DNA of 64,000 nucleotides, taken from positions 1,674,001 to 1,738,000 of the forward strand of contig CM007990.1 in NCBI GenBank assembly GCA_002189035.1. Reading direction: 5' to 3'. Positions 1 to 64,000 of the stretch are shown one piece after another. Under the pieces are notes generated by a model. The model ran no database searches, was not told the origin of the DNA, and worked only from the letters and a program-made list of their open reading frames with translations. Positions within the stretch are counted from its first letter, which is position 1; each line of letters opens with the position of its first letter. Position numbers and translations under genes: made by a program. Source of the stretch: Utricularia gibba. Lineage: Eukaryota > Plantae > Magnoliophyta.

Positions 1-234
1 AAGGATATGGAAGTAGCATTGTCTTTGTTTATAAACCTCGCCTTTCATGGTGGCTCAGGCTCATCGCCGGTGAATGTCTCGACGAGCCGGAATGGGACGG
101 AGTACGTGAATCCAGAACGACCCACCTCCGGTAGTTCCACCGGCATCCAGCCACCATATCTGGTGACTCCATTCCTGGCTATGGCTCTTCTGTTGATCCA
201 CTCAGCATTCTTTGATGCTTCCCCATTCTTATGA
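1..234 (+). CDS. Possible 3'-terminal coding exon of a gene entering from the left (Ser/Thr/Pro-rich segment followed by a hydrophobic C-terminus, GPI-anchor-signal-like)
   Basis: Frame open from base 1 to TGA at 234: ...SGSSPVNVSTSRNGTEYVNPERPTSGSSTG-IQPPYLVTPFLAMALLLIHSAFF*. It has two N-glycosylation sequons and a terminal hydrophobic stretch. No family recognised; frame 3 is also open to 134. Confidence 0.25.
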   Translation, partial: KDMEVALSLFINLAFHGGSGSSPVNVSTSRNGTEYVNPERPTSGSSTGIQPPYLVTPFLAMALLLIHSAFFDASPFL

Positions 235-807
235 TGCACGGGGTAGCAGTATTGGATTCCCCTCATTAACCATTCCATAGGTGAAACGACACTGACCAGC
301 AGCTGCTGCGGCCCTCTTCTGTTTTACAGAAAGCCTTTTTATTTACTCACAGGATGACTACACCACAGCTCTGTACAAATAGGAAACCATACGAATGAAT
401 GAAGCATATACACACATCACTTCTGCGATGGCAGGCTGCCGTTCATCTAGAGGATTCTTGACCGTTGGATCTTTTTACGTATATTATTTAGTATTTTGCA
501 TCATCTTTATGCCCTTTTTCTATTTCCTAGTGTTCGATCATCGATGGTGATGTTTGTCGGTTTTAATTTAATAATAGAAAAAAAAAGAAGGAGTTTAGAC
601 AGCCGGAGGGGGACACGGGGACTCGCTGCCATAAACCCATTTTGAATTGAAGGATGTTAGGGGGGGATACGGATGAATTTAATTTTGACGAATTAATAAA
701 TACCACCACTCTAAGATGCCCTTTTGCTCTCATTTTCCAATCCTCTGTTCACGGAATCCTGACGCTGTAAACGGGACATTGCTGGTGAGAGCGGTTCGCC
801 GACGGAA

Positions 808-2994
808 ATGGGGAACAAACGAGTAGATCTGGACGGAAATGCCATAAATCCGATGACGATATGCATGATCGGCGCCGGAGGATTCATCGGCTCGCACCTC
901 TGTGAGAAGCTGATGCACGAGACTCCACACAAGGTGCTGGCGGTGGACGTTTACAGCGACAAGATTAAGCATCTACTGGAACCAGCCTCGCTGCCTTGGG
1001 CTGATCGTATACAGTTCTACCGTATCAATATTAAGAGTGACTCTCGCCTTGAAGGCCTCATTCGCATGGCGGATCTTGTAATTCTTCTTGCTATTTGTTG
1101 CTTTGCATTTCACTGCGTATATGGCTTGATCTGGGCTCTGCGGTTTTCTTTTTCGTTTGATGCTGCAAAATTGGTAGATTGAAGTGAAAATGATGTGTGT
1201 TTAGGTTAGATCTTGATGACTCTCCGCGGATCTGAAGCTTATATTTCACTAGAAACTCTAGACTAGGTGGTTGCCCTAAGTTTACGCTATTTCTTTGTAG
1301 AATAGCTGCCTATTCACATATCTTCTATTCATTGTTTTTTTCACTGCTTCCGGTACAATCATCGTTTGCTTCTTTAGCACAAGAATTTTCATTAGTCAAG
1401 CTATCTATTTCTTTGTTGTGTAGACCATAAATCTTGCGGCTATTTGCACTCCAGCAGACTACAACACTCGTCCTCTAGACACGATTTATAGCAATTTCAT
1501 TGATGCTCTCCCTGTGGTAAGTTATCACGTTTTTTTTATGCTGTATTCCTGGTTCTTGATGTTTCTTGTCAGCATGTTTCGTGTAGTATAGTCTCTTGAA
1601 GTTGACTGATCTCCGTTTAGGTCAAATACTGTTCAGAGAATGGAAGACGGCTGATACATTTCTCCACCTGTGAAGTTTACGGGAAAACCATCGGCTCCTT
1701 TTTACCAAATGATAGTCCATTACGCCAGGTGAACCATGATTTCCATCTTTCCTAAGTGCATTTTAAAAGGGAGATTTTTTGATGAATGATCTAATAAAGG
1801 AGTGCTGATGTAGCCAGCTCCATCAATTGGCCTTTTTGAGAGAATCTTCCGTTGTTTTATGTTTGTGTTTCTAGACCTGAACGGCCGTATGCCTATTTTT
1901 ATCAGGATCCGGCGTATTATGTTCTCAAGGAAGATGCATCGCCATGCATATTTGGACCTATCGAGAAGCAGAGGTGGTCATATGCATGTGCAAAGCAGTT
2001 GATAGAGAGGCTGATATATGGTTCGTTGATGACTTAAAATCAATACTACTGAGACAGCAAGATTTCCAAGTCATTATATTCTGTGCTTTTGCAGCTGAGG
2101 GCGCTGAGAATGGTCTTCAGTTTACCATAGTGAGACCCTTCAACTGGATCGGTCCTAGGATGGATTTCATCCCTGGAATTGATGGCCCCAGCGAGGGTGT
2201 TCCTAGAGTCCTCGCCTGCTTCAGCAATGTAAGATACTGATGCCATTGCACCTAAACGATGCCATGCCATTACCTCCATCCATCCTATTAACTGCTAGCT
2301 TCTGTTCCCAGAATCTCCTAAGACGTGAACCACTGAAGCTCGTCGATGGTGGCCAGTCTCAAAGAACATTCATTTACATCAAGGATGCCATTGAAGCTGT
2401 TCTTTTGATGATCGTACGTCATCCTTCTTCTGTTGCTAGTGAATCTCCGAATCATTAACCTGTAAAGTTATGGTTGAGAGACGGAACTCTGCTAATTTGC
2501 AGGAAAACCCAAACCGGGCAAATGGCCAAATATTCAATGTGGGCAACCCCAACAACGAGGTCACGGTCAGGCAGCTCGCCGAAATGATGACGGATGTAAG
2601 TAAACCTTGTTACCTGTTCTCCTCCTTTTGGGAAGCGTCTCATCTAGCGAAATCCATATAATTCCTGGTAGATATACGCCAAAGTCACGAAAGAGCCTCC
2701 GTTGGAGACCCCCACCGTTGATGTAAGCTCCAAAGAGTTCTACGGTGAAGGATATGATGACAGTGACAAGAGGATCCCAGACATGACCATCATAAACCGA
2801 CAACTTGGTAAAACACTCACTCTTATGCCACGTATTTCACTCACGGTATGAAATCACACCGGAGATGTCTTCGCGTTTCAGGTTGGAGCCCAAAGACCTC
2901 GCTCTGGGATTTGCTGGACTCAACGCTAACCTACCAACACCAGACGTACGCGGAAGCTATTAAGAAAGCTACTTCACAAACGATGGCAAGTTAA
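808..2994 (+). CDS. AXS: UDP-D-apiose/UDP-D-xylose synthase (NAD-dependent SDR), 9 exons, 387 aa
   Basis: Exons 808-1077, 1424-1516, 1621-1728, 1906-2020, 2095-2228, 2312-2413, 2503-2595, 2672-2807, 2882-2994, all GT-AG, total 1164 nt. Motifs: RVDLDG..I.PMTICMIGAGGFIGSHLCEKL, FSTCEVYG, RWSYACAKQ, RPFNWIGPRMDFIPG, EGYDDSDKRIPDM. Confidence 0.96.
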
Positions 2995-5043
2995 ACCCCA
3001 AGGAGACACCAAATCTACTTCTACTCGTGTGGATCTGTTTGTTCTGCTCTATACAAGTCCACCTGCCCAGCGTGTATGTCTAAGCCTCTTGGGTGGGCGC
3101 ATATTTCTTTGCAGCAGTGAGGCAGGCAGTCGTTCTGAAGCTAAAGCTGCTGCTCGTTGTTATGTCATGCGATTGGCTTTGTTGTTGTTTCATTACTTTT
3201 AAACTACCTCAGGTTTACTCTTCTGTGTTTACAAACCGGTCTCAAGTACAAAACACTGACGCAAACCAATCAATAATGGAACCAGCTATTAAACTGGGCA
3301 CTTAAAATAATGCGTCTCTACTCATACACGACTACGTTCTTCCTCCACTTGCCATGGATGTCTTTACTATACATTTCCAATAAAACACTCATCCTTTTTT
3401 ATTTAAAAAAGTGGTTTTTTTTTTTTTACTTCAAATGTACATAAATGTATTCAAACTTTCATATTTAATCCAAATGTCTTTAAATATTCATTTTTCTTAC
3501 ACAAAATGTGATTTATGGAATCACATCTACATGCCCCAAAATCAGAAATTTTTATATGTTGGAATTTTTTGAACCTTAAAAATACTTTGAGTAGTTTCTA
3601 GACATCTCAATAGGAGTTGGAACTGAAGAGGCTATTGGGATTCAAATAAGCTACAATTCTAATCACGATAAGGATACCATTTGGTGGTTAAGGAGTTGGT
3701 AAAATATGCCAAATGCAACCTCAATTATTGTTAGTATGCATTATTGAGTATCTTTTGAGATGGTGGGTGTAGCTATTATATTTTTGTTCTTTCACAATTT
3801 CTTCTTCATGCTTTTAGAATTTATTTTTAAACACTGCTTAAAATTTTAGAGTTTATTGATCAATTTTGTATTGCTACATTATTATAAATGTTCAATTCTT
3901 TTTCTCATGAGATAAATTTTATATTTTCAGATTGTAAAGCATGAATGGCAAGTTGAACCAAAAATATGGTATGTTTTTCAGTATTTTTGAAGATTATGAA
4001 TATAAATAATCATGAATGTTGAATGTTTTTCTGTGATTTAATTTGAATATGTTATGATTGAATTATGCATGCATATATGAGAATATACTATATTAATATT
4101 TGACAATTTTTTGGGTACCCAATTGTTAGATATACCTAACTTGTATTGATTAACAAATTGTAGAGCGATAGAATTGCTATGATAAAAAAAATTATGAACA
4201 TATAAAGCAACTGAATGATGAAAGTATTAAAGAGATTTAGTCTTAATGCAAATCATATAATATTCAGAAGCAATAAATAGAGAATTACTTTTTTTTAATT
4301 CTATTATATGCAACCAAAACAGTGAATCTTCTTATTTAAGGACTTTGGATACCGTTCATATTGAAGATCTTGCAACAAATAAATATTGAAAATGAAAATA
4401 TCACATAAGAGACATTAATCGAAATAAACTATAATTTTGAAACTGATGAAACTTTGAGAATTAAAATCACTCATGATAAATTAGACAATAGTGACAACGA
4501 GAATCAAGAAGACAACCTTACATTAGAAATTATGTATGACCAAACAACTTCGGGTAAAAATATTTTGAGGAATAATGATACTAGATTGGAAAAAGAAAGT
4601 GATGATTGATGAAGATTGTTGTAGAACAATTGAAGACAAATCAATGGAAAGAAACGATGAAGCCAAAAAACCTAAAGATTAGGAAATAAATTATTGTATT
4701 GTTATATGTATTTGCATTTTGTTATATGATTTTCACATGAGCATTAATTATAAAAGTAATAAATGTAATAGGTATGATAGATAATATATGTATCTTGAGT
4801 ATGTAATTTCTTTGTTGGTGTATTATGAAGAAACATATAATTTGAGTTGTTTGATTTTTTAGGAGGTATTTGTTTTCTTCTTTTGCAATGTATCAAACTC
4901 AATAATGATAAACTATAATACCTTAAACATATTAATGCTTTAAAGGAAGATTTAGATAGTTATAATAATTCTAAAGATGAGAATAAACTCAAATATCTTG
5001 TTTATGATTCAAAAAATTTACTAAAAATTTATAACTTTTGAAG

Positions 5044-5371
5044 GGAATACTCTTTAACACTTAGGATGAAGTTAAATATGTAATCAGAAGTCATTATATA
5101 TTGTAAGAGTATACCATCAAAATTCTATGGATTGATTTAAGAAAAGTAAAAATAGAATATGTGAGATAATTATCCTTAGTATGCAAAAAAAGGTACTAGT
5201 ATTGAACCTATGGACGCTAAGCGATAGAATTCACCACTTCCCCTACTTTTCTTAAGAGTGTTGGTAGGATGAAAAAAAAAGAATAAGAGCATCATGTGAT
5301 ATACCATTGAAACAACAAGATGTAGGAAGATTAATTAATATGAAATACTACAACAAGTGATCACATTGTGG
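5044..5371 (+). mobile_element. Degenerate MuDR/Mutator transposase fragment
   Basis: Translates with stops as GILFNT*DEVKYVIRSHYIL*EYTIKILWIDLRKVKIEY, later ..KYYNK*SHCG. This resembles the MuDR N-terminal G..F.SK.EFK.AI..Y.I motif and the H.C motif. Confidence 0.45.
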
Positions 5372-6064
5372 TGAAATTGGAAATAATATTTGTAAATGTG
5401 AGAATTTCACAATGTTGCATATTAAAGAAAAAATTCACAAAAAAATGGTATAATTTATTATTTTTCTATATTTTAAAATATAAAATATATTTTGTTACAT
5501 TGTTTATCCTAATACTAATAGACTATATTCTCAATTATATAGGAATGACTTCACTAAAATCTTATTTGAATGAGACTATTCCTAGTTAAGAATAGTATTA
5601 GTATGAATAGGATATTTGATTTATGAGGTTAATGAAAAAACTCTTTTCTATTTAATTTTTCATCTCCTCACTTCAGCGGTATTTGTATGTGCAATCTTTT
5701 TTTGAAAAAAGAATTTTTATATTCACTTCTTTTGTTCCTTTCACTTTTAAAGACATCAATTGTTTTAAACTTTCACACTATTTTTGGATTAAACCAATAG
5801 ATTATTCATAGTTAAAATAATATTTCATGTCCCCTCCTTTTGTAATGTGCGTCAATGAATTTTTGTATGTAAATTAGATTTAATTTGTTCTATAACATTG
5901 TTATCACCACTTATATAAACATTTGAAAGTATGTAGTAGACTAAATTAATGATTTAATTTATTTTCATATGTAAAAACTCAAATAGTAATACAATTATCA
6001 TCAATAGATTAAAAATCATAATTAAAATACGGGAAAATAACTGATAGTTATTCTGCAAGTACAC

Positions 6065-6310
6065 AGAAACTGTCGAAATAATAAAATAAAATTGTATCCA
6101 TAGGAAATTGTTATTGAAATTTTTTTTCAAAAAAATGACTTAAAAGACCAAAAATAAAATGAAAGATTAGTTTTAAAACTATAAAGAAAAATGACTTTAG
6201 ATTTAGGATCCAGCTTATTTAAAACTTGTCCAAATTTGTGTATGTAAACCTTGAAAACTGAGATGTTTGCACAAGTTTTGGAGGTGTTATTCTAAAATAA
6301 TACTACTCAT
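6065..6310. repeat. Dispersed AT-rich repeat, copy 1 (direct copy at ~48290-48530)
   Basis: Shared collinear blocks cataggaaattgttatt, aaaactataaa, tttagatttaggatc, aaacttg, taaaccttga, tgtttgca, tgttattctaaaataatac in both copies; ~75-80% identity by eye. Confidence 0.7.
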
Positions 6311-7892
6311 TTGATAATTTATGCCATATATTTTTCGTATGTAAATTATACCACGTACTAATAACTGTATCATAATTTTTGTCCAAACAACTATCATTAT
6401 TGTATTATATGTGACATATATAAAATGTTATTTTATATTTACAACTCATGCCATAAATTAAATTCAAATAAAGCAAATTATGTCATTATATCAAAATCAT
6501 GAAAATTGTGAATGCCAAAGTACAAAAATCCTTATAAAAGAGGAAAAATATAAATCAAATATCCCTGAAAATTACCATTCATAATGGAAAATAATCTCTA
6601 ATAATTGATCTTCCACCAATGTTTCAATGTCATTTAATGGGAATCATTGACGAATCATCGATTATCATAAAAGAAAAATAAATTAAATTATTCAACCATG
6701 AATGATCATAGCAAAACAAGAAATGAAATTAGAAATGAAGTTTTCTTATTTCTCATCAATTCTAGGATAGATACATGGATAAGAATAGGTAAAGGTTTGA
6801 GATTCATGGACTGAAATATTCATGATGGTTCAAAAAAGGATTATGATTCTAAAGATTATATGAAATTAACACATAGATCATTCGCTCACGATACATTGAT
6901 TTATGTAGTAGGTAAGAGGCATTATAAACTATTGTATGAAGCATATTAAAATAAATGTGATTAAATTAGTTTTTTTTGGGTTAATCTAAGGGTCAAGGAG
7001 AGGAACTACAATTTCATTCTCTTGGGTATTTGTTGGGGTCTAACACATCCATTAAAAAGTACCAATGAGATAAAGTTATGAAAAGGATGTATAAAGTAGG
7101 TTTCATTTAAATTTAATACCTCTAACTAGGTATTTATATCTTCTTTTATCTTCAAAAAAAACTTTATTGATAAGAATATGTTAAACTTAATTTTCTAGAT
7201 TCAAAAAATAAAATAGTTAAAAAGAAAATGAAAAAGTACTTTAGTACAATTAAAATTTACGTCAATAAGTTAGTAATAATTTTTTGTACTCATTTTAACA
7301 TTTTCTGTGATTTGATTAAATTATAAAATATATTAAAAATTCAGTTTTTACAATGTCAATTCATCTTTAAATACAAAATCAAAACTTAGTATTTGCATAA
7401 TTTATTCCAAACACATTAAACATAAAATCAAAGTTTAATTCTATTGAACAATAGATTTTTCATTTTCATTTTTATAATTTAATGTTTTTGAATTCACAGA
7501 AGTATATTTAGTGTATTAAAACCAATAATATTATTTAACATGGTATTTTTATTTATTGAAAATGATTGATCTTTATATAATTTATTTTTATAGTAACTTG
7601 AAAGTATGTTTTCTATTTTAATATAAAATATAACGGAAATACAAATATTATTATGAAACAATGGAGCATGATGAGTATATGAAGAGTCCCTTTCCGAGGA
7701 TTTGTTCATGTGCTTTGTAGAAAAAATGCATACACAATATGTATTGCTTTAAGATTACGCCAATAAGTGCATGTTTTTCTTAGCGAAAGAATCCCAACAC
7801 AAACCTCTGGACTTGAAATGTTTTTGTTGTAATTGTATTTTAACGCCTGGTGTCTTTTCCCTGTAAATACAGCTGAGGAAGGGGCTTCCACT

Positions 7893-9641
7893 TCACCAAT
7901 ATTCTCTACAAGAACAAGAACCATTCTTGAACCTGTGAAACCTGGTGCGATCCCTGACAATAACTTCTCTCTGGTATAACTTGGAAACAAGCTTTATCAC
8001 CATATGACAATCACCACATATTCTAAGGTTTTTGTTAATGTGAATGGGCAACCTATCATCTGTGGTGATCAAACCATGAGCCAAAGCCAGCTTCTCACTA
8101 TGATAAGCCAATGCATTCTCCTTTTCTTCATCTCCTAGATCATGCAGCACATAATTTGTTTCTGCCTCATACCCAAGTTCTCGAATCTTGAATCGGATCT
8201 CTTCTAGTTTGTCATATATTTCTCTTGATTTCGGATGACTTTTATCGCCATTGAAGAACTGATACACAGAGCCATTTGATTCAATATAGCTGAATCCGGG
8301 CACCTTCTTCACATGTTTACTCTTCATTGTATCTCTCACTCTTCCAACATCATTCCATCTCCCTTGTGTGGCGTAGACGTTTGACAACAAAACAAAATCC
8401 CCGCAAGTACTTGATCCCATCTCCACTAGCTTTCTGGATGCCTGCTCTGCCATTTCGACATTCTTGTGTATCTTGGATGCGCCTAACAGGGTCTGCCATA
8501 GTACAGCATCTGGAAACATGGGCATGGAATCAATGATATTGTATGCCACCTCAAGTTTTCCAGCTCTTCCTAACAAGTCTACAATTGTCCCATAGTGTTT
8601 AACATCCTTGCGTAGTCCATTCTTATCCATCATCTCAAAAAGTCTCAACCCTTCTTCCACCATCCCTGCATGATTACAAGCACATAATGCAGCTAAATAC
8701 GTAACTGGATCTGGGATCGCCCCCGATTGCCCCATAACCATACAATCAAAAAGCTGTAAAGCTTTCACCCCATCACCGTCCATAGCAAAGCCCATGATCA
8801 TGGTATTCCATGTGATTATGCTCCTTGAACACCTCATGGTCTCAAAGACATTATAGGCCTTCTCCACTAGTCCACATTTTGCGTACATGTCAATAACAGC
8901 ATTGCACACAATTACATTCTCGTCAAATCTTTTCCTTTTTATGTACTCAAACACTTTCTCCCCCTCGTTGATAGCGCCAATCTGAGAACAAGCAGAGAGA
9001 GCTCCAAGAACAGTGATCTCATTGGGAGAGACTACACCTCCACTGCCCCCACCCCATTCTCTCATTCTATTAAAAAAACTCAGAGCATCATTAGGCCGGC
9101 TCCCCTGCGCCAACCCGGCAATCAGGGCATTCCAAGTAGCAATGTCCTTGCGCGACATTTCATCGAACACCTTCCAAGCATCATCCAAATCCCCGCACTT
9201 GGCACACACGTCAACTAAAGTAGTCTGCAACAAAACATCCGAATAAAAGCCACATTTCCTCACTAGACCATGCATCTGCATCGCCTCCACTCGTGACAGC
9301 GATCTGGAGCATGCCTTGAGAAAAAAAGAGCAGGTTAGAGCATCCGGCTTGCAGGCAGAACGCGACATGGAAAGGTAGCAAACCACAGCGTCCGTGGGGA
9401 GTTGGCTTTGAGCGTATCCACGAATGATGGCGTTCCATTCGTTAGTCCCCGGAAAGCTAAGTAAACGAAAAATGGCGACGGCGTATTGAAGGGTGCCATT
9501 AAAAGTTGCGCAGAAGTCGAGGAATTTGGAACGTAAAGTGTAGAAACGGAAAAGGCCGGTGGTTAGGAGGTGGGCGTGGATCTGTGGGAGTTGTGAGGAC
9601 GAGAGGCATCTGCGTAGCAGAGACTCGACATATCCCGCCAT
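7893..9641 (-). CDS. PLS-class pentatricopeptide repeat protein with E/E+/DYW domains, intronless, 582 aa (At1g34160 / rice OGR1-like organellar RNA-editing factor)
   Basis: P-L-S repeats (NEWNAIIRG, DIATWNALIAG, IITWNTMIMG), PG box (VPGFSYIE), HSEKLA and CGDCH Zn-deaminase motifs, end CSCREYW. Start and collinearity match my recall of At1g34160. Confidence 0.95.
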   Translation of the reverse strand: MAGYVESLLRRCLSSSQLPQIHAHLLTTGLFRFYTLRSKFLDFCATFNGTLQYAVAIFRLLSFPGTNEWNAIIRGYAQSQLPTDAVVCYLSMSRSACKPDALTCSFFLKACSRSLSRVEAMQMHGLVRKCGFYSDVLLQTTLVDVCAKCGDLDDAWKVFDEMSRKDIATWNALIAGLAQGSRPNDALSFFNRMREWGGGSGGVVSPNEITVLGALSACSQIGAINEGEKVFEYIKRKRFDENVIVCNAVIDMYAKCGLVEKAYNVFETMRCSRSIITWNTMIMGFAMDGDGVKALQLFDCMVMGQSGAIPDPVTYLAALCACNHAGMVEEGLRLFEMMDKNGLRKDVKHYGTIVDLLGRAGKLEVAYNIIDSMPMFPDAVLWQTLLGASKIHKNVEMAEQASRKLVEMGSSTCGDFVLLSNVYATQGRWNDVGRVRDTMKSKHVKKVPGFSYIESNGSVYQFFNGDKSHPKSREIYDKLEEIRFKIRELGYEAETNYVLHDLGDEEKENALAYHSEKLALAHGLITTDDRLPIHINKNLRICGDCHMVIKLVSKLYQREVIVRDRTRFHRFKNGSCSCREYW

Positions 9642-10119
9642 CCAAATCGCATTTCAAATGCTCGCGCAAACTGATTAATATGCGTCGAATTGATGTTCCT
9701 GAGAAATGACAAAAACACCCTAAACGCTTCACCTCCCTCTTCCTTCGTTCTTTCCACCCCCACATTACCTCCGCCTTTTTCCGTGGTCGCCCGTCGCCTC
9801 TCGATTGTGACTTTTGTGGGTGTTTTCATCGCCAGTCGCCACCCATTGTATTCGGAAGAGCCACCCATACCGTTGCTGTCACCCCATTGCATCCACATGC
9901 CATCTGTTTAGGTGGGTGCAGTGGGGTAGAAACGTAAATGAATCTATGAACATTGAATCTGTGTAATTTACATATATCTTTTAATAAAAAAAACTTTGCC
10001 ATAAATGAGCTTAGATGAAAAAATTCATGTGATTCAGCTCATAGATACTTTTCATGATTCATGGAAAACTTTAGTAATCATGTTTAGTAGTTCTCCTAGT
10101 GGAGGCCTCAAGTACGAGG

Positions 10120-10676
10120 TGTGGGCTTGAGACGCTAATAAGACAGCTCAATAATCCAGCTGAAATGGACTATGCTCAATATCAGAATGAACAATTGATT
10201 GGGCCTCGACGGTTATGAAAATAACTTAAAGAAAGAAGAAGAAAAAGACAGTTTTGGCTCTGCCTCTTGTGGCAGCTGCACAGAGCAGGAAGTTTAGAAG
10301 AAAAGAAAGGCAGGAGCAATTTTCTTCTTACAGATAATCCCGATGACGTTTTGATCTTGATCGAATCAAAGAGAGGACGACAACCAATTCTCCTTAAGGT
10401 TTTCGTTCCTTTATGAATCTGGTTGTATCAGTTTGCTTGAATATTCAAGCTGATTGTCAGAGCTGTTTTGCTCTTGTACTCAAACGTTGCTTTAGTGAAG
10501 TTTCTTAGACTTGGTGAGGATTCACCCGTGGTTTTTTCCCGTAAGGGTCTCCACATTAAAAATTACTTTGTGTTCTTTACTGCTTTAGCAAAAGAAGAGA
10601 AAATCAATTAATCAAGATCAGGCGTGTTCTTGCTGTTTGGCAATTTTTGGTGTTATTTGAAGTTTTTGATCCTACA
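10120..10676 (+). repeat. 5' LTR of Copia element 1 (557 bp, TG...CA)
   Basis: Begins TGTGGGC, ends GATCCTACA; ~93-94% identical to 14756-15310 by manual alignment. Confidence 0.95.
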
Positions 10677-10679
10677 AAT

Positions 10680-10691
10680 TGGTATTAGAGC
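10680..10691 (+). other. Primer binding site (tRNA-iMet type)
   Basis: TGGTATTAGAGC, 3 nt after the LTR, one mismatch to canonical TGGTATCAGAGC. Confidence 0.9.
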
Positions 10692-10733
10692 TCGTTATTT
10701 TCTCTTCTGGGATTTATAATCAAAGTGCAAAGT

Positions 10734-13700
10734 ATGGAGGAATCTTTTGGGATGGTCAAATTGAATTCCAAGAATTATCCTCTTTGGAGTTCTAAGATGA
10801 AGTTTGTATTAATTTGTAAAGATCTCTGGAATCCTGTCAGATATGGAAGCAAGAAACCAGAGAAAACATCTGATGATGATTGGAAATTGCTGCATCTTAA
10901 GGCTTGTGCATATATTCTTCTATGCATTGATAATTCTTATCATTGCAAATTCAAGGACTGTGATGAAGATGCGGAAGCATTATGGAAGAAAATTCAGGAC
11001 ACCTTTCGACCATCCAATGCTCTCAACAAAATCATGTTAGAAAAGAAGCTTGTTGACTTAAAATATAAGGATGGTGAGAGCATGGAACAACACATTGGAA
11101 ACTTCAAGGAAATCATTGATGAAATGGCATCGGTAAAAATGAATATGGAGGATGAAACCCAAGCTATAAAGCTGCTACATTCATTGCCTCCCAGCTGGGA
11201 CATTCTTGTAATAACTCTGAGTAATATTGGCTAAGAAAGCCTTGTGTATGACAACATGGCCAATGTTTTATTACAAGAAGAAATAAGAAGGAAAGGGGCA
11301 AGCAATGAAAATAAGGGCTCGTTAGCTGCTGTTGAACACAAAGGAAATGCTGGTAACTGGAAAAAAAATTACAAGAACAAGAAAAATTGGAAGGATAAGG
11401 GACAACAATCTGGAGAAAATCCATCAGTTAAATCCTCCGAAACTCAAGCTGAGAAGACATGCTTCTACTGTAAGAAACCTGGACATTTCAAGAAAGAGTG
11501 TAAATTTTAGCAAAGGGCTATACTAAAGTACATGGAGAAGGAGAATTCAAGAGAAAGCAAACTGTCAATAATGGCATTTCAGTCTGTGAATCCTCTAATG
11601 GAGAAATAATGGTGCTACTATCTGAAATCTCAAGAAAGGAAAATCAGAATATTTTGCATGTAACAGTCCCACACTCTTCACCTCAAACAGACTGGGTTGT
11701 TGATTCTGCTGCCAGTTTTCATGCCACCCCTCATAGAGAATTTCTGGTCAATTATTCAGCTGGAAATCACAATAAGGTAAAGATGGGCAATTTTGCAGAA
11801 TGTGATATTCTTGGGATCAGTGATCTATATGTCACTACAAACTGTGGCTTTAGTCTTAAGCTAGAAAATGTGAGGCATGTTCCAGCCATCATATTGAATC
11901 TACTTGCAGTAAATCAATTTGATGAGGTAGGTTATTTCAGCAACTTTGGTAAACAAATATGGAAGCTGGTAAAAGGATCGACAGTGATAGCTAAAGGTAG
12001 CCTGGAAGGAACTCTGTATCATACATGCTTGGAAACTGAAATTACTGAAACCAACATAGCAGGTACCTCAGAAATCAATCACCACGTATGGCATAAAAGG
12101 ATGGGTCATCTCTCTAACAAAGGACTTGAGTACCTGAAGAAATATGAGCTTATCAACTTTAGCAAAACTCTTCAGAATATGTGTGAAGACTGCATCATTG
12201 GGAAACATCACAAGGTTAGTTTCAAAAAGGTTTTCACATAAAGCTTTGAACTATTGAATATTGTCTATTCAAATGTTGGGGGGTTTATTGAACAAGCCAC
12301 TGAGTGGGGGAAGAGGTTTTATGTAACATTTATAGATGATGCATCTCGAATGGTCTGGATATACCTGCTGGAAAGGAAGAGTGAAGTATTGTCATGCTTC
12401 AAAATACTTCATCCTTTATCGGAAAGACAAACTGGTAAAAAGATCAAAAGATTCAAAAGTGACAATGGTGGTGAATATTGTTCTGCAAAGTGGGAAGAAT
12501 TTTGTAAATCCATAGGGATCAGAAAAATAACTACTACCCCAAAAACCCCATAACACAACATCATTGCAGAAAAGGTTCAATTGAACCTTACTGGACAAAG
12601 TGAGAAGTATGCTGAACACTGCTAAGTTACCCAAAACCTTTTGGGGGGAGGCTATTATTACAGCTTGTTTCCTATCAAATCGATCGCCCAAAAAAGCACT
12701 GAATTACTTAACTCCGTATGAAGTATGGACAGGGAAGAAACCAAACTTGAAATTTTTAAGGATTTTTGACTGCAAAGCCTATGTTCATGTCTCAAAGGAT
12801 CAAAGGCAAAAACTTGATAATAGGTCAATCCCCTGTGTATTTCTGGGATATGGAGAAGATCAAATGGGTTATCGAGTATGGGATCCTATTGCCAACCGGA
12901 TTTTAAGATCAAGGGATGTGAAATTTCTAGAAGATCAAACTATTCAAAACATTGATGTGCAACCAGCAAGAAGGGAGGTCCAGGTATCACTCAAATCTGT
13001 TTTCTCTAACTCTGATTTTATGCAGAATCTGGACAGCACATCAGAAAATAATGAGGAGCACCAGAGGGAAGTTACTGATGCAGATAATCAGCAACTAAGG
13101 AGGTATTCTAGAACTCGGTTTCCATCCATGAGATATCCATCAGACGATTATATCCTGATATCAGATGAAGGAGCACCAGAAACCTTGAAAGAAGCTCTTG
13201 TTATGATAGATAAACAAAAATGGTTGGATGCTATGAAGGATGAGATGAATTCTCAACTGATTAATGATACATATGATCTAGTTTCACTACCTGCTGGCAA
13301 GAAGACACTAGAAAGTAGATGGATTTTTACTCTCAAGAAAAATGCTGATGGATCTACCAAACACAAAGCTAGGATTGTAGTTAAAGGATTTAGACAACAA
13401 GAAGGAGTGGATTTTGACGAAATCTTCTCACCAATGGTAAAGCTTGTCAATGTCAGGTTAATCTTAGCTCTAACTGCACACTTTGATTGGGAACTCGAGC
13501 AACTGGATATCAAAACTGCCTTCTTACATGGTGATCTCAAAGAAGAGATTTATATGAAGCAGATTGAAGGCTTCATTCAGAAGGGGCAAGAGCACTTGGC
13601 ATGTAAACTAAAAAGGAGTCTTTATGGACTCAAGCAGGCTTCTAGACAATGGTATTTGAGGTTTGAAAGCTTTATGACATCCCAACAATTTCAGAAAACC

Positions 13701-14721
13701 AATGGAGATCAATATGCTTACTAGAGAAAATATGGTTCTAATGATTATCTATTTTTGCTCCTGTACGTAGATGGCATCTCCAAATAAGGTGAGAATCGTC
13801 CAGCTAAAGAAACAAATGGCCTCTGAATTTAGTATGAAGGATCTCGGTTATGCCCAAAGAATTTTAGGAATTAACATTACCCGAGATAGATTAAAGAAGA
13901 CATTGTCCCTCTCACAGGAGAGGTATATTGAGCAGCTGTTAAAAAGGTTCGGATTGAGTGATGCAAAGGCTGTGATGGGACCTGTGCCATCACACCTTAA
14001 ACTATCAAAAGAAATGTCCCCGAAAACTGAACAAGAAATGCTGCATATGAAGGATCAGCCTTATGCTTCTATGGTAAGTTCAATTATGTACCTTATGGTA
14101 TGTACTAGGCCAGATATAGGATTTGCCTCCAGCATTGTTAGTAGATACATTTAAGACCTTGGCAAGCAACATCTGGAAAGTGTAAAGTGGCTATTACGGT
14201 ACCTAAAAGGGACTAAGGATTGCAAGCTCTCTTACAAATTAGACTCTATAATTCCTAGAATCTATATTGATGCAGACTTGGGCGGAGATACTGACACTAG
14301 AAGGTCAACTACAGGCCTGGTTACCATAGTTGCTGGTGGAGCTGTAACTTGGAGCTCAAAACTTCAAAAGGTTATTGCATTGTCTACGACAGAGTCTGAA
14401 TACATGGCCTTGACTGAGGCCATCAAAGAAGCCTTGTGGACAGGAAGGATACTGTCAGAATTGGGATTGTCTGAAGGGAGACCTCTAGTACTCTGTGATA
14501 GTCAAAGTGCAATACACTTGAGAAAAAATTCTACCTTCCATGCCAGAACTAAGCATATTGACATGAGTTGGCATTGGATACGAGAAGTGTTGAGAAGTGA
14601 TGAAATCAAACTAGAGAAGGTAGACACAGAAAGTAATGCAGCTGACATCCTTACCAAGTTGCTCTCATCTTCAAAGCATAAGTGTTGCATGAAGATGATG
14701 GGTCTCATAGTTACCGGATGA
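10734..14721 (+). pseudogene. Copia gag-pol polyprotein pseudogene (stops and frameshifts)
   Basis: Seven ORF fragments: gag; CFYCKKPGHFKKEC Zn knuckle; protease WVVDSAASFH; WHKRMGH; integrase FIDDASR/SDNGGEY; RT QLDIKTAFLHG; RNase H CDSQSAI/NAADILTK. Confidence 0.93.
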
Positions 14722-14742
14722 TCCAACTAACAGATTTCAGCT

Positions 14743-14753
14743 GAAGAAGGGGA
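14743..14753 (+). other. Polypurine tract of Copia element 1
   Basis: GAAGAAGGGGA immediately before the 3' LTR. Confidence 0.85.
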
Positions 14754-14755
14754 TT

Positions 14756-15310
14756 TGTGGGCTGGAGATGCTAATAAGACAGCCCAATAATCTAGCTGAA
14801 ATGGACTCTGCCCAATATCAGAATGAACAATTGATTGGACCTCGACGGTTATGAAAATAACTGAAAGAAAGAAGAAAAACGCAGTTTTGGCTCTGCCTCT
14901 TGTGGTAGTTGCACAGAGTAGGAAGTTCAGAAGAAAAGAAAGGCAGGAGCAATTTTCTTTTTACTCAGATTATCCCGATGACATTTCGATCTTGATCAAA
15001 TAGAAGAGAGGACGACAACCAATTCTCCTTAAGGTTTTTGTTCCTTTATGAATCTGGTTGTATTAGTTTGCTTGAATATTCAAGCTGATTTCAGAGCTGT
15101 TTTGCTCTTGTACTCAGACGTTGCTTTAGTGAAGTTTCTCAGACCTGGTGAGGATTCACCCATGGTTTTTTCCCATAAGGGTTTCCACGTTAAAAATTGC
15201 CTTGTGTTCTTTACTGCTTTAGCAAAAGAAGAGAAAATCAATTAATCAAGATCAGGCGTGTTCTTGCTGTTTGGCAGTTTTTGGTGTTCTTTGAAGTTTT
15301 TGATCCTAAA
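14756..15310 (+). repeat. 3' LTR of Copia element 1 (555 bp; terminal CA mutated to AA)
   Basis: Begins TGTGGGC, ends GATCCTAAA, followed by TSD CGAGG. Confidence 0.95.
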
Positions 15311-15629
15311 CGAGGGTGTGGTAACTTCTTTATTGTAGAAAGAATTATATTGAAGAAATGTTGAAACATAGAAAAGTGTGGAAACGAAGAACACTCTTTG
15401 ATATGGTGAGGGACCATTTTGGGGACACTCTCAAGAACATCATAGTAGGAAAGAGCATGACAAATCCAAGCTTAGAAATCAATCCCAAGAATCTAAAGGA
15501 TAGTATAGTAAGAAGCGAGTTGTGATCATGCTTCTAATGTGGGAAGAAAGGCCATTTGAAAAGGATTAATATTGATATAAGAGATATTAGTGAGACATTG
15601 CTTACATTGTGAGCTATTTGAATCCGGTT

Positions 15630-18600
15630 CGTTGGAAAACAACAATGAACGTGTAAATAAATGATGTTGCATCGATACTCACTTGAATAAAGGAATTTCA
15701 CTACCAAACATCACATGTAAAAATTGTACCCTAATTTATAATGCCTCCTTATATCTGATGCAGATTTAAGCAAATATCCTTAACATATACAAACAAATTT
15801 ATTCATGATTTAACACTCCCCCTCAAACAAGGAAGATGATGGCCATGATAGAGTTTGCCCCTCAAGTACTCGAAACGATTCTTGTTGATGTCCTTCGTGA
15901 ACAAATTACCCAATTGCTTAGTGGAACTGATATGCCCTTCATTAACAAAGTACCTAATGAAGTGGTGGTCAATTTCAATGTGCTTTATATGATCGTGGGA
16001 GATTGGATTTGATGCAATAGCAATTGCACTCTTGTTATCACAATAAATACGAGAAGTTCCACTATATCATAGAACGGAATGTACTAATTTTTTAATCCAG
16101 ATCAGTTATGCAGGTATTATAGCTAGAGATCGATACTTTGCCTTTGTACTTGACCTTGCCATTATTTTCCTCTTTATGCTCTTCCAAGCTATTAGAATAT
16201 TCCCAACATAAATACAAAAATCATTTACTGATCACCATGTTTCCATGTCTGTTGTCAAATCTACATCATAAAATCCCAAAAGCAAAGACATTGATAGTTG
16301 CTTAACATCTTATACAAGGTAATTCCATCATAAACTTCCATCTTATGTACTTTAGTATCCATTTCAGAGAGGCAATGTTTGTGTTATGAGGGATTATACA
16401 TATGTTGGTAGGCTCGATTGACACTATATGTAATATCAGGTTTGGTTAGAGTTAAATATTGCAATGCTCCTATCAAACTTCTATATCTCTCAGGATGTAA
16501 TAAAGAGGGTGACTTCAAATCTGATGAGTTTTTAGTTGTATTGGGAGTTGCAATGGGTTTGCAGGAGTCCAAATCTACTTTCTGTAATATATCTAAGGCA
16601 TGTAGTTACTCTATCTCATTCTGATCTCATTTTGTGTGCGGTCTACTTTAATACCAAGAAAGTAATGCATTGTACCAAGGTTCATGATACGAAAGGCCAA
16701 CTACAATTTCCTTTATTTGACTAATGAGGGATTTAGAACTTCTAGTGATTATTATATCATTAACGTAGGGTAGGATAATTACAATTTTATTGTCCTTTTG
16801 CAATTGGAATAGAGAGGGATCAGCTTTGCTTTCTGGAACCTCATCTTGTATAGGGCATTTGGAAAAATTTGAAACCAAGTACATGAAGCTTGTTTCAATC
16901 TATAGATTGACTTGTTTATCTTACATCCATATTGTTTTGGATCTTACACATAAAAGCCTTGTGATTACTCCATGTACACTTCTTCTTGTAATGTACCATG
17001 TAAGAATACATTTTTGACATCTATCTTATACAAAGGCCAATCACAATAAAGAACCACATATAGCACAAGTCTTATAGTCACAATTTTGAAAAGTAGGTTA
17101 AACGTCTCATAATAATCAATTCCAAATTATTGTATAAATCCTCTAGCAACCAACCTTGCTTTGTGTCGATCAAGTGAGTCATCAGATTTGAAATTGTCTC
17201 TATATAGCTATTTGTAGGTGACCAACACTATCTTTATTTTTAGACCTTTCCACACTATCCCAAATATTGTTAATGATCATGACATTTATCTTCTCTGTCA
17301 TAGCATCAATCGAGACAAGTTTCATTGCTGCTTCCTCACAATTTGATGGTACCCTATTAGTGTAGTTTTGTTTTTCTAGACCGATGATTGTAAAAGTTTC
17401 CAATGCATAGTCATGTAGATAACCTGGTAATTTTCGTGTTCGAGTTGATTGCCTCATCTCACATTCAAAAACTTCAATGGATTGGGTAGTAATAATCCTT
17501 GGAGATTCATGTATTGATTCATCAATTGAACTCATTAAGGCTATTTTATGTGGCTCTATAGGATTCACATAAGGAGTTGGAGGTTATCTAGAGCATGAGT
17601 ACTAAATCATGCAACTATGTAGGTTGGTTGTCAATGTCATCAATGTGTTCAGAAACATTCACTTTGGGTGATGATTGCATCGCAGGATGCTAGTGATGAA
17701 ATGAGAATCGATTTTCATCAAAATTAACATCTTTAGACACTAATATTCTTTGTTTCTCAACATTAGCATCAAAATCCTATTTGGTGGTCATCATACCTCA
17801 GGAAAACACATTCAACAGCTTTAGGCATGAGTTTATTTCGATACCTACCAACAACATGCACATAGGTTGAGCAATTTGGTATCCTCATATTAGAGTAATC
17901 TACGCTATTCCTATACAATTTGGCATACGATTATCACCAACAATGATTGGAGTCGATAATCAATTGATGATATAAGTCACTGTGTGATAAATTTCAGACC
18001 AAAAATATTGGCGTAGTTTGCTATGAACCAAGAATCCCAAAGTCATTTCATCGAGATATATATGCTTTCTCTCAAGTACACCATTTTGAGATAGTGTATT
18101 AGTACATGATAATTTCCAATGAATGACATAGTATACTAGATATGCTTTGAAAGCATTTGCGGTGTACTTGCCCCCACCATCACTGTGAAGGACCTTTATC
18201 CTGCAGCCAAATTGCTTTGGATGATGGAATGGAAAGATTTGAATATGTCAAATCAAAAACTTCCAATTTGTCTTTAAGTAAGTATATTCAATTATAATAA
18301 GTGTAATCATCAATGAAAAAAACATGAAATTTGGATCTTGATAGCAATGAGCAAGGCGCATAGCTATGATAACACTGTTTTTATTGTGTTTATATATATG
18401 TTTTTAAGTATGTTTTGTAGGGTTAAATGCTGTTTAGTGTGCTAAATTGTCTTCTTTTGCGTTTCCATACCTCACAAGCGGCTGCTAGCTCAGGACTCCA
18501 TTTGCTAGCCTCATTTAGTTTATTAAAATATGTTTATTGTGAAAATATGCTCAATTGGCAACAATTGAGCCGAAAATTCTAATATTTCCTTTAGTCTATG

Positions 18601-21140
18601 TTTAAGTCTTAATAGGGTAAGAGCTATTACTGTAGCAGCGCATTTTCCACGTTGACAAGTTAGAAGGGACAGAAAAGCCATTTTCCGTCGAAAGCAGCCG
18701 CCCTTTTGAAAAGATAAGATTTGAAGCAGAGATCTCTCTTTTAGAAGCCTGAGGAAAAGATGAAGCTACCCTTACTTTTGAGCTGAAAAAGGGAAAAGGA
18801 AGAGAGAGACATGGAGGCGAAAAGTAGGGTAGAGAGGATACACAGTAGCGGGGCGGGAGCAAGGAGAACTTCGTTTTTCCGGCGAACATCTCCAGTGACC
18901 TCCAAATTTACACCTCTAGACCATCTTTCCACCCAGAAACTTGATTTTCAGCAAATCTACGACCCAGAGCAACCCCTGAACATTTTATTTTCTATTTTCT
19001 GCACTTCGTTTCTGCGTTGAACTGCTACTGTTACTGTCTTTGTTTTTATGCTTTTTGTTGCATTTCCATACCTTGTTGTGAACGGGGAACTCTTTGTAAA
19101 CCTTATTTTAGCTTATGAACATATTCCTATTTAACTTTTTTGTGTTTGGTTCTAAGTTTAACATGCTTTTTACTGTTCCTACGAACCCTTGCTTTGTTTT
19201 TAAGCGTTTTAAAGCTGGGTTTAAGCCTATAGGCTCGAGTGACGCAAGAGCCACACCCTGGTATAAAACCCAATCAAGTCACTTTTATTTTATGTTTTCT
19301 GCACATTCAGGTTAATTTCAATCTCATTTCAACCCTACAACTCGTTTATTTAAGCTACTACTATTTTATGTCCTATGCACATTAGAGCTAAACTCCTAGA
19401 AAAACCCTCATGTCTTCAGTAAATGTTATAAACTTCAGGAAATTGCAACCATTTCCTGTGGATTCGACTCTTACTTGCCACAATACATTAATTCCTATGA
19501 TTTATGTAATATAATAGCTAGGTTTATAAATTTCTTTTGATGCGTTGAATGTGCTAGACTGTGACATTTAGCAAATCATTCCCAACGTTCATCAAGCCCC
19601 AAATATCAGAATGGATTAATTGAAAGAGGAAGGTAAATTCAAATGTTGAATCAGTCACTAGTTTGTGTGTGTGTGTTTGGTCACTTCACAAGTAGGACAT
19701 GAAACTAATGAGTGATGTGTGATTGAATTATCAAAGGACATCAAATATTTAAGCTTAAAAATAATATCCATGGTGCAATGGCCTAAACGACAATGCCATG
19801 CAATAGAACCAATAGGTTTGTTACAATATGAGCTAGAAAGTGCAACAATGTCTAGACAACCAATCACATAGTAGGAGGGGCTAAAAAATGGCCTGATAGA
19901 AAGAGGTGCAATGCATGGTTTCCTTCAATATAATATAGTCGTTCTTGGTGTTTTCCTTTAATGAACACTATCTGGGACAATAGATCCTTCAACAAAGCAT
20001 GAAAGAGATGAATATGCAAGTAGCATTGAAGGTTGCTACTAACAAATAAATCGACAATAGGTTGAATTTAAAAGTAGGCAGAAGCAAAACATCATGGATA
20101 ATCGGGGTCCTTTAAGAGTCATTAATTAGATGCGCGTAATGTGTATGATGTTGTGGCAAGTGTCATCTCCTATAACAACATATCCAACATCGATGTATGG
20201 GTATAAGAAAAAAATTTACCTTTTTCAAGTATGATGTGGGTTGCTGCTCCATTGTCCAAAATCTAAAAGTTTTCATTTGATCTAGATGCTTCTACTGTTT
20301 CAAATTTTTTCAAGGTGTTGTGATATTGAACCATTCTACTAGTGTTATCATGATTGATTGTGTGTAAAGCTGTAATTTCCTCATCTGTCTTGTACCTATC
20401 ATAAAAGTTAAAAGCACTATGATTAGTATGCCCACAAATCTAACAAATAACACCTGCTTGGCTATTGTAAAACCCTACTTGTTCAACATAATTGTTGCCT
20501 TAACCTCATGATTGACCGCATCATTTGTTTTTAATAAAATTTTTGCAATGTACAAATGTTTGTTGTTGTGACTAGGGTAGCCATATAAGTTTTTTACCAT
20601 GGTTTCATGGCCTGAAGTCATGTTCAATCTAACATTGTCCACTAGAAGTATAACTAGTGACCAGCATTATTTCACTAGGCATTTCCTTTTGTGTCAATAG
20701 AGGTCTATAGTATATACTTGGGTGACATTATGGATCCATCAGTATAACCTAGTTGTTTCCAACTAATAATGTAGTTGATAGTGCTTAGCTTAATATGCAC
20801 AACTTGGGTCAGCATGGTTCAAGCAGACAAATCAGCCATGTGATGTAATACACAATTACCAAATCAACCAACACAGGGTGATATTCCAACATCAACAAAT
20901 GAACAATAGAAACTAAGACTTGGAGGACAACTTACAATTCCGCTTCTAACACCATATTGGAAATCAACAATCAATGTGTAAATGGATGATGCTATGTTGT
21001 TACTCACTTGAACAAAAGAATTTCACTACGAAATGAAACACAAAAAAACTGTGCCCTAATTTACAATACCTCCTTATATCTGATGTACATTTATACAAAT
21101 GCCCTAAACATATACAAAAAGATTTATTCATGATTTAATA
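15630..21140 (-). mobile_element. Degenerate Ty1/Copia element 2 with short 186-bp LTRs
   Basis: TSD CGGTT (15625-15629 and 21141-21145). LTRs 15630-15815 and 20955-21140 (~80% identical). PPT (ctccccctcaa on +) at 15816-15826; degenerate Met PBS at 20942-20954. Remnants: AWHCRLGH, LIHSDIWG, RT HPERYRSLIGALQYLTLTKPDITYSVNR. Confidence 0.9.
18367..19594. mobile_element. Solo LTR (1228 bp, Ty3/Gypsy Athila-like) inserted in the integrase of Copia element 2
   Basis: Termini TGATAAC...GTTCATCA (imperfect inverted ends); degraded TSD AGCTA/AGCCC. Removing it restores the minus-strand frame LIHSDIWG|YAPCS. No coding domains inside. Confidence 0.75.
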
Positions 21141-21312
21141 CGGTTATGGCAAAACCAAGTCAGATTCATTGAGAGGCAGCTAAGTGACTGCTTTGCTACC
21201 TAACAAAGACTGGTGACCTTGGGTTATGCTTTGGTTCCAAGTTGTGTGAGTCTCAAGTGAATGTGGATTCTAACCTAGTTGGAGATTTTTACACCAGAAG
21301 ATCCACCACTAA

Positions 21313-21524
21313 GAATCTGTTTGGTACAGCTTCTTCTTCAATAGAAGCATTTCTAGAAGCGATTTTCAAACAAAACACGTGTTGCTTCTGCTTTACATGA
21401 AGCTGAAATAATGAAGTGCTTCTATTTTTTTAGAAGTTGGAGTACCCTTGCTCCAAAAAAAACTGATGCGTCTCTAGAATCACTTTATTTGAAGTTATTT
21501 TTTAAAGCGATACCAAACAGACCC
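21313..21524. mobile_element. Tourist-type MITE (212 bp) inserted in the RNase H remnant of the host Copia
   Basis: TAA TSD both sides (21310-21312, 21525-21527); TIRs GAATCTGTTTGGT / ACCAAACAGACCC. Removal restores RRSTTKLVTMLGG. Confidence 0.85.
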
Positions 21525-21962
21525 TAAGTTAGTCACCATGTTAGGAGGAGTAAAAATGTCCTGGATTTCTATTCTTTAGAAGAGTGTAGCTCTCTCTTCC
21601 ACTGACGTAGAATACATGGTGTTCATTGAAGTTGAGAAAGAAGTTGTGTGGCTTAACAAATTTCTCTAACAATTAGGTTTTCAATCTTAGGATATGTGCA
21701 GGTTGTGTGATAATCAAAGTGTCATAGCATTGCATAAACATGTTGCATGTAATTCTAGAATGAAGCGCATTGATATATGATACCATTGGGTTCAAGAAAT
21801 GTTGAAAGAACACAAATTGGATCTGGTGAAGGTGAAAAAAGAGAATAATGTTACTGACATGATGACAAAAATTCTAACCTTTTCAAGACATGTGTTGAGT
21901 AAAGAGGCTGGTTTAATCCTACAATGTTAAACACAAATATACTTCAAGTCTAATGGAGTAAT

Positions 21963-22215
21963 TGTTGTCAAAATGTTTTTTTTTTTGTCTTGATACACTT
22001 TTTAGGCACTCATACACTCAAGCAGCACAAAAACAATTGGTGTGCTCAATAGTATTTATTGTTTGAGTTGGATGCAACTTCAAAAGGAAGCTTTTTGAGT
22101 TCAACTCTCATAGGGCTATTCATTTAATATCAAATCAACAACATATCTCAAGAAACAACCACATAGCTGTCTTGTTTTTTGACACCAACCTCATAACACA
22201 CATCAATAATCAACA
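21963..22215 (+). repeat. Putative 3' LTR of the host Copia (253 bp)
   Basis: TGTTG...CAACA termini just after the end of the RNase H remnant and a purine-rich degenerate PPT. No second copy in the window. Confidence 0.45.
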
Positions 22216-25200
22216 AAAAAATAAAGCAAGAATCAACTGGATAGCATATATTTGCATAGTAATTTTAGAATTAATGTGTTGTTTAATGAAATTAGATGTT
22301 TTTATGTGAATGAAAAACAAGATTAAATCAATGATTTCATCCACCATAAATTTTAATGCTGATTTTTAAAGTCTTAGTGAAAATTTTCTCAAAATTATCA
22401 AATCAAGTTCTACATTTAAAATTAGTGGGATATGGATAACTTTATAAAACGAAGGAGATGTATTACATTTAAAATATCTACCAACATTAAAAAAGAAAAA
22501 TGGAAGGAGACTTTTGATAGGGGATAGAATTGATAAACACCCAAAAAAAACGGAAAGAAAAAGAGATATAGTACATACAATTGCCAAGGAAAGGAAAGAA
22601 AAAAAAGAGAAAATGAAGGTGTTTTTACATAACCCATAAGAACATTTTATCAAGGAAACAAATTTAAGAGAGATAAAGATGTGAGGAAAATGAAGAAATC
22701 ATAGAATGAGGAATAAGAGAGAGTATCTTCTTTCAATCCCAAAAATCAGGAAATCGCTTTTAAATTAATACTGTTCCAAACTAAGACCAACATCATTGGA
22801 GTAAAACTTGAGTAATTCACAATTTTCTAGATTTGAACAATTTGTTTATGCTTGTTGATTTACTTTGGTGATAGCACTTATGAACTCTTTTCTACTTTCA
22901 TTTTTTGAAGTTAGAATGTTTCAATTTTGATGAATGGTTTTTTCATGTTGTTTCCTTAATAAATTTTACTAGAAAGACATAAAATACAAATAAAAGTAGT
23001 AGAATTTCGATCGCAAAGAATTTAAATTTTATGAGAAGTGAAGTTTCTAATCTATTACAAATTATCACGGTTTTGTAAAATAGATTTAAATAAGAGAGTA
23101 GCATGCTTTAATTTGATTCTAAACTGTCTTATTCTCAATTATGTTGTTTAAGTATCATGCTTTAATTTTTTTGAAATAGCATGGAAGGAAATAGAAGTTG
23201 GTACATGCATTAACAAAGAAGTAGGTTACCTTAATCATATATTATTCTTTAGATACTATTAGAATTATGAATTTTCATTCTGAGGGCAAGTATGATTTAA
23301 ATATGAGAAAATTTGTTAAAGTATGATTTTATTATTATCTTGTGTATTTTTTATATTTAAATATGATTAACGTTCTTAGATTAAGTATATAATATAAGTT
23401 TTAGACAATCTATTTGAGCCATGGTTCGATCAGGTTAAATTTGAACCGGTATTTTAGTGGTTTGGATCTAGTTATAGTTTTTTACTTTTCTAATATTTAC
23501 CTTATGAAAATGGTTTAGAATAAATAGAAGAGATGTTATAAATGTTTGAATGTATATTAATAATTATTTGAATGAGATATGGAAGGATTAAGATGATTTT
23601 AATAAAGACTTTTAATGTAATTGCATCAAATGTTTACAGATATGCTTTTAGTTTCTATATTTTCAATATTTTGATACATTAAATTATGATTTTATAATTA
23701 TATTCTAATATTTTTAAAATATAATTAAAAATTAATTAACTTGGTAACCCATTCTAAAAAGGATTCAACTTAAAATCATAACTAAATAGTTCAATGAGTT
23801 TAACCTATTTGTAAGTTTTACTTATATTTGAGGAATTATCATTTTTATTATGTTTTACTAATTTTTTAAAAAATTTAATTATGTTTGAAATGTGTGGTTA
23901 GAGAGGTACATGTGACATAAAATTGAAAAATGAGACATTACAAGTTTTGCAAACAAGATTCTCTTCAAAAAAAACATCTTCTATGATTTTAGGAAGAACA
24001 TAGAGTATTAATGATATGCTTTGATGTGTAAGACATATTTGTAACTGACATAAAAAATGATGATTACATTATAGTATCAGATCAACATTAAAGTTCAAAA
24101 GCATTAGTAGAATTTATGGGTCAGCAAGTGTAGATAAAAGAATATTTTATCTTTTTAGTTCTTAATTGAGATTTGGATTTTTCATTTATCATTAGTTTCA
24201 ATTTCAGTTTCATGTTTTGTATGACAGTTCACGGTTAAATCCTTTGTTTCTAGGTTGAGAGACTTCTCTTTATATATTTCATGAATAATTATTTATTTCT
24301 TCCATGAATTCGATTGAGCTTCACATGTCTTTGTGTAAATACATTACAAGCTTTGTGTAATGCCCCCAATTCAAGATTTATTAGTAGTTGATCATTGCTT
24401 ACGAGTTTTAAAGAGTAGTAAAGTAAACAACACAAATTCACATCTTCTCGGGTTTCACATGTATCTGCATCAATATATTAAAGCATTTTATTTGTAACCA
24501 TACCCCAAGACACTGGACAAATGCCACCTTCATATTTGGACTATTTGATTATTGGCAATATTCTGGCATACATGTCTAATTGGATCGTAAAATTACTTCA
24601 TGGTTAGATCTTTTATCTTTTCATTTATCCAAAGAGAAGCTACATGAGTCAATTCTCATATCTTCATATCTTATTAGAAGAGAGTGTAAGAGAATGTAAG
24701 TAATTAATTATTCATATAAAAGGGCACCTAAGAGAATCAGATACAAGTAGAAATAGGATGAACATAATTGAAAATTATTCCAATCACAAGAATAATACTT
24801 TTACTTAAGATTAATTACTTAAGTTTCTTTCATTTTTTAACTTTACGATCCAGTTTACTTAAAATTGTCATGAGAACTATCGCAAAAAGAGGACGGTACT
24901 GCCACACTATAAAAACACTCCCATGCATTTGCTATGGTAATCCTTATTTAACCTATGCGTGCATTGGTAAACATTGCCTGGCCACACCATGCCATCCCAT
25001 GTGCTGCTATCTGACTCACCACCTGTATGGAAATGTAAGTGGATCAGTCCTCATACTTGTTTGCAACACTATTTCCCAACTACAAGTCGTAAGAGGAATG
25101 AAATAAAAGGAATACTGCATATTGAATGGTGTCGGGTCGTGCACTATAGCTGTCATACTACCGCCTGTGGTTATTGACATTTGGGACTATCATTTATGGA

Positions 25201-25508
25201 TACATGTGCTTTTTTCCTCTATACGAAAGCTAAAAATGTTGTATTTTGGTAATTGTATTTTCTATTTTAATTATGTTCTAAGTTTTTATATAATCACAAA
25301 TATCATCTCATCATTAATATTGTATCTTTCCAGGTATCACCATCTTAACCTACATTAGTCCTAAATTGACATCCCTATAATTCTTTCCATTATTACCAAA
25401 CATACGCATTTGAAAAAAGCATGAATGGATGATAGCTAACACAGGAAACCTGCTACGGCGTACCCTTACACTACTTTTTCAACAACACACAAAACGTACA
25501 CCTGACTT

Positions 25509-26086
25509 TTACACAACAATCTCCTTTTCATTACAGGCTATGGCTTCACCAGTAAATACCACTGCCGGCGTCATGTCCACCACAGCCGGCTTGACGTCCA
25601 CCACTACCGGCATCACGTCCACCACCGCCGGCTTGACGTCCACCCCCGCTGGCTTCACGTCCACGGCCGCCGGCTTCACGTCTACCTCCGTCGGCTCCAC
25701 GTCCACCACCGCCGGCTTGACAGGGACAACCGGAAAATCAAGAAGAAGCACTTTCTCGATGGCAGCCGAGAACGTCGTGGAGAACTCGAGGTGAAGAGGA
25801 TGAGAAACGAAGGCAGTGAAATCATCTTTGTTGTTGAACGTCATAATGAAGGCGTGCGTAAATCCCTGCCTCAGTATTCCGTGGCTCTCGGTATCCTCCC
25901 CCCTGCTCAATTCCATTAACGGCCGAAATACGATGGATGAAGGGCTGCGACGCAAAGGAAAACTAACCAGACAAAGGATTTCACGACATCCAATCGAGCC
26001 ACAAGGTCCTTCATTCCATCGAGAAGCTCATCGACGTTGGCGTCTGGTTTGAAATCCACGAGCACCAAGTGCTTGAACTCTGCCAT
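25509..26086 (-). CDS. Stress-response A/B barrel (DABB) protein, At5g22580-like, 2 exons, 170 aa, with C-terminal heptad-repeat extension
   Basis: Exons 26086-25968 and 25902-25509 (65-bp GT-AG intron). MAEFKHLVLVDFK...VVKSFVW|GEDTESHGILRQGFTHAFIMTF...HPLHLEFS...IEKVLLLDF is the DABB signature. Confidence 0.9.
25563..25709 (-). repeat. Coding minisatellite: 7 x 21 nt (consensus peptide xVDVKPA)
   Basis: VVDVEPT EVDVKPA AVDVKPA GVDVKPA VVDVMPV VVDVKPA VVDMTPA; 147 nt = 7 x 21. Confidence 0.95.
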
Positions 26087-29079
26087 TGCTTTTCTGTCCT
26101 CCCATATGGTGCTCCATCATCATTTATTTATATGGTGATCAGGTGCACACCCATCGGGGTGTGTGTGTGTGTGTTTTTTTTACATTTTATTATCATGTTT
26201 TAGTTAAGTGATAAAGTCAACAGTTGCCATTTATTTGAAATAGGTCCCCATTGAAGATTTAAATATAAATACACAAATAAAGTAAGCCAAATTCAATTAA
26301 AAAATCAATTAATTCTTTAATAGTTTATTTCATTATAAGCTCTTTATTCATATTCATATTCCACATTGATTACGTATGAAAAATGGTATATGTTTAAATA
26401 AAAGGGTAATCCTAATTTTGTATAAATCAGAGATGGGTCATTACATTTATTCTATCAAAACATGAAATCAATGTAAAATACAGAGATTCCTTTTCTTAGT
26501 CTACTAGTCCTTGTGTTGCGTTTGTGTAGTTGGAGCCTGGAGGTGGATGTGAATAAATCTCAGTCCTGGTTACGTGCTGATTTTAGGGTTAGGAGTAAAA
26601 ATGTTGAGACAGGCACGCAAAGAAAGGGGACAGGAATTGGAAGATGATGATGGAGACTGTTGCTTGTGCCCCATCCCATCGCATCCCATCGCATGTGCAG
26701 AGATCAGCAGAATTGGCGGATGGGATGATTTCGTGGGTGAGTGACACAAGTAAACCCGCCTCTCGTGAAACGCGAAAGCCTCCATCTCTTCAAGTTCTGT
26801 CTTGTAACACCTCTCTTCCGTCAACTCACAGGTTGATTGAACATCGCGCATGGGCTCACAACGGAGACAACGGATGTCCTTTCCAAATTTTAATTATATG
26901 CAGCATGTAATGAATGATTGGTGGGAGTGGGCAAAAAGTCCTCCTGCGTTTTCATCCTTCTCCCACACACCAAACCAAACCATTTTTCCTTCCTTCCGTG
27001 GGAGGGGAGGGCCGCTGGGGACTGGGCGCTCAGTTTTCAAACACCCTCTGACACATGGAAAAAGGGGGTGGAGGCGTATGAACACAACACAAGCACCGCA
27101 CCCACTTTTTCTCTATTCCAGGGAATGGTGTGGGATGCCAATTCGTCAAACGAATTATTGGTGGGGGTGCAGGTGATAGACAATAAATTATTCAGGAAGT
27201 TTTTATCCAACTGCCTGTGTCATTAATTTTATTTAATAAAATACTTGTCAATTCTTAATGATTTGTAAAATAACTGTAGATGCTTATAATATTATTAAAA
27301 TACCTACGTTTTTTAATTTTTTATATAAATTATTGTTATTAAAACAATTGAAGTTTTTTTAATTTGAATTATTTATCAATAAATAAAGTTTTATTTCAAA
27401 TATGAATATATCTAAATTTTATAAATTTAAACATTCACTTGCACATCATAGATAATGATTTTATGATTTTTATAGTATTGGGTAATTAGATATTCGAAAA
27501 AAGAAAATAATTATATATTAAACTAAAGCAAGTTTAAAAGAAAAAAAACATTCTGATTTTTTTGTACTTAAATGATTTAAGAAAAAATTAAAATAATCAT
27601 ATATTGGATTTCTTCAATAGTTGAGGATTACAATTCATTGTATAAATTGATTTATTTTTTCACTTAATCTCATTATTAGATAAACTTAAAAAATGAAATG
27701 TTATTATATAAACATAATCATTTAAAGATATTTTTGGTTTATAATGAAAAATAAGATGAACTTTTATTTAATTGATATAATTAAAAACATGACAGAAATA
27801 TTTCAAAATAAAATAAGTACTAAAACAACAATTGAAATAAAACATAAAAATAAGGGAGATATATTTCAATAACATACAAATAAAACAAAATAGGTATTTT
27901 TAAAATAAAAAAATAGAATCATAGGCATTTGCATAAAGAAAAAAATCACAAGTATTCTGGCAAAAAAAAATGCATTTCATTAAATTCCTGAAATTATTCA
28001 TTTATCTCATTTTAAAATATATCAAAAATTCATTCCCATTCCGTTACATTTTCATTGTTTTAATAGAATGTAAATATTTCTTAGTTATAATCTTCATTTT
28101 TAGAAGTAAATTCTTGAGTATGTCTTATAAAATAGCATTTTATCATTTAATTTATTTTTATTTCACATGTTTCTTTATTATTATTTTGGTTAACAAGTGA
28201 GCAATATGAATTTTTCAAGTAGGTGTCATGTTGTCCTGAGTGTAGTTGATTGTGTATTAACACAATACTTACATGAGGTGAATCCATTATTATATTTATA
28301 TTGAACATTATTATGATGGGTATAAGAGGAGACATAGATATTCTAACATAGAAAGATTTCCTAAACAAATAGATTATATTAGTACCTTGTTATACGACTT
28401 GATAGTATAACAACAGAGAACTTGTGAGTTAATATGAATGCTTTTAAGATATTATGTGGTTTTTTGGAAATTTTTTCATGTTTCAAAGTTGAGAAGTATG
28501 TTGAGTTGCTGTAGATTGTAGTCATGTTTTTAAAAATTTTAGACCATCCTAAAAAAATACCAGTCCAAAAGTATGTAATTAGAAGAAGCACTAGGACTAT
28601 GCCTCAGTGTTTTCAGCAAATACTTATAAATATTATTAGGGGCTAAAGTATTTTAGCCCATAAGTATGTAATACGGGTTAATATCGTTTAGCGAAGCCAA
28701 CTTGAGCATTAACGCGGTACCAATTGGAGGATTCAAGTACTTTTAAATATTATATTTTTTGTTTAAAATTTTTTGGTATTGTATTACAGTTGAGTGTGGA
28801 TTCCATGTCTCTAAATATATATTTATGTGGAGAATTGTGTTAAAATCATAGATAAAAGTCATATCAATATACAAGTAAAGGTAAATTATAATATAAGATA
28901 TAGATATGATAAGAAAGTAATATCAAAATGAAAAACTTTGAATAGAGAGAAAGAGAAACCATAAGATTTTATTGAATTGAAGATAGTTAGTGATTCGATA
29001 TTTCCTTCCATTAAATTCTAAAAAAAAACAGAAAAATGAAAATTATGCACAAAAAAGAGAGAGGAAGAGCAATCCTCGT

Positions 29080-29171
29080 TGGGCTTCTTATCTGAGGATT
29101 CATGGGCTGTGAGCCCATTCTGTGAGGTAATTAAGTCATGGGCCAATTAATGTTTCTCGGACAACAGCCCA
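29080..29171. promoter_or_regulatory. Cluster of Site II elements (TGGGCY) upstream of RPB8
   Basis: TGGGCT at 29080 and 29103, AGCCCA at 29112 and 29166, TGGGCC at 29139, all within ~215 bp of the ATG. Site II motifs are known TCP-bound elements of growth and housekeeping promoters. Confidence 0.55.
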
Positions 29172-29292
29172 CTGTGTTTCGTCTGCACGATTTCTCAACA
29201 GTTAGTGCATCTTCTTCACAGTCGGCTTTGCCATTGAAAAAAAAGAAAATCTTCTTCACAGTCGGCTGTCAGTTAACTAGGGCTTCTAAGGG

Positions 29293-30220
29293 ATGGTGGA
29301 GACGCTCTTCGAGGACATTTTCCGCGTGGAAGCGGTTGATCCGGATGGCAAGAAGTTCGATAAAGGTACCGATTTTCGAAATTTCCACCAACGGTCTGGC
29401 GGTTTGTTTAAATCTTTGCGACGAAGAACTGTGCTATGTAGGAAGGGTTTTCATTTGAGGAGTTGCTTATTTTTTGATTCAGTGACGCGTATATGTGCAA
29501 GGAGTGAGCAATTTGACATGCTGTTGCATCTGGATATCAATTCTGAGATATACCCCATGCGTATTGACGATAAGTTCATGATGGTACTAGCGTCCACTCT
29601 GAACCTAGATGGTACACCAGACAGTGGATATTATACTCCGGTAGCATGCCCCTTCTTGCTTTTTTATACGCAGGGTGTCATCTCTTTCATTGGTGTAGCT
29701 GGGATAGAATTAGGAGCAATGGCATTTATCACTGAACATTACTTTTTTTTTCTTTGGAGATATTGATTTAACTTTAATTTTTACTAGAAGCTGTGTTTTT
29801 TTCTATTATCAAAGTAAGACAAAAATGCATTCGAGAATCCATAAATGACCAGGACTGGTAGATAAGCAGACCACTTAGTTATTTCTCTGTAGATTTGTAA
29901 TCTTGAAGGTTGATGAAGCTGAGACTTTATTCAGGGCCACCGGAAGTCATTGGCTGACAAGTTTGACTATGTTATGCAAGGGAAGTTATATAGGATATCA
30001 GAGGAATCCAGAGAGAAGCAAGTGAAAGCGTATGTCTGGTGTTCATGAAAGACAGATTCCTTATTGTTGTTTACTGCTAATAGTGATGGTTCTTTTTAAT
30101 GGTTTCAGCGACATCTACGTTTCATTTGGTGGGCTTCTGATGATGCTGAAAGGGGATCCTTCCATTGCAGCTAGATTTGAGCTTGATCAGAGGCTCTTTA
30201 TTCTTATCAGGAAGGTGTAG
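29293..30220 (+). CDS. NRPB8: DNA-directed RNA polymerase common subunit RPB8 (RPABC3), 4 coding exons
   Basis: Exons 29293-29365, 29483-29640, 29935-30029, 30109-30220. Motifs: [59 protein letters not shown]. Confidence 0.95.
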
Positions 30221-33200
30221 TAGTCCATATCGCAAGTTTCGCGCGCATCGGCTATCTCTTTGAGGTATTTTCAAGTGGTATGTGCGTGTATTCATGATCA
30301 TGTAAGGATCCTATGTCAGCGTTTGAGCCAAGGATTTTCCCCTGACAAGCTTACAATGGTGAGAATCCTTCTGGATTTACCCTATTCATCTTTTATAAGA
30401 AGGGAGGTGTCGTCGTAGGTACTTGGCCATCCCCTTGGGCACCATGTGCTTCCATTGAAAATATAATGTTTTTTTCGACAAAATAATATTTAGTGTTGTC
30501 ATTTGGATTTTGATCATTTCAATATAGATAAGGAGAAAGGTATTCTTGGTGAGTGCTCAAAGCACCTGAGGGCATCATGTGCCTCGTTGGGGCCATCTCA
30601 TGCTCGTGTATAGTGTCATGTGGCAAGAATGATTTGAATGAAATCATGAGATTTCCAATAAAAAGGATTGACTGCCAGTCCTGCAATTGTTCATGCACAC
30701 TCCCAACACGATAGATCCCCATTGTCCCTCCGGTGTGACTCGTGTCTAGTCGCTCAATTACTTAGTGCCTCCATTTGCTACTTTGTCCCACACACCCCAT
30801 CCATCCCTTCATAGAACCAAGTAAGGTTTAGTATTCTTGTATGATTCGTACCTCGTTCAACATAATTACTACTAAGTCTCATTTCACGAGATCATTGAGC
30901 GATCATCTAGGTGAAGCACTCCCACCCATCACTTTGCATGCGAGTGGCACCCGGGCTTCATGCCTACCAACATCGTCTATCATATTGCCATGTTCATATC
31001 ACATTGTCGCTACAAGTATCAACCATAGCCCCATAATCAGTTGACCTCATTCTACTAAGCTAATGTTTGGTGTTGCCACCACGGGCGTCAACTGCAGCCC
31101 CACTCGTACAAGCTACTTTGGCCTTGTATTGCCCAGCACAATGTGCGTAGCATTGTCACCATAGACATCAATTGCAACTTCACTCGTAATGAGCTCGTTT
31201 GGTCTTGTACTAACCTGCACTAGGTGCTTAGCATTGCCGCTACGGACATCTATCACAACCTCTAATCATCGCCATTGCCCTACAGTGGGTGAAATGCCTT
31301 GCCACTATCTTGGGTGGGAACTCGCCTCGCTATCACCCCATGGTACACAACGCATCTCGACTCATCACTCACTTTCACCAAGTATCCTCCTCGTAGTTAT
31401 TCTCTCGCTCGCTTGCTTGCTCTTGAGGTACCCCTTACGTGGTTTCATCAGTTGCTCTCATGTTGCTTCATGCCTCTTGGCAACACATGTCCCTTGTTTA
31501 TACTCGGCATGGCATGTCTCACCATTCAGTGTTCTGCTGCAGGTGTCAACCCTGGGTGTACTCGAATACATTATGGGTTTTCACACGTCAATAGGAAGGC
31601 ACCACACACTACTATGGACCAACAATTTCTGGCATGCTGCCAACTCCCGTCGCAATCCTACCATCATGTCAGCTTGTCATACCCAGGTGGGTTATCCATG
31701 ATATGACATTAAAAGGGTGAGAATACATGGATCATCTAAGTTTCTTTAATCTGCATCATTACTAACTTCTGAGAAATCCAATAAATAAAATTCATTTTTC
31801 TTATATCAATTTTTAAAAAATTATGCTTTTATAAAATTATAATTAATTTCATGCAAACACAAAATTCATTGTGGATATGTGGAAATTATGTAGTTAAAAA
31901 AATAAATTTATCTACAAGTATCTTATTATAATTGTAGTTAGTATGTAAAAATTATATATTTAAAAATTGAAATTATTTATAAGTATTCAATACAATTCAA
32001 TTCATTTGTTAATTCGGTAGTGGAGTTTTTGATAAATGATTTTTATCATTAACATAAGTATGATAAATAATTTTATGCCTAAAAAAATGAATTTATTTAT
32101 AAATTATCAAAATTAGCTCATACCATTAAGAAATCTATTTAAAGAAAAAAGTTGAATCGAAAGTATTCAGAAAGATGTTCTTATGAAGAAGGTTTAAGTA
32201 TGAAGTACCTAAGAAAATATTCATTTAAAGAGAAGTCTTGGATAAAGAGTGTCTAATGAGAACTCAAAAAAGAAACACCCATGAAATCGTATAGAGAGAC
32301 ATGAGTCGAGCCCAACACCTGTAGAGCGAGGAACGTCATGCATATGAACACTGTGTAGATACTACTCAACAATAACCTTCTCAAAGATGCAAGGCCAAGG
32401 GCTAAGAGTGAGCACTGGAAGAGCAATTGAGACCCCTAGTGCTCGGATGGCATCAACTAGGGCGAGCTGCCAAATAGCTTATAGAACAAGCACTCGAATA
32501 GTTTCAAGGACAAATGCTAGAAAGGAGTACTCAAGCTATGATAAATGAAAAATCTTACAACATCGTTAAATGTAAATTTCTCCTATCAAATAAATTTATA
32601 ATTTAATACACATTCAAATATAATTTAATTATGAGCATAGTATTTAGGGTTGAACATAAAAAGCGGATGCTTGCCATGTGATTATCAATGCATGCAATCA
32701 GTATCACGTTAATAGATTTAGTCTTAACTAGGACTAAGAGAGAATTACAATAAAATACAATTAAAAAAAGTAACAAACTTGTGAACTCGGTTGTACCTAA
32801 ATGAGATGAGTGCCTTGGGACATTTAGAGTTTGTATGTTTATCACTAAAATACCCTCACATACACCAAAAATCATATATCTAACAAGCAAAAGTCTAGGT
32901 CTATCCAAACGCTAGTTTTACTCTAATCTTTGGTCTACCTCTAATTAGGGTTGTTAAGATGAGTTTCATTACTTCACCTTCTTTGATCTATCCTGATTTG
33001 TTAAGGAAATGATGTGATATATAGTTAACAAGGTCAAGTGATTGATTAGCACATTATAACCCCTTTTGCTCTAAGGCACTCTTCTAAGTGTTTAGCCACT
33101 TATAACAAATGAAAAGAAAAAGTTTTTATAGTATATCTTAAACAACATTCTGATATGGAAGTTAAACAACAGCAAATAATGCATAACATAAACAGAAAAG

Positions 33201-33790
33201 GTAAACAGTTCATGCAATAAAACTAAAACTATTCTAAGCTAGGAATTGTAATCTTCAAGAATGGAAGAAATCTTCAAAGCTTGACTTTCTGCATCATCTT
33301 CCTTCTTTTCAATGTTCTTGTGATGAGAAGATTTTTCCAGAAGTCTCTGATATTGTTTAATCGTCCTCCTCATCTTCTCTCTTTCCCATCATTTCCAAAA
33401 ATCTACTTTTTCTCTTCTTTGGGATTTGTTTATACTTCATACAGCTTTTTGCTCATACTTTCTGCGACTGCACTGTTCTTTTTCGGCTCCTTGGGATTTG
33501 AGGTGGCTGACAATCACTGCATTGCTCAAAGTAACTATTAAAAACAAAGTTGATGATTTAGTCCTAGCTAAGAATAAAACATACGACTACGGTGTTAGTC
33601 ATAAAAACATAGAAATTCATATTAGAACTCGAGTGCTGTCACAAAATATTAGATATTTTTCCACTCTTAAGCACTCAAAAATATGTATTATCAAGCTAGC
33701 ACTCAAGAGCACATTGGATGGCAAGCCAAGAATACTGTTCGATTAGGGAGGGGCTTAGGGGCACCATTATAGAACCCAGCAAGACCCTTA

Positions 33791-34040
33791 GGCCTTGTTT
33801 AATATGAAAGTATAAACTTGGTTTATAATGAATTTAATAAAATTATGTTGTTTAGTGTGTAAGTATAATTATATCAATTATATAGATATAATGATGATTA
33901 TACTCATATATTACCCTCATATATGGATATATGCATATCCAAGGAAGGGTATGGATATTTTTATACCTATATATTTGGATTTGTCTAATTCCAAATAATT
34001 TAAACCTATCAAAATCTAAATACATCAACCAAACAAAACC
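33791..34040. mobile_element. Tourist-type MITE (250 bp)
   Basis: TTA TSD both sides; TIRs GGCCTTGTTT / CCAAACAAAACC; AT-rich interior. Confidence 0.65.
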
Positions 34041-35140
34041 TTAGAGTATCCCAACATTCTAGGAGTTACGAGGCTTTTGCTAGCAAAGCGACATCTGGAT
34101 TTTCGTACTTCACCTTTGATTTACCATCTGTTACAGGTTAAAATTGATGTGTCGAACTAGGCCGATTTTCGTGTTGCAAATGGTGTCGTTTGCCTTTTTT
34201 GTCGTCTGTCCGACTGGATTGGATGGAGTGGGAGCAGGTGGGGATTTTTTTACGTAGAAACCACCGTGAGATGGAAAAACCACGGAGCAATTAGAACTCT
34301 CCAGAGAAAATGTTTACTAGACGAAGATGGAGAAAAAGGGTACAGGTGAGGAGGCTTTGGATCCAATCCCATTCCCGTCATGATTTCTTCTATTTGTAAG
34401 GAGGGAAAGGGGACCAATCCGACTGAATCATGAGCTTCGCAAGTGTCGGCTACCTTTCTGCACTTGTGCTATGATCTTGCTTTTCAGACAATCACCGCCC
34501 CTTCTGCCATGGTTCGGTTACTCTTCAGACTGAACCATACCGGTATGTCATATCCTTTAACAAATATCGATATGTCGACAGACATTATCTCATCGAAAAC
34601 CCTGCTTGACAGCCTTTTTGACAAATCGATTGTCCCCAGCCGGTTTGTATCCCATCACCATCAATGGACAATGAAAAGGTTGAACTTAGCAGTCATGACA
34701 AAGGGAGAGTTCTTATATGACATGTTATAGTTTTATTCCTTCCAAAGTGACCAATCAATGAAATTGTAGAAAAAATAGAGTGGCACTATACGGAAGGAAC
34801 CCACAATAAGTAGAACACGCTAACTAATGTAATAAGTAATTTTGTATTGTTTTATAATATATTTTTATTACTTTTTACAATTATTTTTTTTATCAATTTT
34901 GTATTCCATTTTTATTAATTTTTATTGATTTTATAAATTTTATATTAATTGCATTTTTTGAAAAGAAAAATATTTTACGGATTTTTAGATTATTTTATAT
35001 TTAATTTGAAAAGAAATTAGGCCACATAAATTGTGAACACACCTAGGCTTGGTAACATGAAGATTTGGTCATGATCCAATTGAAAATGAAGATTCAAGAC
35101 TATCTGAATTCGATATGGAAATATTCATATATTCTTGAAG

Positions 35141-35505
35141 GAAAAATTTCTTTTCTCACCAATAATTAATAAAAAAATACATTGTATAACCAATTTTCTC
35201 CATTGGTGCTACATATAATTTCTACATCATTTTTTTACATTTATTTTTCTCATGTGTATTCATAAAAATATGATAATTTATTTCTTTTTTCATTTCAAAA
35301 AATGTTATATTTAATCATTGTATTTATGCATTATTTTTTCTCTATTAATGCAAATTTGTTTTCTAAAATTATGAAAAGTAATTAATAAAATTTTAATATT
35401 TTAATATTAATTAAAATTAATAATTTGATTATATATATATATATATCACTAATGAACAAAAATTGATAATGCTATTACCAATTGTTGGTGAGAGAAATTT
35501 TTTTT
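35141..35505. mobile_element. MITE-like element with ~25-bp terminal inverted repeats
   Basis: Left AAAAATTTCTTTTCTCACCAATAATT, right AATTGTTGGTGAGAGAAATTTTT; internal (AT)n; TSD not resolved. Confidence 0.5.
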
Positions 35506-36019
35506 AATATTTTTTAAGATAAAGACATTAAAAGATATGAAGAGCTTATCTATACTTATGATATGAGTCCAAAAAGAAGATTTGATCTTTCACCCTATAA
35601 AAGACATTATTTCTTAGTCATTATAGGAATCTTTGGACTACTTTCTTAGTTTTTATTCAATTTTTGAGTCTTATTATAGATTGAGTGGTATTATGTACAT
35701 TGAACACACTATGGTTAAGAATCATAGATGAAGTCCTGATTTTGCAAGTTGCTATGTGTAATAATATTTTATTATGTTTTTATAAATATTTAATTCAAGT
35801 TTTGATTCTAATTTTCGTATTATTTTCTTTTTCAAGTGTGTTTTATATACATAATCCCACAAGAATAAGTGATAAAAACTTCAAATTGGATCGAAGTAAT
35901 TGAGACTTACGATATTAATTAGGAAATACATATTTAAATATATTTCATCCTAACTTATCTATAAGGTATGAGTAACATGTAGGCTATCACTACAATAAGA
36001 ATAACTTTCTATAAACGAT

Positions 36020-36202
36020 CAGTTATATCATATGAATTAAGAATGGTACTATAAAGGTAACACAAATAATACTATTTTAACATAATAATCCACAACGTGT
36101 GCAAATAAGAGTTTATTGTAAAAGTTGACCAGTTATATCATATAAGTCAAGAATGGTACTATAAAGATAATACAAATAATACTATTTTAGCATAATAATC
36201 CA
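36020..36202. repeat. Tandem duplication, period ~110 bp (two ~72-bp copies)
   Basis: CAGTTATATCATAT..AAGAATGGTACTATAAAG.TAA.ACAAATAATACTATTTTA.CATAATAATCCA at 36020 and 36130. Confidence 0.85.
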
Positions 36203-36209
36203 AAAAACT

Positions 36210-37500
36210 TGTGTTGATAGCACATGTTTTCAGTGTATTAGTATTACAAAATGAGTATTATTATATTATAAAATTAGGATTTAATTCAGCGTTTCCGCAT
36301 CTTTGCAATTAGCTGTGTATTTATGTGTTTTTATTCAAATTGAGTATGTTTTATCTTGGATTTAGTCTCAATATGTGTTCTAATCACTCTCTTTAAGTAA
36401 TACAATATGTTTTTAGCAGCCCAAATCCCAAGAAGCTAGAGATGCATAGTGAAGATGGCAGAAAATAAAAACAAAAGTTGAAAATAGAAGACTCCAAATC
36501 CTAAAATTGCAAAAAGAAGATTTTGAGATATGATGAGGAGTAAGAAAATATCTTAACCGTTTCAAACAACACGCAACACAATTTTGGAGGAGAGTTTTTT
36601 GGGGGGGAAGAAAATTGCAGGAGAACACAAAGAAGAAGGGGAGACGAAACCAAGATCCAAGCTTAGATTTGAATTTTTATTTATTAGATGAATAATTTGT
36701 TATTTGGGTAAAATTATTTTAGTGATAAGCATATTATTCATGAAAGTCCCAAAGTATCAACTCGTATCCCTTTAGACAAAGAACCGATTTTCCCTGTTTA
36801 TTGTTTTACTGCTTCTTATCATCGAAATATATTAATCTTAATTTAGACTAAATTTTCAATCATAATAAACAATGAATGTATTAGTTTTCACATAATAAAC
36901 ACATAGTTCCTTGTTCGATCATAATCCATTATACTCATATTTGTTTCATGATTAAGTATGTATTAGGTTTATAAATTTATTTGATCGGAGAATTTGCATT
37001 TTTAATGACATTTACAAATTTTTTTCATTTATCAAATTGACGCTATTGTCAAGGAGTGGTGTTTTATTGTTGTGTTTTTCAGTTAATTCATTTACGTTCC
37101 TCTTGTGTAGTTGATTTTGATTTCAACCCAAAAATCAAAAGTGTTGCTAGAAGGAACTTTAAGAGAGTTAGAGAAGTAATCAAGTTGAGAAGACTTACTT
37201 ACTGTAACTCAAACTAGTTTTATCATAGCATAATAGAAGAAGACGTTGAATAAGCTAGATGTAGCAGATCATATGTACTGAGGGTTGTGCATCAAATATT
37301 CTGATGATACATACAATGAATTGAAGTCATCAATGATCAATTTTTTGCCTAAGTATTACAAAATAATTGGAGAGAACCCATATGAATATTTGGATAATAT
37401 TAGAGTAGTTTGCATATCTTTCAAAAGTATTGGGATGATGACTAAAGATACTATCTACTTGAGATCAATCCAATTTATACTAGAGTAAAGTGCAAAAACG
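36210..37500 (+). mobile_element. Truncated Athila-like Ty3/Gypsy remnant (LTR + degenerate PBS + gag start)
   Basis: LTR-like end ...TTTATCA at 37034; degenerate TGGCGCCGTTGCC-type PBS at 37038; gag NELKSSMINFLPKYYKIIGENPYEYL...YLRSIQFILE*SAKT. Left boundary approximate. Confidence 0.65.
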
Positions 37501-38250
37501 TGATTCAATTGTGATTTTTTATTTCAAGAACTATTCATCACACTAAAACAAAAAAAATATGAATGTATGCTGGCAAGGATTTTTTTCACTACAACACTTG
37601 AAAACTTCCAAGTTCCATATTTGAGTACATTTGATGCAATGATAGAGAGCCTATTTATAATATTGAAGTAATATTGGACCCGGAGTCACCGGTGGTTTGG
37701 AGGTTAGCCAGTGGAGGAGCCGAGCCTTCCTCTTCGAGGCCGTGATGCATTGAATAATGTTGGCCAACTGGAGAGGGGGACCAGATGCCCATCTGGACTT
37801 GGCCCATCCATCTTCCTTTTCTCAATCATTACGACTCAACTTGGCTTCCCTTATCCATTCTAACAAGTGTTCTGGTTCAAACGGAATCCAATCGTGAAGC
37901 AAAACATAGTAAGCGTTGCTGGTTCGTCTCCTTGAACGGAAGGGGAACCGTTGGTTCATTGATGAGAATGTATTTATTTCCCACCATTCTCGGTTGTCTT
38001 CCTAACGGCTTTTGGACGCTGCAATTGCCGACTAACTTCGAAAAGATTGATTCTTGACGTATAATTAGCTGGACCCTCGCAAGCCTCCAGCCACTTACTG
38101 TTTTATTGTTTTTTTGCCCCAATTGCTACTTTATCTCCTCGTCGTCTTGCAGTTTACAGAATCGCCAAATCCTGATCGCGGCTCCTTCGTCATGTGCTAC
38201 TACTCCATTGCTTTTCTTTAAATGAAAACTGGGAGAGATTTTTTCAGGTG

Positions 38251-40467
38251 ATGGCGGACGTGCTTCGTACTCCTTTCGTTTCCTCCTCTCCTTCTACGCC
38301 TACCCACAATGCCCTGTTAATTCACGGGGCGAGATCGTTTGTGGGTGATGGTGGTAGGATCTCTGAGCTTGAGATAAATACAAGATCGGAGGAGAAAAGG
38401 GAGAAGGACAGAAGGGATCAATTGTCCCTTTTAGCTATTTTAGTGACTTCGTTTAGGAAGAGCTTTTCGGGTGCTTGGAAGAGGGATAGGTTTGGATTCT
38501 CTGGTTCCAGTGGGAAATTGGGCAGTGGGGTTATGGAGATCGGTTCGCCTACTGACGCGCAGCATGTTATTCATGTTACTTTTGATAGATTTGATGGTTT
38601 TCTGGGTTTACCTGTTGAGTTCGAGCTCGAGGTTCCCAGGAGAGCGCCTAGTGCCAGGTATAAGTTTCCCTTGTGTACCTGTCTCCTTCATTTTCATATG
38701 AGGGGTCTAGTTTTGGAGATAATTATTGATCGCTATGAATATAGATAACCAGATTTTGTGATACTGAGATCGAAACCTTGCAGATACATTGTCCTCGTTG
38801 GTTTCTGCTTGATGAGTATTTAAATTCATGTTTTTTGAATCCTAGTACTGATGCAGTCTGGATGAGAAGTTGTCTGTGAAGATTTATATTTATTTTAGAA
38901 GCCTTGACTGTATTTATGAATAACTTTGAGTAAATTTGGGTGAATGCATCTTCTATTCTTTAGGCTTTATTTTTCCTAATTCTCAATAGTCGTTTGTAGG
39001 TAGATGATTGCTAAATGGGAGCCCTATGTAAAAAGTTAAATCTGTTCTTGGCACTCCTATGCTTTAACTTTTGCTCTTGGCTTCTTGTACGCACGTTTCC
39101 TGTTGGTTCATCTCGGAAATTTTATTGCTCCGTTTTATGTTGTTTGACCTCCTTTTAATGCATAATTTCTATGGTATCTGCCGCAGTGCCACTGTTTTTG
39201 GAGTGTCTACAGACTCGATGCAGCTATCATATGACCACAGGGGTATTGTGATTCCAACTATCCTCTTGCTTATGCAAAGACATTTGTACTTCCAAGGTGG
39301 CCTCAAGGTACTTTTTCCATGCCTCTCCTAGTGCATATTCAGTTCTTTTACTTGGCTCTTTCAGAAGCTGACATGGGTGGTTTCTATTCAGGCTGAAGGG
39401 ATTTTTAGAATTACTGCTGGTAACAGCCATGAGGAATTTGTTAGGGGACAGTTGAATCGAGGTATTGTTCCGGAAGGCATCGACGTCCATTGTTTGGCAG
39501 GCTTGATCAAAGTAGCCTCTGAAGTCCTACTCTGTATATCTCATTTTTCGTGTTTTTTCAGAAAATGATCATGTCCTTACTCCAATTTCCTGGAATGATA
39601 CTGTTGTTTCCTGGCTTTGCCTCGCAAGGAAATTTAATTCTTAGAAAAGTGAATGTGCTTGTTATGGATTGCTCCAGGCTTGGTTCAGAGAACTCCCCAT
39701 AGGGGTATTGGATCATCTTTCTCCAGATCAAGTGATGCAGTGTGTTTCTGAAGACGATTGTGACAGACTTGTGAGGCTTCTACCTCCCACTGAGTCTGCT
39801 CTTCTGGACTGGGCCATCAATCTGATGGCTGATGTTGTGCAAGAGGAAAGTAGCAATAAGATGAATGCACGCAACATAGCAATGGTCTTTGCTCCAAATA
39901 TGACGAAGGTAACTGATCTCCTCTCCGACACATCACCATATACATCTTTTTACTCTCTATGCACCTTGCTTTCATTGTCATCAGATGGCTGATCCTCGAA
40001 CTGCACTCATGTACGTTGTGCAAGTCATGAACTTCCTCAAGACACTCATAGAAAAGACGTTAAGACAGCGTCGGGAGAGTATCGTTGAGTCAGTTTCTGT
40101 CATCATCAAGAAGCCGCCTGGTGATGACAATGGGAACCAGAGCTCCTCAAGGTTGCATCAAGACGATGATGTTGAATCGAACCCAACTCCAGTTCTGCAT
40201 TCATCACCCTCGCCCTGTGTGGACACCGGTTCATCTTCCCCTGTAGGTGATGAGGATGATATCAGTTACACTACAGAATCATCCTATGCAAGTGTGTTTT
40301 GCGAACCACCAGCTGAGACGGGTAAAGCAAGCTGCAGGAAGATCCTGGACAACGATGGAGGACGCAGAATTCAGCTCATGTGTGGCTCCTTTGATCATTC
40401 AGAAAGGGTCTGTGACAACAACAGCGGGATTGGTAGTTTGAATCTGTGCTACTACTCATCGGTGTGA
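38251..40467 (+). CDS. RopGAP: Rho GTPase-activating protein with CRIB domain (RopGAP), 5 exons, ~453 aa
   Basis: Exons 38251-38657, 39187-39307, 39392-39511, 39678-39908, 39985-40467, phases consistent. CRIB MEIGSPTDAQHVIHVTFDRFDGFLGLP; Arg finger AEGIFRI; NKMNARNIAMVFAPNMT. Confidence 0.92.
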
Positions 40468-41631
40468 GCCATGAGGATGAACAACTACTTGCTGGCTCTT
40501 GTTCTACTTAGTTTTGTGTGACCATGTGCTGTACATTGCTGCTGGCTTGTGGTTGTTGCCTTCTTCCTTCCCTAGTGTCGTTTACTGAGGGTAAATCGTC
40601 ATTTTTCTCTATTTGGTTTCAGTTTCAAATACGATGTTTTTTATTTTTGTTATGTGACCACATAGACCAACTGCATCAACAGAATTGAGTCACACGAGAG
40701 TGCTGAAGGAACCACATGGCTAATATATGCAACCAACCCTTATTTTAAATGTTTAAAACGGTAGACTATGCAGGCCTCTGTGGCCCCTGGTGGCCACTAC
40801 CAGAAGGGCAAAAGGTAGGGACTGGTTCTGGATTCAGCGACCATCAAGCAGTGTCTTGTTCTGCCATCGTACGCCAACCGAGCTGCCGAAGTACTGCTAT
40901 TTGACAGGGAACTCACTCAGCATTTAGGGGCTGGAAAACAAAGTCATTTGTCATTATTATTACACGCAAATCATCCAAGTGCTGATTCACACTTCCGAAA
41001 TCCGAAAAAAATCTTACATGCGATTTCCACCCATAACAGATATTATTTGGGTGCAACTTAAGAAGAGGGCTTGTTCTAGTTTTGATCGAGATGGAGTTAC
41101 TGAAGGAGCAGATTGTTTGTGAGGAAATGAAAAACACACACCTAGCATTGCTTTCCGTTTCCTTGTGGCTGCTGCTGCAACAGACCAGGAAGCTTCATTG
41201 CACGGTAACTTGTAACTATCAAATCCTACATACTCTGTGCCCAAGTACAGGCTTTTACAGAATCAGACAAAGATTAAGGCTCAGGTGACCTCGTCATTGT
41301 ATTAAGGGATGGATTCGTTTTCGGTAGATCGAGCGATTCCTCCTCGTCTCACTTGGGAATATTCCTATCTATGAAAATGGACATCAGCCATGAGGGATCT
41401 TTCTTCGCTAAATAGTCGAGATTTGGTTTTTTAGATTCCAGAACCTATTTTTCCGATTCTTCTTTGCTTGTGTTGTTTTTTTTATTTCACTTGGTCTTTT
41501 TTCTGTCCTATTATCGGATGCCGATTTTCGATACCATCAAATTCATTCGTTATTTTGTCATGTATCTGATCCTACATCATGCTATTCAGAAATCATTTGA
41601 TAATAAAGTATTAATATATTTAAATATAATA

Positions 41632-41635
<4 letters not shown>

Positions 41636-41664
<29 letters not shown>
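41636..41664. repeat. (TA)n microsatellite, ~14 units
   Basis: Directly visible TA run. Confidence 0.9.
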
Positions 41665-41666
<2 letters not shown>

Positions 41667-43360
41667 CAATTATATATTATTTTAATATTCAAAAATAAAA
41701 ATTTGAATATGTAAATATTATACATATAATTAAACTTCTTACTCTCTTCCCCTCTATTTGTGTATATCGTTCATACATATTCAAAAGATTAATATGTGAT
41801 TGATATAGCTATATAAAATTAATATACATATACTAGTTAATTAGATAATGATATAATATTATTAACTTTAATATAAATCTTCTATATCTAAGATATAGTT
41901 AATGGTCGGTGGTATGAGGAAGATGCCCTGGATTTACATTGGAGTAATCAGCCATTTATTATGAAGGATGTTGTGGCAAATGCCGGTAGCTTTTTCTGCA
42001 GAGTATTACAACACCACTGTCTCAATAGAGGCATCGGTAAGCAAGCGATGGGATGCCCATGCCTCATCTTCTGGTAACGAATGCATTGTTCTTGTGGAAT
42101 GAATCAATTAGCGATTGAGTTTACTCTACAAATATAATATGCTTCAAACTATATAATATAATACAATATAATGCGTGTGATGGCACCCTTTGCTCTTAGG
42201 AACTTCCACTGGTCCGAATGCCCCCAAAGCAATGCATAGGATTGTATTGAAAACCCAAAATTGTATGTTATTCTATCATACTCGGATTTCTGGAAATTGA
42301 AAATGATCTTCACGTCAAAATTCACATCTCGAATGACATACTCCTGAGTGTCCTGACCACTTTGTGTTTAAATATATTCTTAAATCATATTATTGTGGAT
42401 GAAAAGCATTGTTATCGAATACGTAAAGACACCCAAAATTTTAAAAATAATATAACCACTGAAATAACGCATTTAATTTCAACGTGATTGGCTAATTTAT
42501 TAATTTGTAATAAAAATGTAAAAAAAAAAAGTAATAAAATTAGCGTGCATTTTTCATTATTCCGTTTTATTATTTCTACGCCGTACATTGTGGACACGGC
42601 AAGTATTTGCACAACGTCAATGTTGGTAGTCGTTGCGTAGAGTTGACTGCAAAACCCAAAAACACGGGAACAAAAAAATTTCCAAACCTTTTTTTTTTTT
42701 TTTTGCATTTTTAACCAACTTTTTGTTTTACTGATAAATGTTTTGTAAAAAGAAATATCAATAATAAAAAATAACGTTGGAGCTTGTAATAACAAAAAAA
42801 AAAAACATTTTCTTTTATATTTTAATAAATTTCGAAAAAAATAATGCATTTTTTCATAGTTATGACCAGATGGAGCCTGCATTACTTTTCAAACCAACAT
42901 TATAGGAAATATATTTTTATATCTTATTAATAAGGCGACGGGAACGACTTTTGTAAGAGACGCAACATACTAGGAACTGCTGAAATTTCAAACTAACCAA
43001 AACGAGCGTATTTGGATTCATAGAATATAACATAAACGAGTTAAATGCCCTCAATAATGGTTTCAATTTTATTTTTTTTTAAATTTAGAATATATTGTGT
43101 AATTTAAAATTATATTAAAATAAAATCAGTTTTAAGATTGAATAGTTAAATAATATAAATGGATTTTTAAAATAAATTCGGAAATGAAACTGACAATTTA
43201 ATATGATTATTATTCTAATTAGAACCATATTTTCGTGTTCTTCAAATACTAAAAAATTGAAACAAATGGTTTCAAAGTGCAGGATTATGAATAAGAAAAA
43301 CGAGTTCAAGAAGTGGTCAAAGGAGAAAGTTCAATAAGACAAACGAGTCCACTGCGGGGT

Positions 43361-43370
43361 GTATAAATAG
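43361..43370 (+). promoter_or_regulatory. TATA box of patatin copy A (mirrored at ~53667-53676 on the minus strand for copy B)
   Basis: GTATAAATAG about 100 bp upstream of the first ATG (43460). Confidence 0.6.
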
Positions 43371-43459
43371 CACCTGGGGGGCGGCTTCCGATCATATTGT
43401 CGAACACCACGGGAGACATTCTTGGAAGAGGAGCTTTCGCCAGCATCGTCCCTGATCAA

Positions 43460-45233
43460 ATGGAATCATTCAGTTCAATCGCTCAGGTGCCGGAGTACGA
43501 TCGTTACATCACCGTCCTGAGCATCGACGGCGGTGGCGTGAAGGGAATCATCCCCGCGGCGATCCTCGAATACCTCGAGTCTCAGCTTCAGAAGATGGAC
43601 GGCCCGGATGCCAGACTAGCCGATTACTTCGACGTCATCGCCGGAACCAGCACCGGTGGTCTCGTCACGGCGATGCTCACCGCGCCGGATGCCAACAACC
43701 GCCCTCTCTACGCCGCCAAGGACATCACCCCCTTCTACTTGGAGAACTGCCCCAAAATATTCCCCCAGCAGCAGTAAGTAGCGAACCACCTTTTTCCGAG
43801 TACATATCTTCTATTTTACTGCTCTTGAGGATCACGGTTTGTATCATCGTTTATCAGAAGCTGGATTCCCTTTGGGAGGGTGGTGAAGTCGCTAATGGGG
43901 CCGCTGTATGACGGCAAGTATCTTCACAGCTTGTTGAAGGAAAAGCTGAAGGACACGAAGCTGAGCCAGGCCTTGACTAATGTCGTCATCCCTGCCTTTG
44001 ACATCAAGCGTCTGCAGCCTGTATTCTTCTCCTCCTACGAGGTGTGTTCTCCATTTTCCTTCTCCCAGCGAACCAATTCTTGTTTCTAAAGCAGGTTGTT
44101 AGGTCAGGTGATTCAAATAGTGTCTTTTCTTTGGGCAGGCAAAGAGATCACCTCTTATTGACCCGAAGCTGTCGGATGTCTGCATCAGTACCTCTGCAGC
44201 TCCGACCATCTTTCCTGCGCACGAGTTCACCACCTCCGATGGAAACGGCAACACTCGCGATTACAATCTCATCGACGGCGGTGTCGCAGCGAATAATCCG
44301 GTGAAGAACAGATCCTCCTCTTCATCCAAACATGAAAGATTCACCCTTTTGCTGACTACTCTATCTTGTGTGCTTCCACAGGCTCTGATTGCCATATCAA
44401 ATGTGACCAGACAACTGATCCGCAGCGAAACCGACTTCTTCCAAAGGGCCCCCATGGACCAGCCCCGTCTCCTTACCTTGTCCGTTGGGACCGGAGTCGC
44501 TCGGCTCGAGGAGAAGTACGATAGCAAACAGGCGGCGAAATGGGGCATCATCGACTGGATGCGCCACGGCAACAACACGCCGCTGTTCGAAATCCTCAGC
44601 CAAGCAAGTGCAGACATGGTGGACTTCCACACTACCATGGTCTTCCAGGCTCTCTACTCGGAGATCAATTACCTTAGAATTCAGGTATATATCCTCTCAT
44701 GTCACACTCTCAATTACCTTTCGACATTTTTCACGATGGCTGCGTCGTCTGCAGGATGATCAACTGAGCGGGAGTGAGGATTCAGTGGACCTGTCTACTG
44801 CGGAAAACCTGCAACGGCTTGTGAAAATTGGGCAGCGGCTGCTGACGAACCCGATTTCCAGAGTTAACTTGGACACCGGGTTGACTGAGCCGGTCACCAC
44901 TGATCTCACCAATAAGGATGCTCTAAGCAGGTACCCTTTCGCATCAAAATCCACCCAGATCACTCCATCAATCCAAATAGGAGGATTCATCCGTTGACAT
45001 TTCTGGGTTTCTTCAGGTTCGCTCGGCTATTATCGACTGAAAGAAGGCTAAGGGGAAACGGACGGGACGAAGCTGCAGGAGGGAATGGCAGAGTCTCCAG
45101 GGGAAGAGTTGGAGTTGCAGCAGCTGCAAAGTGCAAGATGATGATGAAACTGAAGCCAGCCATCAACTTCACAGCCATGAACCCAAGGCTTTATCACGTG
45201 GCGTCGACTGCACCAATCAAAGCCTTTTTCTAG
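43460..45233 (+). CDS. Patatin-like phospholipase A (pPLAII class), copy A, 6 exons, 451 aa
   Basis: Exons 43460-43773, 43858-44041, 44139-44300, 44382-44684, 44755-44930, 45017-45233. Intact SIDGGG oxyanion motif, AGTSTGG (catalytic Ser) and [11 protein letters not shown] (catalytic Asp). The track start at 43397 is TTG; the first ATG is 43460. Confidence 0.95.
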
Positions 45234-45794
45234 AACAGAATTTGGTTCATTCCATTAATTTGTTGATTCATTATCATGCATTCGATTTCAGCGCAACTGC
45301 TGCATCGCTGCTTATACATTTGTTCTTCCAACTTCCATATCGTGTATGTGATTCACACTCAAGGGGGTTCTAGTACATTTATTTTCTTGTAGAATATTTT
45401 TTCATCATGTTTCAGTTATATCTGTTTTATGATGGGAAGTATTTAGACTAGGGATAGTTAGAGAAATTTTGCTTCGTCAAATGACATTGTTGTAGAGGAG
45501 CTAAATGCTTTTTAATTATCGTAGTTAATGTTTTTGCATTCTTTTGTATGGAGAACTATTCTCCCACTGTATCTAGAGAATGCGAAAACTACAAGGAAAC
45601 ATAAAAAACTAGTAAAAGATAAGCAGTATCACACAACACAAAAAGTCTAGAAAGAGAGTTCCTATACATAGCTCAATCATGGATACAAATGATGTAGATA
45701 AAACAATATATGAATATGACTATCCAAATTGTTCTTACCATGGAATTTGTATCAATTTTTTTGAAGAGGCTGCTACATTTGTGCTTACACATGG

Positions 45795-46180
45795 AATAAT
45801 CAATCTCTTTCCCAAACTTTATAGAAATGGAGAGGATTTGTGCTATCCAAATTGTTCGTGATGTAATAAAACCTGAGGTTATAGAAGGCAAACATGTTTT
45901 TGAGTGTTTTTCACTTTACAATAATAGGAGACATAAAGGAATGATTTAATACTTTCGAGTCTAGAAGCATAGCAAGCTGAATGGAGATGAAGAAAACATT
46001 TTTCGAAGGTATTCGCATTCACTCAGGCTGAAGAATTGAGAAGAAGAATTGCTAATATTTATCATTTTATAGCAGACCGCTTATGAATATTGGGATAAAT
46101 TTAACAAGCTACTTGCTAGTTGTCCTCATCATAGATATTAGAAACTCACTTTAATTAAATTTGTTCGAAGGATTATTACC
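45795..46180 (+). mobile_element. Athila-like gag fragment (degenerate)
   Basis: IINLFPKLYRNGED, *FNTFESRSIAS*MEMKKTF, YEYWDKFNKLLASCPHH. Confidence 0.65.
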
Positions 46181-46749
46181 AACCATGGAAACTCAGTTGG
46201 ATGATGTGGTTGAAGGGAGCATGAGAATACTCAATCCTACCTAAGCATTTCTGCAGATTTTCCATCTCTCAATGGCACCAAATGCTTTAATATTTAACAT
46301 CAAATAATTTAATTTAAATTTTAATTCATGTTATCCAATTTTCAATTCGACTCATTTAAATTATAAAATAAAATAACGAAGAAAATGTAAAAAAACATGA
46401 CTTGAGTTATAGATAAGTTTTTGAGCTTTTGTAGTCTTCTGTACCCACATCCATACAGAAGAAATATATGAAAGAATTTGAAAAAAATATTATGTCATTA
46501 TTAAATTTGTCATCTGTTGTGGATCAGACATGGATATAGTGAAAACCTATCCACACTCAATCCATTGGCATCCTTAACTGTTACATATACAAAGGAAGAC
46601 ATGAAACATGAAACAAACTCAAAGAAAAAAAAAAGGATTAGTCACGAAACATGGAAGGGGAGTTTTCCAATTTAGAAACAAGAAGTTTAGCAGTCAATAG
46701 TCATTATAAAATAGAAATTAAAAGTCACTAAATTCTTCCTGAGAGGAAG

Positions 46750-47330
46750 AAGAAGATGAATAGTGCAAAGAAAACGTTGAAACTAAAAAACTTGTTCCAC
46801 ACACTTGTGTTCCCCTCTAAATCTAATTGTTCAAGTTATGTATCTTGCAAGACATGTTATTTCCTGCACCGGCATAACAATTGTAGTTATTTCTTTTGTT
46901 ATCTACAACCTTATTGTGCACGTCATGCCTCATCATTAAATTCTCATTCTTCTATTAGAAATCGTGGAAAACCATTTTCTCCTTTCTTGCACACTTTTTA
47001 CCCTTACCCATTGGCAAGTTCTATCCTTTTGACTCTCATCCTCATTAAAGCATGAAAGTATTTAGAATTCTCATCTACCGCCATGTTCTTGTTTAAATTA
47101 ACTTATTGGGAGTACATAATTGCTTGATGTTTTATCAATCTCCATATATGTCTCCAATCTTCCATCTGTAATTTTTGTTCATCCTCATTTAAGTCCTGTA
47201 GTTCCACAATTAGGTCTCATTTTTTACTTTCTCCTTAGCATGTTTTAATTTTTGTTCTATAACTCCAATTATCTCTCTACTTTATTTCTTTCAACTTTTC
47301 CTTAACACTTTTCAATTTCTCTTTCAACCT
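46750..47330 (-). mobile_element. LINE (L1) ORF2 remnant
   Basis: Minus-strand KLKSVKEKLKE...DENSKYFHA...KRIEL, resembling the L1 EN-RT linker (GD.NSKYFHA). Confidence 0.5.
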
Positions 47331-47924
47331 ATAGAGAGTGTTTTGTTACAGGATTAGGATAAAATATGTTTTAACTTATTTGAGTTTATATAAAGCTGAT
47401 ATGTATTTATGTAGTATTTAGTTAGTAGGATTAGAATTGTATTTTATACCATATTTAGTTGATAGGATTTGGATATAATGGAATTATAATGTGTTAATTT
47501 ACAATTTTAACCTTTCAATTAGGGTTTATATTTTGAGAAGCAAAAATCCTCTCACATTGTTTTGCAACCATGCAGCCACAGAAGGAGAGGCAAGTGCAGC
47601 CAATGACCAAGTGTGCTCTATTACCATCAATTCTAATATTTTTCTTCTCTAAAACTTGTTTCTCACATTTATTTCAGAGAGTTTGAAGTGAAGAAAACAA
47701 AATGAGGATGAATTCCGGAAGAAGAGTGAGTGCTTCTTAATGGTTTATTAACGCTAGTGGTGAATGATGGATGGAGAAGCTAGAATGGGTTTAAGCTTAG
47801 ATTTCATGGTACTTTGGAATCATTCATTAGAAAATATCTTCCAACTACTAGTTTGAAGGTGAACCCTCATATTGAGTCTAAGGTAAAAACTCAGAAACGG
47901 AAATATTATAGATTGATAGATCTA

Positions 47925-48105
47925 TTATCACGTTCTGGAACAAGAACAAGTGATAATGATTTTGATGGATAGATTTTCTAACTACACCTATTTTATTGCT
48001 TTATTGCATTCTTTTAGTACTACTTCGGTTGCTAAAATATTTTTTAGAGAAATTTTTAAACTTCATGGACTATCAGAGTCTATTATTAATGATAGGGATA
48101 AGATA
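47925..48105 (+). mobile_element. Ty3/Gypsy integrase fragment
   Basis: IMILMDRFSNYTYFIALLHSFSTTSVAKIFFREIFKLHGLSESIINDRDK, matching the VVVDRFSK..HF...LHG.P.SIVSDRD pattern. Confidence 0.75.
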
Positions 48106-48289
48106 TTAACTGGAATATCCTAGGCCTAAACCCTGAAAATAGGTTGCATGAATTGCTAATTTCAAAAATTAAAGTGTCATAATTTGAATTATGTATGACA
48201 TTTCCGCAATGATGGTTTATTATTATAATTTTATATTTTAAATCATTGTATTGTCAGCACATAATGATGATGATTTTGCATACACAAAA

Positions 48290-48530
48290 AATGTTGAAAT
48301 AATAAATTAAAATTATTCACATAGGAAATTGTTATTAGAATTTTATTTAAAAAATAACTCAAAATGATAAAAAAAAAACAAAACAAAAGATTGATTTTAA
48401 AAACTATAAATAAAAGTGGTTTTAGATTTAGGATCTATCTTATAAAAACTTGCCCATATATGTGTATATAAACCTTGAGTACTGACTTGTTTGCATAATT
48501 TATAAGGATGTTATTCTAAAATAATACCAG
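48290..48530. repeat. Dispersed AT-rich repeat, copy 2 (see 6065-6310)
   Basis: Same collinear blocks as copy 1. Confidence 0.7.
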
Positions 48531-48899
48531 TTGGTAATCATTATAGTACCATCATTCATTCAGTGTGAGTATAGAATCAATTACAACAATATAGTCATTT
48601 TACCTCTTGTGATAATCCATGTTTTCCTTCTAAACTCGATTTTAACCTCTATACCTCATACTTTATAGATACTGAATATTGCTTACCAACGATGTTTGAT
48701 AAGCCTTTCTCCATAGATGCTTGAGACCAATTCGAAATTTTCCCACACTTCGTTATCGTTATGTGGTATGCCAAGTAGATTCCCTAATGATGGTGCTTGA
48801 CTAAGAGGTAATAATTGTCTCCAGTGAAAACCAAGATGTTCTATTTGCGATATCTAATAATTTCGATAATTGTATGTCCCTCCTTGATTCTATTAGTAG

Positions 48900-50950
48900 A
48901 CATTGCCTTCTTCCATAGGAATTTCATGAATTCTTAGTCCTGGATCAACATGAGATGGCATTGAATTTGAAACTTCTTGATATCCTTTCTTTTGTTGAAG
49001 CAAGACTTAAAGTTCAGACTTCAACGTGCCAATTATTGTTGGAAGTTGAGCCAATACTTATGAGTTGCCTACTCAACAAACCGCTTTCATTGTTCCAACA
49101 TTTCCTCGAGGTGGTCTATAGGAGTTGTCATAACAGTGGGTTGTGGAATAGGAATTTGCGGCCATTTGTTCAATTAGTAATGGTTCTCTAATATTGATCC
49201 ATTACAAGCGGCATCCATCTATTCATGGATCATATAGGAGTCAATCCTTCATAAAAATGCTGCAGGATTTGGCTTTCAATGAGTCCATGCTATGGGAAAA
49301 AATTGCGGATTCAGTTAAAGCGATAATAATACTCTTGCAAATTTTTTCCTTCGCTTTGCATCATAGTGGTCAAGGCTCTCCTTCCAATTGAAGCTCTTCC
49401 TAGTGGTGCATGACGATCCAAAAATTTTTGAACCATTTGCTCTCATATGGAAATAAAAGATGACGGTAGCTCATAAAGCCACTCAAAAGCTCATTCAGTA
49501 AGATTGAAGGGAAAAACACGTAGCTTGACTTGATTCTCCATTGCTCCATTGGGGTGTGCAACTCACGAAGATGATGATTAGGGTCATCATTTTCCCTTCC
49601 AGTAAACTTTGGAAGTATTTGGAATAAGTAAGAACATAGCTCTTAGTCTTTTTCTTCATCAAAGATGATGCATAAGAGATAGTCAAAATGATTTGAAATG
49701 ATTTCTTCATTGATGGTTCATAATGCTAGTCCAAGGTTAACATGAGGCAACACTAGAAAGTTTCCGTGAGGGTATTCTCCTTGAGTCTCAGGAGCTATAT
49801 TTACTCCAATGGGTATATGTGTCGTCATGATTTCTCCAATGGTTAAACATGATGTCTACTCCCTCTTTTTGGCAAGAAAGGTTCATTTGACTACTTGATC
49901 TAAAGGATATATAGAACTTTTCGATAAGGTCTCAGACTTGGACGAACCCTTGATGGATCTGGCTGCATAAAAAAGAAAAATTGAGTAGAAATGGAGACAA
50001 GATAAAAAGTATAAGAAGAAGGAAAAATAAAAGAAAGAAAAATAAAAAGAAAAAAGAAAAACGAAACGAACACACACAATACCAAACACAAGAAAAAAAT
50101 CAACTCTCCAACGATAGTACCAAAAATTAGATGCATGTCATTCCACAACATATTTTAAAGAATTTTAACACATAAAACACAAAATATGTAGTATGGGTAT
50201 CGAACACAAGGAATTGTTTTTCAAGGGAAGGGAATGGTGAAGTTACACCGAATACAACTATCACGATTTATAAACGGATTTATAAAATAAAAAATGGTAG
50301 AAACATAATAATGAAGGTTGAGTAAAGAAATTGTAACCAAGTATTCTAATCCTCTAAATACTTGGTTATAAGAGTAATGAATTGATTACTTTCTCTTACA
50401 CTCTCCTACAAAGAGGCATTAGAATAGCTCGATATTACTCCCGCTTAGACGAACAGGAAGATTAGAGATCTAGCTGTCGTTCACAAGCGAATTGCGTACG
50501 TGTGTTCTAGTGTTGCCAATGACCCAATGAGTCCAGATAAGAGATTACTATCTATACATTGATCCTAAAATACGAGCATAGACAAAATGTTGTTTCCCTC
50601 AAACCAAAAGTGTGTGAGTTGATGCTTTCTATCCTGTTCCTCTTCAAAACTCATAAGTAGTGACTAGCTAATCATAAATCTTGAATAAGAGATTGTTACA
50701 AAAAGATTGTAACATAATTCCACGAAGACATATGGAACCCGATCAGATTCAAAGAAGTAATTGAGATTAATTAATGAAATGTAGAGGTGGGAGTCTCCCA
50801 ACCCAGAAACAAGAATTTCTAGTCGTGAATGAACATACAAAGCAAGAAAAGTGAAAACAAATTTTTAAAGAAAAGTTAGAGAAAAATTCTCTAGAGATAC
50901 AAACAAAGTTTGAAACTCACATTTAAACTTCAACTAAAACTCCTATTTGA
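48900..50950 (-). mobile_element. Truncated Athila-like Ty3/Gypsy element (LTR, degenerate PBS, gag)
   Basis: Minus-strand gag LPKFTGRENDDPNHHLRE, ENQVKLRVFPFNL, EWLYELP, QILQHFYEGL, DAACNGS. PBS-like sequence at 50105-50122; LTR-type GGGTATCGAACACAAGG motif near 50196. Boundaries approximate. Confidence 0.75.
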
Positions 50951-51804
50951 GTTTTTGTATTCTTATAATCCTGTTGTGGTCTTCAATGAATTGCAAGGAG
51001 CTCTTACCCTGACACTATTATATTAATGATTTTTTCTTATTCTGAAAATCAATAAGAATGTCACTTCAGAAAGATCTATTTTGTCACCATGTAATGCTCC
51101 TTTCTCAACTTCTTAAGTGCTCACCTCTAATAAAATTTCAATAAAATTAGATTAAAATATTATATAAAACACATGAATTAAGATAATTATCTTAATTTAG
51201 ATAAAATTTAAAACTTATATTATAAACTCACAATTTGACAATTCTAATTGCATTTAAACATAGAAAATGACATAAAAGATAGTAATAAAATGACATTTGA
51301 CACATGCATAGATTTTACACAAGTAATAACCTACACGTGCATGGTTGACTCTAGTATACAAATATTGATGAAAAGCAATATGAAATAAATTAAAAAATGT
51401 TGGACTCTATATTGACTTCCAAACTGACACAAATATTTTGGATCTTCCTCAATAGCTTGATACTTTGGCATTTATATAGAGATGGAGATTTATCGGGTTT
51501 TCTTGATGAGATTTTATATAAAACTTGTAGTATTTGAAAATCTTTGATTAAGTATTTATCCGCATAAGTCCACTTAAACAAGTTTATTCTAATTTGCTAT
51601 ATTTTATGTCAAAGTTATCTTGAAAAATCATAAAATACACACTTGAAACCACTTGGGTTTTGAACATCATCTTCCTTGAATGTGAATCACGAACACGATA
51701 TGGAAGTTGGACGAAAAAATGTATAAGCAGCGATGCAGCAGTTGCGCTGAAATCGAATGCATGATAATGAATCAACAAATTAATGGAATGAACCAAATTC
51801 TGTT

Positions 51805-53578
51805 CTAGAAAAAGGCTTTGATTGGTGCAGTCGACGCCACGTGATAAAGCCTTGGGTTCATGGCTGTGAAGTTGATGGCTGGCTTCAGTTTCATCATCAT
51901 CTTGCACTTTGCAGCTGCTGCAACTCCAACTCTTCCCCTGGAGACTCTGCCATTCCCTCCTGCAGCTTCGTCCCGTCCGTTTCCCCTTAGCCTTCTTTCA
52001 GTCGATAATAGCCGAGCGAACCTGAAGAAACCCAGAAATGTCAACGGATGAATCCTCCTATTTGGATTGATGGAGTGATCTGGGTGGATTTTGATGCGAA
52101 AGGGTACCTGCTTAGAGCATCCTTATTGGTGAGATCAGTGGTGACCGGCTCAGTCAACCCGGTGTCCAAGTTAACTCTGGAAATCGGGTTCGTCAGCAGC
52201 CGCTGCCCAATTTTCACAAGCCGTTGCAGGTTTTCCGCAGTAGACAGGTCCACTGAATCCTCACTCCCGCTCAGTTGATCATCCTGCAGACGACGCAGCC
52301 ATCGTGAAAAATGTCGAAAGGTAATTGAGAGTGTGACATGAGAGGATATATACCTGAATTCTAAGGTAATTGATCTCCGAGTAGAGAGCCTGGAAGACCA
52401 TGGTAGTGTGGAAGTCCACCATGTCTGCACTTGCTTGGCTGAGGATTTCGAACAGCGGCGTGTTGTTGCCGTGGCGCATCCAGTCGATGATGCCCCATTT
52501 CGCCGCCTGTTTGCTATCGTACTTCTCCTCGAGCCGAGCGACTCCGGTCCCAACGGACAAGGTAAGGAGACGGGGCTGGTCCATGGGGGCCCTTTGGAAG
52601 AAGTCGGTTTCGCTGCGGATCAGTTGTCTGGTCACATTTGATATGGCAATCAGAGCCTGTGGAAGCACACAAGATAGAGTAGTCAGCAAAAGGGTGAATC
52701 TTTCATGTTTGGATGAAGAGGAGGATCTGTTCTTCACCGGATTATTCGCTGCGACACCGCCGTCGATGAGATTGTAATCGCGAGTGTTGCCGTTTCCATC
52801 GGAGGTGGTGAACTCGTGCGCAGGAAAGATGGTCGGAGCTGCAGAGGTACTGATGCAGACATCCGACAGCTTCGGGTCAATAAGAGGTGATCTCTTTGCC
52901 TGCCCAAAGAAAAGACACTATTTGAATCACCTGACCTAACAACCTGCTTTAGAAACAAGAATTGGTTCGCTGGGAGAAGGAAAATGGAGAACACACCTCG
53001 TAGGAGGAGAAGAATACAGGCTGCAGACGCTTGATGTCAAAGGCAGGGATGACGACATTAGTCAAGGCCTGGCTCAGCTTCGTGTCCTTCAGCTTTTCCT
53101 TCAACAAGCTGTGAAGATACTTGCCGTCATACAGCGGCCCCATTAGCGACTTCACCACCCTCCCAAAGGGAATCCAGCTTCTGATAAACGATGATACAAA
53201 CCGTGATCCTCAAGAGCAGTAAAATAGAAGATATGTACTCGGAAAAAGGTGGTTCGCTACTTACTGCTGCTGGGGGAATATTTTGGGGCAGTTCTCCAAG
53301 TAGAAGGGGGTGATGTCCTTGGCGGCGTAGAGAGGGCGGTTGTTGGCATCCGGCGCGGTGAGCATCGCCGTGACGAGACCACCGGTGCTGGTTCCGGCGA
53401 TGACGTCGAAGTAATCGGCTAGTCTGGCATCCGGGCCGTCCATCTTCTGAAGCTGAGACTCGAGGTATTCGAGGATCGCCGCGGGGATGATTCCCTTCAC
53501 GCCACCGCCGTCGATGCTCAGGACGGTGATGTAACGATCGTACTCCGGCACCTGAGCGATTGAACTGAATGATTCCAT
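51805..53578 (-). CDS. Patatin-like phospholipase A (pPLAII class), copy B, same sequence as copy A
   Basis: Each position x in copy A maps to 97038-x. All six-frame ORF translations are identical between copies, and the introns checked are identical. Confidence 0.95.
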
Positions 53579-54679
53579 TTGATCAGGGACGATGCTGGCG
53601 AAAGCTCCTCTTCCAAGAATGTCTCCCGTGGTGTTCGACAATATGATCGGAAGCCGCCCCCAGGTGCTATTTATACACCCCGCAGTGGACTCGTTTGTCT
53701 TATTGAACTTTCTCCTTTGACCACTTCTTGAACTCGTTTTTCTTATTCATAATCCTGCACTTTGAAACCATTTGTTTCAATTTTTTAGTATTTGAAGAAC
53801 ACGAAAATATGGTTCTAATTAGAATAATAATCACATATATTAAATTATCAGATTCAATTCCAAATTTAAAATTTTAATTCGATTCCTTAAAATTAAGCAC
53901 ATGTTTCGTATTAATAATTTTCTAAAATAATTATATTTTATTTTTGAAAATTCAGCAATTCGGAACTGCTGCGGTTCCTAATTTGTGGCGTTTCTTATAA
54001 AAGTTATTTCCGTCGCCCTATTAATAAAATATAGGAAATATATTTCCTCTAATGTTGGTTTGAAAAGTAACAGTCTCCGTCTGATCATAACTATCAAAAA
54101 TGCATTTGTTTTCAGAATTTATTAAAATATTACAATTTTCGCTCCACATTTATTTTTTTTATTATTGATATTTCTTTTTACAAAGCATTTATCACTAAAA
54201 CAAAATGTTGGTGAAAAATGAAAAACAAAAAAAGATTTGGAATTGTTTTTTGTTCCCGCGTTTTTTGGTTTTGCAGTCAACTCTGCGAAACGGTTGACTA
54301 CCAACATTGACTTTGTGCAAATACTTGCCGCGTCCACATTGTATTTTTTTTTTACATTTTCATTACAAATTAATAAATTAGCCATTAATGTTTAAATTAA
54401 GTGCGTTATTTTAATGGTTTTAATATTTTTTAAAATTTCATGTGTCTTTACGTGTTTGAATATTAATGTATTTGAAAGCATGATAACAATGCTTTTCATT
54501 CACTGTAATATGATTTAATAATGGATTTAAACATAATAAAATTTATTATATTGTATGCAGGTGACAGTTTGAAGCATATTATATTTGTATAGCAAACTCA
54601 ATCGCTAATTACTTCATTCCACAAGAACTTTTATGTTGTTTTTCAGGAGCCAAATAGCCTCCTACCCACGAGAGCGATT

Positions 54680-55102
54680 GATCATGCAATCCCGTTACTA
54701 CCAGGGCGGTACCAAAGCGTTACTCACCTTATTGCATTCCTCACCATCTCAGAAAAGTGTTAGAAAAAATCGTTGGTGAACTCTTAGCTGCTGATTTTAT
54801 ATACCAGAGTAGAAGTTCATTCTCTTCACCCATTTTGTTGGTTTCGAAGAAAGATGGAGTTTGACGAATGTGTATCGATTTCTGATACCTCAATATTATT
54901 TCGGTAAAACATGAATTTTACATTCTTATTATTGACGATCTCTTGAATAAAATTGCATGATTCTTAATATTTTTCAAAGCTAGATCTTCGTTCTGGTTAT
55001 TTTTAAATTAGAATGCAAGAGCAATACATTTTTAAAACCAGTTTTTCTACTCATTAGGAACACTACGAATTTCTTGTTATGTCGTTCGGTCTTACAGGCG
55101 CC
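54680..55102 (+). mobile_element. Ty3/Gypsy reverse transcriptase fragment
   Basis: DHAIPLLPG...SRSSFSSPILLVSKKDG.*RMCIDF..LN...IDDLL...FSKLDLRSGY..IRM...KTSF..H..HYEFLVMSFGLTGAP. Confidence 0.85.
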
Positions 55103-56416
55103 CTCTACGACCCGACATTGACATTGTACAAATACTTGCCGTGTGCACATTGTACGGCATATAAATAATAAAATGAAAAATGCACCCAAATTTTATCGCT
55201 TTGTTTTTTTAACACTTTTATTACAAATTAATAAATTAGCCAATAATGTTTAAATTAAATACGTTATTTTAATAGTTTTATTATTTTTTTAAATTCAGGT
55301 GTCTCTACGTGTTTGAATATTAAGGTATTTAAAAGCATGATAACAATGTTTTTCATCCACGATAATATGATTTAATAATGAATTTAAACATAATAAAATG
55401 TTATTATATTGTATTCAAGTGTTAGTTTGAAGCATATTATATTTGCATTATAAACTCAATCGCCAACTGCTTCATTCCACAAGAAGAGTGCATTCGTTAC
55501 CAGAAGATGAAGCATGCCCATCCGATCACTTGCTTTCGGTGCCTATGTTCAGAGAGAGGTGTTGTAATACTTGGCAGAAAAGCGACCGGCATTTGCCACC
55601 ACATCCTTCATAGTAAATGGATAATTGCTGCAATGTAAATCCAGGGCTTCTTCCTCATACGACTGACCATTAACTGCAAGCCAATCCTGTCGATGTGATG
55701 ACCAACAACCAATGAATTTATTTGGGTGCAACTTATCAGAAGAGTGCTTATTCTAGTTTTGATGGAGATAGAGTTATTTGATGACCCCATCCCCTATTGA
55801 AGGAGCCTTTGTGTTATACTAGGAGAATCAAGTTTAATAGAGCTACCAGGAATTGGAACTTGTTTAGAATTTAATTGTAATTTTTATATTTGAACAATGT
55901 CCTAACCTTAGATATATGTAAGCCATAATTTTTTATGTAAACACAATTTTTATCTTATGATTGTCTCACTTAGTTATTGAAGGTTTTTTTGAGTAGGAAT
56001 AAATCAAGATTTTCTTGATTTTTATTTACTGTTTTTTGACTTAAACATAAACATTTAACTGCTTAGTTAGTTTTCACTTTTCAATTTGGTCATTATCTAT
56101 TTAATATTAACGATGAAAAGTGGTAGTTGAAAAATTTATTCTATCCAATAAATCTCAAGTGAGTTGTCAAATAATCATTTCAATATAACATGACAAATTC
56201 CACTTGTCACTTTTTTATTGCTATATGAATTGGCTTTTTTGGATAGGCGAGATCACAAGTTCAGGAAAATTTATTTTTGTTTCATTATTGCTCATCCTTT
56301 CCGTAAGGTCTGAATACAAATCAGATCAAACAAAACACATGAACTAAGAATTATAGCAGCAAATAATATATTTTTTTCAAATAAACAAACAATCACTAGA
56401 CATAGATCAATCTTAT

Positions 56417-56448
<32 letters not shown>

Positions 56449-56819
56449 CTAGACTTATATTGATTAACTAAATTTGATCAAATAGTTAACAGAACATATA
56501 ATCATAAATCAACCCCAAAAAACCATCGGATAAAACTAAACATAGCAAATGCCATTATTCTAACAAAACTTACATAAAAGCTCAATGATTGGCAATAATC
56601 CGATACAAATAATTGCAAAACAGAATATGTATTTCAATAAATCTTCTCATTTTGATCCACTCATTCCAAATACATTGAACATGAAAGACAATCCATGTAA
56701 GTATTCCATTACCAATGTTTTCAAATGATGATAAACTCTAAGAGGTCATAATACTATCATTACCTATCTCATTATCATAATAGTCATCTGAAACCTCATC
56801 TTCATAAGGGTCTTTGGTC

Positions 56820-57090
56820 GTCTCTCAACATATAAAATTGTGATGCAAGGCATGTCATTGATGATCTGGATTTGCATATTTATGGGATAGAATGAGGCCG
56901 AATGCAATATACCCTATCTTTTTTTATAATTTCCCAAGTACTTTCAATAACATTATGTGACTTTACATGCAGCATATTAAAGTATTCTTTTTTATCTTGA
57001 GGAATTTGAGTACCTTCGTCTCCAATCTTTAAGATGGTAGCTTATGCCTCTATATGGTGTCAAAAACCTTCACTATTCACATATTCATTG
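56820..57090 (-). mobile_element. PIF/Harbinger transposase remnant
   Basis: FLTPYRGISYHLKDW...PQDKKEYFNMLHVKSHNVIESTWEIIKK...HNFI, matching the DDE_Tnp_4-type GFL.PYRG.RYHL..W...FN.RH...RNVIER pattern. Confidence 0.8.
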
Positions 57091-58559
57091 TCCACCAAAT
57101 AATAATAACCTAGAAAAATCACAACAACAAAAATTAAGAAAGTTGGTATATAAATAATGCACAAACATATAGACATACCGCACACTTAGGAACACAAAAT
57201 GGATTCCTCTATATAAGTGCATTCTGTAATACTTGTTCATTTAAAACAGAGACTTCGCATCCTGCTAGTACATATATGAAACACATTTTACTATCACAGA
57301 CTCCTATTACAATGGTTGCTATTGATCCTTTACATGTTCGATAATGAGGTTTATCCACCCCCTCACCATGATATTCACATAAATTTTATCTAATGCACTT
57401 AAACAATTCTAACACCAGCAACAAATTATAATAAATATCTATTTCATTTTAACACCAATAACAAATATTGACTTAGAAGTATATTATGAAATATATGTTA
57501 CCTCAAAAAATTTGAAGCATGAACCATTATTGTTGCAAATGGGCTTTGGCTTAATTAACAATGTATTATGAAGCTTAAGAACATATTTTAGAACTTGAAT
57601 AAATTATATGCTACAGCCGTAAATCTAAAAAAAATCAAATTTTTTATTTAAGAACAAATTTTTGAGATCTTGTCTTATTGTGATGTACTAGTACACCAAA
57701 AAAGAGTGAAACATTTTCTTTAATGGAGACCCACCTAGAGTTTTTAAAACCAGAAAATTGTTGTAAAAGAAAGTAAAGTTGGCCAAAAGTATCTTAACTC
57801 AATTGCAAATTCTCCTCTAATGTTGATTACCAAATTGCACAAATATTATTCTTGCTTTGGTCATCTAGCCAAAAGGAAATAGTGTCGTGCTTTCTTCTTG
57901 CGTGTCAAATTCCAATGCAAACAACAAGCTAATCTTACCATAGCCCATTGAATCACAATAACTTTTACAATCAAGGAAACAATAGAATGATTCCAATGCA
58001 CTACCATGAAAGAGATTGAATAAAATCGACATAAATGAGGGATTTTTGAGAGATTGGAGGAGATGAATGATTGAGATGTGTTTACCAGATTTCAAAGGAC
58101 AATTTTGGTATAAAATAACAAGTATTAGATAAAATAAGGGAGGAATGTTGTCTTATTCAAACCATTGAACATGAGTTAAAAAAAATGTGACAATCACGAG
58201 ATTATTTAAATACACGAAGTAAACTATAATTTGTAATCCTACTTTTAAATCCACTTAATCATTTCAAACAAACACTCTCATAGTATTCAACTCCATCCAC
58301 CTCAAGACTATTCCATGCTTTCTCAAAAAGTTTTCAAAAATTCTCATGGGTCATCCATGAATTGAAAAAACCTAAAAGGCTGTGATCCAAAGTCTCTATT
58401 TTCGAGTATTAGAATTATGGGACAATGATCAGACAAATATATTTATAATCCCTTGAAAGTGATTTACCTCCATTGTATATAGATAGCTGAATAGCATATA
58501 CATATTAATTCAACTAATTTTCATTCTCAAGGTATGGTACCATGTAAACATTCTTCTCT

Positions 58560-58900
58560 ATAATGGAAAATCTTATAATGGATTTACTATACTCCATTTG
58601 TGCTCTATTCCCTAAACATTTTCTTCTCTCGCTCATATTTGTACCACGTTAAAATCTCCCATAAAACCCATGTATCCAGTCCTATTATTATTCAATATTT
58701 CCAAATTTTCCCTCAAGCATTTTTCTTTTCTGACATATTGGAACATAAATGTTTATCATACAATACTTATAATCTATACCCTCCCATTTACCTATAATTA
58801 TAATTGATTGCCATAAAAAACATTTTCTTTACCAAATTGTTGCCATTCTCAAATTGAAATCAAACCACTAGATCTACCTTCTACTAGTTGCCAATGATAG
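58560..58900 (-). mobile_element. LINE (L1) endonuclease remnant
   Basis: Minus-strand CMINIYVP...FMGDFNVV, typical of the plant L1 APE domain (NIYAP, GDFN). Confidence 0.6.
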
Positions 58901-61157
58901 TGAAATCTCAATATCTCCCACAAACTCACTATTAATCTCTCTATTTTCTTCCTTAGCTTCATCTCCTAGACCATAAGTATATTAAGTTTTTCTTATTTTA
59001 TCAATCTTTTAAATACTATCTATTTTTTCGTCTACCTAATCTTGAATATTGATACTTATCACTTTCTTCAAAATCATGCGTTTCTTTACCCTGAAAGCTT
59101 TTCAAAGATTTATGGATGTTAACAAACCCATCATAACCTTTGTCTCCTTAATCAATTGCATTGAATTTTGATCTTCACTACCCTTATTTCTTGTTTACTT
59201 TTCCTCAATGAACTTTTTTGTCGATGAATTGATCCAATTCTTTCTCTTTGTTCTTAGCTCTTCCATTTTCGCTCAACACTCGTTTTCCTTTTTGATTTTG
59301 TTTATAAGTTTTCTTTTCCCTCCATCACTTTCCTTGATGAAATTTGCTTTCCAGTGGACATTCATCTTGTTTCCACACCCATCTTACTCAAAAGAACATT
59401 CATGAATCCCCCCAACTTCAACTCCAATATGCTCATCTTACTCATTCAGAGTGTCTTTATTACTCCCATAAATTATGTCATTTTTTAAATTTTGTTTTGT
59501 TTCATGTAAAACACTATCACCCTCTTTATTTACCAAAGTTAACTTTTATCCCATATTATTTAGTATAAAAACTAACTTTGCGAAAAACGCATTAATAATT
59601 TAACAATAATATTATAAATTTAAAATTTTATAATTTAAAGACATATATAAAAATATAATAGTACAATTTATGTATTCTATAGATTAAGGAGTAGAAGTCC
59701 CATTAGAACTTACATATTTTAAGATTGTAATGATTTAAAGTATTACACTATCATAACATTATATATTAATCTTTTGATAATTATCATAATGAAGTAACTA
59801 TAAGACTACATATTCATCATTTATAATCCCAAGATATATACGAATGCATTAATAGTGTATATATTTTATATGATCGAAGAGGAGAAACTCCAATAGAATT
59901 TTTATGTTTCATTATCGCAATGATTTAACTATCCTCACATGTATATTCATTTTTTCAACAGCTAATATAAAGAATTAACTATAAATGTGCATATTTATCT
60001 TTTATAATCGTAAAAAATATAATATTAGAATTTCATAATTTATAGAATCGAGTAAAAGAATCCCCATTAGAATTTACGTATTTCAATGTCATAATGATTT
60101 ATAGTATTACATTATATAAAAGTTACATATTCATTTTTTTTTACGATCACAATGATTTAATTATAAAATTATATATTGATATTTTATAATCATTAGTTCT
60201 GTTTCATCTTATACTAAATCAAATTATACAATATGAAGTTTTGTAATAACTACGAATAAGTAAAATAATTTTTAGGTTATAAACAGAGAATTTTTTAATC
60301 TGAATGGAAATAAATTCTTTTGTTATTTATTACTTTTAATATTCTTTGACTTCAATATAATTAAATTTTGTATAAATTTATTAAAAGTTAGATTCAATAC
60401 CAACTTCTTGGGACTTAAAAATTGGAATTTTTATTAAATATAAATCCTAGTATTTAAAGATGAATTTATATTTAAAAAAATTTTAGAATTTTTTAGTATA
60501 GACATTAAAGAATAAATTGAATGAAAAAAATAACGATAATTTGAAAAATTTTAGAAAATAACAGAAAATGTTAAAATGGTACATTGGAGAGTTTTTTTTT
60601 AAACCCATTAAACGTAAAATAAAATTTTAATCATATTACGCAACAAGTTTTAACCTAAAAATATTATTTTTGGCATGCATAGAATAATCATTTGATTTTA
60701 AAAATTAATAAATAATATAGTTTAAAAAAAGAAGAAAAAAAAAGGAGAATATGTATATTTTTATGTCATGGATCCGTGTTCCGGTGAGGGAGGTTTGCTG
60801 TTAGGTATTCATAATGCATGCACGCTGAAGGTTCCATGTCAGACAGCGACATCAAATATTGCATTTTTTAAGGAGCATGAATATGCATCTATGTGGTTAT
60901 GTAATTCAGGATCGGATTGGTGAATAAATTTCCAAAAAAATTACTTTATATAATACCTTACTTTTAGTATAGTTTGTAAAATAACTCTTATCATCTTGTT
61001 ATAATTATGTCATTAGATTCTTAAATATTATTTGAATCAATTCAAATAATGTTTCAGAATCTAATGACACATAATATAAATTTAAAATAAAAATATACAT
61101 TTCATTCAAATAATACCTAATGATTGAATGATATAATTATGATGAATTAAGAAAGGG

Positions 61158-61335
61158 TATTTCATAAACTGCATCAAAAATAGGTTATTTCACAAATTAA
61201 TATTGGTGAAAACTATATATCACCAATTTATTCACATAATTATGATAAATTAACAGAGGCTATTTCATAAACTATATCAAAAATATGTTATTTCACAAAG
61301 TAATAATGGTGAAAACTGTATATCACCAATTTATT
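61158..61335. repeat. Tandem duplication, period ~103 bp (MULE-TIR-like sequence)
   Basis: TATTTCATAAACT..ATCAAAAATA.GTTATTTCACAAA.TAATA.TGGTGAAAACT.TATATCACCAATTTATT at 61158 and 61261. Confidence 0.8.
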
Positions 61336-62489
61336 GTGATTCATGATAATCAGGATGACTGGCTGCGAAGCATCTGGCTTGGAAGGCCTTCAACTCCTGC
61401 AGCAGTTGCTTGCTGCTTGGTGGGAGTCGTCGAGTCAGTCGTTTGTAGGCAGTCAATCACTCCCGATGTCCTCCATCCCATCAACAACTAACTGGTGAGT
61501 TGGTCGCGAAAGTAGATGGGAATTTATGAGCATTGAAGACGCCGGGGGATACCAAATTCGTCAACAACCGCCGCTCCCCAGACCCATCAAAGCCGCAGCA
61601 GCAGCATTTCAATTGAATTTCCCTCCTGCCCTCACGACTTGAATGAATGCTGCCGCAAAGCAGCTGCTTCTTTTGATATTGCACATGTTTTCTGAAAAGC
61701 AGTTACAAACAAAAAATTGTAGTTTTTGATGAATTCGTTTGTAGGTAGGCAAAACGTTTCATTATTTTCCGATGGTTCAACTGCATAAGCAACGGTTAAA
61801 CCATCAACCATCATGGAGTCGTAGTTTCTGATACGCAGCACGGCTTTGGAAACATTCCCGTCAGCGCAGAGTGAAGCATGGAGGTGGTTAGGGATTTTAT
61901 GAGGGGGATTTAATGGGTGAATGGACAAATGGTGTACGTGTGTGATGCCGTGCCGGGCTTCAATCAATGCACTTGCAACATCTTCTATTCATCGCCATTA
62001 AATTCGCACCTTCTCCTTCTTTCCTGCCTGTTGCTATCCGCAGAATGCGTATACTAAAACATGCCGTGTTTTCCCTCTGTTCCCCTCCCACCCCACCATT
62101 CATTCGCAGAAAAGATGGGATTTTTTAGGAGACTTAAAAGCAACTTCGAGCCCTCCAAATCCTCACGTTGTTGTTGTTGATGATGTTGTTTGTGCAAACC
62201 TCGCCACCCGACAAGCAATAAATATCATCGAAGATTGGGGCTTTTGATTTAAAGCATGTGTAGTTTGTTCTAGGCTGAAAGTCCAATGAAAATTTTGATG
62301 TAAAAGAAGGCAAGACTGCAGAGCAAAATATGCTTGAAAATCTTATCCCACAAGAGATCACAAAGATGAAATCTTTTTTTAAAAAAAAACGAATGAAATT
62401 GGGAAAAAGAAACAAAAGATAGGACAAGTTTTCCAATGGCATGCCAACATTAACTCGTCCCATTGAATGCTGTACATCGCCGCCATGGC

Positions 62490-62498
62490 TATATAAAT
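62490..62498 (+). promoter_or_regulatory. TATA box of the GIR1-like gene
   Basis: TATATAAAT about 200 bp before ATG 62696, followed by a putative 5'UTR intron 62573-62673 (GTAAG...TTTTCAG). Confidence 0.55.
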
Positions 62499-62695
62499 GC
62501 CCCCAGGCACCCCTCGTCTTCCTACTAAAACAACTCTCCAAACATGCAGCACCTCAGTTGCCTCTCCGACAAGTAAGAATCCTCAACGAGACTTTTTCGA
62601 ATCCCCTTTTGTCTGTTCGCGTGTCAATGTCAATGTCGATGATGATCCCCTCCCTCTTCTGTCTGCTTTTCAGGTTGAACAGCAAGCCCTGTAAG

Positions 62696-62953
62696 ATGGA
62701 AATGGAGCACATGGACAGCAATCTGCAGCTTGAGCTGAAGCTGAGGCTATCTCCACCCGGAGAGCATCGGGATCGAATCCTTTCCATAGCCGCAGCCGAG
62801 GTCGATGCTGCAGGCAGCTCGATGATGTTGGTAGGGTGCCCCAGGTGTCTCATGTATGTTATGCTGCTAGGGAGTGATCCAAAGTGCCCCAAGTGCAAGA
62901 GCACTGTTCTGCTTGACTTCCTAAGGGAAGACAAGCACTTCATCAACACTTAG
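62696..62953 (+). CDS. GIR1: GL2-interacting repressor (GIR1/GIR2)-like EAR-motif zinc-ribbon protein, 85 aa
   Basis: LQLELKLRLSPP (EAR) and SMMLVGCPRCLMYVML...DPKCPKCKSTVLLDFL, the GIR family signature. The track's 170-aa ORF starts upstream of the TATA box, so I prefer ATG 62696. Confidence 0.85.
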   Translation: MEMEHMDSNLQLELKLRLSPPGEHRDRILSIAAAEVDAAGSSMMLVGCPRCLMYVMLLGSDPKCPKCKSTVLLDFLREDKHFINT

Positions 62954-63153
62954 AGCAACACTGTGCGCCTTCTGTGTTAGCTTGTTGCACCAACAAAAAC
63001 CTCTATAGTTTTTCGCCATTTGCAGCTTTTCTAAGAGGAGTTCCTTTCGTGTATAAATTAGTTTGGACCCAAAAATTTCCACCTGTTCAGAAATCAACTG
63101 ACAAAACTAAGTACCGCTGCTGCTTATATGCCAAGAGTTTGGCTCGCTTTCTA

Positions 63154-64000
63154 TCAGCATTCTATGCGGACACTGCCGCTCTCTGATGAGATGAACTTGG
63201 GCTTCCGAGTGACCTTCACGAGGCACTGAATGACGTCTCCTACCTGGAAGTCATGGCAACCGTCGATCACGAGCCCGCATTCGTTCCCCTGGCCAACAGC
63301 CTCCACATCCTGCAGCTCACGCTTCAGAGAAGCGCAGATGCCTTCGAATACGGTTTCTCCACTTCTGAGGAGTCTCAGTGTCGCTGACTTGGAGACACGG
63401 CCATTGGTCACGCGGCAGCCGGCGATCTTGACGTCTTCTCCCTTGGCCTTGCTCCTTCCCTTGAGTTCAAAGATGTTGAGAACCTGGGCCTCGCCAGCAA
63501 CCTTGGTTTCAAGTGTCCCTGGGGCCTTTTCAACGATGAAGTTGCCGATATCCTCCAAGAGATGGTAAATCACACGGTGCAATTTTATCTGGAATCGAGA
63601 TCCATGCGATTGTGATGTTAGAAACATGTTAAAAAAATGAAAAATAAAAAGCACTGCCTCAGAGTGGCTGATTCGTACCTGCACCTTTGCTTGTGCAGCA
63701 GAATTGCTGATTGCAGCAGGAAGATCCCGAACATTGAATCCGACAATGCAAGCGCCACAAGCTTGTGCCATATCAACATCGGACTGTGAAACGGGACCAA
63801 CTCCTGAATGGATAACCTTCACAAAAACCTACCAAGGAAAAGCAGAAACGGCAGGAAGAGGTTAAACACTGGAGAAGCGTAGAAAATCAATCACGTCTGA
63901 GAATCAGGATGATAACCTGTGGACTGTTTAAGCATCTCAATGCATCGCTGACTGCTTGGACGGTGCCCTGCACATCTCCTTTGACAATAACCGGGACTTC
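63154..64000 (-). CDS. infB: Translation initiation factor IF-2, mitochondrial type (3' portion; gene continues beyond the window)
   Basis: Exons >64000-63917, 63828-63679, 63588-63154. Motifs: VIVKGDVQGTVQAV, GVGPVSQSDVDMA, VIYHLLEDI, LKRELQDVEAVGQGNECG. C-terminus KPKFISSESGSVRIEC resembles my recall of At4g11160. Confidence 0.92.

Follow-up and report, generated by a model that had tools for sequence, protein, structure and literature searches.

Arm-to-arm gene conversion in the palindromes of sex chromosomes has been reviewed under the title 'Why Chromosome Palindromes?' (PMC3403216). In these structures, inverted arms surround a unique spacer, intrachromosomal conversion keeps the gene copies identical, and crossing-over from one arm to the other would invert the spacer instead of removing it (PMC3403216). 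Y and W palindromes, which lie on non-recombining chromosomes, are >99.9% identical along the full length of their arms, which measure many kb to Mb. In plants, interlocus (ectopic) conversion acts between close paralogs, leaves a non-reciprocal tract bounded by diverged sequence, and homogenizes silent sites together with coding sequence (PMC6383267). Converted pairs account for 20.6% of tandem duplicates in Arabidopsis and 23.0% in rice (PMC6383267).

We compared these systems with a pair of inverted patatin-like phospholipase genes in Utricularia gibba. All three features of plant interlocus conversion are common to the patatin pair, although it differs from tandem or proximal duplicates in being inverted and convergent, and in having a tract that takes in the complete gene and its proximal promoter. 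The likeness to sex-chromosome palindromes extends to the inverted arms around a unique spacer, the apparent intrachromosomal conversion of gene copies, and the expectation that arm-to-arm crossing-over would reverse the spacer without deleting it. The original prediction had drawn a parallel with the Y chromosome, which serves as an analogy but does not hold as membership of that class, as only a gene-sized tract appears to have been homogenized rather than whole arms. Whereas Y and W palindromes exceed 99.9% identity along their entire length, the patatin arms are identical over only 2.1 kb of ~3.5 kb and otherwise 12% diverged (11–14% with many indels across the remaining ~1.3 kb per arm), and there is no indication of a sex chromosome at the patatin locus.

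Our analysis covers one assembly (GCA_002189035.1) and, within contig CM007990.1, a stretch of 64 kb with an N content of 0 (hereafter the window), in which the arms were compared by repeat search, blastn, and column-by-column alignment. The three comparisons were concordant: positions 43204–45321 (+) and 51717–53833 (−) are reverse complements with 0 substitutions in 2,118 bp, and they differ only in the length of a homopolymer, by one G (six G at 43376–43381 on the + strand, five at the mirror position, 53657–53661). The left core comprises 256 bp 5' of the ATG, the gene in full, and the 88 bp that follow its stop codon, and the right core is its reverse complement. The 5' portion includes a TATA box (TATAAATA, 43362–43369 on the + strand, mirror 53668–53675), whose position is inferred from the consensus only; the G-run begins 7 nt past it, in the 5' leader or the region of the transcription start, and its difference in length is either the first slippage mutation after conversion or a homopolymer consensus error. 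The coordinate sum of mirrored positions is 97037 before the G-run and 97038 after it. These results agree with the original prediction, which had proposed the same reverse-complementary cores with the G-run as their only difference, a constant sum of 97038 from the start codon to the 3' end (found throughout after the G-run), and identical ORF translations and introns (six of six exons were letter-identical, and the introns were free of substitutions).

Both copies are intact, six-exon, 451-codon genes in which all introns are GT-AG and the catalytic motifs are present, and they are arranged tail to tail, converging on a 6.3-kb non-coding spacer. The left gene (43460–45233, +, from ATG to stop, based on a gene model and frame check) has exons at 43460–43773, 43858–44041, 44139–44300, 44382–44684, 44755–44930, and 45017–45233, giving a CDS of 1,356 nt (451 codons) and five GT-AG introns of 70–97 bp; the right gene (51805–53578, −) matches it letter for letter in all exons. 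Searched exon by exon, the gene gave profile matches to Pfam PF01734 for exon 1 (46.3 bits, cut-off 27.7) and exon 3 (29.2 bits), and the same two exons matched potato patatin-17 (PDB 1oxw) with E values of 8.5e-36 and 8.7e-11, respectively. Within exon 1, the oxyanion-hole motif DGGGxxG (S-I-D-G-G-G-V-K-G) and the nucleophile elbow GxSxG carrying the catalytic Ser (G-T-S-T-G) align with those of 1oxw, and the catalytic Asp motif DG[GA] in exon 3 (L-I-D-G-G) aligns with L-V-D-G-A, completing the Ser-Asp dyad. Judged by sequence, the pair are patatin-like phospholipases (PF01734) with predicted acyl-hydrolase activity. They have PF01734 and the three motifs in common with plant patatin-like phospholipase A group II (patatin-like protein 2; potato patatin-17, 1oxw), but differ from patatin-17 in their last exon, which encodes a Gly/Arg/Ala-rich tail ~45 residues longer and without a family match. 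The best protein matches to the exon-1 ORF were 73–83% identical and mostly from Lamiales and other eudicots, with no near-identical entry among the homologues found. The best named relatives over this exon were proteins named patatin-like protein 2 (73–83% identical), similarity to which is the only basis for the putative 'defence-type' label. An exact 31-mer from the core had 0 matches in metagenome contigs, and a search of exon 4 against such contigs recovered no more than two loci, both from unrelated plants and 50% identical. The window holds no third patatin copy that could serve as an internal outgroup.

Homology between the arms continues past the core on both sides, at a very different level of identity. 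On the outer side, a 4-bp indel lies exactly at 43203/43204 and is followed by 4 mismatches in 31 bp (43173–43203, +, mirror 53834–53868); on the inner side, 45322–45364 (+, mirror 51674–51716) carries 5 mismatches in 43 bp, past which identity falls to ~45–49% and homology ends. The old duplication thus stops 43 bp past the inner boundary. Pooled, the two core-touching edges have 9 mismatches in 74 bp (~12%), matching the four flank blocks located farther upstream (p = 0.11–0.14). Beyond the outer edge is an AT-rich, indel-rich zone that includes a 75-bp indel, within which positions 43003–43172 align poorly between the arms. Collinear but indel-rich blocks then extend to 41897/55675, such that the diverged upstream flanks span 41897–43172 (+) in the left arm and 53869–55675 (−) in the right. 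Both flanks adjoin the core directly and in collinear order, and no gradient of identity was seen beside the core in the arm alignments. The abrupt drop in identity originally predicted is thus a step from 0 substitutions inside the core to ~12% substitution divergence directly outside it, and the predicted reach of homology (~1.3 kb upstream, to 41897/55675, and ~45 bp downstream) was confirmed, with 43 bp measured on the 3' side. The right-arm upstream flank alone holds a local tandem duplication (54344–54627 versus 55200–55485, 89% match).

A uniformly young duplication is excluded by the diverged flanks, which are contiguous with the core and have the same divergence at its edges as farther out. 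A uniformly old duplication, the core of which was held identical by purifying selection or a low local mutation rate, would fit a core that roughly equals the functional gene unit. However, at flank divergence the chance of 0 substitutions in 2,118 bp is ~1e-107 or less (log10 P at most −107), and the identity includes silent sites. The non-coding bases of the core (5' region, five introns, and 3' region; n = 762) carry 0 substitutions where ~84–99 would be expected, for which the chance is <1e-38, and a 157-bp AT-rich promoter stretch (GC 0.325, compared with 0.30 in the flanks) carries 0 where 17–20 would be expected. Because introns, UTRs, and the AT-rich promoter stretch are identical, as are third codon positions, selection and differences in mutation rate cannot explain the step in identity, and we give this reading almost no credence.

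Alternatively, the 2.1-kb segment may have been copied separately and recently, through replication template switching or transposon-mediated capture, and have landed by chance on or beside an older, unrelated repeat shared by both sites, in which case the resemblance of the flanks would not stem from an old duplication of the gene. The right arm carries a portion of the upstream block in two copies, as mobile or duplication-prone sequence might, and the poor alignment of 43003–43172 also leans this way. Against it, the flank blocks keep their order and orientation and run unbroken into the core, and both core-touching edges consist of ~12% diverged homology, unlike the edges of a fresh insertion, with no repeat near the 3' edge. 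Moreover, no further copy of the upstream flank block was found elsewhere in the 64-kb window, and repeat, LTR, and TIR searches found neither terminal repeats nor a target-site duplication at the core borders. An independent copying event is therefore very unlikely.

We also considered whether the identity, or the duplication itself, could have been produced during assembly. Inverted perfect repeats are a familiar artefact class of long-read assemblies, so a false duplication (from haplotype mis-assembly or foldback chimeric reads) deserves mention, but it is a poor fit to a 6.3-kb unique spacer, 12% diverged and indel-rich flanks, and a local duplication confined to one arm, and we regard it as highly improbable. 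Somewhat less remote, though still improbable, is homogenization by assembly or polishing, in which cores that truly differ by up to 1–2% were written as one consensus by long-read self-correction or by polishing with short reads that map to both copies. The sole difference in the core, a homopolymer length, is typical of long-read consensus errors. Yet such a process acts only on near-identical copies and cannot take ~12% divergence to 0% with a base-sharp step on both sides; the differing G-run also shows that the copies were called independently, and gaps and Ns are absent. Even if it had occurred, a young core within old flanks would persist, and conversion would still be required. Read correction or polishing could have made the core look somewhat more perfect than it is, an effect that could only have sharpened the step in identity, not created it.

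Three things are observed directly: a step in identity, old homology that adjoins it at either end of the core, and two intact genes. The core presents the features by which conversion is recognized, namely an over-long identical tract, contiguous diverged homology on both sides, and homogenized silent and non-coding sites. We consider it likely, from the sequence of the two arms, that an inverted duplication arose long ago and that gene conversion between its two copies has recently homogenized a gene-sized core. Recent conversion within an old inversion had been predicted originally, and is supported in this one assembly by the contiguous ~12% diverged flanks and the silent-site identity of the core. 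An ancestral patatin-like phospholipase gene, with ~1.3 kb of upstream and ~130 bp of downstream DNA, would have been duplicated and inverted tail to tail long ago, after which the copies would have diverged to ~12–15% substitutions per site and accumulated many indels. Much later, a DNA break in one copy would have been repaired with its partner, on the same chromosome, as the template, by non-reciprocal interlocus gene conversion and probably through synthesis-dependent strand annealing, as we infer. The overwritten tract of 2.1 kb would begin 190 bp before the likely transcription start and finish 88 bp beyond the stop codon. Overwriting of this tract would explain why the proximal promoters, exons, introns, and UTRs of the two genes now match, whereas the distal promoter and downstream DNA keep their old divergence.

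Typical meiotic non-crossover tracts in plants are short compared with 2.1 kb, which is a point against the conversion reading. Rather than happening once and late, homogenization might have recurred ever since the duplication, an idea under which the boundaries would have frozen where the AT-rich, indel-rich flanks stopped supporting heteroduplex extension. The lack of an identity gradient beside the core counts against many events with variable end points. It is plausible that the 4-bp indel at the outer boundary and the indel-rich AT zone acted as a barrier to tract extension. Gene conversion between local plant duplicates is common, and the patatin pair is a clear but ordinary case of it. 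As a single locus it is an example of textbook quality, in which the break points are base-sharp at either end and the old homology can be followed all the way to them.

The spacer between the convergent 3' ends (45365–51673, 6,309 bp) is AT-rich (GC 0.31) and non-coding. It has no homology to the arms by repeat search or arm comparison, and searches of it for Pfam domains, Rfam families, tRNAs, and internal LTRs or TIRs detected none. Two dispersed-repeat fragments lie within it. Transcriptional read-through across the convergent, identical genes could possibly give a 2-kb hairpin RNA.

The two lipase gene copies share a coding sequence and core promoter but differ in their distal regulatory DNA, an arrangement that doubles dosage and leaves room for differing expression. 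The locus would be of wider value only when considered alongside similar palindromes of the genome, to ask if this genome is unusually active in converting inverted duplicates. The lineage is characterized by strong deletion bias, and GC-biased conversion has been proposed for it (PMC4972453). At this locus, GC3 is 0.68 in the patatin gene compared with 0.44–0.60 for seven further ORFs of host genes in the window, a faint hint that fits long-term GC-biased conversion. It seems to us unlikely that this very small plant genome contains many gene palindromes, the present locus among them, whose identity is systematically maintained through conversion from arm to arm. If true, duplicate genes would be preserved intact across the genome through inverted duplication coupled with conversion, and the raised GC3 of 0.68 in the patatin gene would be the footprint of this process.

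The two palindrome arms share a core, 43204-45321 on the forward strand and its reverse complement at 51717-53833, in which a column-by-column listing found no substitutions (divergence 0, with a 95% upper bound of 0.0014). Within the core, the arms differ only in the length of a G homopolymer, which has six bases at 43376-43381 and five at the mirror position, 53657-53661. An inverted-repeat scan of 38000-60000 recovered near-perfect abutting arm pairs (43377-45364 with 51674-53661, and 43201-43380 with 53657-53836) and a series of shorter inverted pairs of 74-94% identity further upstream; in blastn, the left arm aligned to the reverse-complemented right arm in one 2196-column segment at 99.4% identity and additional collinear segments at 80-94%. 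The scan, blastn and column listing concur with the core coordinates of the original prediction, and its single G-run difference and constant coordinate sum of 97038 (which applies after the G-run) were likewise confirmed. There is no N anywhere in the window.

Each core carries one patatin-like gene. The left gene (+ strand; ATG at 43460, stop at 45231-45233) has six exons (43460-43773, 43858-44041, 44139-44300, 44382-44684, 44755-44930 and 45017-45233) separated by five introns of 70-97 bp, all five GT-AG, and the mirrored exons of the right gene (51805-53578, - strand) are letter-identical to it. The CDS is 1356 nt (451 codons), with every exon read in phase and no internal stops. A TATAAATA box lies at 43362-43369 (+), 7 nt upstream of the G-run. 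In protein searches made with single exons, one at a time, exons 1 and 3 matched Pfam Patatin (PF01734) and potato patatin-17 (PDB 1oxw; E 8.5e-36 and 8.7e-11), and alignment to patatin-17 placed the DGGGxxG oxyanion motif, the G-T-S-T-G serine elbow and the D-G-G aspartate motif. Among named proteins, those nearest to the exon-1 ORF are annotated as patatin-like protein 1, 2 or 3 (73-83% identical), and many come from Lamiales. In both copies the last exon (mirror 51805-52021) encodes a C-terminal tail rich in Gly, Arg and Ala that exceeds potato patatin-17 by about 45 residues and has no family match. No third patatin copy was found within the 64-kb window, two metagenome scans returned nothing useful, and a literature search turned up no paper that connects patatin genes to Utricularia.

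At both core edges, divergence rises from 0% to 12% within a few bases. Mismatches on the inner (3') side begin at 45322, and 45322-45364 holds 5 in 43 bp; past 45364 arm identity drops to background (about 45-49%), so the old duplication reached only 43 bp further than the core does now. On the outer (5') side, a 4-bp indel falls precisely at 43203/43204, followed outward by 4 mismatches in 31 bp (43173-43203), then an AT-rich, indel-rich zone that includes a 75-bp indel, and farther out by well-aligned blocks that keep order and orientation as far as 41897/55675. Substitution divergence is 0.136 in 41897-42172, 0.109 in 42362-42416, 0.139 in 42415-42623 and 0.113 in 42584-42977 (0.12-0.15 after Jukes-Cantor correction). 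The two core-touching edges (9 mismatches in 74 bp, 0.12) are similarly diverged and therefore of the same age as the more remote flank blocks. The abrupt drop with homology continuing on both sides, as originally described, is a step against collinear flanks of about 12% divergence, and the identity profile is not uniform across the arms.

This profile is incompatible with a uniformly young duplication, since 0 substitutions in 2118 bp has a chance of 1e-107 to 1e-128 at p = 0.11-0.13. Selection was rejected as the cause of the identity, the 762 non-coding core bases (256 bp upstream, 418 bp of introns and 88 bp downstream) having 0 substitutions against about 84-99 expected. Mutation-rate heterogeneity also fails, given that 43204-43360 (157 bp), whose GC of 0.325 is similar to that of the flanks (0.30), shows 0 differences against 17-20 expected. 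Independent repeat insertions conflict with flanks that run unbroken and in collinear order into the core and with diverged homology at the repeat-free 3' edge, and a foldback or haplotype artefact misfits the unique 6.3-kb spacer, the indel-rich flanks and a duplication confined to one arm. Correction or polishing may have made the copies look more identical and could erase a few real differences, but it acts on copies already near-identical and cannot create the identity step; it could do no more than shift the age estimated for the conversion.

Judged from the sequence of one assembly, an old inverted duplication followed by recent interlocus gene conversion is the best-supported explanation and quite probably the right one, and the conversion originally proposed is supported by the identity step, the contiguous old flanks and the silent-site identity. 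The inverted duplication would have come first, its flanks now being about 0.12-0.15 diverged, a value above the 7% by which the paired LTRs of a Copia element in this window differ. Recent non-reciprocal repair, with one copy templated by the other, would then have reset the core; by the core's upper bound, the flanks are at least about 80-100 times older. The absence of an identity gradient beside the core speaks against numerous events whose ends varied. Because sequence divergence strongly inhibits homologous repair, continued homogenisation would be more likely than a first conversion only once the arms were 12% apart; its boundaries may have become fixed where homology was lost through indels and AT-rich slippage. 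The patatin gene has a GC3 of 0.68 (0.78 in exon 1, declining to 0.51 in exon 6), compared with 0.44-0.60 in seven other host-gene ORFs in the window; as weak evidence, this fits long-term GC-biased conversion and might be its footprint.

The two genes are convergent, their 3' ends facing a 6309-bp AT-rich spacer (45365-51673, GC 0.31) in which a search for Pfam domains, Rfam families, tRNAs, LTRs and TIRs found none. Its only content is two dispersed-repeat fragments, 48261-48527 and 50640-50856, also present at 6037-6303 (80%) and 24202-24415 (72%, inverted), respectively. In the right-arm flank alone, a local tandem duplication (54344-54627 and 55200-55485, 89%, about 856 bp apart) explains double matches in the inverted-repeat scan; its two copies are about as diverged as the arms. 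A 57-bp direct repeat of ~90% identity lies just beyond both outer palindrome ends (41043-41099, 800 bp from the left arm end, and 55718-55776, 43 bp from the right), and an (AT)n microsatellite with an AT-rich self-complementary stretch occupies 41596-41697, 200 bp beyond the outer end of the left arm. Elsewhere in the window, the Copia-type LTR retrotransposon (10120-15308; 555-bp LTRs at 10120-10674 and 14756-15308, 93% identical) is probably decayed, its gag, integrase and RVT_2 ORFs being split into pieces. A PPR protein of 582 aa, intact and encoded by a single exon (7893-9641, -), has E, E+ and DYW deaminase domains and belongs to the type that serves as an organelle RNA-editing factor.

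Converted local duplicates are common in plants, amounting to 20.6% of Arabidopsis tandem pairs and, in rice, 23.0% of tandem and 17.5% of proximal pairs (PMC6383267), and for Utricularia gibba, biased gene conversion is proposed to have helped shape the genome (PMC4972453). Arm-to-arm conversion is well described for sex-chromosome palindromes (PMC3403216). The parallel originally drawn with Y palindromes holds for this way of working; however, the whole-arm identity that defines those palindromes is absent from the patatin locus. Our results support the patatin pair as one more locus of the already known gene conversion between local duplicates, at which two genes have coding sequence and core promoter in common and differ in their distal upstream DNA.
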